DNA of 64,000 nt from Haliotis rufescens (lineage: Eukaryota). The first letter of the stretch is position 1; every line of letters begins with the position of its first letter. Positions 1 to 64,000 of the stretch are shown piece after piece. The position numbers were made by a program, and so were the translations under genes. The notes beneath the pieces were generated by a model. The model ran no database searches, was not told where the DNA came from, and was given only the letters and a program-made list of their open reading frames with translations. The stretch lies in the NCBI RefSeq assembly GCF_023055435.1, contig NW_025963779.1, positions 76,694,001 through 76,758,000 of the forward strand. Reading direction: 5' to 3'.

Positions 1-277
1 CAATGCCACTTTATCGTGTGCCAAAAAACTCAACTTGTTCGTACTGTACACCCCTTTTGACAGTGTTGATATGTTCACCCCCTTATACCGCCACTCATCG
101 AGTACAATAAGTGATGATCTGTCACCTTCAGTCTGCCTGGCAATATGTACTGTCTTGAGAAGACTACTTCTCATTGCTGGTGATATTGATAAGCAACCAG
201 GCCCGACCGTGGAGGAACAAATAATGGGTTTGAAGGCTGCACTGTTCAGCAAAATGGAGGAAAACAAGAAAGAAATA

Positions 278-452
278 CAGTAAACTACGGTTATAACGAA
301 CTCAAAGGGACGACTAATTTTAGTTCGTTATAACCGTAATTCGTTATAAGCATATATACAGCATAACTACAGCATATAGTCGGGACTAAAACGTTAGTTC
401 GTTATATCCGTTAGTTCGTTATAAGCGTGTTCGTTATAACCGTAGTTTACTG
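278..452. mobile_element. Tc1/mariner-pogo-type MITE (175 bp)
   Basis: TIR CAGTAAACTACGGTTATAACGAAC ... GTTCGTTATAACCGTAGTTTACTG flanked by TA on both sides; internal GTTATAAC subrepeats; second copy at 30425-30599. Confidence 0.85.
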
Positions 453-817
453 TATGTGCAACAGTGAGTGAAGTTGGAACACCGTCTCGGGTACGAGTAA
501 GCGGTAAACCACGACCAGTAATTGTCCGATTTGTCTGTAATGATATTAAAATTAGAGTTCTAAAGATGCGAGGTTACCTCAAAACGTCATATATCGGGGT
601 TGCAAATGATATGACAAGAAATCAGCGTGACAAACTGAAACGTCTGAGAGAGGAGAACAAGCGCGGATACTATAAGGGAGGTAGGCTATTTATTGTGGAC
701 AACGAGGACAAGGGTTAGTCCAATTCGTTCCCAGTCCACACAACCGATTCCACCAACAAAACTCCAAATCAGATTAGGGGTAGAGGTTCAGGGCGCAGGG
801 GCCCAGGATCCATAGGT

Positions 818-1088
818 GTGGTGAGGTGAAATTGGGTTTAACGTCGCGTCCAAGATTATTGCACTTATATAGCGACGTGCATGCACGTGTATGTGTGTGT
901 GTGGCTGCTTGTACTAGTCCGGACTGATGCCGATACCATGCCGCAGTTTAACATGAATACCCCACTCAGACACAGTATACTGACTCCGAGCCGACCAGTC
1001 CTTGTTTTAGCCCCTTAATGCCGAACGCCAGACAGGGTAACAACAAGTACAATCTTTTAATCTCTACCACAAGACCACGGAGGCGGTC
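818..1088 (-). mobile_element. tRNA-head SINE family 3, internally deleted copy
   Basis: Matches the full copy at 55698-56047; flanked by the direct repeat GGATCCATAGGT (TSD). Confidence 0.8.
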
Positions 1089-2324
1089 CGGATCCATAGG
1101 TAGAGGAATCAACACAGACACTAACCAGCGGTCCCTACGATCGAATTCTAGAGAAAGAACCGGGAAATAGCGGCGTGGCCAGGGCCCCGAGTGTAGTGAT
1201 AGACAAGACAAAGTGTCATTCCTTTCATGTAATGTGGACGGACTTGAAAATAAAAAAACGTAAAGATGATTTTTTAACCTTTGTTACCAGTTTTGACATT
1301 ATAGCTTTGTTTTAAACATGGACTACAGAAATAGAATTCAGTGCTATATTTTCTGATTTTCAGTTATATAGTGTGCCTGCAACCAGACTTTCTAAACATG
1401 GGCGTTTATCAGGTGGAATTATCGTTTTAGTAGGAAATTCTCTGACTGATTTTGTCATTTATATTGTTACTTTTGAACAGAGTATATGCATTGTTTTCTC
1501 AAAAGAAATGCTAAATTTGACTGATAATATCCATTCCCATTTCCCATTCCTTGATAATAATGGGTGTTACTCACATTATTTTCCAAGGTTCTGCCAACCA
1601 AGATATTCCTGCGATAAAGTAGTCAACATTTATGGAGCAAGCCTTCTTGAGTTATGCTTACTATTAGACATTCACATAGTGAATGGTAGACTAGGTACGG
1701 ATAACCAATTAGGAGAGTACACTTATGTCAGCCCTAATGGTTGTAGTACCATGGATTATGTTGTATGCTCATCTGACTTTTTTTTTATCATATATGTGAT
1801 TTTGAGGTTGTTTCTCGATGTGACTCACTACATCTACCTGTAACTATGACAACGCCTGTGGTCAAATGCTCCGCGGAAACGCAATCAACAGACCGCCGTG
1901 TTCGATACCCCTGGGGGGATAACAAGAAGGAACAGTTCATACATAATTTGGAATCGTCCGAAATTGCAACGAATCTGGAAAAAGCGAGTTTAGAAGCTCT
2001 TACTGACATAGACAAGAGTGTATAACGTTTACAGAGGCAAAAACCTTATAGGAATAATAATAACAATCATCAACATATTTGTAAAACGAGAAACCCGTGG
2101 CATGATGATGACTGTCTGATAATGAAACATGAACGCTGTCGTGCTCTTAACAAATTTAGAAAAACTAAAGACAATGAAGATTTGCGGAATTACCATCAAA
2201 TAAGGAATGAATATAAGACTATTTGTAGAAAAAAACAAGGGGATTACATGACCAGTAAACGTACCACACTGGAGCAAACTACTGATTCAAAGTCATACAA
2301 TGTATGTATACAAGGTATATGTCA

Positions 2325-2998
2325 TTAACAGGACATAACCTGACAATATATCTATACAAGTTGCATATCATATTCAGGACCTAATCTGACAAATATCACT
2401 ACAAGTTGTATATCATATAAGCGTACATGACATAGCCTGACAATATATCTATACAATTCATAAATCATTATCAGGACAGAATCTGACAATATATCTATAC
2501 AATTCATATATCATATACAGGACATAACCTGACAATATATCTATACAAGTTATATATTATATACAGGACATAACCTGACAATATATCTATACAAGTTATG
2601 TATCATATACAGGACATAACCTGACAATATATCTATACAAGTTATGTATCATATACAGGACATAACCTGACAATATATCTAAACAAGTTATATATCATAT
2701 ATAAGATTAACCTGACAATATATCTATACAAGTTATATATCATATATAAGACATAACCTGACAGTATATCTATACAAGTTATATATCATATATAAGACAT
2801 AACCTGACAATATATATCTATACAAATTATATATCATATATAAGACATAACCTGACAATATATCTATACAAGTTATATATCATATATAAGACATAATCTG
2901 ACAATATATCTATACAAGTTATATATCATATATAAGACATAATCTGACAATATATCTATACAAGTTATATATCATATATAAGACATAATCTGGCAATA
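2325..2998. repeat. 46-bp minisatellite, about 14 copies
   Basis: Unit GACATAACCTGACAATATATCTATACAAGTTATATATCATATA(C/T)A(G/A); period 46 (2521 to 2567). Confidence 0.95.
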
Positions 2999-3072
2999 TA
3001 CCTTCAAGCTCTAAATATGACGACGGCCTGGAAACAATCGGGTCGGTCGGAGTTCGGTGACACTCAAAATCA

Positions 3073-3189
3073 ACCTGGGTGCCGTTGTACAAAGCGATCT
3101 TAGCGCTAAGGTGATCGTAACTCCCATACCTTAACATAGACTTACGTCAGTCGTAGCGCTAAGGTTGTTCTGTACAACGGCACCCAGGT
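3073..3189. mobile_element. Short palindromic MITE (possibly PIF/Harbinger-type)
   Basis: Inverted termini ACCTGGGTGCCGTTGTACA ... TGTACAACGGCACCCAGGT, with inner imperfect inverted repeats (CTTAGCGCTA). Confidence 0.65.
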
Positions 3190-5039
3190 CACCGAGTCTG
3201 TCCTCCCGATCCATTTGGTCGCCTCCTGGGACCAGCATGGGTACTGGGGAACTATTGTAACCTCGGAATCTGGACTGATCTGACCAGGTAGGCGGCAACA
3301 CCCTACGGGTAACAAATTACCATGACCCGGTGGTTATATGTGCGGTCATATGTCCAAGTCGGGCAAATGGCCCGTTTAATCATTATAACATCCTTACATT
3401 TAGAAAACATTTACTAGACTATGATTTTCCTTCACAACAGTCCTGCTTATATGAACTACCTTACCATCATGAGGGAGAGATAAGTAAGTATACTGACTAC
3501 GAGCCGACCAATTCTTGATTTAACCCGTTAATGCCGGGAAACAACAAGTAGTTTGGTGTGACGCGGCCGGGGATCGACAGACGCTCTTAAATTTCTTCTC
3601 ATCCACTGGACCAAAAAGGCGATCTCAGTAGAGAACTTGCCAGAGTATAATTAGTGGTAGTACAATCAGAGAGTGTAACTCTGATATAAACTCTCTGGTA
3701 TACATAAATACAGTCAATCACGACATGGGTGTGTTTGAGCATCTAGAGAGTCTGGATAATGTCCTGAATCAGTGAATAATAAACATTTCACCAACTTGTC
3801 GGTGGCGATGCTTAGCTGTACGATTCACACTGTTGGCGAAGAACATGTCCCGCGTTGTGGTGTAAGTATGTGAGTAAATAAAAACGTGTTATCCATGCCA
3901 GTGCTTGTTATTGATAACGACCAGAGTTGTTTACACAGTGTCCCACGTGGGGATGTTACATCACGTACATTAACACTCATTATATATCAGTAATGTTTAA
4001 TAGACTGAATATTCCCTCCCATCGTCTCAGGTCCTCCTTGTGTACCTTATATTGTATAATGCATTATATATATTCAGTGACGACGATGTTTGCAATATCC
4101 AGCGATGCCCGATGAAGGTTTATACCATGCATACATTTTTGTTAGCCACAGAATCTTCTTCCTACAGATATTCCGCATATAAATGCATATGATTTGTTTG
4201 TTTGTTTGTTTAATTGTTGTTTAACGCCACACTCAGCAATGTTCCAGCTATATGGCGCCCAAATGTCCAGTGTTCTTAGGTAGATCAACACACTGATTTG
4301 CGTCACACAAAAAACGTTCCTGTTCAGTGGACAGTTTCATATTCGTGTACATGTATTTTTCGCATGATCATGTATATAATGTCTCTGACTGAGCATCTAC
4401 CACGTTCTCAAAAATGTGTGTCTGTGCAACTACCATGATCGTGGGTAGTCTACACCATCTCTACCTTTGACTTCCTACCTTGACATGTTTTAACTGAGGT
4501 ATTATCTACACATTGCATAAAGTAAATCTTCATTTCAATATGTGAAGGTTACTGGAGAATGACACACGCCATACTCTCTTACAACCGTAATAAAGAGAAG
4601 AGAGGACAAAATGATCTCCAAACAACAAACAAATAAACAGCTATAGGTCATTATTAAGTTATTTAGCGAAAAGCCGGATGAATATGTTGATCCTCATGTT
4701 TTATCAATTACGGAAATTAGGTTTAAGAGGTAAAACGTGAAAATGAAGGGATGAGAATCATTCTAACTATAAACCTATATCAAATGAATATTAGTCATCA
4801 TCCTATAAAGCACTGACGGTACAATTCTGCAGTTTGTATTTTTTTATTTTAGCGCTAATAGTTTGACACGTTGACAAAAACACAAAAAAAAAACAAGCTG
4901 CCAAAGATTTAATTAAATTAACTGTAATTAATTCATCACCTTTATCAAAAATATAAATGTTTGTATCCAACTAGGGGCGAACGTGCACAAGACAATATTA
5001 CTGTCTGAGTAACGACACGTACGATTATAATATCACAGA

Positions 5040-7715
5040 CAACCACCTTGCACACGTGACATAACAGTTAACTGTACATCCTTTCCCCGCCACCTTCTTC
5101 ACGTGACATAACAGTTAACTGTACACCCTTTCCACACCGCCTTGTACACGTGTGATAAACGTTAACCGTACACCCTTTCCCGCCACATTGTCAACGTGAC
5201 ATAATAGTTAACTGTAGACTCTTTCCCCACCACCTTGCACACGTGACATAACAGTTAACTGTACACCCTTTACCCACCGCCTTGCACAAGTGACATAACA
5301 GTTAACTGTACATCCTTTCCCCACCGCCTTGTACACGTGACATAACAGTTAACTGTACATCCTCTCCCCACCGCCTTGTACACGTGACATTACAGTTAAC
5401 TGTAGACCCTTTCCCCACCGCCTTGCACACGTGACATAACAATTAACTGTACACCCATTCCACACCGCCTTGTACACGTGTCATAAACGTTAACTGTACA
5501 TCCTTTCCCCACCGCCTTGTACACGTGACATAACAGTTAACTGTACATCCTCTCCCCACCGCCTTGTACACGTGACATTACAGTTAACTGTAGACCCTTT
5601 CCCCACCGCCTTGCACACGTGACATAACAATTAAATGTACACCCTTTCCCCACTGCCTTGTACACGTGTCATAAACGTTAACTGTACATCCTTTCCCGCC
5701 ACATTGTCAACGTGACATAATAGTTAACTGTAGACTCTTTCCCAACCACCTTGCACACGTGACATAACAGTTAACTGTACATCCTTTCCCCGCAACCTTC
5801 TTCACGTGACATAACAGTTAACTGTACACCCTTTCCACACCGCCTTGTACACGTGTCATAAACGTTAACTGTACACCCTTTCCCGCCACATTGTCAACGT
5901 GACATAATAGTTAACTGTAGACTCTTTCCCCACCACCTTGTACACGTGACATAACAGTTAACTGTACACCCTTTACCCACCGCCTTGCACAAGTGACATA
6001 ACAGTTAACTGTACACCCTTTCCACACCGCCTTGTACACGTGTCATAAACGTTAACTGTACATCCTTTCCCGCCACATTGTCAACGTGACATAATCGTTA
6101 ACTGTAGACTCTTTCCAAACCACCTTGCACACGTGACATAACAGTTAACTGTACACCCTTTCCCCACTACTTTGCACACGTGACATAACAGTTTACTTCA
6201 CATCCTTTCCCCGCAACATTGTACACGTGACATTAGAGTTAACTGTTCATCCTCTCCCCGCCTGATTGTACACATTAAAGTTAAAAAAGAGTTTCCTGTA
6301 CACCCTCTCCCCTCCACATTGTACACGTGACAAAAGAGTTAACTGTAGACTCCCTCCCCTCCACCTTGTACACGTGACAAAAGAGTTAACTGTAGACCCT
6401 CTCCCCTCCACATTGTACACGTCACAAAAGAGTTAACTGTAGACCCCTCCCCTCCACCTTGTACACGTGACAAAAGAGTTACCTGTAGACCCTCTCCCCT
6501 CCACATTGTACACGTGACAAAAGAGTTAACTGTAGACCCTCTCCCCTCCACATTGTACACGTGACAAAAGAGTGACTTGTACATCCTCTCCCCTCCACAT
6601 TGTACACGTGACAAAAGAGTTAACTGTAGACCCTCTCCCCTCCACCTTGTACACGTGACAAAAGAGTTACATGTAGACCCTCTCCCCTCCACATTGTACA
6701 CGTGACAAAAGAGTTACATGTAGACCCCCTCCCCTCCACATTGTACACGTGACAATGGAGTTAACTGTAGACCCTCTCCCCTCCACCTTGTACACGTGAC
6801 AAAAGAGTTACTTGTAGACCCTCTCCCCTCCACATTGTACACGTGACAAAAGAGTTACATGTAGACCCTCTCCCCTCCACATTGTACACGTGACAATGGA
6901 GTTAACTGTAGACCCCCTCCCCTCCACATTGTACACGTGACAAAAGAGTTACTTGTAGACCCTCTCCCCTCCTCATTGTACACGTGACAAAAGAGTTAAC
7001 TGTAGACCCCCTCCCTTCCACCTTGTACACGTGACAAAAGAGTTACCTGTAGACCCTCTCCCCTCCACATTGTACACGTGACAAAAGAGTTAACTGTAGA
7101 CCCTCTCCCCTCCACATTGTACACGTGACAAAAGAGTTAACTGTAGACCCTCTCCCCTCCACATTGTACACGTGACAAAAGAGTTAACTGTAGACCCCTT
7201 TCCTCTCCACCTTGTACACGTGACAAACGAGTTAACTGTAGACCCTCTCCCCTCCACATTGTACACGTGACAAAAGAGTTACTTGTACACGCTCTCCCCT
7301 CCACATTGTACTCGTGACAAAAGAGTTAACTGTACATCCTTTCCCCTCCACCTTGTACACGTGACAAAAGAGTTAACTGTAGACCCCCTCCCCTCCACAT
7401 TGTACACGTGACAAAAGAGTTACTTGTACACGCTCTCCCCTCCACATTGTACACGTCACAATGGAGTTAACTGTAGACCCTCTCCCCTCCACATTGTACA
7501 CGTGACAAAAGAGCTAACTGTAGACCCTTTCCTCTCCACCTTGTACACGTGACAAACGAGTTAACTGTAGACCCCCTCCCCTCCACATTGTACACGTGAC
7601 AAAAGAGTTACTTGTACACGCTCTCCCCTCCACATTGTACACGTGACAAATGAGTTACCTGTAGACCCTCTCCCCGTCATAAAACTACCTAAACACCCTC
7701 TCCCCCTACATTGTG
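5040..7715. repeat. 47-bp minisatellite, about 55 copies, in two sub-arrays
   Basis: Type 1 unit CACGTGACATAACAGTTAACTGTACACCCTTTCCCCACCGCCTTGTA (5040-6240). Type 2 unit CACGTGACAAAAGAGTTAACTGTAGACCCTCTCCCCTCCACATTGTA (6290-7680). Confidence 0.95.
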
Positions 7716-8574
7716 CACGTTCGTTTTGTCTTGCCTTCACATGTGTTTACGTATGTGCCAGGCCCAATACAGACATTACGTGTAGGTCTAAAACTTGTTT
7801 GATAAGATGTCTGAACCAGTAAACCCCCGAAAAAGGAAACCAGAGACTCATGGCAGCCTTGACCCCACACATCTCCAACTGCTGTCCCTGATCACGCATC
7901 TACCACATGACAAGCGTTGTAATGCCTTCCCTGACGCCCAGTGTCACTTGACTGTAATGTACACAGTTGGTGCTATAGGTCATAGTTGATGATATAGGTC
8001 ATAGTTGGTGCTATAGGTCATCAAATGCGCGAATGTGTCTCCGGGGTGTAAATTGCTCTCGTCAACATATTATATGTGGCCGACATCCTGTAACCTTTCA
8101 CAGATGGCTGCTTCCCACATGAAGCAATCATAATGCATCCTCTTCAGAACTGTTCTTGATTTCCTCACATTCATCNNNNNNNNNNNNNNNNNNNNNNNNN
8201 NNNNNNNNNNNNNNNNNNNNNNNNNNNNNNNNNNNNNNNNNNNNNNNNNNNNNNNNNNNNNNNNNNNNNNNNNNNNNNNNNNNNNNNNNNNNNNNNNNNN
8301 NNNNNNNGAAGAATAGTTCAGTCGGAATTAGATCCAAGTGCTTTTTGTCTTACACGTATAGAACTTTGGTATACCACTTAAGTACGGGCAGTATTTCACG
8401 AAACACGTGTCTTTGTAACTCGAACACGTAATGATACATTGGTTACGTGCGCCTGTAGCGTGCATGGTGTACAGGATTTTACGGACTGAAAGTTCGTGTA
8501 CAACCCTCGGTCTTCGATGTATTTTCAAATATCAACTGTGTACATAGAAATTGCTCAGACAGCCGTTTGCCAGT

Positions 8575-8815
8575 GGCGCCGTTATTCCCTGTGCGTCCCT
8601 TGGGCACGCCAGAAAACCATGATTGTGGGTTCGAATCCCGGTTTGCCCCGATTATGTCTGTCAGCACCATACCCGTGCTCGTGGGTTTCGCCGAAATGGT
8701 AAACGTCTGAGATCTGCATCACTTCGGGCTTTCCTCCCACATTAAGCTGACACGCCGTGATATAACTGGAATGCTGTTAAAAGCGGCGTTAAACCCAACT
8801 TAATCATTCACTCAC
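8575..8815 (+). mobile_element. SINE family 1, 5'-truncated
   Basis: B box GGTTCGAATCCC; body and tail match the copy at 18341-18622. Confidence 0.8.
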
Positions 8816-8829
8816 GTTTGTGGAGCTCG

Positions 8830-9560
8830 TCTCGCAGGGTCTGAGGGTGACATCTCTTGGGTTGATAACACAGGCGGCAGCCGTGCTGGGAATCTCCTGG
8901 TTGATAGCAGATCATGTGGATCGTCTGTTGTCGAGGAGCTCTGTGTCCCAGTACTCTAGCTTGCGCTTGGTATATATACAGTCTTTGTGTCCTGTCGCAG
9001 TGGACGTATTCTTCTAGCCTTTTCTTTACGGTCAGTTCTTCGACAGCAAAGTTCCACCTTTGCGTTTTCTTTCGATGTATGGACTTGATGTCATCGTTGA
9101 GTTTCTCTTTGTCTTGTCCACTCAACTATCTCAACGGGTCATATCGTTCGACCATAACAGGAGCATGGTATTCCAACACTCCGAACAGACGACTTCCGGC
9201 CATCTTATGTACACGAGACTCAAGAAATGCTATTACAGCAAGCTATATCAAGACTCAGGCAATGCATTATATGACTCACAGTTGTTTGATCAGGGTTACA
9301 TAATTCCAGTCGTTAGTAAATCTTTTAAAACCTTTTCTGGTTGACATTTAGAGGACATTTCAAACTTTTATGCTTCAGTGACAAAAATGATGTCCGATGC
9401 AATTTCCCAATTTTACTTGTTGTCGTGGTTGTTCAGGTGAACTTTGGACTTGCCTTTGCATGTGTTTGTGACAGGTGCCACTGATGGGGCAGGATACGAT
9501 CACCATTTGGCGATCACCTGGTGTCAACACTAATTTGTAGTGATTTATAAACATGCTCAT
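8830..9560 (-). mobile_element. Possible highly decayed Gypsy-type integrase remnant
   Basis: Broken reading frames give FKRFTNDWN, LFGVLEYHAP and QARVLGHRAPR, weakly resembling integrase core and C-terminal segments; many stops. Confidence 0.3.
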
Positions 9561-10357
9561 GAAAATAGTCGGAAACGTACAATGGACTCAATATTTCTTA
9601 TGATTATTGAAATAATTTTATTGCTTACATTCCTATGTATGTGATTACGTGTAAAACGTGACACATGACTTGACACATGTTGTATTATTATGCCTGAGCT
9701 TATGTAAGAACAAACATATCATCTATGCTAGTAACCAACTCCGTGTCCGAGAATATAATGCTCTATATATGAGTGATTGTTTATTGTTAAACACCACACT
9801 CACCAATATTCCAGTTATATGTCGGTTGTCTGAAAATACTCGAATCTGGACCAGACAATCCAGTGATTGATTTCATGAGCTTCGATCTACACTACTCGGA
9901 CCCGATCCCGTTAGTTGGTTGGTCTGTTGCTTAAAGCCGCACTCAGGAGTATTCCAGCCATATGACGGCGGTCTGTTAATAATCGAGTCTTGACCAGACA
10001 ATCCAGTGATTGATATCATGAGCATCGATTCACGCAATTGGGATAGACCAGATACTTTTTAAATTAAAACTATGAGCCTAAATATTTCTCTTTATGAAAA
10101 CAAACCTTGCAAGAATGTAATCTTCGTGACAGAAAATTTCATTTTTTCCACAGAAATATATATTCCTTCACATGCTGGATTATCCATGGTATTGACACGT
10201 ACAGTGTCGGCTCCCCAACGCAGGACTGGAAGTGTCGGTTCAAGCATGTTCGGTTTTTCTGCACGACTGTAGCTTTCCATACACATCTAGAAACACACTC
10301 AACCAAAGCAAGATACAACAGAAGGCATTTAGGAGTGATACACCTAAGGAAGATATG

Positions 10358-11110
10358 AATGGATGTCAACTTCTTTATTATGAGGAACTCAACGTTTCGG
10401 AGTATCTACTTACTCCTTCATCAGTTATGTATGGATGTCAACTTCTTTATTATGAGGAACTCAACGTTTCGGAGTATCTACCTACTCCTTCATCAGTTAT
10501 GTATGGATGTCAACTTCTTTATTACGAGGATCTTAACGTTTCGGAGGATCTACTTACTCCTTCATCAGTTATGTATGGATGTCAACTTCTTTATTATGAG
10601 GAACTCAACGTTTCGGAGTATCTACTTACTCCTTCATCAGTTATGTATGGATGTCAACTTCTTTATTATGAGGAACTCAACGTTTCGGAGTATCTACCTA
10701 CTCCTTCATCAGTTATGTATGGATGTCAACTTCTTTATTATGAGGAACTCAACGTTTCGGAGTATCTACTTACTCCTTCATCAGTTTTGTATGGATGTCA
10801 ACTTCTTTATTATGAGGAACTCAACGTTTCGGAGTATCTACTTACTCCTTCATCAGTTATGTATGGATGTCAACTTCTTTATTATGAGGAACTCAACGTG
10901 TCGGAGTATCTACTTACTCCTTCATCAGTTATGTATGGATGTCAACTTCTTTATTATGAGGAACTCAACGTTTCGGAGTATCTACCTACTCCTTCATCAG
11001 TTATGTATGGATGTCAACTTCTTTATTATAAGGAACTCAACGTTTCGGAGTATCTACTTACTCCTTCATCAGTTATGTATGGATGTCAACTTCTTTATTA
11101 TGAGGAACGT
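10358..11110 (-). repeat. 72-bp tandem repeat, about 10.4 copies, each with a hammerhead-ribozyme-like core on the - strand
   Basis: Minus-strand unit CATAA-CTGATGA-A-GGAGTA-AGTAGA-TACTCC-GAAA-CGTT-GAGTTCCTCAT-AATAAA-GAAGTTGACATCCATA. TCATCAG recurs every 72 bp from 10418 to 11066. The confidence is for the repeat; ribozyme activity is unproven. Confidence 0.9.
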
Positions 11111-11139
11111 GAATAATCAGAACATCGAAAATACATTGT

Positions 11140-11650
11140 TGAATGCCTAACACGGGAAGCTCAAACATCTTTACTGTATTGCAGCATGTAATAAATTAAT
11201 CAAGTAGAAATTGTGATACCGTGATTCTTAAATGCCTAACAGACGAAACTTGTGTTAATGTTGAATGTATTGCAGCATGTAAGAAATTAATCAAGTAGAA
11301 ATTGTGATACAGTGATTGTTAAATGCCTAACAGACGAAACTTGTGTTAATGTTGAATGTATTGCAGCATGTAATAAATTAATCAAGTAGAAATTGTGATA
11401 CCGTGATTCTTAAATGCCTAACAGACGAAGCTTGTGTTAATGTTGAATGGATTGCATCATGTAATGAATTAATCAAGTCGAAATTGTGATACCGTGATTC
11501 TTAAATGCCTAACAGACGAAACTTGTGTTAATGTTGAATGTTTTGCAGCATGTAATAAATTGATCAAGTAGAAATTGTGATAACGTGATTGTTAAATGCC
11601 TGACGGACGAAACTTATAAAATGTTGAATGCATTACAGGACGCAATAAAG
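11140..11650. repeat. 91-bp tandem repeat, about 5.5 copies, upstream of CYP copy A
   Basis: Unit AATGCCTAACAGACGAAACTTGTGTTAATGTTGAATGTATTGCAGCATGTAATAAATTAATCAAGTAGAAATTGTGATACCGTGATTCTTA; period 91 (11231 to 11322). Confidence 0.95.
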
Positions 11651-12019
11651 TAAGTATGTAAGCATCTATTAATTAAGTATAAATTGTGATGAAATATGTT
11701 TTATTTAATTCAAGAAGGCTTCATTATATTCGCTGTGGATATATGTTCTGTTAAGCTTGGACCCTACTGAATCCATTAAAATGATATTAAAACATATATT
11801 TCACACGTATACTGTAAGGTAAAACATCAATATGTATGTCGCATTCTAAAGCTGGCATAACGAGATGTGTGCTTTAGTGTTATACATGACACACGTAAAG
11901 AAAGGGCAAACAAACATGGCGATCGCCTGGGTTGGTAGGGGCAGTGTGACGAGTGGACAATGGACGAGTCTAAATGTATTACCCCTACCTTTACCAGTTA
12001 TGGCCTGATCCAGGAGCTG

Positions 12020-12150
12020 TTACTTTAAATACCATTTAAGACCATCTGTATAACTATACACAAGTTCGATATTTGACAGAAGTGCTGTATCGGTTGTGAC
12101 ACACGGTCGACCAAACAAGTCCGAGTAGACGTCAGTTCGAGGGCACACTG
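12020..12150 (+). promoter_or_regulatory. Candidate core promoter of CYP copy A (TTTAAATA, GACGTCA, TCAGTT Inr-like)
   Basis: Short motif matches 60-190 bp upstream of the ATG; this block is deleted in copy B. No TSS data. Confidence 0.3.
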
Positions 12151-12210
12151 TGGTGCACTGGGTTACAAAAAGCATCAGCGAGATAACCTACATCCATTCG
12201 GCAACTAGAC

Positions 12211-15200
12211 ATGGCAGCCATGTTAAATCAAAGCAATGCTTCCATTATGGCTGCTGTCGCACTGCTGGCGGGACTGTTGATGTTCAATACATCTCTGATA
12301 CTAGTGTTTTTCACTGTATTACTAATTCTATGGCTGTCAACGCGGCGTCACCCTGGACTTCCCCCCGGGCCCCCTCTTCTACCACTGGTGGGCAACATTT
12401 TTCAAATGGATGCCGATCCCCGAGTGACTTTCAGCAAACTGCGACGTCAGTATGGCAACATCTTCAGCGTGTACATCTTCCACAAGCCCGTCATCGTCCT
12501 CAACGGCTACAATGTCCACAAAGAGGCCCTGGTCAAGAACGCTGATGTTTTCTCAGACAGGCCTCACTCCTTCCTATCGGATATCTTTGGTCACAACAAA
12601 GGTAGGTAACTGTAGATTTTGGTGTATGTAGTGGCGTGTGAGCGTACTTTATGCCGATTTTAGCACTATTCCTGCAATATCACGGCGGGAAGCCTTCGGG
12701 GGAATGTAGTGTTGAATGAGGCATGTTTCCAATACATTGAAGGGAGTAGGGATCTGAATGTTACTTCGTAAATATTAAATTCGAGAAGTATATCTTCAAC
12801 TAGCTTTCCCGTGAATATTGTGGACCCTCTTTAGCATGGAAGAATGAATATGTTAATATATGCATGGCGTCACATGTCACTAAGACGAATGAAAGGCCAA
12901 GGAAGAAAAACTCACACACACGATTGATTATGAGCTGATCGCTACGATTAGTGAAGCTAAATAAATAAAAGCAAACGTAAATATCTGCAAATGTTTGGAA
13001 GTGTCAAGTGATACACAAAATGTGTAAATATAGGCCAGAATAACGTATATGACAACTATAATAACAGTAGTGATTATTGAAACCTCATACTAGTACATAT
13101 ACAAATACAAGTAGGATATCTTTACAACATCGTTTTCCGATTGATAGGAGCATTATTGGTATGCATGCAAACATATTGATATGCTTACTTATGCATGTCG
13201 TCGTTTGTCAAGGAGATTGCGTTAACACATAAATAATAAGCAAACATGGCGGACCTCTAAGATTGTTGAGTGAATGGTCGAGTCCATATTTATTGCTCGG
13301 GTACTTGCCCGTCTCCTACCCGACCCGGGTGCTCGTACTTCAGACAGCGTGAAGGAGTAAAGCTCCACAAAAGTTCGACATTTGTCGTGAATCTTTTGTG
13401 ACTAAATAGCAAACTATTCATATTATTTACCAAATTAAAGTTTTAAAAAAAGGTGACAGTATAACAGATTTGCAATATATACATAATAGAATGCGTATTA
13501 TGCATATGCATTATGTATGTTATACATTAAGCCACTTCAATTGTGTTGAGGCCTGTGAAGATCCGGGTTATAGTAGGTCTTCAGCAAGAGGCGCCTAACG
13601 GGGTCGGGTGGAGCGATGCTCATGAGGTCAATCACTGGATTGTCTGGTCCAGACTCGATTATTTACAAACCGCCGTCATGTAGCTTGAATATTGCTGAGT
13701 GCGGCGTTAAACAACAAACAAACAAACACTGCCGTCCAGTGTGTAGTTACTATGTTCTTCATTCTTATTTATATCATAAATATAAAAAACACCAGAAGAA
13801 CCACACAGCTTCATCATTCCATGACGATGTCAACAAATAACATTATATGTAAATATGCTTTATATTACAGGAATATTAAGCACCAACGGCTCTACATGGA
13901 AAGACATGAGAAAGTTCGCTGTCACCACTCTCAGAGAGTTCGGGGTGGGAAGGTCAACCATTGAAGAGAAAATACAGCAAGAACTGGATAAACTTTTGAA
14001 AGCATTTGAGGATGAAGGTTCGAATGAGTTTGATTGTAAACGACTTGTCCACAATGCTACGTCTAATATCGTTTCTGACCTTTGTTTCGGAAAGCATTAT
14101 GAATATAATGACCCACGATTCATCAGGCTGCTAGACGCAGTAGAGGAGATAGTTTCTGATTTAAGAGCTGCTAACGTTTTGGATGTGTTTCCAGCTGTGA
14201 GATTTCTACCGGGAGATTTCTTTAACTATAAACGCCTTATGAGAAACATCCAAGTACTGGAGAAAGAAGTAGCTAAACACATTGAGGAACACGTCAACAA
14301 CTACGACGAAGATGAACCCGTTGAAGATTTCACCTCCGCTTTCCTCAAAGAGGTGCGACACCGCAAGCAAAGAGACGAGACTTTTGATGGTAAAATGAAT
14401 TATATATTATGAGTTAGTGTATTTATGGTATACACTTATAAGCAAATTGGAATAAAATACTTTCAGTATAAAGGACGGCTTTAAAAAAACACCTGTCTTT
14501 GATGTTTTTGATTTAGTCAGAATCATACAATGTCCTTTTGGAATTCAAACTCTAAGAATTTTATCGCTTTTATTTGACAATTCTGTATCTTTTTTATAGA
14601 TAATTTACAATATCTCCGATGGCACCTTTATACTAAGCATAAAGATCCATCAGCGAAAACCTTAAAAAACTGAAGAAATGAAAAAGTCTTTGAATCCATC
14701 CATCGTCATACATTTTGTGCATTGTCTTAATAATTAATGCATTATCATTTCTGTTTAGAAAGTCACCTATCGATGGTTCTGATTGATATCTTCACACCCG
14801 GAACGTTTGATAATGCCAACAGCATCAAATGGTCACTACTACACCTACTGCATTACCCGGAAGTTCAGGAGAAGTGTTTCCAGGAGATCCAAGAACACGT
14901 CGGGTTCAACAGACGACCCTCCATGAAGGACAAGACAAGCCTTCCTTACGTAGAAGCCACGCTTTCAGAGGTCCTGAGACACGCAGACATGGTACCCACA
15001 GGGGTGCCACACACAGTCCCCCACGATGTCCAGTTCCATGGCTACACGTTCCCAAAGGGTGTCACTATTATTCCTATGTTGAACTCTGTGCTTCATGATC
15101 CGGCAACGTGGGGGGATCCACAAAATTTCAGACCTGAACGCTTCCTTGACCATGAAGGGAAATTCCGGAAGAGGGATGAATTAGTTACTTTTTCTCTTGG

Positions 15201-15848
15201 TAAGAATCTTTTGCTGATGGTATCAACGTTTTTTGCTGCCTGACGTTTTTAATAATAATAAGCAATAGAATATTTAACGTGAGAACTCATGTATCAAACT
15301 CAATATTCAAATCTGGAAAACAGCGTTATAACTACCCTCCGCAAATGGGCACGTTAAATTGAGTTTGTTCACATTGTAGTGACCTATAAACAAGAGTCCT
15401 ATAAGGATTGGTTGGTTGTTTTTTGTTTAATGTCAGTAGTTTCTGAGAAAACTTGTCCCTATTGCACACAGTATGCATATAGACATTACCATGTTAACCG
15501 AGACAATATAGTCGATGGTCATTCGTTTTCTTCATGTATTACAACATGAACTAATAATGTATGAAACATACATGTGTAGTCAAAACCCACAACTCTGCCT
15601 AACAAGAGATATGTCATTCGTGTACATCATTTAATGATCTTTCCTCGTGTTTAATCTGGTTTGCAGGACGCCGAGCATGTCCTGGGGAGTCACTAGGCCG
15701 CATGGAACTGTTCCTGGTTCTTACCACATTGATTCAGAGGTTCAAGTTCGTCCCTCCGAGTGGAACGCTGCAACCACTGATAGGAATAATGGGCATTGCC
15801 AACAATGCTCCCCCTTTCAAGTGCAAAGCCATTCCAAGGAACATTTGA
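12211..15848 (+). CDS. Cytochrome P450, clan 2 (CYP2-like), copy A; exons 12211-12601, 13871-14389, 14759-15199, 15667-15848; 510 aa; atypical I-helix
   Basis: N-terminal TM anchor, PPGP, WKDMR (C-helix WxxxR), EVLR (ExxR), FRPERF and [11 protein letters not shown] (heme Cys). Three GT-AG phase-1 introns splice into an open 1533-nt frame. Confidence 0.95.
13553..13728 (+). mobile_element. SINE-like family 4, deleted copy, in CYP-A intron 1
   Basis: GTGAAGATCCGGGTTA...GAATATTGCTGAGTGCGGCGTTAAACAACAAACAAAC; also present in B intron 1 (about 21388-21563). Confidence 0.75.
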
Positions 15849-16259
15849 GAGGATAGCCACTGTTTTAGAATGGTTACATTGCTTAGCACCTTATGGTTCC
15901 ATGTGAAACGAATTTTGGTTTTATTTGAGAAATTTGAGATGTCCAAATGCCAACTTTGTAGTTTATCTGCGTGTAAGTACAATATAGCATTATATGATAA
16001 AACATTTCATTAAATAGAGTTACATGTATGGATGAGATATATCCTTTGAACTTTTTTAAGTGTCCTCCTGAAATCCCGTCGCAACCTGGTATTTCGTAGT
16101 TTTCAAATCTCTTTTATCCACAGGGATTTCCTGTGCCTGGTTTTCGCAAGATTTCGGAAATTAAAACCTTTTACTACCTTTCTCTTGCCTCTTGTATCTT
16201 GGCATGTAATAACTTAATATAGAGAAAAGTAAATGTTATGAAGTAGTTTAACTTCCAGG

Positions 16260-16296
16260 AGAGAGAGAGAGAGAGAGAGACAGAGAGAGAGAGAGG

Positions 16297-16332
<36 letters not shown>

Positions 16333-16335
16333 GAG
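16260..16335. repeat. (GA)n/(GACA)n compound microsatellite
   Basis: Read directly from the sequence; a shorter version occurs at 44563-44609. Confidence 0.9.
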
Positions 16336-16821
16336 ATGACCTTTGAGACTCAGTACGGGGCCTGTTGTGACCTACTTTACCGGTGAAAGTCATGATACAA
16401 AGCCCAGGGTTGTGCTCGAGGTCACCTGATGTGTACCCCGGTAATACAAACAAGTGTCCCGAGTCGCGGTGTGCGCTCAGAAAAAGCACTAACTGCAGTC
16501 CACACATTCGGGGGTGGTTGGGGGGTGGAGGGGTGGAGGAGATAAAATTATGTAAATATGTCGCATTTTCAACACCCAGAGTGCAGTTCAGTTGCATCTG
16601 AATAAAGCATGTTATACCCATATTGACGTAAAAACACGTTAACTTTGTTTCACCTAAATAACGCTCACGCAATGTCACGGATTGGTGAAAATCGACGTCT
16701 AGGCCCAGTGGATATGTTGCAAATAGGAATGGTGCAAAACGAAGTTACCATACGTTATTATTTTCATTGAAACACAATATCATCTCTTTGAAGGCGTTAT
16801 CTGCAAAAGGGCAACGCTCAT

Positions 16822-17373
16822 GTTTGTTTGTTTGTTGTTTAACGCCGCACTCAGCAATATTCAAGCTATATATGACGGCGGTCCGTAAATATTCGAGTCT
16901 GAACAATCCGTTGAGTCACATCGTGAGCATCGATCAAAGGAATTGGGACATAATAACATGCATCAACCAAGTCAGCGAGCCTGACAACCCGATCCCGTTA
17001 GTCTCCTCTTACGACAAGCATGGGTTACTGAAGACCAATTCTAACCAAGATCTTCACTGGGGCTCACATGTACTAGTCAAATAAGACGTCTGGCATGAAA
17101 TAATTGTCAATCAGTTGGGAGTAAAGTGATTCATATACCATGTCCTGTTTCAGCTATGTGACGGCGGTCGATAAATAATCGAGTCTGGATCAGACAATCT
17201 AGTGATTGACATCATGAGCATCGATACACGCAATTGAGATGCGATTGACATGCCTCAACAAAGTCAGCGAGTCTGACCACCTGATCCCGTTAGCCGCCTC
17301 TTACGACAAGCATAGTCGCCTTTTACGGCAAGCATGGGTTGCTGAAGACCTATTCTACCCCGGATCTTCACAG
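16822..17373 (-). mobile_element. Two SINE-like family 4 copies
   Basis: (TTTG)n tail, CTCAGCAATATTC, CTCTTACGACAAGCATGGGTT, GGATCTTCAC; duplicated at about 24755-25250 and inverted at 39652-40205. Confidence 0.75.
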
Positions 17374-17377
17374 GTCG

Positions 17378-17935
17378 ACAACACTCATGACTTGCCACAG
17401 GCCGGTCATCCACATGTGACGTCAAGTCAAAAAGACAATTATATTCGGTTGGTGCATCTACGGAATCGACACCAAACTGCCACAACTCGGTTGAGACGAA
17501 TTAGTGGCTGAACCGTACGCAACCGGTTGAGGGAACATAACATCTGGCCCCGACATTGAGCTAAACGCCCAATTTTGCTTCCGCATCACCGTCAGGCACG
17601 CCTGGTGTAAAACAGCATCTGAGGTTCAGAAGACAAGAATGGACCAATATTCTGTTCACAGACGAAGCAGGTTTCATCTGGACAGCGTCCAGGATAACAT
17701 TTGAGCGACGTTCGCGTTGCTAAAAATCGTCAGTTTGGGGGTAGGAAGTGTGATGGTATGGGGTGGCATCACAACACATGGGAGAACACAACTCATCATT
17801 GAATGCCGTACGCTACCGGGGCGACATTGTTTAACATGATGTTCTACCCTTTGTGCAAATATATATTCAATAAATGTTTCTGAGTTGTTTCAGTGTATGT
17901 CGTACTTATTTAATCCCTTGTGAAACGTCCATGGG
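17378..17935 (+). mobile_element. Decayed Tc1-like transposase fragment
   Basis: DLPQAGHPHVTS..DNYIRLVHLRNRH, ILFTDEAGF and SVMVWGGIT motifs in broken frames. Confidence 0.75.
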
Positions 17936-17954
17936 GGTTAAACAGCAAACAAAC

Positions 17955-19079
17955 AATTTTCTTGACGTTTTACATTCTCCAAGAACCATGTTAAATTATG
18001 TCGAAATGTTTGATTTTTCAATTTTGTATATCACTGTCCCACACGGCAAACTTAACGAAAAACTTAATTCCATTTTCTATGAACGTTGTGACCATGGATA
18101 TATTTATACGGCGATATTTTGCCTCCTAGTTATGAATTAAATAAAATAGCTGGCTTTTGAAATGTAGTTAAAAAACATATTGGCTCTCACGCACGCACAC
18201 ACGCACAATATCAACTTGTCGGTCCCTTAAACCTCTGTCGTCAAATGTTCAGGACAATTTGTCAAAAAAAGAAAGTATATGTCATCTGAAGTTGAATGTA
18301 AAAACAATATGTGAAATGCTTGACTTCCTCGTTGATGAAACGGGGGCACGGGTGGCCCAGTCGTCTAAGGCGCCGCGATTCGCTGTGCAGAGTTGCGTCC
18401 CTTGGGCACGCCAGAAACCTATGATTGTGGGTTCGAATCCCGGTTCGCCCCAATTATGTTTCTAGGTTTGTCAGCACCATACCCGTGCTCGTGGGTTTCA
18501 CCGAAGTGGTAAACGTCTGAGACCTGCATCACTTCGGGCTTTCCTCCCACATTAAGCTGACACGCCGTGATATAACTGGAATACTGTTAAAAGCGGCGTT
18601 AAACCCAACTCACTCACTCACTCATTGATGAAACAGCTGTGTGAAATTTGGGGATAAGACATAATGGGCACCAATTGTGATCCCCTCCTTAATGATCTAT
18701 TTCGTAATAATGCATATGGATCGGAATGTCTAAATCAGTTCAGATTGGCAAACTCAAAACAAGGGAGTTTAACTTAAGCTCCAGGTATATGGATGATTTG
18801 ATATCGTTCAATAACCGCCTAGTTGCCAATTCCTTCCACTGATTTACAAACCTGAACTAGAAATAAAAGAGACCAGTGTAAATTTCATCTGCTTATTATT
18901 TATATTTAGGCAAAAAAAGGTTCAGTTAGTGACAACAACTATTCACAGGACAAGGGGTATGACAAGAGGGATGACTTCAATTTCCTTTTATGTCGAGCAA
19001 TGTTCCTGCAGCTCCACAACTTTTTAGGTACAGGAGAGCATGTTCTTGCTACGAATATATCAAAGAGCGTCATACGACT
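17955..19079 (+). mobile_element. Decayed Penelope-like reverse transcriptase fragment, cut at the tandem-duplication junction
   Basis: FDFSxLYxTVPH, MGTNCDPLL, RYMDDLISFNN, PELEIKET, YDKRDDFNF and SSNVPAAP motifs in broken frames. Confidence 0.7.
18341..18622 (+). mobile_element. Full-length tRNA-derived SINE family 1, present only in the unit-A copy
   Basis: A box TGGCCCAGTCG and B box GGTTCGAATCC; (CACT)n tail; TSD TTGATGAAAC; empty site at about 26565 and about 38300. Confidence 0.9.
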
Positions 19080-19650
19080 TGTGTTAACGTTGAATGTATT
19101 GCAGCATGTAATAAATTAATCAAGTAGAAATTGTGATACCGTGATTCTTAAATGCCTAACAGACGAATCTTGTGTTAATGTTGAATGTATTGCAGCATGT
19201 AATAAATAAACCAACAGAAATTGTGATACCGTGATTGTTAAATGCCTAACAGACGAAGCTTGTGTTAATGTTGAATGTATTGCAGCATGTAATAAATTAA
19301 TCAAGTAGAAATTGTGATACCGTGATTCTTAAATACCTAACAGACGAAGCTTGGTTTACTGTTGAATGTTTTGCATCATGTAATAAATTAATCAAGTAGA
19401 AATTGTGATACAGTGATTGTTAAATGCCTAACAGACGAAGCTTGTGTTACTGTTGAATGTATTGCAGCATGTAATAAATTAATCAAGTAGAAATTGTGAT
19501 ACCGTGATTCTTAAATGCCTGACAGACGAAACTTGTGTTACTGTTGAATGTATTGCAGCATGTAATAAATTAATCAAGTAGAAATTGTGATACCGTGATT
19601 GTTAAATGCCTGACAGACGAAGCTTATAAAATGTTGAATGCATTACAGGA
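19078..19650. repeat. 91-bp tandem repeat, about 6 copies, upstream of CYP copy B
   Basis: Same unit as 11140-11650. Confidence 0.95.
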
Positions 19651-20084
19651 CGCAATAAAGTAAGTATGTAAGCATCTATTAATTAAGTATAAATTGTGAT
19701 GAAATATGTTTTATTTAATTCAAGAAGGCTTCATTATATTCGCTGTGGATATATGTTCTGTTAAGCTTGGACCCTACTGAATCCATTAAAATGATATTAA
19801 AACATATATTTCACACGTATACTGTAAGTTTAAACATCAATATGTATGTCGCATACTAAAGCTGGCATAACGAGATGTGTGCATTATATTATACATGACA
19901 CACGTAAAGAATGAGCAAACAAACATGGCGATCGTCTGGGTTGGTAGGGGCAGTTGCAATGGACGAGTCTAAATTTATTACCCCTACCTTTACCAGTTAT
20001 GGTCTGATCCAGGAGCTGTTACTGTGGTGCACTGGCTTACAAAAAGCATCAGCGAGATAACCTACATCCATTCGGCAACTAGAC

Positions 20085-23000
20085 ATGGCAGCCATGTTAA
20101 ATCAAAGCAATGCTTCCATTATGGCTGCTGTCGCACTGCTGGCGGGACTGTTGATGTTCAATACATCTCTGATACTGGTGTTTGTCACTGTATTACTAAT
20201 TCTATGGCTGTCAACGCGGCGTCACCCTGGACTTCCCCCCGGGCCCCCTCTTCTACCACTGGTGGGCAACATTTTTCAAATGGATGCCGATCCCCGAGTG
20301 ACTTTCAGCAAACTGCGACGTCAGTATGGCGACATCTTCAGCGTGTACATCTTCCACAAGCCCGTCATCGTCCTCAACGGCTACAATGTCCACAAAGAGG
20401 CCCTGGTCAAGAACGCTGATGTTTTCTCAGACAGGCCTCACTCCTTCCTATCGGATATCTTTGGTCACAACAAAGGTAGGTAACTGTAGATTTTGGTGTA
20501 TGTAGTGGCGTGTGAGCGTACTTTATGCCGATTTTAGCACTATTCCTGCAATATCACGGCGGGAAGCCTTCGGGGGAATGTAGTGTTGAATGAGGCATGT
20601 GTCCAATACATTGAAGGGAGTAGGGATCTGAATGTTACTTCGTAAATATTAAATTCGAGAAGTATATCTTCAACTAGCTTTCAAGGATCCCGTTAATATT
20701 GTGGACCCTCTTTAGCATGGAAGAATGAATATGTTAATATATGCATGGCGTCACATGTCACTAAGACGAATGAAAGGCCAAGGGAGAAAAACTCACACAC
20801 ACGATTGATTATGAGCTGATCGCTACGATTAGTGAAGCTAAATAAATAAAAGCAAACGTAAATATCTGCAAATGTTTGGAAGTGTCAAGTGATACAAAAA
20901 TGAGTAAATATAGGCCAGAATAACGTATATGACAACTATAACAGTAATGATTATTGAAACCTAATACTAGTAAATAAACAAATACAAGTAGGATATCTTT
21001 ACAACATCGTTTTCCGATTGATAGGAGCATTATTGGTATGCATGCAAACATATTGATATGCTTAATTATGCATGTCGTCGTAGGTCAAGGAGATTGCGTT
21101 AACACATAAATAATAAGCAAACATGGCGGACCTCTAAGATTGTTGAGTGAATGGACGACCCGGGACCTGGTACTTCAGACAGCGTGATGGAGTAAAGCTC
21201 CACAAAAGTTCGACATTTGTCGTGAATGTTTTGTGACTAAATAGCAAACTATTTATATTATTTACCAAATTAAAGTTTTAAAAAAAGGTGACAGTGTAAC
21301 AGATTTGCAACATATACATAATAGCATGCGTATTATGCATATGCATTATGTATGTTATACATTAAGCCACTTCAATTGTGTTGAGACCTGTGAAGATCCG
21401 GGTTATAGTAGGTCTTCAGCAAGAGGCGCCTAACGGGGTCGGGTGGAGCGATGCTCATGAGGTCAATCACTGGATTGTCTGGTCCAGACTCGATTATTTA
21501 CAAACCGTCGTCATGTAGCTTGAATATTGCTGAGAGCGGCGTTAAACAACAAACAAACAAACACTGTCGTCCAGTGTGTAGTTACTATGTTCTTGATTCT
21601 TATTTATATCATAAATATAAAAAAACCCCAGAAGAACCACACAGCTTCATTATTCCATGACGATGTCAACAAATAACATTATATGTAAATATGCTTTATA
21701 TTATAGGAATATTAAGCACCAACGGCTCTACATGGAAAGACATGAGAAAGTTCGCTGTCACCACTCTCAGAGAGTTCGGGGTGGGAAGGTCAACCATTGA
21801 AGAGAAAATACAGCAAGAACTGGATAAACTTTTGAAAGCATTTGAGGATGAAGGTTCGAATGAGTTTGATTGTAAACGACATGTCCACACTGCTACGTCT
21901 AATATCGTTTCTGACCTTTGTTTCGGAAAGCATTATGAATATAATGACCCACGATTCATCAGGCTGCTAGACGCAGTAGAGGAGATGATTACTGATTTAG
22001 GAGCTGCAAACGTGTTGGATGTGTTTCCAGCTGTGAGATTTCTACCGGGAGATTTCTTTAACTATAAACGCCTTATGAGAAACATCCAAGTACTGGAGAA
22101 AGAAGTAGCTAAACACATTGAGGAACACGTCAACAACTACGAAGAAGATGAACCCGTTGAAGACTTCACCTCCGCTTTCCTCAAAGAGGTGCGACGCCGC
22201 AAGCAAAGAGACGAGACTTTTGATGGTAAAATGAATTATATATTATGAGTTAGTGTATTTATGGTATAATCTTTGATGTTTTTGATTTAGTCAGAATCAT
22301 ACAATGTCCTTTTGGATTTCAAACTCTAAGAATTTTATCGCTTTTATTTGACAATTCTGTATCTTTTTTATAGATAATTTACAATATCTCCGATGGCACC
22401 TTTATACTAAGCATAAGGATCCATCAGCGAAAAACTTTAAAAAACTGAAGACATGAAAAAGTCATTGAATCCATCCATCGTCATACATTTTGTGCATTGT
22501 CTTAATAATTAATGCATTATCATTTCTGTTTAGAAAGTCACCTATCGATGTTTCTGATTGATATCTTCACACCCGGAACGTATGATAATGCCAACAGCAT
22601 CAAATGGTCACTACTACACCTACTTCATTACCCGGAAGTTCAGGAGAAGTGTTTCCAGGAGATCCAAGAACACGTCGGGTTCAACAGACGACCCTCCATG
22701 AAGGACAAGACCAGCCTTTCTTACGTAGAAGCCACGCTTTCAGAAGTCCTGAGACACGCAGACATGGTACCCACAGGGGTGCCACACACAGTCCCCCACG
22801 ATGTCCAGTTCCAGGGCTACACGTTCCCCAAGGGTGTCACTATTATTCCTATGTTGAACTCTGTACTTCATGATCCGGCAACGTGGGGGGATCCACAAAA
22901 TTTCAGACCTGAACGCTTCCTTGACCATGAAGGGAAATTCCGAAAGAGGGATGAATTAGTTGCTTTTTCTCTTGGTAAGAATCTTTTGCTGATGGTATCA

Positions 23001-23903
23001 ACTTTTTTAGCTCCCTAACGTTTTTAATAATAATAAGCAATAGAATATTTAACGTGAGAACTCATGTATCAAACTCAATATTCAAATATGGAAAACAGCG
23101 TTATCACTACCCTCCGCAAATGGGCATGTTAAATTGAGTTTGTTCACATTGTAGTGACCTATAAACAAGAGTCCTATAAGGATTGGTTGGTTGTTTTTTG
23201 TTTAATGTCAGTAGTTTCTGAGAAAAGTTGTCCCTATTGCACACACTATGCATATAGACATTACCATGTTAACCGAGACAATATAGTCGATGGTCATTCG
23301 TTTTCTTTATGTACTACGAGTTAGTGAGTGAGTGAGTTGGGTTTAACGCCGCTTTTAACATTATTCCAGTTAATCATGGCGTGTCAGCTTTATGTGGGAG
23401 GAAAGCCCGAAGTGATGCATGTCTTAGACGTTTACCACCTCGGTGAAACCCACGAGCACGGGTATGGTGCTAACAAACCTAGAAACATAATTGGGGCGAA
23501 CCGGGATTCGAACCCACATAGGTTCTGGCATGCCCAAGGGACGCAACTCTGCACAGCGAATCGCGGCGCCTTAGACGACTGGGCCACCCGTGCCCCCTAT
23601 TACAACATGAACTAATAATGTATTAAACATACATGTGTAGTCAAAGCCTCTGCTAGACAAAAGATATGTCATTCGTGTACATCATTTAATGATCTTTCCT
23701 CGTGTTTAATCTGGTTTGCAGGACGCCGAGCATGTCCTGGGGAGTCACTAGGCCGCATGGAACTGTTCCTGGTTCTTACCACATTGATTCAGAGGTTCAA
23801 GTTCGTCCCTCCGAGTGGAACGCTGCAACCACTGATAGGAATAATGGGCTTTGCCAACAATGCTCCCCCTTTCAAGTGCAAAGCCATTCCAAGGAACATT
23901 TGA
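20085..23903 (+). CDS. Cytochrome P450, clan 2 (CYP2-like), copy B; exons 20085-20475, 21707-22225, 22534-22974, 23722-23903; 510 aa; atypical I-helix
   Basis: Same exon sizes and motifs as A; open frame; about 26 coding differences from A by eye. Confidence 0.95.
23318..23597 (-). mobile_element. SINE family 1 in CYP-B intron 3
   Basis: Reverse complement of 18341-18622; absent from intron 3 of A and C. Confidence 0.9.
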
Positions 23904-25254
23904 GAGGATAGCCACTGTTTTAGAATGGTTACATTGCTTAGCACCTTATGGTTCCATGTGAAACGAATTTTGGTTTTATTTGAGAAATTTGAGATGTTCT
24001 AGATGTCAATCATCAATGTATATTTCAGTATAAGAGCAGTGTCAGTTCGGAAACAATATCTAATATCTTGCTTCGACTGTCCTGGTTTAACACATTGTAA
24101 AATGAAAGAGAATGTGTGCTCCATTTTTATTGGTTTAAAAGAGATATCATCCCCGGAAATATTTAAGCCATTACTCTGTGTATGTATACTTGGCTTTACA
24201 AGTATATTTGGCAATCACACATTCTGTGACACATAAAACGTTCAGTTAAGAAACTCCTTTGTATTTGTTAAAGTGGCTTTTTGAACCTTTTTTTGTGTTA
24301 CTGGCAGATTATAGCTTTACATCATTCTATTCATTAGGAAATTTGCCAGATGTGAGGATTTCATTAAATAGAGTTACATGTATGGATGAGATATATCCTT
24401 TGAACTTTTTTATGTGTTCTCAGTGTATTTCGTAGTTTTCAAATCTCGTATAGGAGTATTGTGACAAATAAAATGATTGAGATAAAATTATGTAAATATG
24501 TCGCATTTTCAACACCCAGAGTGCAGTTCAGCTGCATCTGAATAAAGCATGTTATACCATATTGACGTAAAAACACGTTTGTTTCACCTAAATAACGCTC
24601 ACGCAATGTCACGGATTGGTGAAAATCGACGTTTACGCCCAGTGGATATGTCGCAAATAGGAATGGTGCAAAACGAAGTTACCATACGTTATGATTTTCA
24701 TTGAAACACAATATCATCTCTTTTAAGACGTTATCTGCAAAAGAGCGACGCTCATGTTTGTTTGTTTGTTGTTTAACGCCGCACTCAGCAATATTCAAGC
24801 TATATATGACGGCGCTCCGTAAAAATTCGAGTCTGGACAATCCGTTGAGTGACATCGTGAGCATCGATCAAAGTTAGTCTCCTCTTACGACAAGCATGGG
24901 TTACTGAAGACCAATTCTAACCAAGAACTTCACTGGGGCTCACATGTACTAGTCAAATAAGACGTCTGGCATGAAAGAATTGTCAATCAGTTGGGAGTAA
25001 AATGATTCATATACCATGTCCTGTTTCAGCTATGTGACGGCGGTCGATAAATAATCGAGTCTGGATCAGACAATCTAGTGATTGACATCATGAGCATCGA
25101 TACACGCAATTGAGATGCGATTGACATGCCTCAACAAAGTCAGCGAGCCTGACCACCTGATCCCGTTAGCCGCCTCTTACGACAAGCATAGTCGCCTTTT
25201 ACGGCAAGCATGGGTTGCTGAAGACCTTGTGTACCCCGGATCTTCACAGGTCGG

Positions 25255-25915
25255 CAACACTCATGACTTGCCACAGGCCGGTCATCCACATGTGACGTCA
25301 CGTCAAAAAGACAATTATATTCGGTTGGTGCATCTACGGAATCGACACCAAGCTGCCACAACTCGTACCATCCAAGGGTTGAGACGAATTAGTGGCTGAA
25401 CCGTACGCAGCCGGTTGAGGGAACATAACATCTGGCCCCGACATTGAGCTGAACGCCCAATTTTGCTTCCGCATCACCGTCAGGCACGCCTAGCTTGGTG
25501 TAAACATCATCTGAGGTTCAGAAGACAAGAATGGACCAATATTCTGTTCACAGACGAAGCAGGTTTCACCTGGACAGCGTCCAGGATAACATTTTAGCGA
25601 CGTTCGCGTTGCTAAAATTCGTCAGTTTGGGGGTGGAAGTGTAATGGTATGGGGTGGCATCACAACACATGGGAGAACACAACTCATCATTGAATGCCGT
25701 ACGCTACCGGGGCGACATTGTTTAACATGATGTTCTACCCTTTGTGCAAATATATATTCAATAAATGTTTCTGAGTTGTTTCAGTGTATATCGTACTTAT
25801 TTAATCCCTTGTGAAACGTCCATGGAGGTTTACGAGTACGTGACACGATAATTCATGCATTGTAAATTTATTGAAAGTGTTACTTTTCGTTTAACGATAC
25901 TTTGTAACATGCATG
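25255..25915 (+). mobile_element. Decayed Tc1-like fragment (unit-B copy)
   Basis: Paralogous to 17378-17935. Confidence 0.7.
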
Positions 25916-26189
25916 GAGTCTGTTTAAGAAAGACATCAAATGCATCTGCTCCATCTGACAGCCCAACATGAAAAGTTTGTGGTTGTTCCCACTGTCAAGG
26001 AACATAAAGGAACATAAAGGAACATAATATCAATAGGACTGTCGTCATCGTTTCCCGGATCTCAATGCGTATGTCAATCACTGGATTGTCTGGTCCAGAC
26101 TCGCCCGGCACCATATATCTAAGATATTGCCTTAAACAGCGTTAACCAACGTTAAACAGCTTGAAACAGCGTTAAACAGCAAACAAACA

Positions 26190-27200
26190 ATTTTCTTGAC
26201 GTTTCACATTCTCCAAGAACCATGTTAAATTATGTCGAAATGTTTGATTTTTCAACTTTGTATATCACTGTCCCACACGGCAAACTTAACGAAAAACTTA
26301 ATTCCATTTTCTATGAACGTTGTGACCATGAATATATTTATACGGCGATATTTTGCCTCCTAGTTGTGTATTAAATAAAATAGCTGGTTTTGCAAATGTA
26401 GTTAAAAAACATCTTGTCTCTCAGGCACGCACGCACGCACAATATCAATTTGTCGGTCCCTTAAACCTCTGTCGTCAAATGTTCAGGACAATTTGTCAAA
26501 AAAAGAAAGTATATGTCATCTGAAGTTGAATGAAAAAACAATATGTGAAATGCTTGACTTCCTCATTGATGAAACAGCTGTGTGAAATTTGGGGATAAGA
26601 CATAATGGGCACCAATTGTGATCCCCTCCTTAATGATCTATTTCGTAATAATGCATATGGATCGGAATGTCTAAATCAGTTCAGATTGGCAAACTCAAAA
26701 CAAGGGAGTTTAACTTAAGCTCCAGGTATATGGATGATTTGATATCGTTCAATAACCGCCTAGTTGCCAATTCCTTCCACTGATTTACAAACCTGAACTA
26801 GAAATAAAAGAGACCAGTGTAAATTTCATCTGCTTCATATTTATATTTAGGCAAAAAGATTCAGTTAGTGACAACAACTATTCACAAGACAAGGGGTATG
26901 ACAAGAGGGATGACTTCAATTTCCTTTTATGTCGAGCAATGTTCCTGCAGCTCCACAACTTTGTAGGTACAGGAGAGCATATTCTTGCTACGAATATATC
27001 AAAGAGCGTCATACGACTCCTGATCAAAACTTGTTTGACCAGGGTTGCAACATGCAAGGCCTTGGCGTGTCCTTGACGTGGATGTCTTTTCAAAATTTGA
27101 CACATCAGAAACAAAAAAGAAGTGTGATGAAATTCCTTATTTTAACTTGTACCATATGTTCCCGTGTTTTTTCAAATGAACAATTGACTTGCCTTTGCAT
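26190..27200 (+). mobile_element. Decayed Penelope-like RT fragment (unit-B copy, longer)
   Basis: YMDD, YDKRDDFNF and SSNVPAAPQLCRYRRAYS motifs. Confidence 0.7.
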
Positions 27201-29011
27201 GTGTGTGTGCCTGATGCCAACTGTGAGGCAGAATACGCTGACCTTTTCGCGAACAGCTGTATCATCACTATTTGATCATAACCACATGCTTCTGATATGG
27301 TCGGAATCGTACACTGGGCTCTGGTTTTACCAGATTTCCTTTGATTATGCAAATGGTTTTGTCACTTTTATCAAGATACCTTGAATTCTAATGTTTCTCG
27401 TCGACATTTCGTTATAATCATGACAGTAGTGATAGGACATGTCGGCACTTGATTCGGAGACAGGCTGTATCCGCGAAGCAGCAGAACCTATGCAGTGTTA
27501 CCACCACGCTTGCATAGTCACGTTACAGAAACCGAGGTCAACTCCTGGGTATCCCGCACACAGCATATGCAACGTCATGTTTTTCATTGACAAGAAACCG
27601 TCAGACAACGTTTCCAATTACTTTGTAAGGAAAAAGACAGCCACGAAATCATGTCATCACTGACTCACGTCTTTTTGTGACATTTGTATGGCTTGGTATT
27701 TGGAGGTGTTCCGACCTCATACCTTTGATCAGGAGAAGCACACGTTAAGTCACTGTCATGTCAGATTTGTTAGTTTATTTGTTTGTTTTTTAACGCTGCA
27801 TTCTGCAATATTCCGGCCATTCCAGGTCGGTCTGTAAATAAGCAAATCTGAATCTGACAAACCAGTGATTGCGTTCATTCAACCAATTTCAGCCATATGA
27901 GGTCGGTCTGTAAACCAAGTCTGCACCTGACAATCCAGTGATTGACATAATTATTCACCGCAGTTGGGATACGATGACATGCATCAACCAAGTCAGCGAG
28001 TCTGATCACCCGATCCTGTTAGTCACCTCTTACGAATCGATTTCTGAAGACCAATTCTAGTCCGATCCCGTTAATCGACTCTTACGACAAGCATGGGTTG
28101 GTGAAAAACAATTATTCTAACTCGGATCTTTACATTTCGTCCTGTGAGTACAAGACCGGGGTAAAATGTCCAGGTAAAAACAGTTCACGCAACTGTGAAT
28201 TTCCAGTATTGAAACATGCAGATTTAGAGGTATGTTTAAATAATGCGTGAATGAATGTAAACNNNNNNNNNNNNNNNNNNNNNNNNNNNNNNNNNNNNNN
28301 NNNNNNNNNNNNNNNNNNNNNNNNNNNNNNNNNNNNNNNNNNNNNNNNNNNNNNNNNNNNNNNNNNNNNNNNNNNNNNNNNNNNNNNNNNNNNNNNNNNN
28401 NNNNNNNNNNNNNNNNNNNNNNNNNNNNNNNNNNNNNNNNNNNNNNNNNNNNNNNNNNNNNNNNNNNNNNNNNNNNNNNNNNNNNNNNNNNNNNNNNNNN
28501 NNNNNNNNNNNNNNNNNNNNNNNNNNNNNNNNNNNNNNNNNNNNNNNNNNNNNNNNNNNNNNNNNNNNNNNNNNNNNNNNNNNNNNNNNNNNNNNNNNNN
28601 NNNNNNNNNNNNNNNNNNNNNNNNNNNNNNNNNNNNNNNNNNNNNNNNNNNNNNNNNNNNNNNNNNNNNNNNNNNNNNNNNNNNNNNNNNNNNNNNNNNN
28701 NNNNNNNNNNNNNNNNNNNNNNNNNNNNNNNNNNNNNNNNNNNNNNNNNNNNNNNNNNNNNNNNNNNNNNNNNNNNNNNNNNNNNNNNNNNNNNNNNNNN
28801 NNNNNNNNNNNNNNNNNNNNNNNNNNNNNNNNNNNNNNNNNNNNNNNNNNNNNNNNNNNNNNNNNNNNNNNNNNNNNNNNNNNNNNNNNNNNNNNNNNNN
28901 NNNNNNNNNNNNNNNNNNNNNNNNNNNNNNNNNNNNNNNNNNNNNNNNNNNNNNNNNNNNNNNNNNNNNNNNNNNNNNNNNNNNNNNNNNNNNNNNNNNN
29001 NNNNNNNNNNN

Positions 29012-29263
29012 CTTTTAACAGTATTCCAGTTATATCGCGGCGTGTCAGCTTAATGTGGGAGGAAAGCACGAAGTGATGCAGGTCACAGACGTTTACCACT
29101 TCGGTGAAACCCACGAGCACGGGTATGGTGCTGACAAACCTAGAAACATAATTGGGGCGAACCGGGATTCGAACCCACAATCATAGATTTCTGGCGTGCC
29201 CAAGGGACGCAACTCTGCACAGCGAATCGCGGCGCCTTAGACGACTGGGCCACCCGTGCCCCC
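29012..29263 (-). mobile_element. SINE family 1 (tail in the N gap), inside an inverted 55-bp minisatellite
   Basis: Reverse complement of family 1; minisatellite units lie before the gap (28234-28262) and after the SINE (29265-29490). Confidence 0.85.
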
Positions 29264-30237
29264 TTTAAAATGTGTGAAGTGAATGTAAATACGTTGATGT
29301 AGAGGTCGATATATGTTTTAAATCATAGGTGAAGTGAATGTAAACACGTGGATCTAGAGGTCGATGTATGTTTTAAATAATGCGTGTATTGGATGTAAAC
29401 ACGTGGATGTAGAGGTCGATGTATGTATTAAATAATGCGTGTAGTGGATGTAAATACGTGAATGTAGAGGTCGATGTATGTTTTAAATAATGCTTGAAGT
29501 GGATGTTAGCACATCGGCTGTCGGCTTGCCTTAAGCACCGTACGTGACATGCAGTATAATGTAAAGTTGTTTTGCTTCGTCGGGATGAGTTCTTTTGCTC
29601 CAAATGTCGGGCAAAGTCGAACAAAGGAAAGAGGACGCCAACTAGACATTCAGTCATTATTCAGACCAGCAACCGCTGCAATTCGACTCAATTACAGACA
29701 AAAGCTTTCACTGCTTCTCTGTTGACGGAGAACCTTGAACGTTGACATTGGAGCATTTGCTGAACTGGATAAGGGTCTTTTTCAGTAGTTTCCCAAACAT
29801 ATATCTGTGATTTGTGGACAAACAGCTTGGTGTGCAGTGAATAATCGAGTACTATGCTTCCTACAGAATTTCAAATTGAGTCATGAATCCATTTCTATGC
29901 AATCGTCAGTATCAGTGATGTGTTTGTGAGGTAGGGAGCACTGCCGTCAACTGCAAAGGAAGATGTCCTAAAACTAACTTGCTAGCTATCATCAGTTTTT
30001 TGCAGGACACATTATTTGCACATATTAAATGTAAATATTTGCTACATTACGGCATGATATGAAGCAGGGATACGAAAATGAAACAAGTCGTAGGCGTTTA
30101 CCACTTTGGTGAAACAATCAAACGGGTATGGAGCTGAAACAGATCCTAGGGAAGAATCCTGGATCCCTCATATCCAGGCACAGATAAGGGACACTGTTGA
30201 CATGATTAGCAACCTGTCTGAGTCAGTTTACCGACCT

Positions 30238-30402
30238 GAGGCGGTCGGGTAGCCTAGTGGTTAAAGCGTTCGCTCGTCACGCCGAAGACCCGGGTTCGAT
30301 TCCCGACATGGGTACAATGTGTGAAGCCCATTTCTGGTGTCCCCCGCCATGATATTGCTCGAATATTGCTAAAAGCGGCGTAAAACCATACTCACTCACT
30401 CA
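30238..30402 (+). mobile_element. tRNA-derived SINE family 2 (about 165 bp)
   Basis: A box TAGCCTAGTGG and B box GGTTCGATTCC; (CACT)n tail; TSD CAGTTT(A/C)CCGACCTGA. Confidence 0.9.
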
Positions 30403-30424
30403 GTTTCCCGACCTGATCATACTA

Positions 30425-30599
30425 CAGTAAACTACGGTTATAACGAACACGCTTATAACGAACTAACGGATATAACGAACTAACTTTTTAGTCCCGACTG
30501 TATGCTGTAGTTATGCTATATATATGCTTATAACGAACTACTGTTATAACGAACTAAAATTAGTAGTCCCTTTGAGTTCGTTATAACCGTAGTTTACTG
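30425..30599. mobile_element. Tc1/mariner-pogo-type MITE, inverted relative to 278-452
   Basis: Same TIRs and TA flanks. Confidence 0.85.
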
Positions 30600-31846
30600 T
30601 ATTGCCTTGGTGCTCCACTCCCATGTATTGTCTCTGAATGACTTCTACTGTTACTAAGCACCACATCCACCTCTTACATTACAAGGTAATGCATAGCTCC
30701 TTTCTGCATGTATTTAACCCAAATACAATGCGTTTGAGCTCATATCACCAGAGATATCAGGTATAAACCACTGTGACCATTATGTGAACTGCTCCTGATC
30801 ATGACTTCATTCTGTCCCTTATAGGTTTCCATATTCTAACGGCCCTTTGACTGACAACCGACCCCGTTCTGTACAAGCCAGGCGAGTAGCTGAACCAATT
30901 GGCATTGTGCAATCTGCCTGCTGTCGTATTCCCAGCTGACATTTGAAAAAGGGTTAAAAAATGCAAGCCAGAGTCGGGGAGAGCTGTCAGCTTAGAATTA
31001 GGTCACATTCACTTCTGTTGCAAACATGCTTGCAGCCCCTGATCCAATTTGCTCACGCTGGAAAGAAAAGTCACACACTGCACATTTAATTTAGGCAATC
31101 CCCATTTTAACCTCATTCGCTAGCATAAAGATATCGTTCGCGCTGTGTCAACACTGAGCAAGGGTAAGTTCGTGACAAGGGTTATCAAGGGCGGATCCAG
31201 CATTTATAAACGGGAGGGGTCCAGATATCAAAGTCCTCTCTCAATTTTACTGCCTGCAACATGCTACACACGCACATCAAATTCAAATGTTAGGTTCCTG
31301 CTGATGATCAGGTGTCTTTATCATTCTGGCGGCTCTACAATTTAGTGAGATTGCAATAATGAATTATGTGTATGAAGCATGTGTTGGAGGTTTGGTGTTT
31401 TCAGAACAAGATAAACCACGCAAGTTATTTATATGCTGTGGATATCTTCTAAGGCATAAATATTTAATAATGAGTCACAAAATGATATAGTGTATGTATA
31501 CCTATTGGCAATAGCCTTATAAATTGTTGTCTTCAGTAGCCAGAGTATTCCCAACTCGTCTGTATGGCCAAGCGTCTTCTCGACATAAAATGTGATAATT
31601 TCACAAAGTTTATCGTCTGCCTGCCCCAACTGCTGTACACGATATCCCCACAACGGTGTCATTCGTGTTGTTGGTGGTGCTGGGGTGGCTATTAAGTGCA
31701 CCAATATGGTTTATAGTTTCCGTGCAGCTGGTGAATCGGATACAAATAAGGCAAGCTTATTTGCAATGTTACATTTGTTTAGAAAGTGTTTTACAACAGT
31801 TTGAAAAACAGTTTTCCCCCTTAAAGGTCACTCTTCTAATACAGTT

Positions 31847-32012
31847 GGGGGCGGTCGGGTAGCCTAGTGGTTAAAGCGTTCGCTCGTCACGCCGAAGACC
31901 CGAGTTCGATTCCCGACATGGGTACAATGTGTGAAGCCCATTTCTGGTGTCCCCCGCCGTGATATTGCTGGAATATTGCTAAAAGCGGCGTAAAACCATA
32001 CTCACTCACTCT
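31847..32012 (+). mobile_element. SINE family 2
   Basis: Near-identical to 30238-30402. Confidence 0.9.
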
Positions 32013-32944
32013 AATACTCTGATACCTTGCAGCGTTTTCTTTTTGCGGCCACAGGTTTAGGACAAATGTAACATGTGGCGGTACAGGAATGTTTCTTCCA
32101 ATGTATTTGGTCCAGGCCCTCCTCACAATACGTCTATGGTTACACATTCAAAGCCTCAGCCTTGATTTCAAAAGGTTTTGTGGTAGACATATAGAAGAGA
32201 TTTGACGCATCGGTAGTAAAAATTGTGTCCGGTGCAATTTCTTATTTTGACTTGTGCCATATATTCCTCAGCAGGTGTCACATTGATTTTATGAATATCG
32301 TTTTCAAGCACATGTTCGCAGGCAAAATATATTTTACACCCGTTTCCTATAGTTCATAGATAGTGTGTAAGAGACATAAAATTGTTGATCAAAGTTGTTT
32401 CAGATTTGTTCTACGGCTTTTGAGAGAGATGAAAAGTAATCGGTCAGATTTGGTTATGTTGTACACACTCAGGGTCGGTCATGAAGGGGTGTTCAGTTTG
32501 CTTGCTGCACGTGGTCTTTCCCTCAAACGTTGTCTTCAAACTCATTGTATACCGCCAAGCTATTGTTTCACTATAAGATATCCCGAACCTTTCTTTTTTT
32601 TTTGGTATTGCTTAGATTTAGACGGTTTATAAAACACTTCAGTTATAGCAGACGTAACACGTATTCTATATAATGCGTGAATCTTGCAGGTGCATTGCGT
32701 GCTAAAACTCCAAACTTGCACAATTATATGGTGACTGCTGTATACATTTTGACACAAATAATATACCTTAATATATAAACGAGAGGCACTGATAACAAGA
32801 AATGCGGAGTGTGAAACATATGTAACATTACTTCCATGTATCCATTTATAAATTGTATTCGCGAACACCTGGTATCATCATTATTTGATAGGGATACAAA
32901 AGCAAGCACATGCTTATGGCATAGTAGGAATCAGGCACTTGACA

Positions 32945-33320
32945 CCACGTGTTTATATTCATTACACGCATTATTTAATACATACATCGACCTCTACATC
33001 CACGTGTTTACATCCACTACACGCATTATATAATACATACATCGACCTCTAATCCACGTGTTTACATCCACTACACGCATGATTTAATACATACATCGAC
33101 CTCTAAATCCGCGTGTTTACATCCACTACACCCATTATTTAATACATACATCGACCTCTACATCCACGTGTTTACATCCACTGCACGCATTATCTAATAT
33201 ATACATCGACCTCTAGATCCACGTGTTTACATCCACTGCACGCATTATTTAATACATACATCGACCTCTAAATCCACGTGTTTACAATCGCTACTCGCAT
33301 ATTTAAAACATATATCGACG
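32945..33320. repeat. 54-55-bp minisatellite
   Basis: Unit ACATACATCGACCTCTACATCCACGTGTTTACATCCACTACACGCATTATTTAAT. Confidence 0.9.
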
Positions 33321-33820
33321 TCTAAATCTGCATGTTTCAATACTGGAAATTCACAGTTGCGTGAACTGTTTTTACCTGGACATGTTACCCCGGTCTTGTA
33401 CTCACAGGACGAAATGTGAAGATTCGGGTGAGAATATGTTTTTCACCAACCCATGCTTGTCGTAAGAGTCGATTACTGGGATCGGACTAGCATTGGTCTT
33501 CAGAAATCGATTTGTAAGAGGCGACTAACGGGATCGGGTGATCAGGCTCGCTGACTTGCATGTCATCGTACCAACTGCGGTGAATAATTATGCCAATCAC
33601 TGGATTGTCAGGTGCAGACTTGGTTTACAGACCGACCTCATATGGCTGAAATTGGTTGAATGAACATACAACAAATAAAAGGATATATTGCAGAATGCGG
33701 CTTTAAAAAAACAAAAAACAAAATTACAAATCTGACATGATTATATTACATTACCACCAAGACACTCATGTCAAGGTGACGTTGTCCCAATAGTTGACTG
33801 ACAAGAAGACGGCACAGTAA

Positions 33821-34300
33821 CAATCTCATTAAAATCAGACCTCAGTTCTCGCTACCGCTAAACAAAGATCTGAGGACATCCCATTAGGGGTCACGTCTAA
33901 ACGACCTTTCATCCGACCAATCAGAGCATCGCTTACCAGATTATGAAAGTGACAGTCGGAATGTGATTTCTAATCATGCAACCTCGAAGACTTTAACCCG
34001 GAATGATAGTTACGGGTTTAACGACTGAATCCATACAATCTAGACCATCTGTTAGCCATTCCAGAATGTTCTTTTGTTCAGGTTTCAAATTTGTTATCGA
34101 GAATTTGCCATAATATGTTTCGAAGCGTGGTCGCCAATTTGAAATTAGTGCCGTAAAGCACGAGAAAGCTTCCTTCTGATTGGTCATTCCATTGGTCGGT
34201 CCAAGTTGGCGCAAGGTCGGTCTGACGTGACCCGTAATGGGATGTCCTCAGATCTTTGTTTAGCTGTAGCGAGAACTAATATCTGATTTTAATGAGATTG
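33821..34300. mobile_element. Non-autonomous DNA transposon with about 85-bp TIRs and a 9-bp TSD (AcademH- or Mutator-like)
   Basis: CAATCTCATTAAAATCAGA...TCTGATTTTAATGAGATTG; TSD GCACAGTAA/GCACAGTTA; internal - strand FSITNLKPEQKNILEWL resembles a RecQ-type Q-motif. Confidence 0.75.
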
Positions 34301-34496
34301 GCACAGTTACAACACTCATTGTTGTTAGGTGTTTGTCATAAATAGAATAGATAAGTATCGGTACTTCGCAGTTAAGAGCAGACGGCACCCATTCAGATAT
34401 ACACTAGACTGTGCTGGTATGTGTTTGATAAAAGCCATCCTCAACAGGTCCTCCCAAATAAGCATCACTCACACTAACAATGACACCCAAAATGTA

Positions 34497-34779
34497 TCAG
34501 TGAGTGAGTGAGTTGGGTTTAACGCCGCTTTTAACAGTATTCCAGTTATATCGCGGCGTGTCAGCTTAATGTGGGAGGGAAGCCCCAAGTGGTGCAGGTC
34601 TTAGACGTTTCCCATTTCGGTGAAACCCACGAGCACGGGTATGGTGTTGACAAACCTAGAAACATAATCGGGGCGAACCGAGATTCGAACCCACAATCAT
34701 AGGTTTCTGGCGTGCCTAAGGGACGCAACTCTGCACAGCGAATCGTGGCGCCTTAGACGACTGGGCCGTCCGTGTCCCC
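34497..34779 (-). mobile_element. SINE family 1
   Basis: TSD CCCAAAATGTATCAG; the same insertion is in X' (47662-47944). Confidence 0.9.
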
Positions 34780-35564
34780 CAAAATGTATCAGCATGTATC
34801 CGAATTTCTATCAGTTTTGTGGACAAACATTGTCTCAAACTCTGCAAACACCAATGGACATGCCCTGCTCCACAACCCGAACAATGATTGAAGTGTGCGC
34901 AACATTAGACTACAGTATTCCACCGTGGATTCTCAGGCCTCACTCTAATGGAGTCAGGAAGGAATCATCAAAATTGGAGATTTCTTCTGGCTTAAATATG
35001 TAACGAAATATTTCTAAGACATCACTAATTGATCGATGACTTAAGGAAATATTCTTTTGTCTGAAACATTTATGGTGGTAACAAATACACCTTTTTGATG
35101 TGATGGTTTCAATAAACACCGACCGCTTACACTTTTTGTAACAAGAGTCCAACATAGGACATCCGTGAGAAGGACTGAACAATGATAGTCAATCTGTCCA
35201 TGAAACGAGGAAACGAGCACCACCCTCATTTTCAGTTTAAGTCCAACTTGTCATGAAAACATAAAAAAAACAAAAAAAAACAACCAAGTATTTGTCACAA
35301 ATTGACGAAATGTCCCCCGCCTGTATATATACCATAGTACCAAATATGTAGACAATCCAGCGATTAGTTCTTGAGATATTGCGGCAACACCGTTTTCCAA
35401 CTCCAAAAGCAGATTTGCCTGCTGTGACCTTGAAAATGGGGTCAAGGTCACCAAAACCGACTGGTGTCTGCGGTGTCTGTATATACACCATAGTATCATA
35501 TATGAAGATAATCCAGCAATTAGTTCTTGAGATATTGCGGCAACAGTTTTCCAACTCCAAAAGC

Positions 35565-36640
35565 AGATGTATTTACATTCACTTCACGCATTACCTAAAC
35601 ATACATCGACCTCTACATCCACGTGTTTACATTCACTTCACGTATTTTTATAAACATACATCGATCTCTACATCCACGTGTTTACATTCACTTCACGCAT
35701 TATTTAAAACATACATCGACCTCTAAATCCCAGTGTTTACATCAACTACACGCATCATTTAAACATACATCGACCTCCACATCCACGTATTTACATTCAC
35801 TTCACCAATGATTTAAAACATACATCGACCTCTAAATCCACGTGTTTACATCAGCTACACGCATTATTTAAAACATACATCGACCTGTACATCCATGTGT
35901 TTACATTCACTTCACGCATTTCTTAAACATACATCGACCTCCACATCAACGTGTTTACATTCACTTCACGCATTTTGTAAAAAATACATCGACCTCTACA
36001 TCCACATGTTTACATCAACTACACGCATTATTTAAAACATCCATCGACCTCTTAATCCACGTGTTAACATCAAGTACATGTATTATTCAAACATACATCG
36101 ACCTCTACATCCACGTGTTTACATCCACTTCACGCATTATTTAAAACATACATCGACCTCTACATCAACGTATTTATATTCACTTCACGCATTATTTAAA
36201 ACATACATCGACCACTAAATCCACGTAATTACATTCACTTCACGTATTACCTAAACATACATCGACCTCTACATCCACGTGTTAACATTCACTTCACGCA
36301 TGATTTAAAACATACATCGACATGTTCATCAACGTATTTACATTCACTTCACGCATTTTTTAAACAAAAATCGACCTGTACATCCACGTGTTTACATTCA
36401 CTTCACGCATTTTTTAAACATACATCGACCTCTACATCCACGTGTTTACATTCACTTCACGCATTATCTAATCATACATCGACCTCTACATTCACGTGTT
36501 AACATCCACTACATGTATTATTTAAACATACATTGACCTCTACATCCACGTGTTTACATTCACCTTACGCATTATTTAAAACATACATCGACCTCTAAAT
36601 CCACGTGTTTACATTCATTCACGCATTATTTAAACATACC
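35565..36640. repeat. 54-55-bp minisatellite, about 20 copies
   Basis: Unit ACATACATCGACCTCTACATCCACGTGTTTACATTCACTTCACGCATTATTTAAA. Confidence 0.95.
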
Positions 36641-37679
36641 TCTAAATCTGCATGTTTCAATACTGGAAATTCACAGTTGCGTGAACTGTTTTTACCTGGA
36701 CATTTTACCCCGGTCTTGTACTCACATGACGAAATGTAAAGATCCGAGTTAGAATAATTGTTTTTCACCAACCCATGCTTGTCGTAAGAGTCGATTAACG
36801 GGATCGGACTAGAATTGGTCTTCAGAAATTGATTCGTAAGAGGTGACTAACAGGGTCGGGTGATCAGACTCGCTGACTTGGTTGATGCATGTCATCGTAT
36901 CCCAACTGCGGTGAATAATTATGTCAATCACTGGATTGTCAGGTGCAGACTTGGTTTACAGACCGACCTCATATGGCTGAAATTGGTTGAATGAACGCAA
37001 TCACTGGTTTGTCAGATTCAGATTTGCTTATTTACAGACCGACCTGGAATGGCCGGAATATTGCAGAATGCAGCGTTAAAAAACAAACAAATAAACTAAC
37101 AAATCTGACATGACAGTGACTTAACGTGTGCTTCTCCTGATCAAAGGTATGAGGTCGGAACACCTCCAAATACCAAGCCATACAAATGTCACAAAAAGAC
37201 GTGAGTCAGTGATGACATGATTTCTTGGCTGTCTTATTCCTTACAAATTAATTGGAAACGTTGTCTGACGGTTTCTTGTCAATGAAAAACATGACGTTGC
37301 ATATGCTGTGTGCGGGATACCCAGGAGTTGACCTCGGTTTCTGTAACGTGACTATGCAAGCGTGGTGGTAACACTGCATAGGTTCTGCTGCTTCGCGGAT
37401 ACAGCCTGTCTCCGAATCAAGTGCCGACATGTCCTATCACTACTGTCATGATTATAACGAAATGTCGACGAGAAACATTAGAATTCAAGGTATCTTGATA
37501 AAAGTGACAAAACCATTTGCATAATCAAAGGAAATCTGGTAAAACCAGAGCCCAGTGTACGATTCCGACCATATCAGAAGCATGTGGTTATGATCAAATA
37601 GTGATGATACAGCTGTTCGCGAAAAGGTCAGCGTATTGTGCCTCACAGTTGGCATCCGGCACACACACATGCAAAGGCA

Positions 37680-38705
37680 AGTCAATTGTTCATTTGAAAA
37701 AACACGGGAACATATGGTACAAGTCAAAATAGGGAATTTCATCACACTTCTTTTTTGTTTCTGATGTGTCAAATTTTGAAAAGACATCCACGTCAAGGAC
37801 ACGCCAAGGCCTTGCATGTTGCAACCCTGGTCAAACAAGTTTTGATCAGGAGTCGTATGACGCTCTTTGATATATTCGTAGTAAGAATATGCTCTCCTGT
37901 ACCTAAAAAGTTGTGGAGCTGCAGGAACATTGCTCGACATAAAAGGAAATTGAAGTCATCCCTCTTGTCATACCCCTTGTCTTTTGAATAGTTGTTGTCA
38001 CTAACTGAATCTTTTTGCCGAAATATAAATATGAAGCAGATGAAATTTACACTGGTCTCTTTTATTTCTAGTTCAGGTTTGTAAATCAGTGGAAGGAATT
38101 GGCAACTAGGCGGTTTTTGAACGATATCAAATCATCGATATACCTGGAGCTTAAGTTAAACTCCCTTGTTTTGAGTTTGCCAATCTGAACTGATTTAGAT
38201 ATTCCGATCCATATGCATTATTACGAAATAGATCATTAAGGAGGGGATCACAATTGGTGCCCATTATGTCTTATCCCCAAATTTCACACAGCTGTTTCAT
38301 CAATGAGGAAGTCAAGCATTTCACATATTGTTTTTTCATTCAACTTCAGATGACATATACTTTCTTTTTTTGACAAATTGTCCTGAACATTTGACGACAG
38401 AGGTTTAAGGGACCGACAAGTTGATATTGTGCGTGCGTGCGTGCGTGCTTGCGTGCGTGCGTGCGTGCGTGCGTGAGCGACAAGATGTTTTTTAACTACA
38501 TTTGCAAAACCAGATATTTTATTTAATTCACAACTAGGAGGCAAAATATCGCCGTATAAATATATTCATGGTCACAACGTTAATAGAAAATGGAATTAAG
38601 TTTTTCGTTAAGTTTGCCGTGTGGGACAGTGATATACAAAGTTGAAAAATCAAACATTTCGACATAATTTAACATGGTTCTTGGAGAATGTGAAACGTCA
38701 AGTAA
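37680..38705 (-). mobile_element. Decayed Penelope-like RT fragment (inverted copy)
   Basis: Reverse complement of 26190-27200. Confidence 0.7.
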
Positions 38706-38989
38706 ATTGTTTGTTTGCTGTTTAACGCTGTTTCAAGCTGTTTAACGTTGGTTAACGCTGTTTAACGCAATATCTTAGATATATGGTGCCGGGCGAGTCT
38801 GGACCAGACAATCCAGTGATTGACATACGCATTGAGATCCGGGAAACGATGACGACAGTCCTATTGATATTATGTTCCTTTATGTTCCTTGACAGTGGGA
38901 ACAACCACAAACTTTTCATGTTGGGCTGTCAGATCTCGGATGGCAGCTGGCTGGGAGCAGATGCATTTGATGTCTTTTTTAAACAGATT

Positions 38990-39648
38990 CCATGCATGTT
39001 ACAAAGTACCGTTAAACGAAAAGTAACACTTTCAATAAATTTACAATGCATGAATTATCGTGTAACGTACTCGTAAACCTCCATGGACGTTTCACAAGGG
39101 ATTAAATAAGTACGATATACACTGAAACAACTCAGAAACATTTATTGAATATATATTTGCACAAAGGGTAGAACATCATGTTGAACAATGTCGCCCCGGT
39201 AGCGTACGGCATTCAATGATGAGTTGTGTTCTCTCATGAGTTGTGATGCCACCCCATACCATCACACTTCGACCCCCAAACTGACGATTTTTAGCAACGC
39301 GAACGTCGCTAAAATGTTATCCTGGACGCTGTCCAGATGAAACCTGCTTCGTCTGTGAACAGAATATTGGTCCATTCTTGTCTTCTGAACCTCAGATGCT
39401 GTTTTACACCAGGCGTGCCTGACGGTGATGCGGAAGCAAAATTGGGCGTTTAGCTCAATGTCGGGGCCAGATGTTATGTTCCCTCAACCGGTTACGTACG
39501 GTTCAGCCAATAATTCGTTTCAACCCTTGGATGGTCCTAGTTGTGGCAGTTTGGTGTCGATTCCGTAGATGCACCAACCGAATATAATTGTCTTTTTGAC
39601 GTGATGTCACATGTGGATGACCGGCCTGTGGCAAGTCATGAGTGTTGC
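38990..39648 (-). mobile_element. Decayed Tc1-like fragment (inverted copy)
   Basis: Reverse complement of 25255-25915. Confidence 0.7.
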
Positions 39649-41772
39649 CGACCTGTGAAGATCCGGGGTAGAATAGGTCTTCAGCAACCCATGCTTGCCG
39701 TAAAAGGCGACTATGCTTGTCGTAAGAGGCGGCTAACGGGATCAGGTGGTCAGGCTCGCTGACTTTGTTGAGGCATGTCAATCGCATCTCAATTGCGTGT
39801 ATCGATGCTCATGATGTCAATCACTAGTTTGTCTGATCCAGACTCGATTATTTATCGACCGTCGTCACATAGCTGAAACAGGACATGGTATATGAATCAC
39901 TTTACTCCCAACTGATTGACAATAATTTCATGCCAGACCAGTTATTTGACTAGTACATGTGAGCCCCAGTGAAGATCTTGGTTAGAATTGGTCTTCAGTA
40001 AGCCATGCTTGTCGTAAGAGTAGACTAACGGGATCGGGTGGTCAGGCTCGCTGACTTTGTTGATGCATGTTATTATGTCCCAATTCCTTTGATCGATGCT
40101 CACGATGTCACTCAACGGATTGTCCAGACTCGAATATTTACGGACCGCCGTCATATATAGCTTGAATATTGCTGAGTGCGGCGTTAAACAACAAACAAAC
40201 AAACATGAGCGTTGCCCTTTTGCAGATAACGTCTTCAAAAAGATGATATTGTTTTTCAATGAAAACCATAACGTATGGTAACTTCGTTTTGCACCATTCC
40301 TATTTGCAACATATCCACTGGGCCTAGACGTCGATTTTCACCAATCCGTGACATTGCGTGAGCGTTATTTAGGTGAAACAAACGTGTTTTTACGTCAAAA
40401 TGGGTATAACATGCTTTATTCAGATGCAACTGAACTGCACTCTGGGTGTTGAAAATGCGACATATTTACATAATTTTATCTCCTCCACCCCTCCACCCCC
40501 CAACCACCCCCGAATGTGTGGACTGTAGTTAGTGCTTTTTCTGAGCGCACACCGCGACTCGGGACACTTGTTTGTATTACCGGGGTACACATCAGGTGAC
40601 CCAGTGTATTTTACTCGAGCACAACCCTGGGCTTTGTATCATGACTTTTACTGGTAAAGTAGGTCACAACAGGCCCCGTACNNNNNNNNNNNNNNNNNNN
40701 NNNNNNNNNNNNNNNNNNNNNNNNNNNNNNNNNNNNNNNNNNNNNNNNNNNNNNNNNNNNNNNNNNNNNNNNNNNNNNNNNNNNNNNNNNNNNNNNNNNN
40801 NNNNNNNNNNNNNNNNNNNNNNNNNNNNNNNNNNNNNNNNNNNNNNNNNNNNNNNNNNNNNNNNNNNNNNNNNNNNNNNNNNNNNNNNNNNNNNNNNNNN
40901 NNNNNNNNNNNNNNNNNNNNNNNNNNNNNNNNNNNNNNNNNNNNNNNNNNNNNNNNNNNNNNNNNNNNNNNNNNTCATAACATTTACTTTTCTCTATATT
41001 AAGTTATTACATGCCAAGATACAAGAGGCAAGAGAAAGATAGTAAAAGGTTTTAATTTCCGAAATCTTGCGAGAACCAGGCCCAGGAAATCCCTGTGGAT
41101 AAAAGATATTTGTCACAATACTCCTATACGAGATTTGAAAACTACGAAATACCAGGTTGCGACGGGATTTCAGGAGGACACTTAAAAAAGTTAAAAAGGA
41201 TATATCTCATCCATACATGTAACTCTATTTAATAAAATCCTCACATCTGGCAAATTTCCTAATGAATAGAATGATGTAAAGCTATAATCTGCCCGTAACA
41301 CAAAAAAGGTTCAAAAAGCCACTTTTACAATTACAAAGGAGTTTCTTAACTGAACGTTTTATGTGTCACAGAATGTGTGATTGCCAAATATACTTGTAGA
41401 GCCAAGTATACATACACAGAGTAATGGCTTAAATATTTCCGGGGATGATATCTCTTTTAAACCAATAAAAATGGAGCACACATTCTCTTTCATTTTACAA
41501 TGTGTTAAACCAGTACAGTCGAAGCAAGACAGATATTGTTTCCGAACTGACACTGCTCTTATACTGAAATATACATTGATGATTGACATTGTTATCATGA
41601 CCATCGTTATGACAAATGTTTTATCATATAATGCTATATTGTACTTACACGCAGATAAACTACAAAGTTGGCATTTGGACATCTCAAATTTCTCAAATAA
41701 AACCAAAATTCGTTTCACATGGAACCATAAGGTGCTAAGCAATGTAACCATTCTAAAACAGTGGCTATCCTC

Positions 41773-43666
41773 TCAAATGTTCCTTGGAATGGCTTTGCAC
41801 TTGAAAGGGGGAGCATTATTGGCAATGCCCATTATTCCTATCAGTGGTTGCAGCGTTCCACTCGGAGGGACGAACTTGAACCTCTGAATCAATGTGGTAA
41901 GAACCAGGAACAGTTCCATGCGGCCTAGTGACTCCCCAGGACATGCTCGGCGTCCTGCAAACCAGATTAAACACGAGGAAAGATCATTAAATGATGTACA
42001 CGAATGACATATCTTTTGTTTAGCAGAGTTGTGGGTTTTGACTACACATGTATGTTTCATACATTATTAGTTCATGTTGTAATACATGAAGAAAACGAAT
42101 GATGGTCGACTATATTGTCTCGGTTAACATGGTAATGTCTATGTGCATAGTGTGTGCAATAGGGACAACTTTTCTCAGAAACTACTGACATTAAACAAAA
42201 AACAACCAACCAATCCTTATAGGACTCTTGTTTATAGGTCACTACAATGTGAACAAACTCAATTTAACGTGCCCATTTGCGGAGGGTAGTGATAACGCTG
42301 TTTTCCAGATTTGAATATTGAGTTTGATACATGAGTTCTCACGTTAAATATTCTATTGCTTATTATTATTAAAAACGTCAGGCAGCAAAAAACGTTGATA
42401 CCATCAGCAAAAGATGCTTACCTAGAGAAAAAGCAACTAATTCATCCCTCTTCCGGAATTTCCCTTCATGGTCAAGGAAGCGTTCAGGTCTGAAATTTTG
42501 TGGATCCCCCTACGTTGCCGGATCATGAAGCACAGAGTTCAACATAGGAATAATAGTGACACCCTTTGGAAACGTGTAGCCATGGAACTGGACATCGTGG
42601 GGGACTGTGTGTGGCACCCCTGTGGGTACCATGTCTGCGTGTCTCAGGACTTCTGAAAGCGTGGCTTCTACGTAAGAAAGGCTGGTCTTGTCCTTCATGG
42701 AGGGTCGTCTGTTGAACCCGACGTGTTCTTGGATCTCCTGGAAACACTTCTCCTGAACTTCCGGGTAATGCAGTAGGTGTAGTAGTGACCATTTGATGCT
42801 GTTGGCATTATCAAACGTTCCGGGTGTGAAGATATCAGTCAGAACCATCGATAGGTGACTTTCTAAACAGAAATGATAATGCATTAATTATTAAGACAAT
42901 GCACAAAATGTATGACGATGGATGGATTCAATGACTTTTTCATTTCTTCAGTTTTTTAAGTTTTTCACTGATGGATCTTTATGCTTTGTATAAAGGTGCC
43001 ATCGGAGATATTGTATCTATAAAAAAGATACAGAATTGTCAAATAAAAGCGATAAAATTCTTAGAGTTTGAAATCCAAAAGGACATTGTATGATTCTGAC
43101 TAAATCAAAAACATCAAAGACAGGTGTTTTTTTAAAGCCGTCCTTTATACTGAAAGTATTTATTCCCATTTGCTTATAAATGTATACCATAAATACACTA
43201 ACTCATAATATATAATTCATTTTACCATCAAAAGTCTCGTCTCTTTGCTTGCGGTGTCGCACCTCTTTGAGGAAAGCGGAAGTGAAGTCTTCAACGGGTC
43301 CATCTTCGTCGTAGTTGTTGACGTGTTCCTCAATGTGTTTAGCTACTTCCTTCTCCAGTATTTGGATGTTTCTCATAAGGCGTTTATAGTTAAAGAAATC
43401 TCCCGGTAGAAATCTCACAGCTGGAAACACATCCAAAACGTTAGCAGCTCCTAAATCAGTAAACATCTCCTCTACTGCGTCTAGCAGCCTGATGAATCGT
43501 GGGTCATTGTATTCATAATGCTTTCCGAAACAAAGGTCAGAAACGATATTAGACGTAGCATTGTGGACAAGTCGTTTACAATCAAACTCATTCGAACCTT
43601 CATCCTCAAATGCTTTCAAAAGTTTATCCAGTTCTTGCTGTATTTTCTCTTCTATGGTTCCCACCC
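41773..43666 (-). pseudogene. CYP2-like copy C pseudogene; partial exon 2 about 43666-43226, exon 3 42862-42422, exon 4 41954-41773
   Basis: Near-identical to A/B. TGG to TAG nonsense at 42510-42512 (DPAT*GDP), before PERF and the heme Cys. Exon 1 and the 5' part of exon 2 are missing. Confidence 0.92.
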
Positions 43667-43670
43667 TTCC

Positions 43671-43818
43671 GATCGTAAAGTTGTGTAAGTTTCCCTAAGA
43701 CTGAGAACGGGTGTTTGATCGTAAAGATGTGTAAGTTTCCCTAAGACCGAGAACGGGTGTTTGATTGTAAAGATGTGTAAGTTTTCCTAAGACCGAAAAC
43801 GGGTGTTGGATCGTGAAG
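43671..43818. repeat. 46-bp tandem repeat x3.2 at the C/D breakpoint
   Basis: Unit GATCGTAAAGATGTGTAAGTTTCCCTAAGACCGAGAACGGGTGTTT at 43671, 43717 and 43763. Confidence 0.9.
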
Positions 43819-43945
43819 CGAGAGTCACCAGAGCGTGAGGCACGGTAACGGTTTAACGAGACAGCGGTGGCACTATAGCGCGGTAATTGAGCGGATGGTA
43901 GAGCTCGGGCTGCGCCCGGTAAACTGCATTGTTGCCCCAAACGAT

Positions 43946-44670
43946 TCCGAGTAGACGTCAGTTCGAGGGCACACTGTGGTGCACTGGGCTACAAAAAGCA
44001 TCAGCGAGATAACCTACATTTATTCGGCAACTAGACATGGCAGCCATGTTAAATCAAAGCAAATTTCAGTTCAGTATAAGAGCAGTGTCAGTTCGGAAAC
44101 AATATCTAATGTCTTGCTTCGACTGTCCTGGTTTAACACATTGTAAAATGAAAGAGAATGTGTGCTTCATTTTTATTGGTTGAAAAGAGATATCATCCCC
44201 GGAAATATTTAAGCCATTACTCTGTGTATGTATACTTGGCTTTACAAGTATATTTGGCAATCACACATTCTGTGACACATAAAACGTTCAGTTAAGAAAC
44301 TCCTTTGTAATTGTTAAAGTATCTTTTTGAACCTTTTTTGTGTTACTGGCAGATTATAGCTTTACAACATTCTATTCATTAGGAATATTTGCCAGATGTA
44401 AGGATTTCATAAATAGAGTTACATGTATGGATGAGATATATCCTTTTAACTTTTTTAAGTGTTCTCCTGAATCCCGGCGCAACCTGGTATTTCGTAGTTT
44501 TCAAATCTCGTATAGGAGTATTGTGACAAATATCTTTTATCCACAGGGATTTCCTGGGCCTGGAGAGACAGACAGACAGACAGACACACAGAGAGAGAGA
44601 GAAAGAGAGATGACCTTTGAGACTCAGTACGGGGCCTGTTGTGACCTACTTTACCGGTGAAAGTCATGAT
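43946..44670 (+). pseudogene. CYP2-like ghost copy D: upstream region plus first 8 codons (MAAMLNQS) fused directly to the gene's 3' flank
   Basis: 43946-44062 matches 12120-12236; 44063 onward matches about 24021 onward and then the A-type 3' flank. Confidence 0.88.
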
Positions 44671-44892
44671 GTGCCAGCTTAATGTGGGAGGAAAGCCCGA
44701 AGTGATGCATGTCTAAGACGTTTACCACTTCGGTGAAACCCACGAGCACGGGTATGGTGCTGACAAACCTAGAAACATAATCGGGGCGAACCGGGATTCG
44801 AACCCACAATCATAGGTTGCTGGCGTGCCAAAGGGTCGCAACTCTGCACACAGAATCGCGGCGCCTTAGACGACTGGGCCACCCGTGCCCCC
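44670..44892 (-). mobile_element. SINE family 1 with its tail missing, at the D/X' junction
   Basis: Reverse complement of the family 1 head and body. Confidence 0.85.
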
Positions 44893-47800
44893 TTACACAT
44901 TCAAAGCCTCAGCCTTGATTTCAAAAGGTTTTATGGTAGACATATAGAGGAGATTTGACGCATCGGTAGTAAAAATTGTGTCCGGTGCAATTTCTTATTT
45001 TGACTTGTGCCATATATTCCTCAGCAGGTGTCACATTGATTTTATGAATATCGTTTTCAAGCACATGTTCGCAGGCAAAATATATTTTACACCCGTTATC
45101 TATAGTTCATAGATAGTGTGTAAGAGACATAAAATTGTTGATCAAAGTTGTTTCAGATTTGTTCTACGTCTTTTAAGAGAGATGAAAAATGTCTGTCGGA
45201 TTTGGTTATATTGTACACACTCAGGGTCGGTCATGAAAGGGTGTTCAGTTTGCTTGCTGCACGTGGTCTTTCCCTCAAACGTTGTCTTCAAATTCATTGT
45301 ATACCGCTAAGCTATTGTTTCACCATAAGGAATCACGAATTTTTGTTTTGTTTTCCTGGTATTGCTTGGATTTAGACGGTTTATAAAACACTTCAGTTAT
45401 AGCAGTCGTAACACGTATTCTATATAATGCGTGAATCTTGCAGGTGCATTACGTGCTAAAACTTCAAACTTGCACAATTATATGGTGACTGCTGTATACA
45501 TTTTGACACAAATAATATACCTTAATATATAAACGAGAGGCACTGATAACAAGAAATGCGGAGTGTGAAACATATGTAACATTACTTCCATGTATCCATT
45601 TATAAATTGTATTCGCGAACACCTGGTATCATCATTATTTGATAGGGATACAAAAGCAAGCACATACTTATGACATAGTAGGAATCGGACACTTGACACC
45701 ACGTGTTTATATCCACTACACGCATTATTTAATACATACATCGACCTCTACATCCACGTGTTTACATCCACTACACGCATTATTTAATACATACATCAAC
45801 CTCAACATCCGCGTGTTTACATCCACTACACGCATTATTTAAAACATACATCGACCTCTAAATCCACGTGTTTACATCCACTACATCCATTATTTAAACA
45901 TACATCGACCTCAACATCCGCGTGTTTACATCTACTACATCCATTATTTAAACATACATCGACCTCTACATCCACGTGTTTACATCCACTACACGCATTA
46001 TTTAAAACATACATCGACCTCTAAATCCACGTGTTTACATCCACTACATCCATTATTTAAACATACATCGACCTCAACATCCGCGTGTTTACATCTACTA
46101 CATCCATTATTTAAACATACATCGACCTCTACATCCGCGTGTTTACATCCACTGCACGCATTATTTAATACATACATCGACCTCAACATCCGCGTGTTTA
46201 CATCCACTACACTCATTATTTAATACATACATCGACCTCTAAATCCACGTGTTTACATCCAATACACGCATTAGTTAATACATATATCGACCTCTACATC
46301 CGCGTGTTTACATCTACTACATCCATTATTTAAACATACATCGACCTCTAAATCCGCGTGTTTACATCTACTACATCCATTATTTAAACATACATCGACC
46401 TCTACATCCACGTGTTAACATCCGCTACTCGCATATTTAAAACATACATCGACCTCTAAACCTGCATGTTTCAATACTGGAAATTCACAGTTGCGTGAAC
46501 TGTTTTACCTGGACATGTTACCCCGGTCTTGTACTCACAGGACGAAATGTGAAGATTCGGGTGAGAATATGTTTTTCACCAACCCATGCTTGTCGTAAGA
46601 GTCGATTACCGGGATCGGGTTAGCATTGGTCTTCAGAAATCGATTTGTAAGAGGCGACTAACGGGATCGGGTGATCAGGCTCGCTGACTTGGTTGATGCA
46701 TGTCATCGTATCCCAACTGCGGTGAATAATTATGTCAGTCACTAGATTGTCAGGTGCAGACTTGGTTTACAGACCGACCTCATATGGCTGAAACTGGTTG
46801 AATGAACATACAACAAATAAAAGGATATATTGCAGAATGCGGCTTTAAAAAACAAACAATTTTTTTTACAAATCTGACATGATAATATAACATTACCACC
46901 AAGACACTCATGTCAAGGTGACGTTGTCCCAATAGCTGACTGACACAGTAACAATCTAATAAAAATCAGACCTCAGTTCTCGCTACCGCTAAACAAAGAT
47001 CCGGGGACATCCCATTAGGGGTCACGTCAGAACGACCTTTCATCCGACCAATCAGAGCATCGATTATGAAAGTGACAGTCGGAATGTGATTTCTAATCAT
47101 GCATCCTCGAAGACTTTAACCCCGAACGATAGTTACGGGTTTAACGACTGAATCCATACAATCTAGACCACCTGTTAGCCTTTCTAGAATGTTCTTTTGT
47201 TCAGGTTTCAAATTTGTAATCGAGAATTTGCCAAAATATGTTTCGAAGCGTGGTCGCCAATTGAAAATAGTGCCGTAAAGCACGAGAAAGCTGCCTTCTG
47301 ATTGGTCATTCCATTGGTCGGTCCAAGTTGGCGCAAGGTCGGTCTGACGTGACCCGTATGGGATGTCCTCAGATCTTTGTTTAGCTGTAGCGAGAACTAT
47401 GATCTGATTTTAATGAGATTGGCACAGTAACAACACTCATTGTTGTCAGGTGTTTGTCATAAATAGAATAGATAAGTATCGGTACTTCGCAGTTAAGAGC
47501 AGATGGCACCCTTTCAGATATACACTAGACTGTGCTGGTATGTGTTTGAGGAGGAGAAAAAATGACACAGAGGTCTAAGTCACCACAGCATGATAGAAGC
47601 CATCCTCAATAGGTCCTCCCAAATAAGCATCACTCACACTAACAATGACACCCAAAATGTATTAGTGAGTGAGTGAGTTGGGTTTAACGCCGCTTTTAAC
47701 AGTATTACAGTTATATCGCGGCGTGTCAGCTTAATGTGGGAGGGAAGCCCGAAGTGATGCAGGTCTTAGACGTTTCCCATTTCGGTGAAACCCTCGAGTA

Positions 47801-48440
47801 CGGGTATGGTGCTGAAAAACCTAGAAACATAATCGGGGCGAACCGAGATTCGAACCCACAATCATAGGTTTCCGGCGTGCCTAAGGGACGCAACTCTGCA
47901 CAGCGAATCGTGGCGTCTTAGACGACTGGGCCACCCGTGCCCCCCAAAATGTATCAGCATGTATCCGAATTTATATCAGTTTTGTGGACAAACATTGTCA
48001 CAAACTCTGCAAACACTAATGGACATGCCCTGCTCCACAACCCGAACAATGATTGAAGTGTGCGCAACATTAGACTACAGTATCCCATCGTGGATTCTCA
48101 GGCCTCACTCTAATGGAGTCAGGCAGGAATCATCAAAATTGCAGATTTCTTCTGGCTTAAATATGTAACGAAATATTTCTAAGACCTCACTAATTGATCG
48201 ATGACTTAAGGAAATATTCTTTTGTCTGAAACATTTATGGTGGTAACAAATACTCCCTTTTGATGTGATGGTTTCAATAAACACCGACCGCTTACACTTT
48301 TTTTAACAAGAGTCCAACATTGGACATCCGTGAGAAGGACTGAACACTGCTTCTGAGAGTCAATCTCTCCATAAAACGAGGAAACGAGCACCACCCTCAT
48401 TTTCAGTTTAAGTCCAACTTGTCATGAAAACATAAAAAAA
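44893..48440 (+). repeat. Segmental duplicate block X' (includes a 55-bp minisatellite at 45700-46460 and a family 1 SINE at 47662-47944)
   Basis: Colinear with 32140-35275. Confidence 0.9.
46952..47421. mobile_element. Second copy of the long-TIR, 9-bp-TSD element
   Basis: TSD ACACAGTAA/GCACAGTAA; same TIRs as 33821-34300. Confidence 0.75.
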
Positions 48441-48860
48441 AAAATTAAAATCCAAAATCATCAAAAGGCATCAGTGCACCACGAGACTGATCCGAAAAGC
48501 AAGGGTGTTGCTCCAGATAACAGACGGACATCGGACATGCTGATCGCTATAAATCGCTATAAAATCTACTTAAGAAGAAATTGGTTGAATTAACATACAA
48601 CAAATAAATATTGCATAAGGAGACCCATTCGGACAGCGGTTATTGTTAATACATTCAAAAGCATCCTCTGATAATATACATGTTTACTGACGACGCGTTC
48701 TAGTTCTTCTTATGAAATGTACTTAAGCCTATATACACAAGCATATAAGAAGACGTGTACGCACATTTATGTGAAAAGAAATCACTCGTTTGTCAAAACA
48801 TGTTTATGTTTTAATGTTTTTATCTGGAAAGCCTTGAAGGGCTTCAACTGATCTGGGATA

Positions 48861-51450
48861 TCATTTACACATGGCCCTTGGTACAGCCCGAATCGTAAAG
48901 GTGGGAGCTGCATTGGTAATGCCAAGTACTCCTTTCAAAGGTGTTAACGGTCCATCGTCTGGGAGGAACTGGAACTTCTGTATCATGGCCACCAAGAACA
49001 GGAACAACTCCATACGGGCCAAGGACTCTCCAAGACACACTCTGCGACCTGAAGATGAATGAGTTAGTGAGATAGCGCAAATCAATCTGAAGTAGTGTCA
49101 TTGTTGCCTGTCTCAAAGTTATCATATACGAGTGTTGCCAGTTCATGATGAGATAAGCTTTACCTTTGATATTTGTCGACCGGTAATGTGAAGAAATGTT
49201 ACAGCATGGTTTGTGTGAAATGTAACTGCATAATTACCCATAGAGAAGGGGATGAACTCATCTCTCTTCAGGTACTTCCCTTGGTCATCTAGAAATCGCT
49301 CGGGTCTGAAGTTTTGTGGATCACCCCACACAGTTGGATCATGCAGTACCGACTCCAAATTTGGTACGACAGTCACGCCCTTGGGGAACGTGTAGCCCCG
49401 AAACTGGACGTTGTGGAGTACACCGTGAGGAACTGCAAGTGGGGCTATGGTTGAGCATCTATGGACCTCGCTGATGGTGGCTTCGACGTAGGGAAGATCG
49501 GTCTTGTCCTTCATACTAGGTTTTCTACTTTCGCCGATGTGTTCTTGTATCTCCCTGAAACACTTCTCCTGTACTTCCGGGTTGTGCAGGAAGTAAAGAA
49601 GAGTCCAACGGATTGTGGTCGCTGTTGTCTCAGTTCCAGCTATGAATAAATCTCTCACCGTTTTCACCAGGTGACCTCCTAACAGAACAAAAAAACATGA
49701 CAATCAGCAGAAAGGCAGCATACAGTGGATACTCAGTCGATTTTTTTTGGGCCAGACATAACTGGAATAGTCAATTGATGCACGAGAGAACGGCAAAACG
49801 ATCATCAGCATAGAAACAGGTTTACTCCTTTCAGAAATATATTTTCTCTACAAGAAATATGTTTGCGTAAGCACATTGTTTCTGCTTAACATTGATATTG
49901 TATTTTAATTCAAGATGAGGTGAAATGGGGTTTAACGTCGCGTTCAAAATGNNNNNNNNNNNNNNNNNNNNNNNNNNNNNNNNNNNNNNNNNNNNNNNNN
50001 NNNNNNNNNNNNNNNNNNNNNNNNNNNNNNNNNNNNNNNNNNNNNNNNNNNNNNNNNNNNNNNNNNNNNNNNNNNNNNNNNNNNNNNNNNGTTTTCATAG
50101 TGCTTGCCCACTGAGATACCACCTCTAACGTCTTTTGGTATGACGCGGCCGGGAATCGAACCCACGACCTTCCGCTCTCCGGGCAGACACTCTATCCAAT
50201 TTAGGCTTAACCTCAAATGTAAATATAATTCCATATAATCATGGAGTATGGTGTTATTAAGATAGTTCTTTGTCAACTTACTATCAAACGTCTCGTCGCT
50301 CCCACGGAGTTTCATTTCCTTGATGTAAGCTGTGATGAAATCGTCCACATTGTCTTCGTCGTAATTATTGAAATGTTCCTCAACATCTTTTTCAATTTCA
50401 CCCTTTTCTACTATAGCAATATTTTGCATAAGTTTTTTAAATTTGAAAAAGTCTCCTGGGATAAATCTCACAATTGGAAACATGTTCAGGATGTTTGCTG
50501 CCCCGAGTGTCGCCAAGATTATATCTGTAGATTTTAAGAACTTTACAAACCTCGGATCAGTATATTCGAATTGCTTCCCCAAACAAACAGCGCATATGAT
50601 ATTGGCCACGGCGTTGTGCACGAGTCGTTTACAGTCAAAGGCAAGTCCATCCTTGTCCTCAATTGCTTTCAAGAAGACCGTCAACTCGTCGTGTATTTTG
50701 GCCTCCAGCAGGGACCTCCCCATCCCAAAATCTCTGAGTGTTGTTAAAGCAAATTTTCTTTGTTCTTTCCAGTGGGCACCTGAGGTCCCCGCTACCCCTG
50801 AAATGGTGAAAGTAAGGTGAGGTGAAATGTCGCGCTGAAGATTATTTCACTCATATTGTCACTTGTATGCACGTGTGTAATTTGGCTGCTTGTACTCGTC
50901 CGGACTTTTGCCGATTTTATAGTACTAGCCTACTGACATACCATGCGGCAGTTTAACATGGATACACCATTCAGAAACATTATACTGACAACGAGCTGGC
51001 CTCTCCCGTTGTTAACCTCCTATTCCAAGCGCAATGAGAAAAAGATCACAAAATACCATTTCACATACCTTTGCCTCGTGCAAAAAACTCCGTAATAAAC
51101 GATTTTGGTCTTTCTGAGAAAACGTCACCATTCTTGACAAGGGCCTCTTTGATGGCGCTGTACCCGCTCAGGACAATAACTGGCTCATTGAAGATGTACA
51201 CGCTGAAGATGTCGCCGTATTGACGTCGCAGTTTGCTGAAAGTCACTCGGGGATCGGCATCCATTTGAAAAATGTTGCCCACCAGTGGCAGAAGAGGGGG
51301 GCCGGGGGGAAGACCGGGGAGACGCCGCGTTGACAGCCACAGAATTAGTAATACAGTGATACACACCAGTATCAGAGATGTATTAAACATCAACAGTCCC
51401 GCCAATAGAGTTATGGCTGCCAAAGTTGCAGCAGAGCCGGAGCTGACCAT
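48861..51450 (-). CDS. Cytochrome P450, clan 2 (CYP2-like), paralogue E; exons 51450-51069, 50797-50282, 49678-49238, 49048-48861; 508 aa; canonical I-helix
   Basis: PPGP, WKEQR, DLFIAGTETT, EVHR, FRPERF and PFSMGRRVCLGE. GT-AG phase-1 introns at the same positions as A; 1527-nt open frame. Confidence 0.95.
49915..50195 (-). mobile_element. SINE family 3 spanning an N gap in CYP-E intron 2
   Basis: Head (GGTTCGATTCCCGGCCGCGTCATACC on the - strand) and tail (GAGGTGAAATGGGGTTTAACGTCGCG) lie on either side of the gap. Confidence 0.75.
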
Positions 51451-51769
51451 ACTTGCAGCCGTACGTATGTAGTGTCTACGGTAAACTGCCTTGTTATTAT
51501 CGCTCGCTACACGTTCCCCGGCACGAGGCGAGGTTAGGAGGTGGAGAGTTGTTTTGGTGTAAACTAGGTCATTGTGGTGTTGTTGTTCTCTTTGGGCCGT
51601 GTGCAGGGTGACACCGAGAAGTGCCAGTACACGTGGGCCCAGGGAAGAATTGGGTTACATAGACTGGCGGCAAGTGTTGGACGACACGAGACATGAAACT
51701 GGTATTGTTTATGGACTCAATGAATCAATCAATGAATCAATCAAAATAAAGAGGCCAATCGTCTATAGT

Positions 51770-52035
51770 GATGTGAGGTGAAATGGAGTTTACCGTCGCG
51801 TCCAAGATTATTGCACTTATATTGTGACTTGCATGCACATGTGTGTGTGTGGGGGGGGGGGGGGGGGGGGGGGGGACTGATGCCGATTTTATGTCCAAGC
51901 ACACTGAGATACCATACCGCAGTTTAACATGAATACCCCACTCAGGCAGCCGAGCGCCAGACAGGGTAGCAACAAGTACTATCTTTTAACGTTTTTGGGT
52001 ATGACGCAAACGCACTGCTACTAGACCACGAAGGT
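51770..52035 (-). mobile_element. Degenerate SINE family 3 containing a poly-G run
   Basis: Matches 55698-56047 with deletions; G run at 51851-51876. Confidence 0.7.
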
Positions 52036-52197
52036 GACCCAGGTCTATAAAGTGCATACGACAGTGGTATTGCACACAATTTGAACTATTATTTACAAAC
52101 TGGGTTATGTATAACAGTGCGTGGTACATATACATAGTTGGTTGGTAGTCTGTCCAAGGTCCGATTTGCAAGTTTGAAAGTCTGGTCTAGTGTTTCC

Positions 52198-52436
52198 TTG
52201 TTTGTTTGTTGTTTAACGCCGCACTCAGCAATATTCCAGTTATATGACAGCGGTCTGTAAATAATCGAGTCTGGACCAAACAATCCAGTGGTTGACATCA
52301 TGAGCATCGATCCACGCAATTGGGATCGATGAGATGCATCAACCAAGTCAGCGAGCCTGACCACCCGATCCCGTTATTCGCCACTTACGACAAGCATGGC
52401 ATGCTGAAGACCTATTCTACCCCGGATCTTCACGGG
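52198..52436 (-). mobile_element. SINE-like family 4, full-length
   Basis: Starts CCCGTGAAGATCCGGGGTAGAATAGGTCTTCAGC and ends GCGGCGTTAAACAACAAACAAAC. Further copies at about 52780-53022, 54260-54496, 58330-58579, 59838-60024, 27775-28133, 33415-33720, 36735-37090 and 46548-46860. Confidence 0.8.
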
Positions 52437-54586
52437 TAACATTTACATGGTCACGTTTTGCATTATTAATGTTTATAGCCTGGTTAACATTTGCCGGAAA
52501 TTATTTCATAATAGTTGGATCATCAACGTGGTATACAGGAATATTTTTTTCTCACAATGTAGTACAATGGGCATACAAGTGAAGAGTGATATTTATCCTC
52601 TGTCTTGGCTATTACACATTTTACATAATCGTTCTGACCTTGGGGTTCTAGGGCGCGTTGCAAGCCACGAATCGCTTAGAGAAAGCAAGTTCATCGCTCA
52701 ACCCGGGGTCTGCAACAGTTCGAAGCGCTTGCGCACTCTTCCAAAATGGCGGCGCAACTACCGCTTGGTTGCCTTGACGTTTGTTTGTTTGTTGTTTAAC
52801 GCCGCACTCAGCAATCTTCTAGCTATATGACGGCGGTTTGTAAATATTCGAGTCTGGACCAGACAATCCAGTAATTGCCATCGTGAGCATCGATCAACGG
52901 AATTTAGACACAATGACATGCATCAACCAAGTCAGCGAGCCTGACCACCCGATCCCTTTAGTCTACTCTTACGACAAGCATGGGTTACTGAAGACCAATT
53001 CTAACCAAGATCTTCACTGGGGCTCACATGTACTAGTCAAATAACACGTCTGGCATGAAATAATTGTCAATCAGTTGGTAGGAAACTGTTTCATAGGCCA
53101 TGTCCCGTGAAACCATTTTCCTGAGGCAAGGGAGTTAACTGACTTTAAAAGGTCCCACTAAATAACTAACATTTCTGATCGTCGCTTCACCAGTGGCTGT
53201 TACGAGTTACGTCCCTTCAATTTACCACACTACTGGCCGTTCAGAATCCAGCTCATGTGATTCATGTGCATGTACCCACTCAAGACGATTTCATCGATAA
53301 TAAATATACATATTGCAATAAAACGGGGTTTACCTTGCAAAGTGCATCAAATCGCTTGAGCATCTTGATTTAAAACATGAAAGGATTTATCTTTCTACGC
53401 CTAGTTAATGTTATACTTGCTCTGCAAATCCTGCAATCGAACGAATTCGGCACGGGAGTTGCCATGTTGTTTGCGAACCGGATGTCAATTTCGTACGTGT
53501 TTTTAATTTGACTATGCATTAGCATGTGTTTATCAATCACTATCAAATAGTCATGATACCAGGGGTTTGCGAAAAGGTGAACGTATCCTTCTCAGACGGT
53601 GGATACCAGCACAAACACACGCAAAGGCAAGTAAACTGTTCACCTGAAAAAAAAACACACGTGAAGTAATGTAATGGGACCGCGGACGTCTATTGTTAAG
53701 CTGCTGACAGTCATGACATTTTTTGTTGGAGGTTGTTTCATTGTTTGTATTTCCAAAACCTCTAACTTGTGTTATCAGACTATATCTGATCGTGTATAAG
53801 TTTGTGTGTGTCATCAGTAACATGTGTGCCAGTTTCCTCAGAATGTATTACTGAAACACAAAGAGAAGTAAATAATGTGCTTAAAGTAGGTTCTCTGATA
53901 AGTTGTTTCGTTAGGAAGTTGTATGGATGTCAAGTGATTTGTTTTTCACCAAAACTATTTTAAACTGAACTGATCGCAGAAGATCCGTATAACAGCAGTG
54001 TGCTGTATCTGAGATAGGTAGTGTTTTCATTCTAACTGGCTAACTGAAAAAAAGAAGAGTGTTTATCCGTAGTTTCTATTGTGCCCAATGCCAATATTAT
54101 CTACCATGCCAAATTCACTATTGACAACTGAGACATACAGGTAAACTCTAAAAGGTAGTATTTTTTGCGCTCGGAATAAACAGCGGCATGGTATCTCAGT
54201 GGGCAAGTACAATAAAATCGGCAAAAGTCCGGACAAGTACAAGCGGCCAAATTGTACTTCAGGTCTTCAGCAACCCATTCTTGGCGTAAAAGGTGACTAT
54301 GCTTGTCATAAGAGGCGAATAACGGGATCGGGTGGTCAGGCTCGCAGTCTTGGTTGATGCATGTCGTCGTATCCCAATTGCGTGGATCGATGCTCAAAAC
54401 GTCAATCACTGGAGTGTCTGGTCCAGACTCGATTATTTACAGAGCGCCGTCACATAGCTGGACCTCCTGATTGCGACGTTAAACAACAAACAAACCATAC
54501 CATCATGCCTTAACTTGCAACTAACCCTTACGTGATAAATATTGGGACAGGCAAAGTATTATACATCAATAGTTTGATTTCCGCAA

Positions 54587-54895
54587 ACTCACTCATTCAT
54601 TTTCAGGTCACAGAGTGTGTCTGAGAGTCTTTGACAATGGACCATTGACCTCCTTGAAGGGAAAATTTGGCCTTACTAATACAGCTCCTACCTTTTCGTG
54701 AATAATGTGAATTCATGTGAATAATTTTCATCCAAGTTCAGTTCATTTTCAAGGATTCACAGAAAAAACGTTAATACATAAACATTTTTTGACAACAAGT
54801 GATTTCTTTCCGTATACACGTGGGTTCACGTCTTGCATTTTGTCATGCTATATATAGGCATAAAATAATTTGGTAAGAAGAACGAGATAGCGTCT
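54587..54895 (+). pseudogene. Inverted relic of a CYP-E-like exon 4 plus 3' UTR
   Basis: ACTCATTCATTTTCAG|GTCACAGAGTGTGTCT..GACAATGGACCATTGACCTCCTTGAAGGGA..ACTAATACAGCTCCTACCTTT aligns to the E intron-3 acceptor and exon 4 with an internal deletion. 54780-54895 aligns to the E 3' flank (48690-48810, reverse complement). Confidence 0.75.
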
Positions 54896-54900
54896 CCTTT

Positions 54901-55047
54901 AGTGAGTGAGTGAGTGAGTGAGTTTGGTTTTACGCCGCTTTTAGCAATTCCAGCAATATCACGGCGGGGGACACCAGAAATGGGCTTCACACATTGTACC
55001 CATGTCGGGATTCGAACGCTTTAACCACTAGGCTACCCGACCGCCCC
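54901..55047 (-). mobile_element. SINE family 2, internally deleted
   Basis: TSD GTCTCCTTTAG. Confidence 0.85.
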
Positions 55048-55417
55048 TGTCTCCTTTAGACACGTATATTAGACTATATTGATTTTAGTGACAATGATTT
55101 GTTGGAAGACCATTTGTTTAACCTAACGTCAATTTAGCTTGAACAGAAAAGTACAACATTGAATAAATAGTTTATTCTGAGTTACATATAGCATATAAGG
55201 GACTGGTGTATAACTTGATTAAAGATACAGAACTAAAGGAATGAATTTAATTGACAGTTATCAGCTGGCAAAATATTAGCCTCGATATGTTTTGATTCAG
55301 ATGTGTCAAACATGTCACATGAAGTGGTGTTGATTCTTTGTTTGTTTGTTTCGTTGTTTGTTTAACGCTGCAGTCAGTAATGCTCTATATCACGCCCTGT
55401 AAAGACAAGTCTGGTTC

Positions 55418-55600
55418 AGTGAGTGAGTGAGTGAGTGAGTGAGTGAGTATGGTTTTACGCCGCCTTTAGCAATATTCCAGCAACATCACGACGGGGGACA
55501 CCAGAAATGGGCTTCACATATTGTATCCATGTCGGGAATCGAACCCGGGTCTTCGGCGTGACGAGCGAACGCTTTAACCACTAGGCTACCCGACCGCCCC
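55418..55600 (-). mobile_element. SINE family 2
   Basis: TSD AAGTCTGGTTCAG; long (GAGT)n tail. Confidence 0.9.
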
Positions 55601-55697
55601 AAGTCTGGTTCAGATGAACAGTTGCAAGTATTTGATGTATAAGCAAGTCGTGGAACGTTACTCATGGAACTTTTTATGGTTATATGGAGATTACAGA

Positions 55698-56047
55698 CGA
55701 GGTGAGGTGAAATGGGGTTTAACGTCGCGTCCAAGAGTATTGCACTTATATCGCGACGTGCATGCACGTGTGTGTGTGTGTGGCTCTTGCACTAGACCGT
55801 CTGATGCCGATTTATAGTGCTAGCCCACTGAGATACCATGCCGAAGTTTAACATGAATACCCCACTCTGACACAGTATACTGACTCCGAGCCGACCAGTC
55901 CTTGTTTTAGTCCCTTAATGCCGAGCGCCAGACAGGGTAACAACAAGTACCATATTTTAACGTCTTTGGTATGACGCGGCCGGGGGTCGAACCCGGACCT
56001 TCCGCTCTCCGGGCAGACGCTCTACCACTAGACCACGGAGGCGGTCG
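55698..56047 (-). mobile_element. Full-length tRNA-derived SINE family 3, starting about 30 bp after the CYP-F stop
   Basis: A box TGGTCTAGTGG and B box GGTTCGACCCC on the - strand; (CACCT)n tail. Confidence 0.88.
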
Positions 56048-56075
56048 ACATGGAGATTACAAGACCAATGAGTAG

Positions 56076-59000
56076 TTATTTTGCCCTTGGTATTGCCTTC
56101 ATGTTGAACTGCTGCGGGCGGTAGACGATGCCGGGCAGTCCCTGTAGAGATGGGCTCACCCCGTCTACAGGCCGGAATTCGAACTCCTGTATCATGCTGG
56201 TGGTAAAGAGGAAGAGTTCCATTCGTGCCAAGGCCTCGCCAAGGCATGCTCGGTGACCTGAAAATAACACACAGAGAACATTAAGCTGGGGTCTGGATAA
56301 TTAGGAAATATTATATACAGAAAAACTATAAACAGGCCATTATACTGACAAAAACAGGTATCGTATGTGCCGATACTTATACCGACAGATGAAGAGCTGT
56401 ATAAACAGATCCTAATACTGACAGAGACAGGGATCGTATAAACAGATCCTTACGCCGACAGAGACAGGGATCATATAATAAATACAGATGCTTATGCCGA
56501 CAGAGACAGGGATCATATAATAAATACAGATGCTTATGCCGACAGAGACAGGGATCATATAATAAATACAGATCATTATGCCGACAGAGACAGGGATCGG
56601 ATACACAGATCCTTATGCCGACAGAGACAGAGATCATATAATAAATACAGATCATTATGCCGACAGAGACAGGGATCGGATACACAGATCCTTATGCCGA
56701 CAGAGACAGGGATCATATAATAAATACAGATCATTACGCCGACAGAGACAGGGATCGGATACACAGATCCTTATGCCGACAGAGACAGGGATCATATAAT
56801 AAATACAGATCATTATGCCGACAGAGACAGGGATCGGATACACAGATCCTTATGCCGACAGAGACAGGGATCATATAATAAATACAGATCATTACGCCGA
56901 CAGAGACAGGGATCGGATACACAGATCCTTATGCCGACAGAGACAGGGATCATATAATAAATACAGATCATTATGCCGACAGAGACAGGGATCATATAAT
57001 AAATACAGATCATTATGCCGACAGAGACAGGGATCGGATACACAGATCCTTATGCCGACAGAGACAGGGATCATATAATAAATACAGATCATTATGCCGA
57101 CAGAGACAGGGATCATATAATAAATACAGATCCTTATGCCGACAGAGACAGGGATCATATAATAAATACAGATCCTTATGCCGACAGAGACAGGGATCAT
57201 ATAATAAATACAGATCATAATACCGGAAGAGACAGAGATCGTATATACAGATCCTTATGCTGACAGAGACAGGAATGGTATAGACACGTCCTTATACCGA
57301 CAGAGACACATCGTATTCTCGAATACGTTTACCGACAGAGAAGGGATCGTGAATTCAGTCCCCTATTAAAAACAGTAATATTTCATGTGATCTTTCAGCC
57401 TTATTTCATGCCAGATCTGAAACCTGAGTTGGGTTGCGTGTGTAAATGCTTACCGAGGGAGAACGGAATATGCTCATTCATCTTCTGAAACTTCCCTTCA
57501 GTGTCCAGAAATCTGTCTGGCCGGAAGTTCCTAGGATCGCCCCAGTGATCCGGGTCATGTAGGGCAGAGCTCAACATAGGTAATACGGTGATTCCTTCAG
57601 GGAAGGTGTATCCCCGGAACTCTACGTCATGGGGTACAGAGTGAGGCAGACTGCTTGGTATGATGTCGGCACACCTCAGTATCTCGGTAACCGTTGCCTC
57701 GACGTACGGTAAGCTGGTCTTGTCCTTCATGGAGGGTCGTCTGCTTTGCCCGACGTTTTCTAGGATCTCCTGGAAACACTTTTCTTGTACATCCGGATAA
57801 TTGAGGAAATACACCAGACCCCATCGGAGGACAGTAGCTGTGGTTTCAGAGCCGGCAATGAACAGGTCTCTAAGGCACGTCTCTAGATTCCCATCTACAA
57901 CATATAATCAAAGAAAATAGGAATTCTACAAATACATGTAAAACCAGTCGCCAGTCAGTGTTTCTTTAACCACTGCATTCTCTCCTTAAAGTCGCTTTAA
58001 ATGTGTTGAGGGTATTTTAATTATCTTGACTATTTTGAGTGGTCGGTTATTAAATTGTTCAAGCTAAGTAAATAGACATTCACCTGCTGGCCACTTGACT
58101 AGCAAGGATGGATTCAGATTACTTGGATCGAGAAAGGCAAATATAAATTGCCGAGATCATATTGGTTACATTCACGGGCTGTGAAGTCATGAACACCGTC
58201 GATGGTTTCGGGTGACGTGTCCTCTTACGGTATAAACTCGCGCAGTTTCTCAGACAAAAGACGCCATTAAGACCACTGTTTGTTTGAGAAAAAACATAAA
58301 TCTTCTGTTTGTTTGTTTATATATTTATTTGTTAAACGCCGCACTCAGCAATATTCCAGCTATATGACAGTGGTCTGTAAATAATCGAGTCTGAACTACA
58401 CAATCCAGTGATTGATATCATGAGCATCGATCCACACAATTGGGATACGATGACATGCATCAACCAAGTCAGCAAGTCTGACCACCCGATCCCGTTATTC
58501 GCCACTTACGACAAGCATAGTCGCCTTTTACAGCAAGCATTGGATCCCGAAGACCTATTCTACACGGATCTCCACGGGTCCATAACTCTTCGGAAACTCT
58601 GGATTACGGATGGTTAGTTCCCCCTCAATTCAAACCGGCGATACTCAAATTAACAACATTTTGTTACTGTTGCATTGATGTTCTCTGCATTTTCTAGTAT
58701 GTTCGATGATTTATGAAACCTCACCACTCATATTCGTGTCTTGACCTTCCTGACGGCGCCGTTGTATGGCCTTGATATAAGCAGAGGTGAAGTTGGTGAC
58801 GTTACTGTCATCGTAGTTGTTCCTGTTGTCTTCAATAAACGGACGAATTATTTCTTTATCAATCATAGATATATTTCGAAGAGTTTGCTTAAATTTGAAT
58901 AAGTCCCCCGGTAAATAGCGAACAATGGGCAAAACGTTGAGGACATTGGCTGTGCCAATGTTTCTGATGTTCTCGTCCAGGCATTTCATAAACTTGACAA

Positions 59001-59249
59001 ACAAAGGATCGGTGTATTCAAACCGTTTTCCGGAAACCACAGAACTGATGATGTTCGCTACAGCGTTGTTGAGAACGCGGTTACAATTGAAGTCCGTGTG
59101 GACACATTCGTGGATGGCCTGAAGAAAGAACGATAACTCTTCCTGTATTGCATCCTCGAGAATGGTTTTGCTCATTCCGAATTCTCTGAGAGTGGTAATA
59201 CTAAACTTTCTATGTTCCCGCCAGGTGGCGCCCGTTGAAAACACAAGAC
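56076..59249 (-). CDS. Cytochrome P450, clan 2 (CYP2-like), paralogue F, partial; exons 59249-58725, 57894-57454, 56257-56076; exon 1 not found in the window
   Basis: WREHR, DLFIAGSETT, EILR, FRPDRF and PFSLGHRACLGE; same phase-1 intron positions; open frame through exons 2-4. Confidence 0.92.
56410..57300. repeat. Composite 42/37-bp minisatellite (79-bp dimer) in CYP-F intron 3
   Basis: Units GCCGACAGAGACAGGGATCATATAATAAATACAGATCATTAT and GCCGACAGAGACAGGGATCGGATACACAGATCCTTAT, alternating in the centre. Confidence 0.95.
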
Positions 59250-60691
59250 CTACAGCAAAACAGAAGAAAAATGTATCATATAAATGTGTCATAAAAGTGT
59301 ATCATATACATGTATCACACACTTGAATCACGCACGCACGCATGCACGCACAAAAATTGATAAGAACATGAAGGAAATTTTACAAACTGACATAATACAT
59401 GTTCACTGCATTACAGAATTACTCTTTGAATACCCGCACTACTTAGAAATGTATCTCGTCGCACACAAACGTCTCACATTAGAGCAAATGTAGAAACTTG
59501 TAGGAAATGTAGGAAAACACGGGTTAAGCATCGATTCAAGGCGTGGGGGAACGTATGTCATTTATAGCTTCATATAAGATAGTTACGCGATAAATCGCAA
59601 AGTACAATGAAGAACGAAGCTGGTTTATTTTACGATAAAACGTTGTTCTATCATGACGTCATTTCTTGAGATTCTAGCATCGCAACGCGATGACGTCGTA
59701 GACTGAACGTCGTCGTCATCTTTGAGGGAGAAGTGTCTTGTGAGTTGTGCCCCAATAAATGTAGCTTGGCAACACAGAAAAACGCCACGGCCGAACGACC
59801 GCATCCGAAAGTGGGCGAGATATGGCAATCGGAAATGGTTTTGGTTTTGGTTTGGTTTGTTGTTTAACGCCGCACTCAGCAATAGTCCAGCTATATGACG
59901 GCGGTCTGTAAATAATCGAGTCTGGACCAGACAATCCAGTGAATGATATCATGAGCATCGATCCACGCACTTGGGATTGATGACATGCTTCAACGAAGTC
60001 AGCGAGTCTGACCACCCGATCCCGCAATCGGAATTGGGAGACAATTATATATAATAGCCGTGAACATTGAAAATATCCGGGAACTACCAAACTTAGCCCC
60101 CTGTTCTTAAAATGGACATTGCCGAGGTCGGATTGTATCCATGGAGTCATCACTATTTAAATACAGGTAAATATTTTTAAAGCATGTACCTTTTACTAAC
60201 ATCCTTAAAGAGACTGTATGCCTACATTATGTGGATATCTCATATCAGAAATAAGGACGAGTGGGAGTTGTTTATCGTACAGTAAAACACTGCAGGAAGA
60301 ATACACCAATGTACCAGGATCTTTGAATCACCTTGTCTGTGGGTTTCAGAATGGCGTTAGGTATCAACGACATGCAGCACTTTCCTCCCAGATTCCAGGT
60401 GCCGTGATTATGTTAATTGTAATATTTTACCAAGAATTATTCTTGATTTTAACGTTTGGGTGGCGTTTGTACATGTGTTTTAATGTATCATGCTCCGCTG
60501 ACTTTTATCTTTTTTATGTACAAATGTACCGTAATTGTTAAACTATGTTATTTCACTAACATTTCGAAAACAAACCTTGAATTAATCTTATCCCATTACT
60601 AAGAATTTGAATAAATACGCTGCTATCAATCTTAATCTCAAGTTGTCTCTACCCAAACACCCCTATTATCATTGATAGTCTCTCCCAAACA

Positions 60692-61040
60692 GAGTGAGTA
60701 TGGTTTTACGCCGCTTTTAGCAATATTACAGCAATATCACGGCGGGGGACACCAGAAATGGGCTTCACACATTGTACCCATGTCGGGTATCGAACCCGGG
60801 TCTTCAGCGTGACGAGCGAACGTTTTAACCACTAGGCTACCCGTCCGCCCCACTCCAAAACAGATTATACGGGTTTGTGACTACACGGATTACACTGAGC
60901 CATGGAGAAACCATTCATGCATAGGTAAGACAACCCAGACAAAGTGAATTAGACGTTCGATTCCCGACATGGGTACAATGTGCGAAGCCCATTTCTGGTG
61001 TCCCCAACCGTGATATTGCTGGAATATTGCTAAAAGCGGG
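60692..61040. mobile_element. Two SINE family 2 copies, head to head (60692-60851 -, 60955-61040 + truncated)
   Basis: Both match 30238-30402. Confidence 0.85.
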
Positions 61041-61590
61041 ATAAAACCATACTCACTCATTTATGTTCAAATACAATCAAATACAATACATGAACTTGTG
61101 CTTTTATACAATGTCAAACGTCAAGTGTGGGTGTATAGTGTGCTGTTGTAACTTAACATAGAAATATATTTTCCTTCTGTTGCTCAGTGATTGTAACCTA
61201 ATGAGCTTGTGATATTTGTATGTTGTAGGTTTTCCTTATTGTCTACGTTGAGATGGAATAAAACATGAATTGACACTCAACCTCGTGTCATATTTGCTGC
61301 CCCACATATATGTTTGCCTTCTGTTCATGTTGGATCACCAAACCTCTGTGACAGGACAGAAATTTATTCACTCACTTATTTGGCAGAAAAATCTAGAAAG
61401 TTTCCTTAATATAATGGCATTTTTGCTTAAATAAATTTATCATATTGAACATAGAAGGCCTCTTAAGCATTATAATGGCAATAGTTTCATTTTTACATCT
61501 CCAAAGTATTCATAAACAAATAAATAGTGATACTCGTCTCTAATAGCATTATATTAGCAAAAGAAACATTTTCTCTATAACAGACGTATA

Positions 61591-62962
61591 CACAAAGAAA
61601 AAAGTTAAGCACACCCCTATTTCTGAACCGTGACAATGGCAAAAATCATGGCACGGGATGACTGATCACTGGATCTGGGCGATACCAATGTCATCTGATA
61701 GAACAAACATTTGACAACAAATAAAGAAGATATTGGTGAGTGGTGATTGAAATTTACTGACAAAAACATCATGGTTACACAGGTACTGTTTTTGACTTTA
61801 GACAATACCTTAAAAAGTATGGAGCTGCATGATTACGTAAACGAGTTACGTTTGATGTTTCATGTAAAAATGTTCCTTAAACTCTCTACTTGACATGACA
61901 CGTGAAACAGATCAGTAGGGGTATAACGGCAAAGTGCCCGGATGACGCATTCCACCCTACGTCTCATGCCTCCAGTCAGACGTTGGATCTGTTGATGGGT
62001 CAACAACCACTCCTGATGCCATGCTGCTTCCAATTGGCGTAAATCTTGTACAGGGGGGTCTCGTGCCTGTATGCGCTGCCCCAGAATATCCCAAACATGT
62101 TCAAGGGGGTTCAAATCTGGGCTCATTGCTGGCCAAGGTAGAGTCGTTATTGCGTTGGCTCTCGTTTAAACCACGACTGCATGAGAACGATGAGGCCTGG
62201 CATTGTTATCCATGTACTGAGGTCTAGTAGCAAGGGTGTGGTTGTCAAAATGAGGAACGACAAGTGGCCTCAAAACGTCCCGGATGTACTGAGACCCAGT
62301 TAAGTTTCCCCTTATGGTGACCAAATCCAACCTGCAATGATGAGAGATACACCCCCAAACCATTACCGAGCCCCCGCCGTATGTAACAGTCGGTTTAATG
62401 TTCCTGGGGGTGTAGGCCGGGTTCCGGTGCCTCCAAACCCTCGTTCTTCCATCAGTAACGTGGAGCAGAAAGCGACTTTCGTCTGACCAATGGGTCCGTC
62501 TCCAAGTTCACAGATTCCAGTTCTGTCGGGCAAAGTTCTGTCACATTACCGGTCTGAAGATGTTTCTCGACCAAACGGCTTACGGCAGTGTGATAATACC
62601 CCAAATTCCGATCGATGGCATTACAAGACATGCCTGCGTTATGCATGCCGAATATTTGCTATCTTGTGGCGTTTGATAATCGCCTTCGTGCCATGGTCAC
62701 ACAATGTCATGGAGTAACTGTTTAAAACCGAGCTTAAGAAAGCAACTTTAACGTTTGGATATACTGCTTTTAGAGATATTCGAGGGTAGCATGCTGCACG
62801 GGCATACCATGCATGGCACGAAAGATTTCGTCACGCACGACTGATTACATCCACTCGAGAAAACAAAATACTTCCCGTAATTATATCTTTCCTGACTGTT
62901 ATAAATATTGGGACCAAACAATAATGAAACACATTTGGGTGTGCTGAACGTTTTTCTTTGTG
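61591..62962 (-). mobile_element. Tc1-family DNA transposon with both TIRs and a disrupted transposase (about 62650-61920)
   Basis: TIR CACAAAGAAAAAAGTTAAGCACACCC / GGGTGTGCTGAACGTTTTTCTTTGTG with TA flanks. HTH (AGMSCNAIDRNLG), WSDESRF, GGGSVMVWGCIS, MDNNARPH and WPAMSPDLNPLEHVW motifs; frameshifts and an internal deletion. Confidence 0.92.
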
Positions 62963-64000
62963 TATATTTGGTGCCACCGACCAAGCTCAACTGGTAGTCG
63001 CTGGTTTGAAAGTCTGTATTGTATTAAAGTGAAAATACTTTTATGGGGCAATTTTTGTTAAAAAAAACAAACCATATTTAATAATATCGATTATCTTATA
63101 GAATTTACCCTAAGATGAGGTCATCACGATGTGGCTGAAAGATTGGCGATGTGACGTTACATAATAACTCACTGACTCACCTCAGATGAGGAGTTTAGAT
63201 GTGGTCGTCACGATGTGGCTGAAAGATTGGCGATGTGACGTTAAATAATAACTCACTGATTCACCTCAGGTGAGGAGTCGATGTCAGACCTCCAATGTTG
63301 AACTTGCATGTGCACTTGCCCCTCAAGAGGTCAGAGCTTCATTATATAAGAGTCCGGGTGTTCTCGAGAGGTAGACTGGACTATGGTGTGTTTTAATGAG
63401 GTGCTTTGTTGTGAGCATCGCCAAGCTCTGGAATGCCACATGCGCCTCATATAAGAGTTGAATAGTCAGTGTACCCTTATCTGCTGGGCTTTCGTGTTTA
63501 TCACTGAGTATTCAGTTTGCAGTGTCATGTGCCATTTGCCAGTGTACATTTCTCTTCACAAATATGCCACCAATGTATTGAAGACATGCCTTGACGTCAC
63601 TGCCATATCGTATGTTCGGCCATCACAACCGCCTCAGTGATGTAGTGAATACAGTGTGAGCCAGGGTTCAAAAGGTAGGTGCACGGTGTCATTAAGTTGG
63701 TGTAGTGATCGTAGGTTTCCGGAGGTCTTCGGAAAGGTTCGAGTTGGTCGTCCCTTGGATGACCGCGGGAGATTGCCAAGAATTCAAGTGTGTTGTCAGC
63801 CATCGTTGTAAGTAAACCAGGTAGAGTTCCTAGCTCAATGCAGTATTGACTCATATACTGACTTGACAAACTGACAGCCCTTGTACGTGAGTATACAACA
63901 AGGTTTGTGAAACCGAGATATCGTTTTCACAACATTGGTATTTCCGCTTCACTGCACACCTACAATGATGTAAGCTATGATGCAAGTACGAGCGTTCTAT

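Follow-up and report, generated by a model that had tools for sequence, protein, structure and literature searches.

Where hammerhead ribozyme-like cores stand in tandem, the question arises whether they act as ribozymes or are carried along as an ordinary DNA repeat. Such cores lie in the stretch of Haliotis rufescens DNA analysed here (64,000 nucleotides of contig NW_025963779.1, hereafter the window), where an earlier note, made from the letters alone, had seen either an amplified Penelope terminal unit or a short retrozyme-like array that could release 72-nt RNAs.

The array occupies positions 10354-11108, where TRF finds a 72-bp period with 10.5 copies and 96% matches, and a comparison of the units gives a mean of 2.3 differences between them. 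It is a head-to-tail tandem repeat of low GC and its units are intergenic. Ten CUGAUGA cores are found on the minus strand, with C3 at 10424, 10496 and so on up to 11072 and with all nine spacings equal to 72, in agreement with the ten tandem cores that had been described. The unit is best drawn as 10353-10424, with C3 as its end, the period-72 match itself running from 10354. The core of each copy is composed of CUGAUGA-A-GGAGUA, a loop of 6 nt and UACUCC-GAAA-CGUU, and an AAUAAA follows further on in the tail of each unit (10374-10379, minus strand, in the first one). Numbering the copies along the plus strand, the core of copy 1 (CUGAUGA, extra A, 6-bp stem II, GAAA-CG-UU) is located at 10391-10424 on the minus strand and recurs at 72-bp steps as far as 11039-11072; its motif type is that of Figures S3 and S7 of PMC4209133, and the predicted cleavage position falls between 10391 and 10390. 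CUGANGA with the extra nucleotide before stem II is present in ten of ten copies. Stem II is opened by a G-C pair and has 6 bp in nine of ten, with one mismatch in copy 3 (C3 at 10568), and GAAANNUH with the palindromic 15.2-16.2 is likewise found in nine of ten, copy 8 (C3 at 10928) reading GACA for GAAA. A recurrent A/G variant, present in copies 2, 5 and 9, falls in the loop. The make-up of the monomer and these departures from it had all been read correctly in the earlier note. The descriptor formed by core, stem II and GAAANNUH matches 3 of 200,000 dinucleotide-shuffled monomers, and the motif is therefore not due to chance.

The missing element is helix I. In the metazoan minimal hammerheads (min-HHR) of PMC4209133 the junction is built of three helices, helix I among them, and every motif in Figure S3 has a listed helix I. 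The descriptor published there specifies a helix I of 3-7 bp, CUGANGA with an optional base, a stem II of 3-7 bp and GAAANNUH. Our own implementation of this full descriptor gave 0 matches over the 64-kb window; with stem I left out it gave nine, all of them in the array and all nine with a helix I of 0 bp. Copy 8, which fails the core descriptor, has arms identical to the helix I arms of the other copies, and shifted or bulged registers never provided more than 2 bp in the array. The absence of a convincing stem I, already suspected from the letters, is thus borne out, and among the motif criteria tested it is helix I alone that keeps the array copies outside the min-HHR class. A check with Rfam and a descriptor had been recommended, and only its descriptor half, with the counts just given, was of use. 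The Rfam scan of 9000-12500, up to E 10, left the hammerhead families unmatched, which is uninformative because four of four control loci with a look-alike core were missed as well.

In order to place the unit among its relatives, three public contig runs (X1, X2 and X11) and the miRNA-seq run X21, four of the 24 listed runs, were aligned to 10056-10446 at 80% likeness; parts of the array's sequence words are shared with twenty public runs under three organism labels, no RNA library being listed among the runs that share them. X21 placed 0 reads on 10056-10446 and counts as no test of expression. The contigs fitting this stretch number 3,129 in X1, 1,705 in X2 and 3,296 in X11 with nearly all the depth on the unit, which therefore belongs to a very abundant dispersed family, the summed contig depth not being a copy number. 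Parent family and array differ at three places, namely 10389 (98-99% of depth), 10406 (97-98%) and 10408 (65-76%). The last two fall in the loop, and the first gives GUG, not GAG, after the cleavage triplet, the family letter at 10389 accounting for 433,604 of 437,789 in X1, 115,566 of 116,483 in X2 and 304,897 of 310,412 in X11. At the equivalents of all three positions the non-family letter is found in ten of ten array copies, which points to one founder.

The two arms of helix I can be compared directly. At the position of the 3' arm (10388-10390, minus strand), copy comparison and contig depth give GAG in the array, with AAG in copy 3, and GUG in 98-99% of the family depth; A stands at 10389 and its equivalents in all ten copies. 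On the 5' side, contigs that leave the reference behind C3 (10424) and start GTGAAT on the plus strand (169 in X1, 109 in X2 and 194 in X11) correspond to ..UUCAC ahead of the core in the parent family. The loose-end consensus thus places the 5' arm where the array has its unit junction ACAUAA (10425-10430, minus strand), which is alike in 4 of 6 letters to the tail of the array locus at 10353-10358. The array therefore reads UAA before the core and GAG after it, where the parent family reads CAC and GUG. These pair as a 3-bp helix I in three of three contig runs, as read by eye from majority letters and not from single contigs, the 5' arm being taken from loose-end consensus rows with an overall agreement of about 0.5. 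The parent family passes the min-HHR motif test, with a helix I of 3-7 bp beside the core. All ten array copies lack a stem that the scattered copies keep, which, judged from the sequence, makes the array likely to be inactive and an ordinary repeat.

Most copies of the family are not in the 72-bp tandem form, since less than 1% of the core depth enters a junction of the array type: the depth at 10425 is about 1,092, 474 and 1,289, against 209,446, 52,135 and 142,656 at 10408 (X1, X2 and X11, respectively). Contigs with 4-13 other letters cross the array junction in X1 and X2, suggesting that further loci may have related tandem junctions of their own. No stem II variant reaches 5% of the depth in X1, X2 or X11; stem II is conserved, and the covariation among homologues to which the earlier note had looked was not seen within the parent family. 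By its motif type we infer that this family may be the pLTR of a Penelope-like element or a non-autonomous derivative. A keyword search of the literature, with repeat databases outside its range, returned no paper that could be matched to it. The idea of an amplified Penelope terminal unit is thus upheld as regards the motif type and the high-copy family with an intact helix I, but not as regards the Penelope ORF, no RT or GIY-YIG ORF being tied to the family in the 64-kb window or in the 30-letter loose ends.

Look-alike cores were also examined in other sequence collections. The control set comprised 122 metagenome loci with a similar core, from a scan that covered about half of that collection. 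Core and stem II are passed by 105 of the 122, and 95 of these 105 have a helix I of at least 3 bp, counts that are not independent because a few related families dominate. Among 61 distinct look-alike motifs with a stem II of at least 4 bp, helix I reaches at least 3 bp in 50 and is 0 bp in 2; with permuted arms (1,000 rounds) at least 3 bp is reached in a mean of 22 and a maximum of 33 of the 61. In several of these loci the look-alike core stands 53-204 nt downstream of a same-strand ORF, and five of six such proteins scanned gave a GIY-YIG match, two matches being above the Pfam cut-off and one protein having also a weak RT match. Such an arrangement, a same-strand GIY-YIG ORF and then a look-alike core, is that of a Penelope 3' end. 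The metagenome contigs L026/L027, L050/L051 and L067/L068 contain pairs of look-alike cores, one on each strand, as would be the case in inverted Penelope insertions, and some such pairs stand beside RT/GIY-YIG ORFs. The family-specific pattern gave 0 stretches in metagenome contigs and two patterns gave 0 matches each in viral contigs; seven pattern matches in prokaryote genomes were treated as chance because none has an upstream CUGANGA.

The origin of the array is suggested by its flanks. On the left, the downstream tail of the parent dispersed element is recognised at 10322-10358 (minus strand), 23 of 30 letters being equal by eye to the X11 loose-end consensus, and the family depth is near the single-copy level left of about 10322. 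On the right, copy comparison identifies a leading partial unit (11073-11108, minus strand) that consists of tail only, without a core, is 36 nt long and begins 2 nt after the predicted cleavage position. It is followed at 11109-11116 (minus strand) by upstream sequence of the parent element with the sole CAC arm of the locus, 36 nt away from the nearest core; the right flank from 11109 starts GTGAATAA, the parent family's upstream sequence with the CAC arm, and 8 of its first 8 letters are those of the X1 and X2 consensus. The order of the locus along the minus strand is consequently upstream arm, 36-nt tail, ten times core plus tail, and the rest of the tail. What is repeated is a sub-segment of a dispersed repeat, and the array is bordered on either side by sequence of the parent, as is characteristic of a repeat-derived minisatellite; no target-site duplication is visible around it. 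Both observations indicate that the array likely grew inside one resident copy, and the unit boundary at C3 likely left out the 5' arm as it grew in place. Thus, we propose, with a probability of about 0.78, that the array represents ten copies of a piece of a dispersed min-HHR repeat, produced by local DNA duplication in a resident copy and predicted not to cleave.

In this mechanism a rearrangement would have parted the CAC arm from the core, which thereby came to be flanked by the 36-nt tail on either side. C3 and the point 2 nt beyond the cleavage site would be its breakpoints, and since these two points are brought together by the parent hairpin, template switching across that hairpin is a likely cause. 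Slippage or unequal exchange between direct repeats may then have expanded the 72-bp unit, and the same expansion would have spread the founder's private letters to all the copies; the scattering of the loop variant over copies 2, 5 and 9 fits unequal exchange.

The array breakpoints coincide with the functional ends of the ribozyme, and an RNA-level origin predicts the same. It could thus be supposed that a cleaved concatemer or a tail fragment was reverse-transcribed into a resident copy, the arms being lost and the units homogenised later, a course of events that we consider doubtful. It is favoured by the 5' end of the array, 2 nt past the predicted cleavage position, and by the unit boundary at C3, as well as by what is described for Penelope-like elements, whose insertions are often found within or beside copies already present (PMC6765202) and which leave tails of 30-40 bp behind (PMC8557442, PMC11167929), the leading partial unit measuring 36 nt. 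However, DNA hairpin bypass yields identical breakpoints, the target duplication is not visible, and for an Anolis element PMC11167929 reports no reads starting or ending at the cleavage site. Furthermore, the 5' arm is absent from every unit, which means that cleavage could not have released the array units one from the next. Local DNA duplication inside a resident copy is the reading that we retain.

As to activity, the pair next to the cleavage site (1.1-2.1) is needed for a hammerhead, as the published descriptor also implies; a keyword search of the literature on mismatches beside the hammerhead cleavage site gave no usable paper. The array cores are predicted not to self-cleave, helix I being missing in every copy. 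Without the 1.1-2.1 pair the three-way junction could not be formed, so that a transcript would be expected to give no 72-nt ladder. It is nevertheless conceivable, although very unlikely, that the array is an active mini-retrozyme whose minus-strand transcript cleaves in dimeric form, either lacking a canonical helix I or aided by a protein, to give 72-nt linear or circular RNAs. Nine of the ten cores are intact and carry the palindromic ACGU, and helix III could be shared between neighbouring units; retrozyme-like tandem units of 51-972 bp, hence as short as 51 bp, have been reported (Li et al. 2026, bioRxiv 10.64898/2026.07.22.740005), and array-type 31-mers occur in runs under three organism labels. 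Against this, helix I is 0 bp in all the array copies and kept in the parent family. Folding of the array leaves most of the core paired and gives the shared helix III a probability of 0.02-0.19 per copy; a dimer fold without helix I reaches -14.75 kcal/mol versus -25.5 kcal/mol for the minimum-energy fold, about 11 kcal/mol apart. The variants among the copies strike core and stem II without compensation. Cleavage is poor even for minimal hammerheads that are intact (PMC4209133), and it was not seen in 8 of 9 Xenopus dimers (Li et al.).

The proposal of a short retrozyme-like array releasing 72-nt RNAs is not supported, both helix I arms differing from the family in ten of ten copies and the flanks continuing the parent. 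The accompanying caveat that the cores may be inactive is, from the missing helix I, the likely truth. Copy 8, suggested as a natural negative control, would then be unusable as such because all the copies are predicted inactive. As far as the sequence goes, the array likely works like a transposon-derived minisatellite, probably dead, and not like an active mini-retrozyme.

An assembly artefact in copy number or arrangement appears marginally less probable still than an active mini-retrozyme. Four N gaps, which suggest a difficult assembly, and near-identical segmental copies are present in the window, and no single aligned contig spans the whole tested stretch; however, the copies show private as well as recurrent differences, and the left flank is joined to the unit in a contig (X1 record 1, 330 nt, 2 differences), with others crossing the junction. 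A protein-coding repeat has practically no likelihood, since, although two frames of the plus strand stay open across the array at 24 codons per unit and stop-to-stop ORFs of 306 and 263 aa cover it, all Pfam families are below cut-off, the recurrent variant replaces an L by a P in the longer of the two frames, and what is conserved in the dispersed family is an RNA motif of the opposite strand.

The nearest neighbour of the array is a cytochrome P450 gene, whose first coding exon is found at 12211-12609 on the plus strand (PF00067, E 2e-14). Its ATG at 12211 lies 1,103 bp from the array end at 11108 and on the opposite strand, consistent with the divergent arrangement at about 1.1 kb that had been reported; no link between the array and the P450 gene was found. 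The P450 genes, which contain introns as befits a eukaryote, form a cluster (12187-23903, 41773-43694, 49143-51654 and 57401-59301) in which two near-identical copies lie at 12211 and about 20085 and a third copy is on the minus strand, and a 126-bp piece of a P450 5' end is inverted at 43937-44062. A different 91-bp tandem array, found by TRF and without a hammerhead core according to the descriptor, is located at 11135-11653 (5.3 units), and a 91-bp array stands also upstream of the other near-identical P450 copy, at 19077-19663 (6.5 units). An empty-site test with the P450 paralogue (20061) was rejected: the 72-bp array is absent there, but the shared block (11167-12024 versus 19178-20023, 93.7%) ends inside the 91-bp array, so that its absence does not represent an empty site.

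Other minisatellites detected by TRF in the window have periods of 46 bp, 47 bp (56 copies), 55 bp (a family at four or more places) and 42, 79 and 121 bp; they lie at 2297-3000, 5043-7675, 29269-46458 and 56405-57308, and none of them passes the hammerhead descriptor. A short interspersed repeat that occurs at more than 10 places in the window is present at 9774-10053 as two neighbouring copies with 143 bp between them. Frameshifted remnants at 9300-9590, 18650-19077 and 26500-27400 (plus strand) and 37480-38300 (minus strand) presumably resemble the C-terminal part of a Naiad-type Penelope RT. A Naiad link of the array was considered for these nearby remnants and discarded, the nearest one being on the other strand and the Naiad label finding no support from Pfam or Atlas.

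In comparison with known systems, the array shares with the metazoan min-HHRs presented in PMC4209133 the CUGANGA with one extra nucleotide, G10.1-C11.1, a long stem II, GAAA-C-G-U-H without loop 3 and AU-rich flanks. The CAC/GUG arms of the parent family are those listed for Lottia gigantea (2) in Figure S3 of that paper, and its AGCAUA loop variant is the Patiria miniata loop of the same figure. Unlike these min-HHRs, of which most are described there as single motifs, the array copies lack helix I and form a 72-bp tandem; unlike metazoan pLTR min-HHRs, they have no RT/GIY-YIG ORF linked to them within the window and the 30-letter loose ends. The resemblance to the animal non-LTR retrozymes described by PMC7229834 and Li et al. 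consists in a low-GC, intergenic tandem with a type I core per unit. The retrozyme core of those reports is canonical whereas that of the array is minimal, and the unit of 72 bp differs from the 150-450 bp given in PMC7229834 for canonical circRNA-producing retrozymes. Li et al. require of a retrozyme that two or more consecutive units each contain a complete type I hammerhead; no array unit has a complete motif, and the array therefore fails their definition of active. In the proposal of the same authors, local amplification of a Penelope terminal sequence gives rise to such arrays, and tandem hammerhead repeats derived from Penelope ends are already in print. A catalytic core outside the stem descriptors is reminiscent of the Naiad 'HHR_core' motifs (Craig et al. 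2021, PMC8557442), although the spacer is 19 nt in the array against 7-17 in the search reported there; unlike those motifs, the missing stem is a local loss, since the parent family fits the full descriptor.

Other head-to-tail junctions of the parent family, among those listed, imply units of about 39, 48, 68, 69 and 88 nt (reference 10359-10424). The implied 39-88-nt units keep a CAC or CGC 5' arm, and the 69-nt type appears in two runs among the junctions listed; each rests on one junction of low depth, in contigs from which the length of an array cannot be read. Inverted joints from 10388 to 10420-10425 are also present in the parent family in the contig runs. It might be speculated that the parent family repeatedly spawns very short tandem units, joined at differing points and some of them with helix I, and that the array is a disarmed fossil of one, its 5' end marking an in vivo cleavage site. 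This seems to us unlikely; if true, such units would rank with the smallest animal concatemers of a self-cleaving, retrozyme-like kind.

As it stands, the array is of little consequence in itself, and represents a clear small case of a Penelope-type terminal motif seeding a minisatellite. It also serves as a warning that tandem hammerhead cores are not to be equated with retrozymes unless helix I is checked. Together with its parent family it forms a natural pair without and with helix I, useful for testing the cleavage of minimal hammerheads. If the 39-88-nt junctions correspond to true arrays with complete motifs, those loci, and not the array described here, would be the candidates for very small retrozymes. 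Short arm-keeping arrays, should they prove to cleave and to form circles, would lower the size limit of retrozymes and open the passage from a Penelope end to a retrozyme to direct testing.

Follow-up and report, generated by a model that had tools for sequence, protein, structure and literature searches.

An abalone-specific group of CYP2-clan cytochromes P450 with aspartate at the conserved I-helix threonine position: candidates for altered oxidant chemistry

An acid-alcohol pair in the I-helix is typical of the cytochrome P450 superfamily, although not obligatory, and the hydroxyl of its conserved threonine normally stabilizes the iron-hydroperoxo intermediate. Natural P450s driven by peroxide are rare and are valued as cofactor-free biocatalysts; those known to us are bacterial (CYP152, CYP255). 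The stretch of Haliotis rufescens chromosome DNA analyzed here (64,000 nucleotides, hereafter the window) contains a tandem cluster of four-exon CYP2-like P450 genes, some of which replace this pair, and it raises the question of whether these genes encode working enzymes and, if so, which oxidant they use. A search of the literature on the accessions, on abalone CYP2s, and on I-helix variants in mollusc CYPomes found no published account of these abalone proteins.

Splice sites and translation place gene A at 12211..15848 on the forward strand, with exons at 12211-12601, 13871-14389, 14759-15199, and 15667-15848, and gene B lies at 20085..23903 on the same strand (exons 20085-20475, 21707-22225, 22534-22974, and 23722-23903). 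Both frames are open, as a preliminary description of the locus had noted, and 510 aa long, and the models are identical to the RefSeq proteins XP_046336526.2 (P0340) for A and XP_046336525.1 (P0161) for B. Copy C, at 41773..43659 on the reverse strand, is a pseudogene. Exon 1 is missing, as are the 85 nt with which exon 2 opens. What survives is an exon 2 remnant (43659-43226), exon 3 (42862-42422), and exon 4 (41954-41773), and in exon 3 an in-frame TAG (42510..42512, reverse strand) takes the place of the tryptophan of DPATWGDP; its RefSeq model is a 197-aa fragment, XP_046336537.2. Two canonical paralogues are also encoded on the reverse strand. Gene E (48861..51450; exons 51450-51069, 50797-50282, 49678-49238, and 49048-48861) has the motif AGTETT, an open frame of 508 aa, and a place in the sister clade, and gene F (56076..59249) has the motif AGSETT and exons 2-4 at 59249-58725, 57894-57454, and 56257-56076, with no exon 1 found within the window. 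The introns are phase-1 GT-AG, and all five copies (A, B, C, E, and F) share an exon 3 of exactly 441 nt, the length given earlier.

In-frame reading of all five copies confirmed that A, B, and C carry PGT[F/Y]DN where the neighbors E and F have AG[T/S]ETT. The I-helix oxygen-binding groove of A (14785..14826, forward strand) presents Pro317, Phe320, Asp321, Asn322, and Asn324 in place of Ala, Glu, Thr, Thr, and Thr. That of B (22560-22601, forward strand) is as in A but with Tyr for Phe, PGTYDN falling at 22572-22589, and that of C (42836-42795, reverse strand; core 42824-42807) is the same as in A. The equivalent stretches read DLFIAGTETTATTI in E (49652-49611, reverse strand) and DLFIAGSETTATVL in F (57868-57827, reverse strand). 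When exon 3 and the full protein were compared with PDB chains by phmmer, the I-helix aligned without gaps to the solved structures of CYP2C8, 2A13, 2E1, and 2B4. In CYP2B4 numbering, the Pro corresponds to Ala298, the Phe/Tyr to Glu301, the Asp to Thr302, and the Asn to Thr303; Asp321 likewise aligns with CYP2C8 Thr301. Where the superfamily has (A/G)Gx(D/E)(T/S), A, B, and C have PGT(F/Y)D. The preliminary description had read this as a missing acid-alcohol pair. The glutamate is indeed gone from an intact clan-2 P450, but the change is not a simple loss, as a carboxylate now occupies the threonine position. The informative feature is this aspartate exactly at the position of the threonine, to which the earlier reading gave no weight.

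Outside the groove, the translations of A and B keep the features expected of a microsomal P450. WxxxR, ExxR (EVLR), PERF, and the Cys loop are intact, in agreement with the first description, and the loop (FSLGRRACPG) is divided by intron 3 after FSLG. Protein A matches PF00067 over profile positions 1-460 of 462 (E 2.9e-116, 389 bits), and a hydrophobic N terminus (anchor) and a Pro-rich hinge, PPGPPLLP, are present. The AF2 model (pLDDT 91.7) has an I-helix unbroken at 304-335 and gave Foldseek TM scores of 0.85/0.93 to CYP2C8, 2D6, 2E1, 2R1, and 2B4. The best PDB matches were all CYP2 (2B4 at 6.7e-99), with CYP17 and CYP1 coming next. By similarity of sequence and predicted fold, A and B are assigned as clan 2, CYP2-like microsomal P450s; a formal CYP family name follows the 40%/55% rule of the nomenclature committee. 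We take the patch that docks reductase and cytochrome b5 to be CYP2B4 R122, R126, R133, R422, K433, and R443, from the mutagenesis literature, and its basic equivalents (K141, K145, R152, K441, R452, and R462) are kept in 12/12 members of the clade described below.

Relatives were sought with a word-indexed search, and a trimmed alignment was used. The motif, found to be kept in related species, defines a clade whose 13 proteins come from H. rufescens, H. cracherodii, H. asinina, and H. rubra; the tree places this clade as sister to canonical E (support 100/100, stem 0.26). Position 321 is Asp in all 12 full-length members and in the fragment P0156, where the 114 canonical relatives have Thr (107) or Ser (7). 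At position 320, which is never acidic in the clade, the 12 full-length members have Tyr (5), Phe (4), or Thr (3), as against Glu (107) or Asp (7) in the canonical set; every one of the 114 canonical relatives sampled has an acid at 320 and an alcohol at 321. The stretch PGT[F/Y]DNANSIKW is identical between species, whereas the whole proteins are only 78% identical. Groove positions 316-325 show consensus changes at 7 of 10 sites versus 35% overall (Fisher p=0.024). No motif-bearing protein appeared among the best 150 matches to exon 3 in a 50%-representative library. At the 50% clustering level, the abalone clade disappears into a canonical cluster.

A lineage that is relaxed or decaying and plays no part in catalysis, its frames open by chance or through recent duplication, would account for the death of copy C by truncation and its in-frame TAG, for the several H. 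rubra models that are partial, and for an A-B dN/dS of ~0.47 that is not significantly <1 (binomial p=0.09). The wider sampling speaks against it. The aspartate is invariant in thirteen members from four species, each species has at least two intact copies of ~510 aa with full-length open frames, and the heme and structural motifs are all intact, FSLGRRACPG, EVLR, and PERF being invariant or near-invariant in 12 clade members. The cross-species identity of 78% is also close to the 83% of canonical E orthologues, so that orthologue divergence resembles that of the canonical paralogue. As the main reading, decay is ruled out by this cross-species conservation, and we regard it as very improbable in any form. 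Because the 13-protein clade has 100% support, the aspartate is invariant, and the heme-binding motifs and docking residues are kept, the PGT[F/Y]DN proteins form a constrained and probably functional subfamily.

The history of the copies differs from the one first proposed, in which a recently amplified lineage had been copied four times. The motif is older than the split of the four Haliotis species, and blastn, tblastn, and a whole-genome search found three copies in the window and in the whole genome alike: A, B, and the dead C, which is 5'-truncated, stop-bearing, and inverted. A blastn comparison of the A region with the whole window, together with TRF, delimited two tandem duplication units of ~7.9 kb on the forward strand (11175..27018), the A unit at 11175-19079 and the B unit at about 19095-27018. 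TRF placed a 91-bp tandem array at the opening of each, upstream of the gene; Rfam returned no match at the gathering threshold in this upstream repeat region. The same blastn search located a third unit, inverted and 5'-truncated, at 43659-37851. Amplification peculiar to the PGT[F/Y]DN lineage was considered and ruled out, as the same extended cluster holds three copies of the canonical E type and five of the F type.

Which oxidant would such a groove serve? Given a constrained replacement of the acid-alcohol pair in an intact P450, the altered oxidant chemistry suggested in the preliminary description is a reasonable hypothesis; its peroxygenase option is the best precedented, and its isomerase option, in the style of CYP74, CYP5A1, or CYP8A1 and without a redox partner, fares less well. 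In the scheme that we propose, A and B would be functional members of an abalone-specific microsomal CYP2-clan subfamily whose groove went from Ala-Gly-Thr-Glu-Thr-Thr to Pro-Gly-Thr-(Phe/Tyr)-Asp-Asn in a single rebuilding that predates the divergence of the Haliotis species sampled. The Asp321 carboxylate would sit over the distal heme face as a general acid-base, and H2O2 or an organic hydroperoxide would yield compound I directly, by peroxygenase or peroxide-shunt chemistry. Electrons from P450 reductase may still be accepted, making a hybrid enzyme like CYP255 GcoA, and the substrates might be dietary algal metabolites or oxylipins. By analogy with precedents discussed below, we tentatively favor Asp321 as a distal acid-base catalyst of peroxide-driven or hybrid peroxygenase/monooxygenase chemistry. 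A point against the peroxygenase reading is that Asp321 has one methylene fewer than the Glu found in the natural precedent.

Almost as likely is an ordinary microsomal monooxygenase, using O2 and electrons from P450 reductase, in which the groove change would tune substrate specificity and not the oxidant. Asp321 might then deliver protons, alone or with Thr319 and an ordered water, or might mainly bind a polar or cationic group of the substrate. The clade has conserved the docking residues, the Cys loop, and an N-terminal anchor with a PPGP hinge, all of which fit such an enzyme; the docking residues in particular argue for continued use of a redox partner and count against the peroxygenase reading. 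The missing acid alone is no argument against monooxygenation, because CYP2D6 naturally has Val308 there and is still a monooxygenase (PDB "V308E mutant" titles; P0114 motif). Nor is a carboxylate at the threonine position incompatible with O2 chemistry, because GcoA, with Gln-Glu and hence Glu there, is a genuine, working NADH-dependent monooxygenase (PMC11842817). On the other hand, Thr-to-acid mutants of other P450s gain peroxide activity and lose much of their monooxygenase activity (PMC11842817, PMC13659817). The uniform Thr/Ser at the Asp321 position in 114/114 canonical relatives sampled is also hard to square with mere tuning, as is the joint change, and subsequent freezing, of five groove residues that rank among the most conserved.

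The clade might instead rearrange peroxides or endoperoxides without O2 or a redox partner, as do CYP74 allene oxide synthase, CYP5A1, and CYP8A1, with fatty-acid hydroperoxides binding the ferric heme directly. CYP74, CYP5A1, CYP8A1, and CYP152 all lack the canonical acid-alcohol pair, so that replacement of the O2-activating pair is a shared trait, and the macroalgae eaten by abalone are rich in oxylipins. With no basic docking residue lost and no alteration of the Cys loop, however, we consider an isomerase of this kind unlikely. By sequence and fold, the proteins are plainly of the CYP2 clan, and the PDB matches at E<=1e-60 included no CYP74, CYP5A1, or CYP8A1 chain. Their Cys loop matches that of CYP2B4 with no gaps and has no insertion of the type found in CYP74. 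CYP74, CYP5A1, CYP8A1, and CYP152 belong to other clans and do not depend on reductase; their own groove residues and altered Cys-loop regions are not seen in the abalone clade, which keeps the docking patch. The I-helix Arg-Pro with which CYP152 binds the substrate carboxylate is absent from the clade, whose groove has F/Y-D and no Arg.

On the sequence evidence, then, the abalone proteins make good candidates for altered oxidant chemistry in a P450 that is both natural and of animal origin. A bolder and more doubtful extension is that they represent a natural animal P450 peroxygenase, an ER-bound CYP2-clan enzyme in which Asp321 would make compound I from H2O2 or from lipid or algal hydroperoxides through the same Thr-to-acid switch at which engineers arrived on their own; a diet of peroxide-rich macroalgae might have favored such an adaptation. 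With two intact genes (A and B) next to their canonical sister E, the claim is open to direct testing. If Thr-to-Asp was fixed, the neighboring Glu lost, and this state kept under constraint across an abalone radiation, the clade would amount to a natural experiment. It would show how the oxygen-activation machinery can be rewired in a eukaryotic microsomal scaffold and would offer engineers a groove co-adapted as a whole (Pro317, Phe/Tyr320, Asp321, Asn322, and Asn324) in place of a point mutation. Should the enzymes be ordinary monooxygenases, the "essential" threonine would prove replaceable by Asp in a CYP2 enzyme.

Among known systems, the closest are other molluscan CYP2-clan P450s ("CYP2U1/2J/2C/2R1-like," for example E and F), which have the same four-exon structure and exon sizes. 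Identity is 63% to E and 33-36% to vertebrate CYP2 enzymes, CYP2B4, 2C8, 2D6, 2E1, and 2R1 having the same fold (TM 0.85-0.93). These CYP2 relatives share the anchor, ExxR, PERF, Cys loop, and docking residues with the abalone clade and differ from it in the I-helix groove; even CYP2D6, without the acid, keeps the Thr that the clade has also replaced. The bacterial aromatic O-demethylases of CYP255, SyoA and GcoA, have a Gln-Glu "amide-acid" at the acid-alcohol position, and Glu253 of SyoA is stated to be the structural equivalent of the conserved Thr (PMC11842817). SyoA runs only by the peroxide shunt, and reverting its Gln-Glu to Glu-Thr abolishes that peroxide-driven activity (PMC11842817). 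CYP255 and the abalone clade thus both have a carboxylate at the Thr-equivalent position and have both lost the preceding acid, but the CYP255 enzymes are unrelated soluble bacterial P450s with Glu, not Asp, preceded by an amide where the clade has Phe, Tyr, or Thr at position 320. With animal CYP2s as its nearest relatives, the clade is, by sequence, an analogue of CYP255 and not a member. Replacing Thr with Asp or Glu is a standard conversion of a P450 to a peroxygenase, as in CYP199A4 T252E and CYP154C5 T248D, and the introduced acid promotes H2O2 heterolysis through acid-base catalysis on the distal side (PMC13659817). These enzymes and CYP119-perox7 carry the same I-helix Thr-to-acid change as the abalone clade; whereas they are laboratory mutants of bacterial or archaeal proteins, the abalone proteins are natural, eukaryotic, and membrane-bound and combine the change with four others in the groove.

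According to a six-frame scan, tblastn, and splice-site reading, CYP2-like P450 genes are clustered in the window; all have a four-exon structure with phase-1 GT-AG introns. Two of them, gene A (12211-12601, 13871-14389, 14759-15199, and 15667-15848) and gene B (20085-20475, 21707-22225, 22534-22974, and 23722-23903), lie on the forward strand and have open frames of 510 amino acids that exactly match the H. rufescens database proteins P0340 (XP_046336526.2) and P0161 (XP_046336525.1), each annotated as "vitamin D(3) 25-hydroxylase-like". Spliced models were searched exon by exon, with these identical database proteins as full-length queries; RefSeq protein models are themselves predictions. 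Copy C (41773-43659, reverse strand) has lost exon 1 together with the initial 85 nt of exon 2, and its reading frame is interrupted by an in-frame TAG (42510-42512). RefSeq annotates it as a 197-amino acid protein (XP_046336537.2, "cytochrome P450 2C3-like") whose terminus coincides exactly with this TAG, so a pseudogene has been modeled as a gene; copy C is dead. The reverse-strand genes E (open, 508 amino acids) and F (exons 2-4 located) are canonical. With exon 1 of gene A as the tblastn query, no match to exon 1 of gene F was found in 59250-64000; this exon may be diverged, repeat-displaced, or absent. A DDE_3 (Tc1/mariner-like) transposase remnant occupies two adjacent frames at 61863-62507 (reverse strand), its Pfam score of 25.7 bits falling under the curated cut-off of 28.6.

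Genes A, B, and C share an altered I-helix groove. In gene A, the 14-residue groove stretch lies at 14785-14826; copy C is the same, and gene B differs only by Tyr for Phe, whereas the corresponding stretches are DLFIAGTETTATTI in E and DLFIAGSETTATVL in F. All five have an exon 3 of 441 nt. The phmmer alignments, gapless for exon 3 against CYP2C8, 2A13, and 2E1 and covering the whole protein against CYP2B4, leave no doubt about the register: Pro317, Phe320, Asp321, and Asn322 correspond to Ala298, Glu301, Thr302, and Thr303 of CYP2B4. An AlphaFold2 model built from a 126-row alignment (mean pLDDT 91.7, pTM 0.88) has a continuous I-helix from 304 to 335, is matched by Foldseek to CYP2C8, 2D6, 2E1, 2R1, and 2B4 (TM 0.85/0.93), and the Pfam p450 match runs end to end. 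The motif difference noted in the preliminary description is confirmed. The acid-alcohol pair (canonical Glu-Thr) had been described there as lost; the acid is indeed gone at position 320, but the alcohol position now carries a new acid, Asp321, a replacement in which all three codon bases differ.

The decisive evidence comes from comparison among proteins, which revealed a clade spanning four Haliotis species. An exon-3 fragment search initially gave the H. rubra fragment P0156 (AGAIDI), and full-length protein searches then gave the other members: P0341 and P0342 of H. cracherodii (PGT[Y/F]DN); P0162 (PGTYDN), P0167 (PGTFDV), P0276 (AGTTDA), and P0277 (GGTTDG) of H. asinina; and P0223 (PGTYDN), P0344 (PGMYDN), P0278 (PGTFDV), and P0211 (AGTTDA) of H. 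rubra. No member of the PGTFDV and AGTTDA sub-lineages was found in H. rufescens. In a maximum-likelihood tree, the clade has 100/100 support, its stem measures 0.26 substitutions per site, and its sister is the canonical E clade; the nearest non-Haliotis proteins are canonical and at most 45% identical. The alignment of 126 sequences separates the two groups at both catalytic positions. All 12 clade members carry Asp at 321, where the 114 canonical relatives all have an alcohol (107 Thr, 7 Ser); at 320, the clade shows Tyr, Phe, or Thr and the canonical proteins show an acid (107 Glu, 7 Asp). Asn324 and Ser329 are invariant within the clade, and the 12 residues PGT[F/Y]DNANSIKW are identical across species despite an overall orthologue identity of 78%, close to the 83% of E orthologues. 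Consensus changes affect 7 of the 10 groove positions 316-325 versus 35% of the whole protein (Fisher p = 0.024). This burst of groove change followed by conservation indicates a functional shift, and decay of the lineage is very improbable. A search of the accessible literature returned nothing on the clade proteins or on the groove motif in molluscs.

Contrary to the four copies first proposed, a whole-genome six-frame search of H. rufescens found the motif only at A, B, and C. Of the next 27 exon-3 matches inspected, 25 are canonical, all at 67% identity or less, and the motif was absent by pattern search from the other two. By blastn, A and B are tandem units of ≈7.9 kb and C is an inverted, 5'-truncated unit. 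Over 1533 coding positions, A and B show 26 differences, with an amino acid change in 16 codons and a synonymous change in 10; their introns are ≈97% identical. By NG86, dN is 0.0137 and dS 0.029, and the resulting ratio of ≈0.47 does not fall significantly under 1 (p = 0.09). B groups with one H. cracherodii gene in the tree, so the A/B duplication may predate the split of the two species, although gene conversion could blur this pattern. Tandem arrays of a 91-bp unit (11175-11653 and 19078-19663; 5.3 and 6.5 copies, 91% identity) lie ≈0.4 to 0.6 kb upstream of the A and B start codons, mark the 5' ends of the duplication units, and may be promoter-proximal repeats. A 72-bp unit (10.5 copies, 96% identity) occupies 10354-11108, ≈1.1 kb upstream of gene A, and Rfam gave nothing at gathering score in 9800-12200. 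Within exon 1, A (aligned part 12266-12563) and canonical E (51404-51107) are 89% identical in DNA and 76% in protein, whereas the other exons, at 54 to 64% protein identity, are beyond blastn detection; this contrast points to gene conversion between the two lineages or to a strongly constrained anchor exon.

Amplification peculiar to the motif lineage was rejected: the cluster extends past the window (G000:C1:76741739-76804330; loci L007-L009, L011-L014, and L016) and includes three copies of the E type and five of the F type; inverted pairs occur among them, and one F-type copy reads IVGSETT. As a whole, this CYP2 array is large and has undergone recent rearrangement. Elsewhere, locus L026 (1315-2817, reverse strand; G000:C13:27231401-27232849) and its neighbors at C13:27234850 and C13:27237951 are intronless CYP2-like genes, with single-exon open frames of 500 to 527 amino acids versus four exons in the cluster genes; L026 shares 98% identity with a protein of H. 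cracherodii named "2C23-like", and the three are possibly retrogene-derived.

Outside the groove, clade members show little or no variation in ExxR, PERF, and the Cys loop, or at K141, R144, K145, R152, K441, R452, R453, and R462, which we take from CYP2B4 mutagenesis literature to be the equivalents of residues implicated in its reductase/b5 docking and heme-propionate binding. The protein also has a membrane anchor and a Pro-rich hinge. It is very probably a heme-binding ER protein that continues to face a redox partner. The clan-2 sequence, unaltered Cys loop, and retained docking patch fit a CYP74/5A1/8A1-style isomerase less well, and this reading is unlikely; the altered chemistry proposed in the preliminary description is partly supported and can be sharpened to an acid at the Thr position.

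In rational design, P450 peroxygenases are commonly made by putting Asp or Glu in place of the conserved Thr (e.g., CYP199A4 T252E and CYP154C5 T248D); the introduced side chain serves as the distal acid-base catalyst that H2O2 heterolysis requires (PMC13659817). By analogy with these mutants and with the CYP255 enzymes described below, we tentatively propose that Asp321 acts as a distal acid-base, enabling peroxide-driven or hybrid catalysis. The main rival is only slightly less likely: the enzyme would be an ordinary monooxygenase dependent on POR, with Asp321 serving to relay protons or to bind substrate. This reading accords with the retained docking surface, with CYP2D6, which naturally lacks the acid, and with the precedent of GcoA. 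GcoA and SyoA, bacterial CYP255 enzymes, have a Gln-Glu pair at the acid-alcohol position; SyoA demethylates by the peroxide shunt only, reversion to Glu-Thr destroying this activity, and GcoA is a hybrid monooxygenase/peroxygenase (PMC11842817). Where these enzymes have Gln-Glu, the abalone clade has Tyr/Phe/Thr-Asp.
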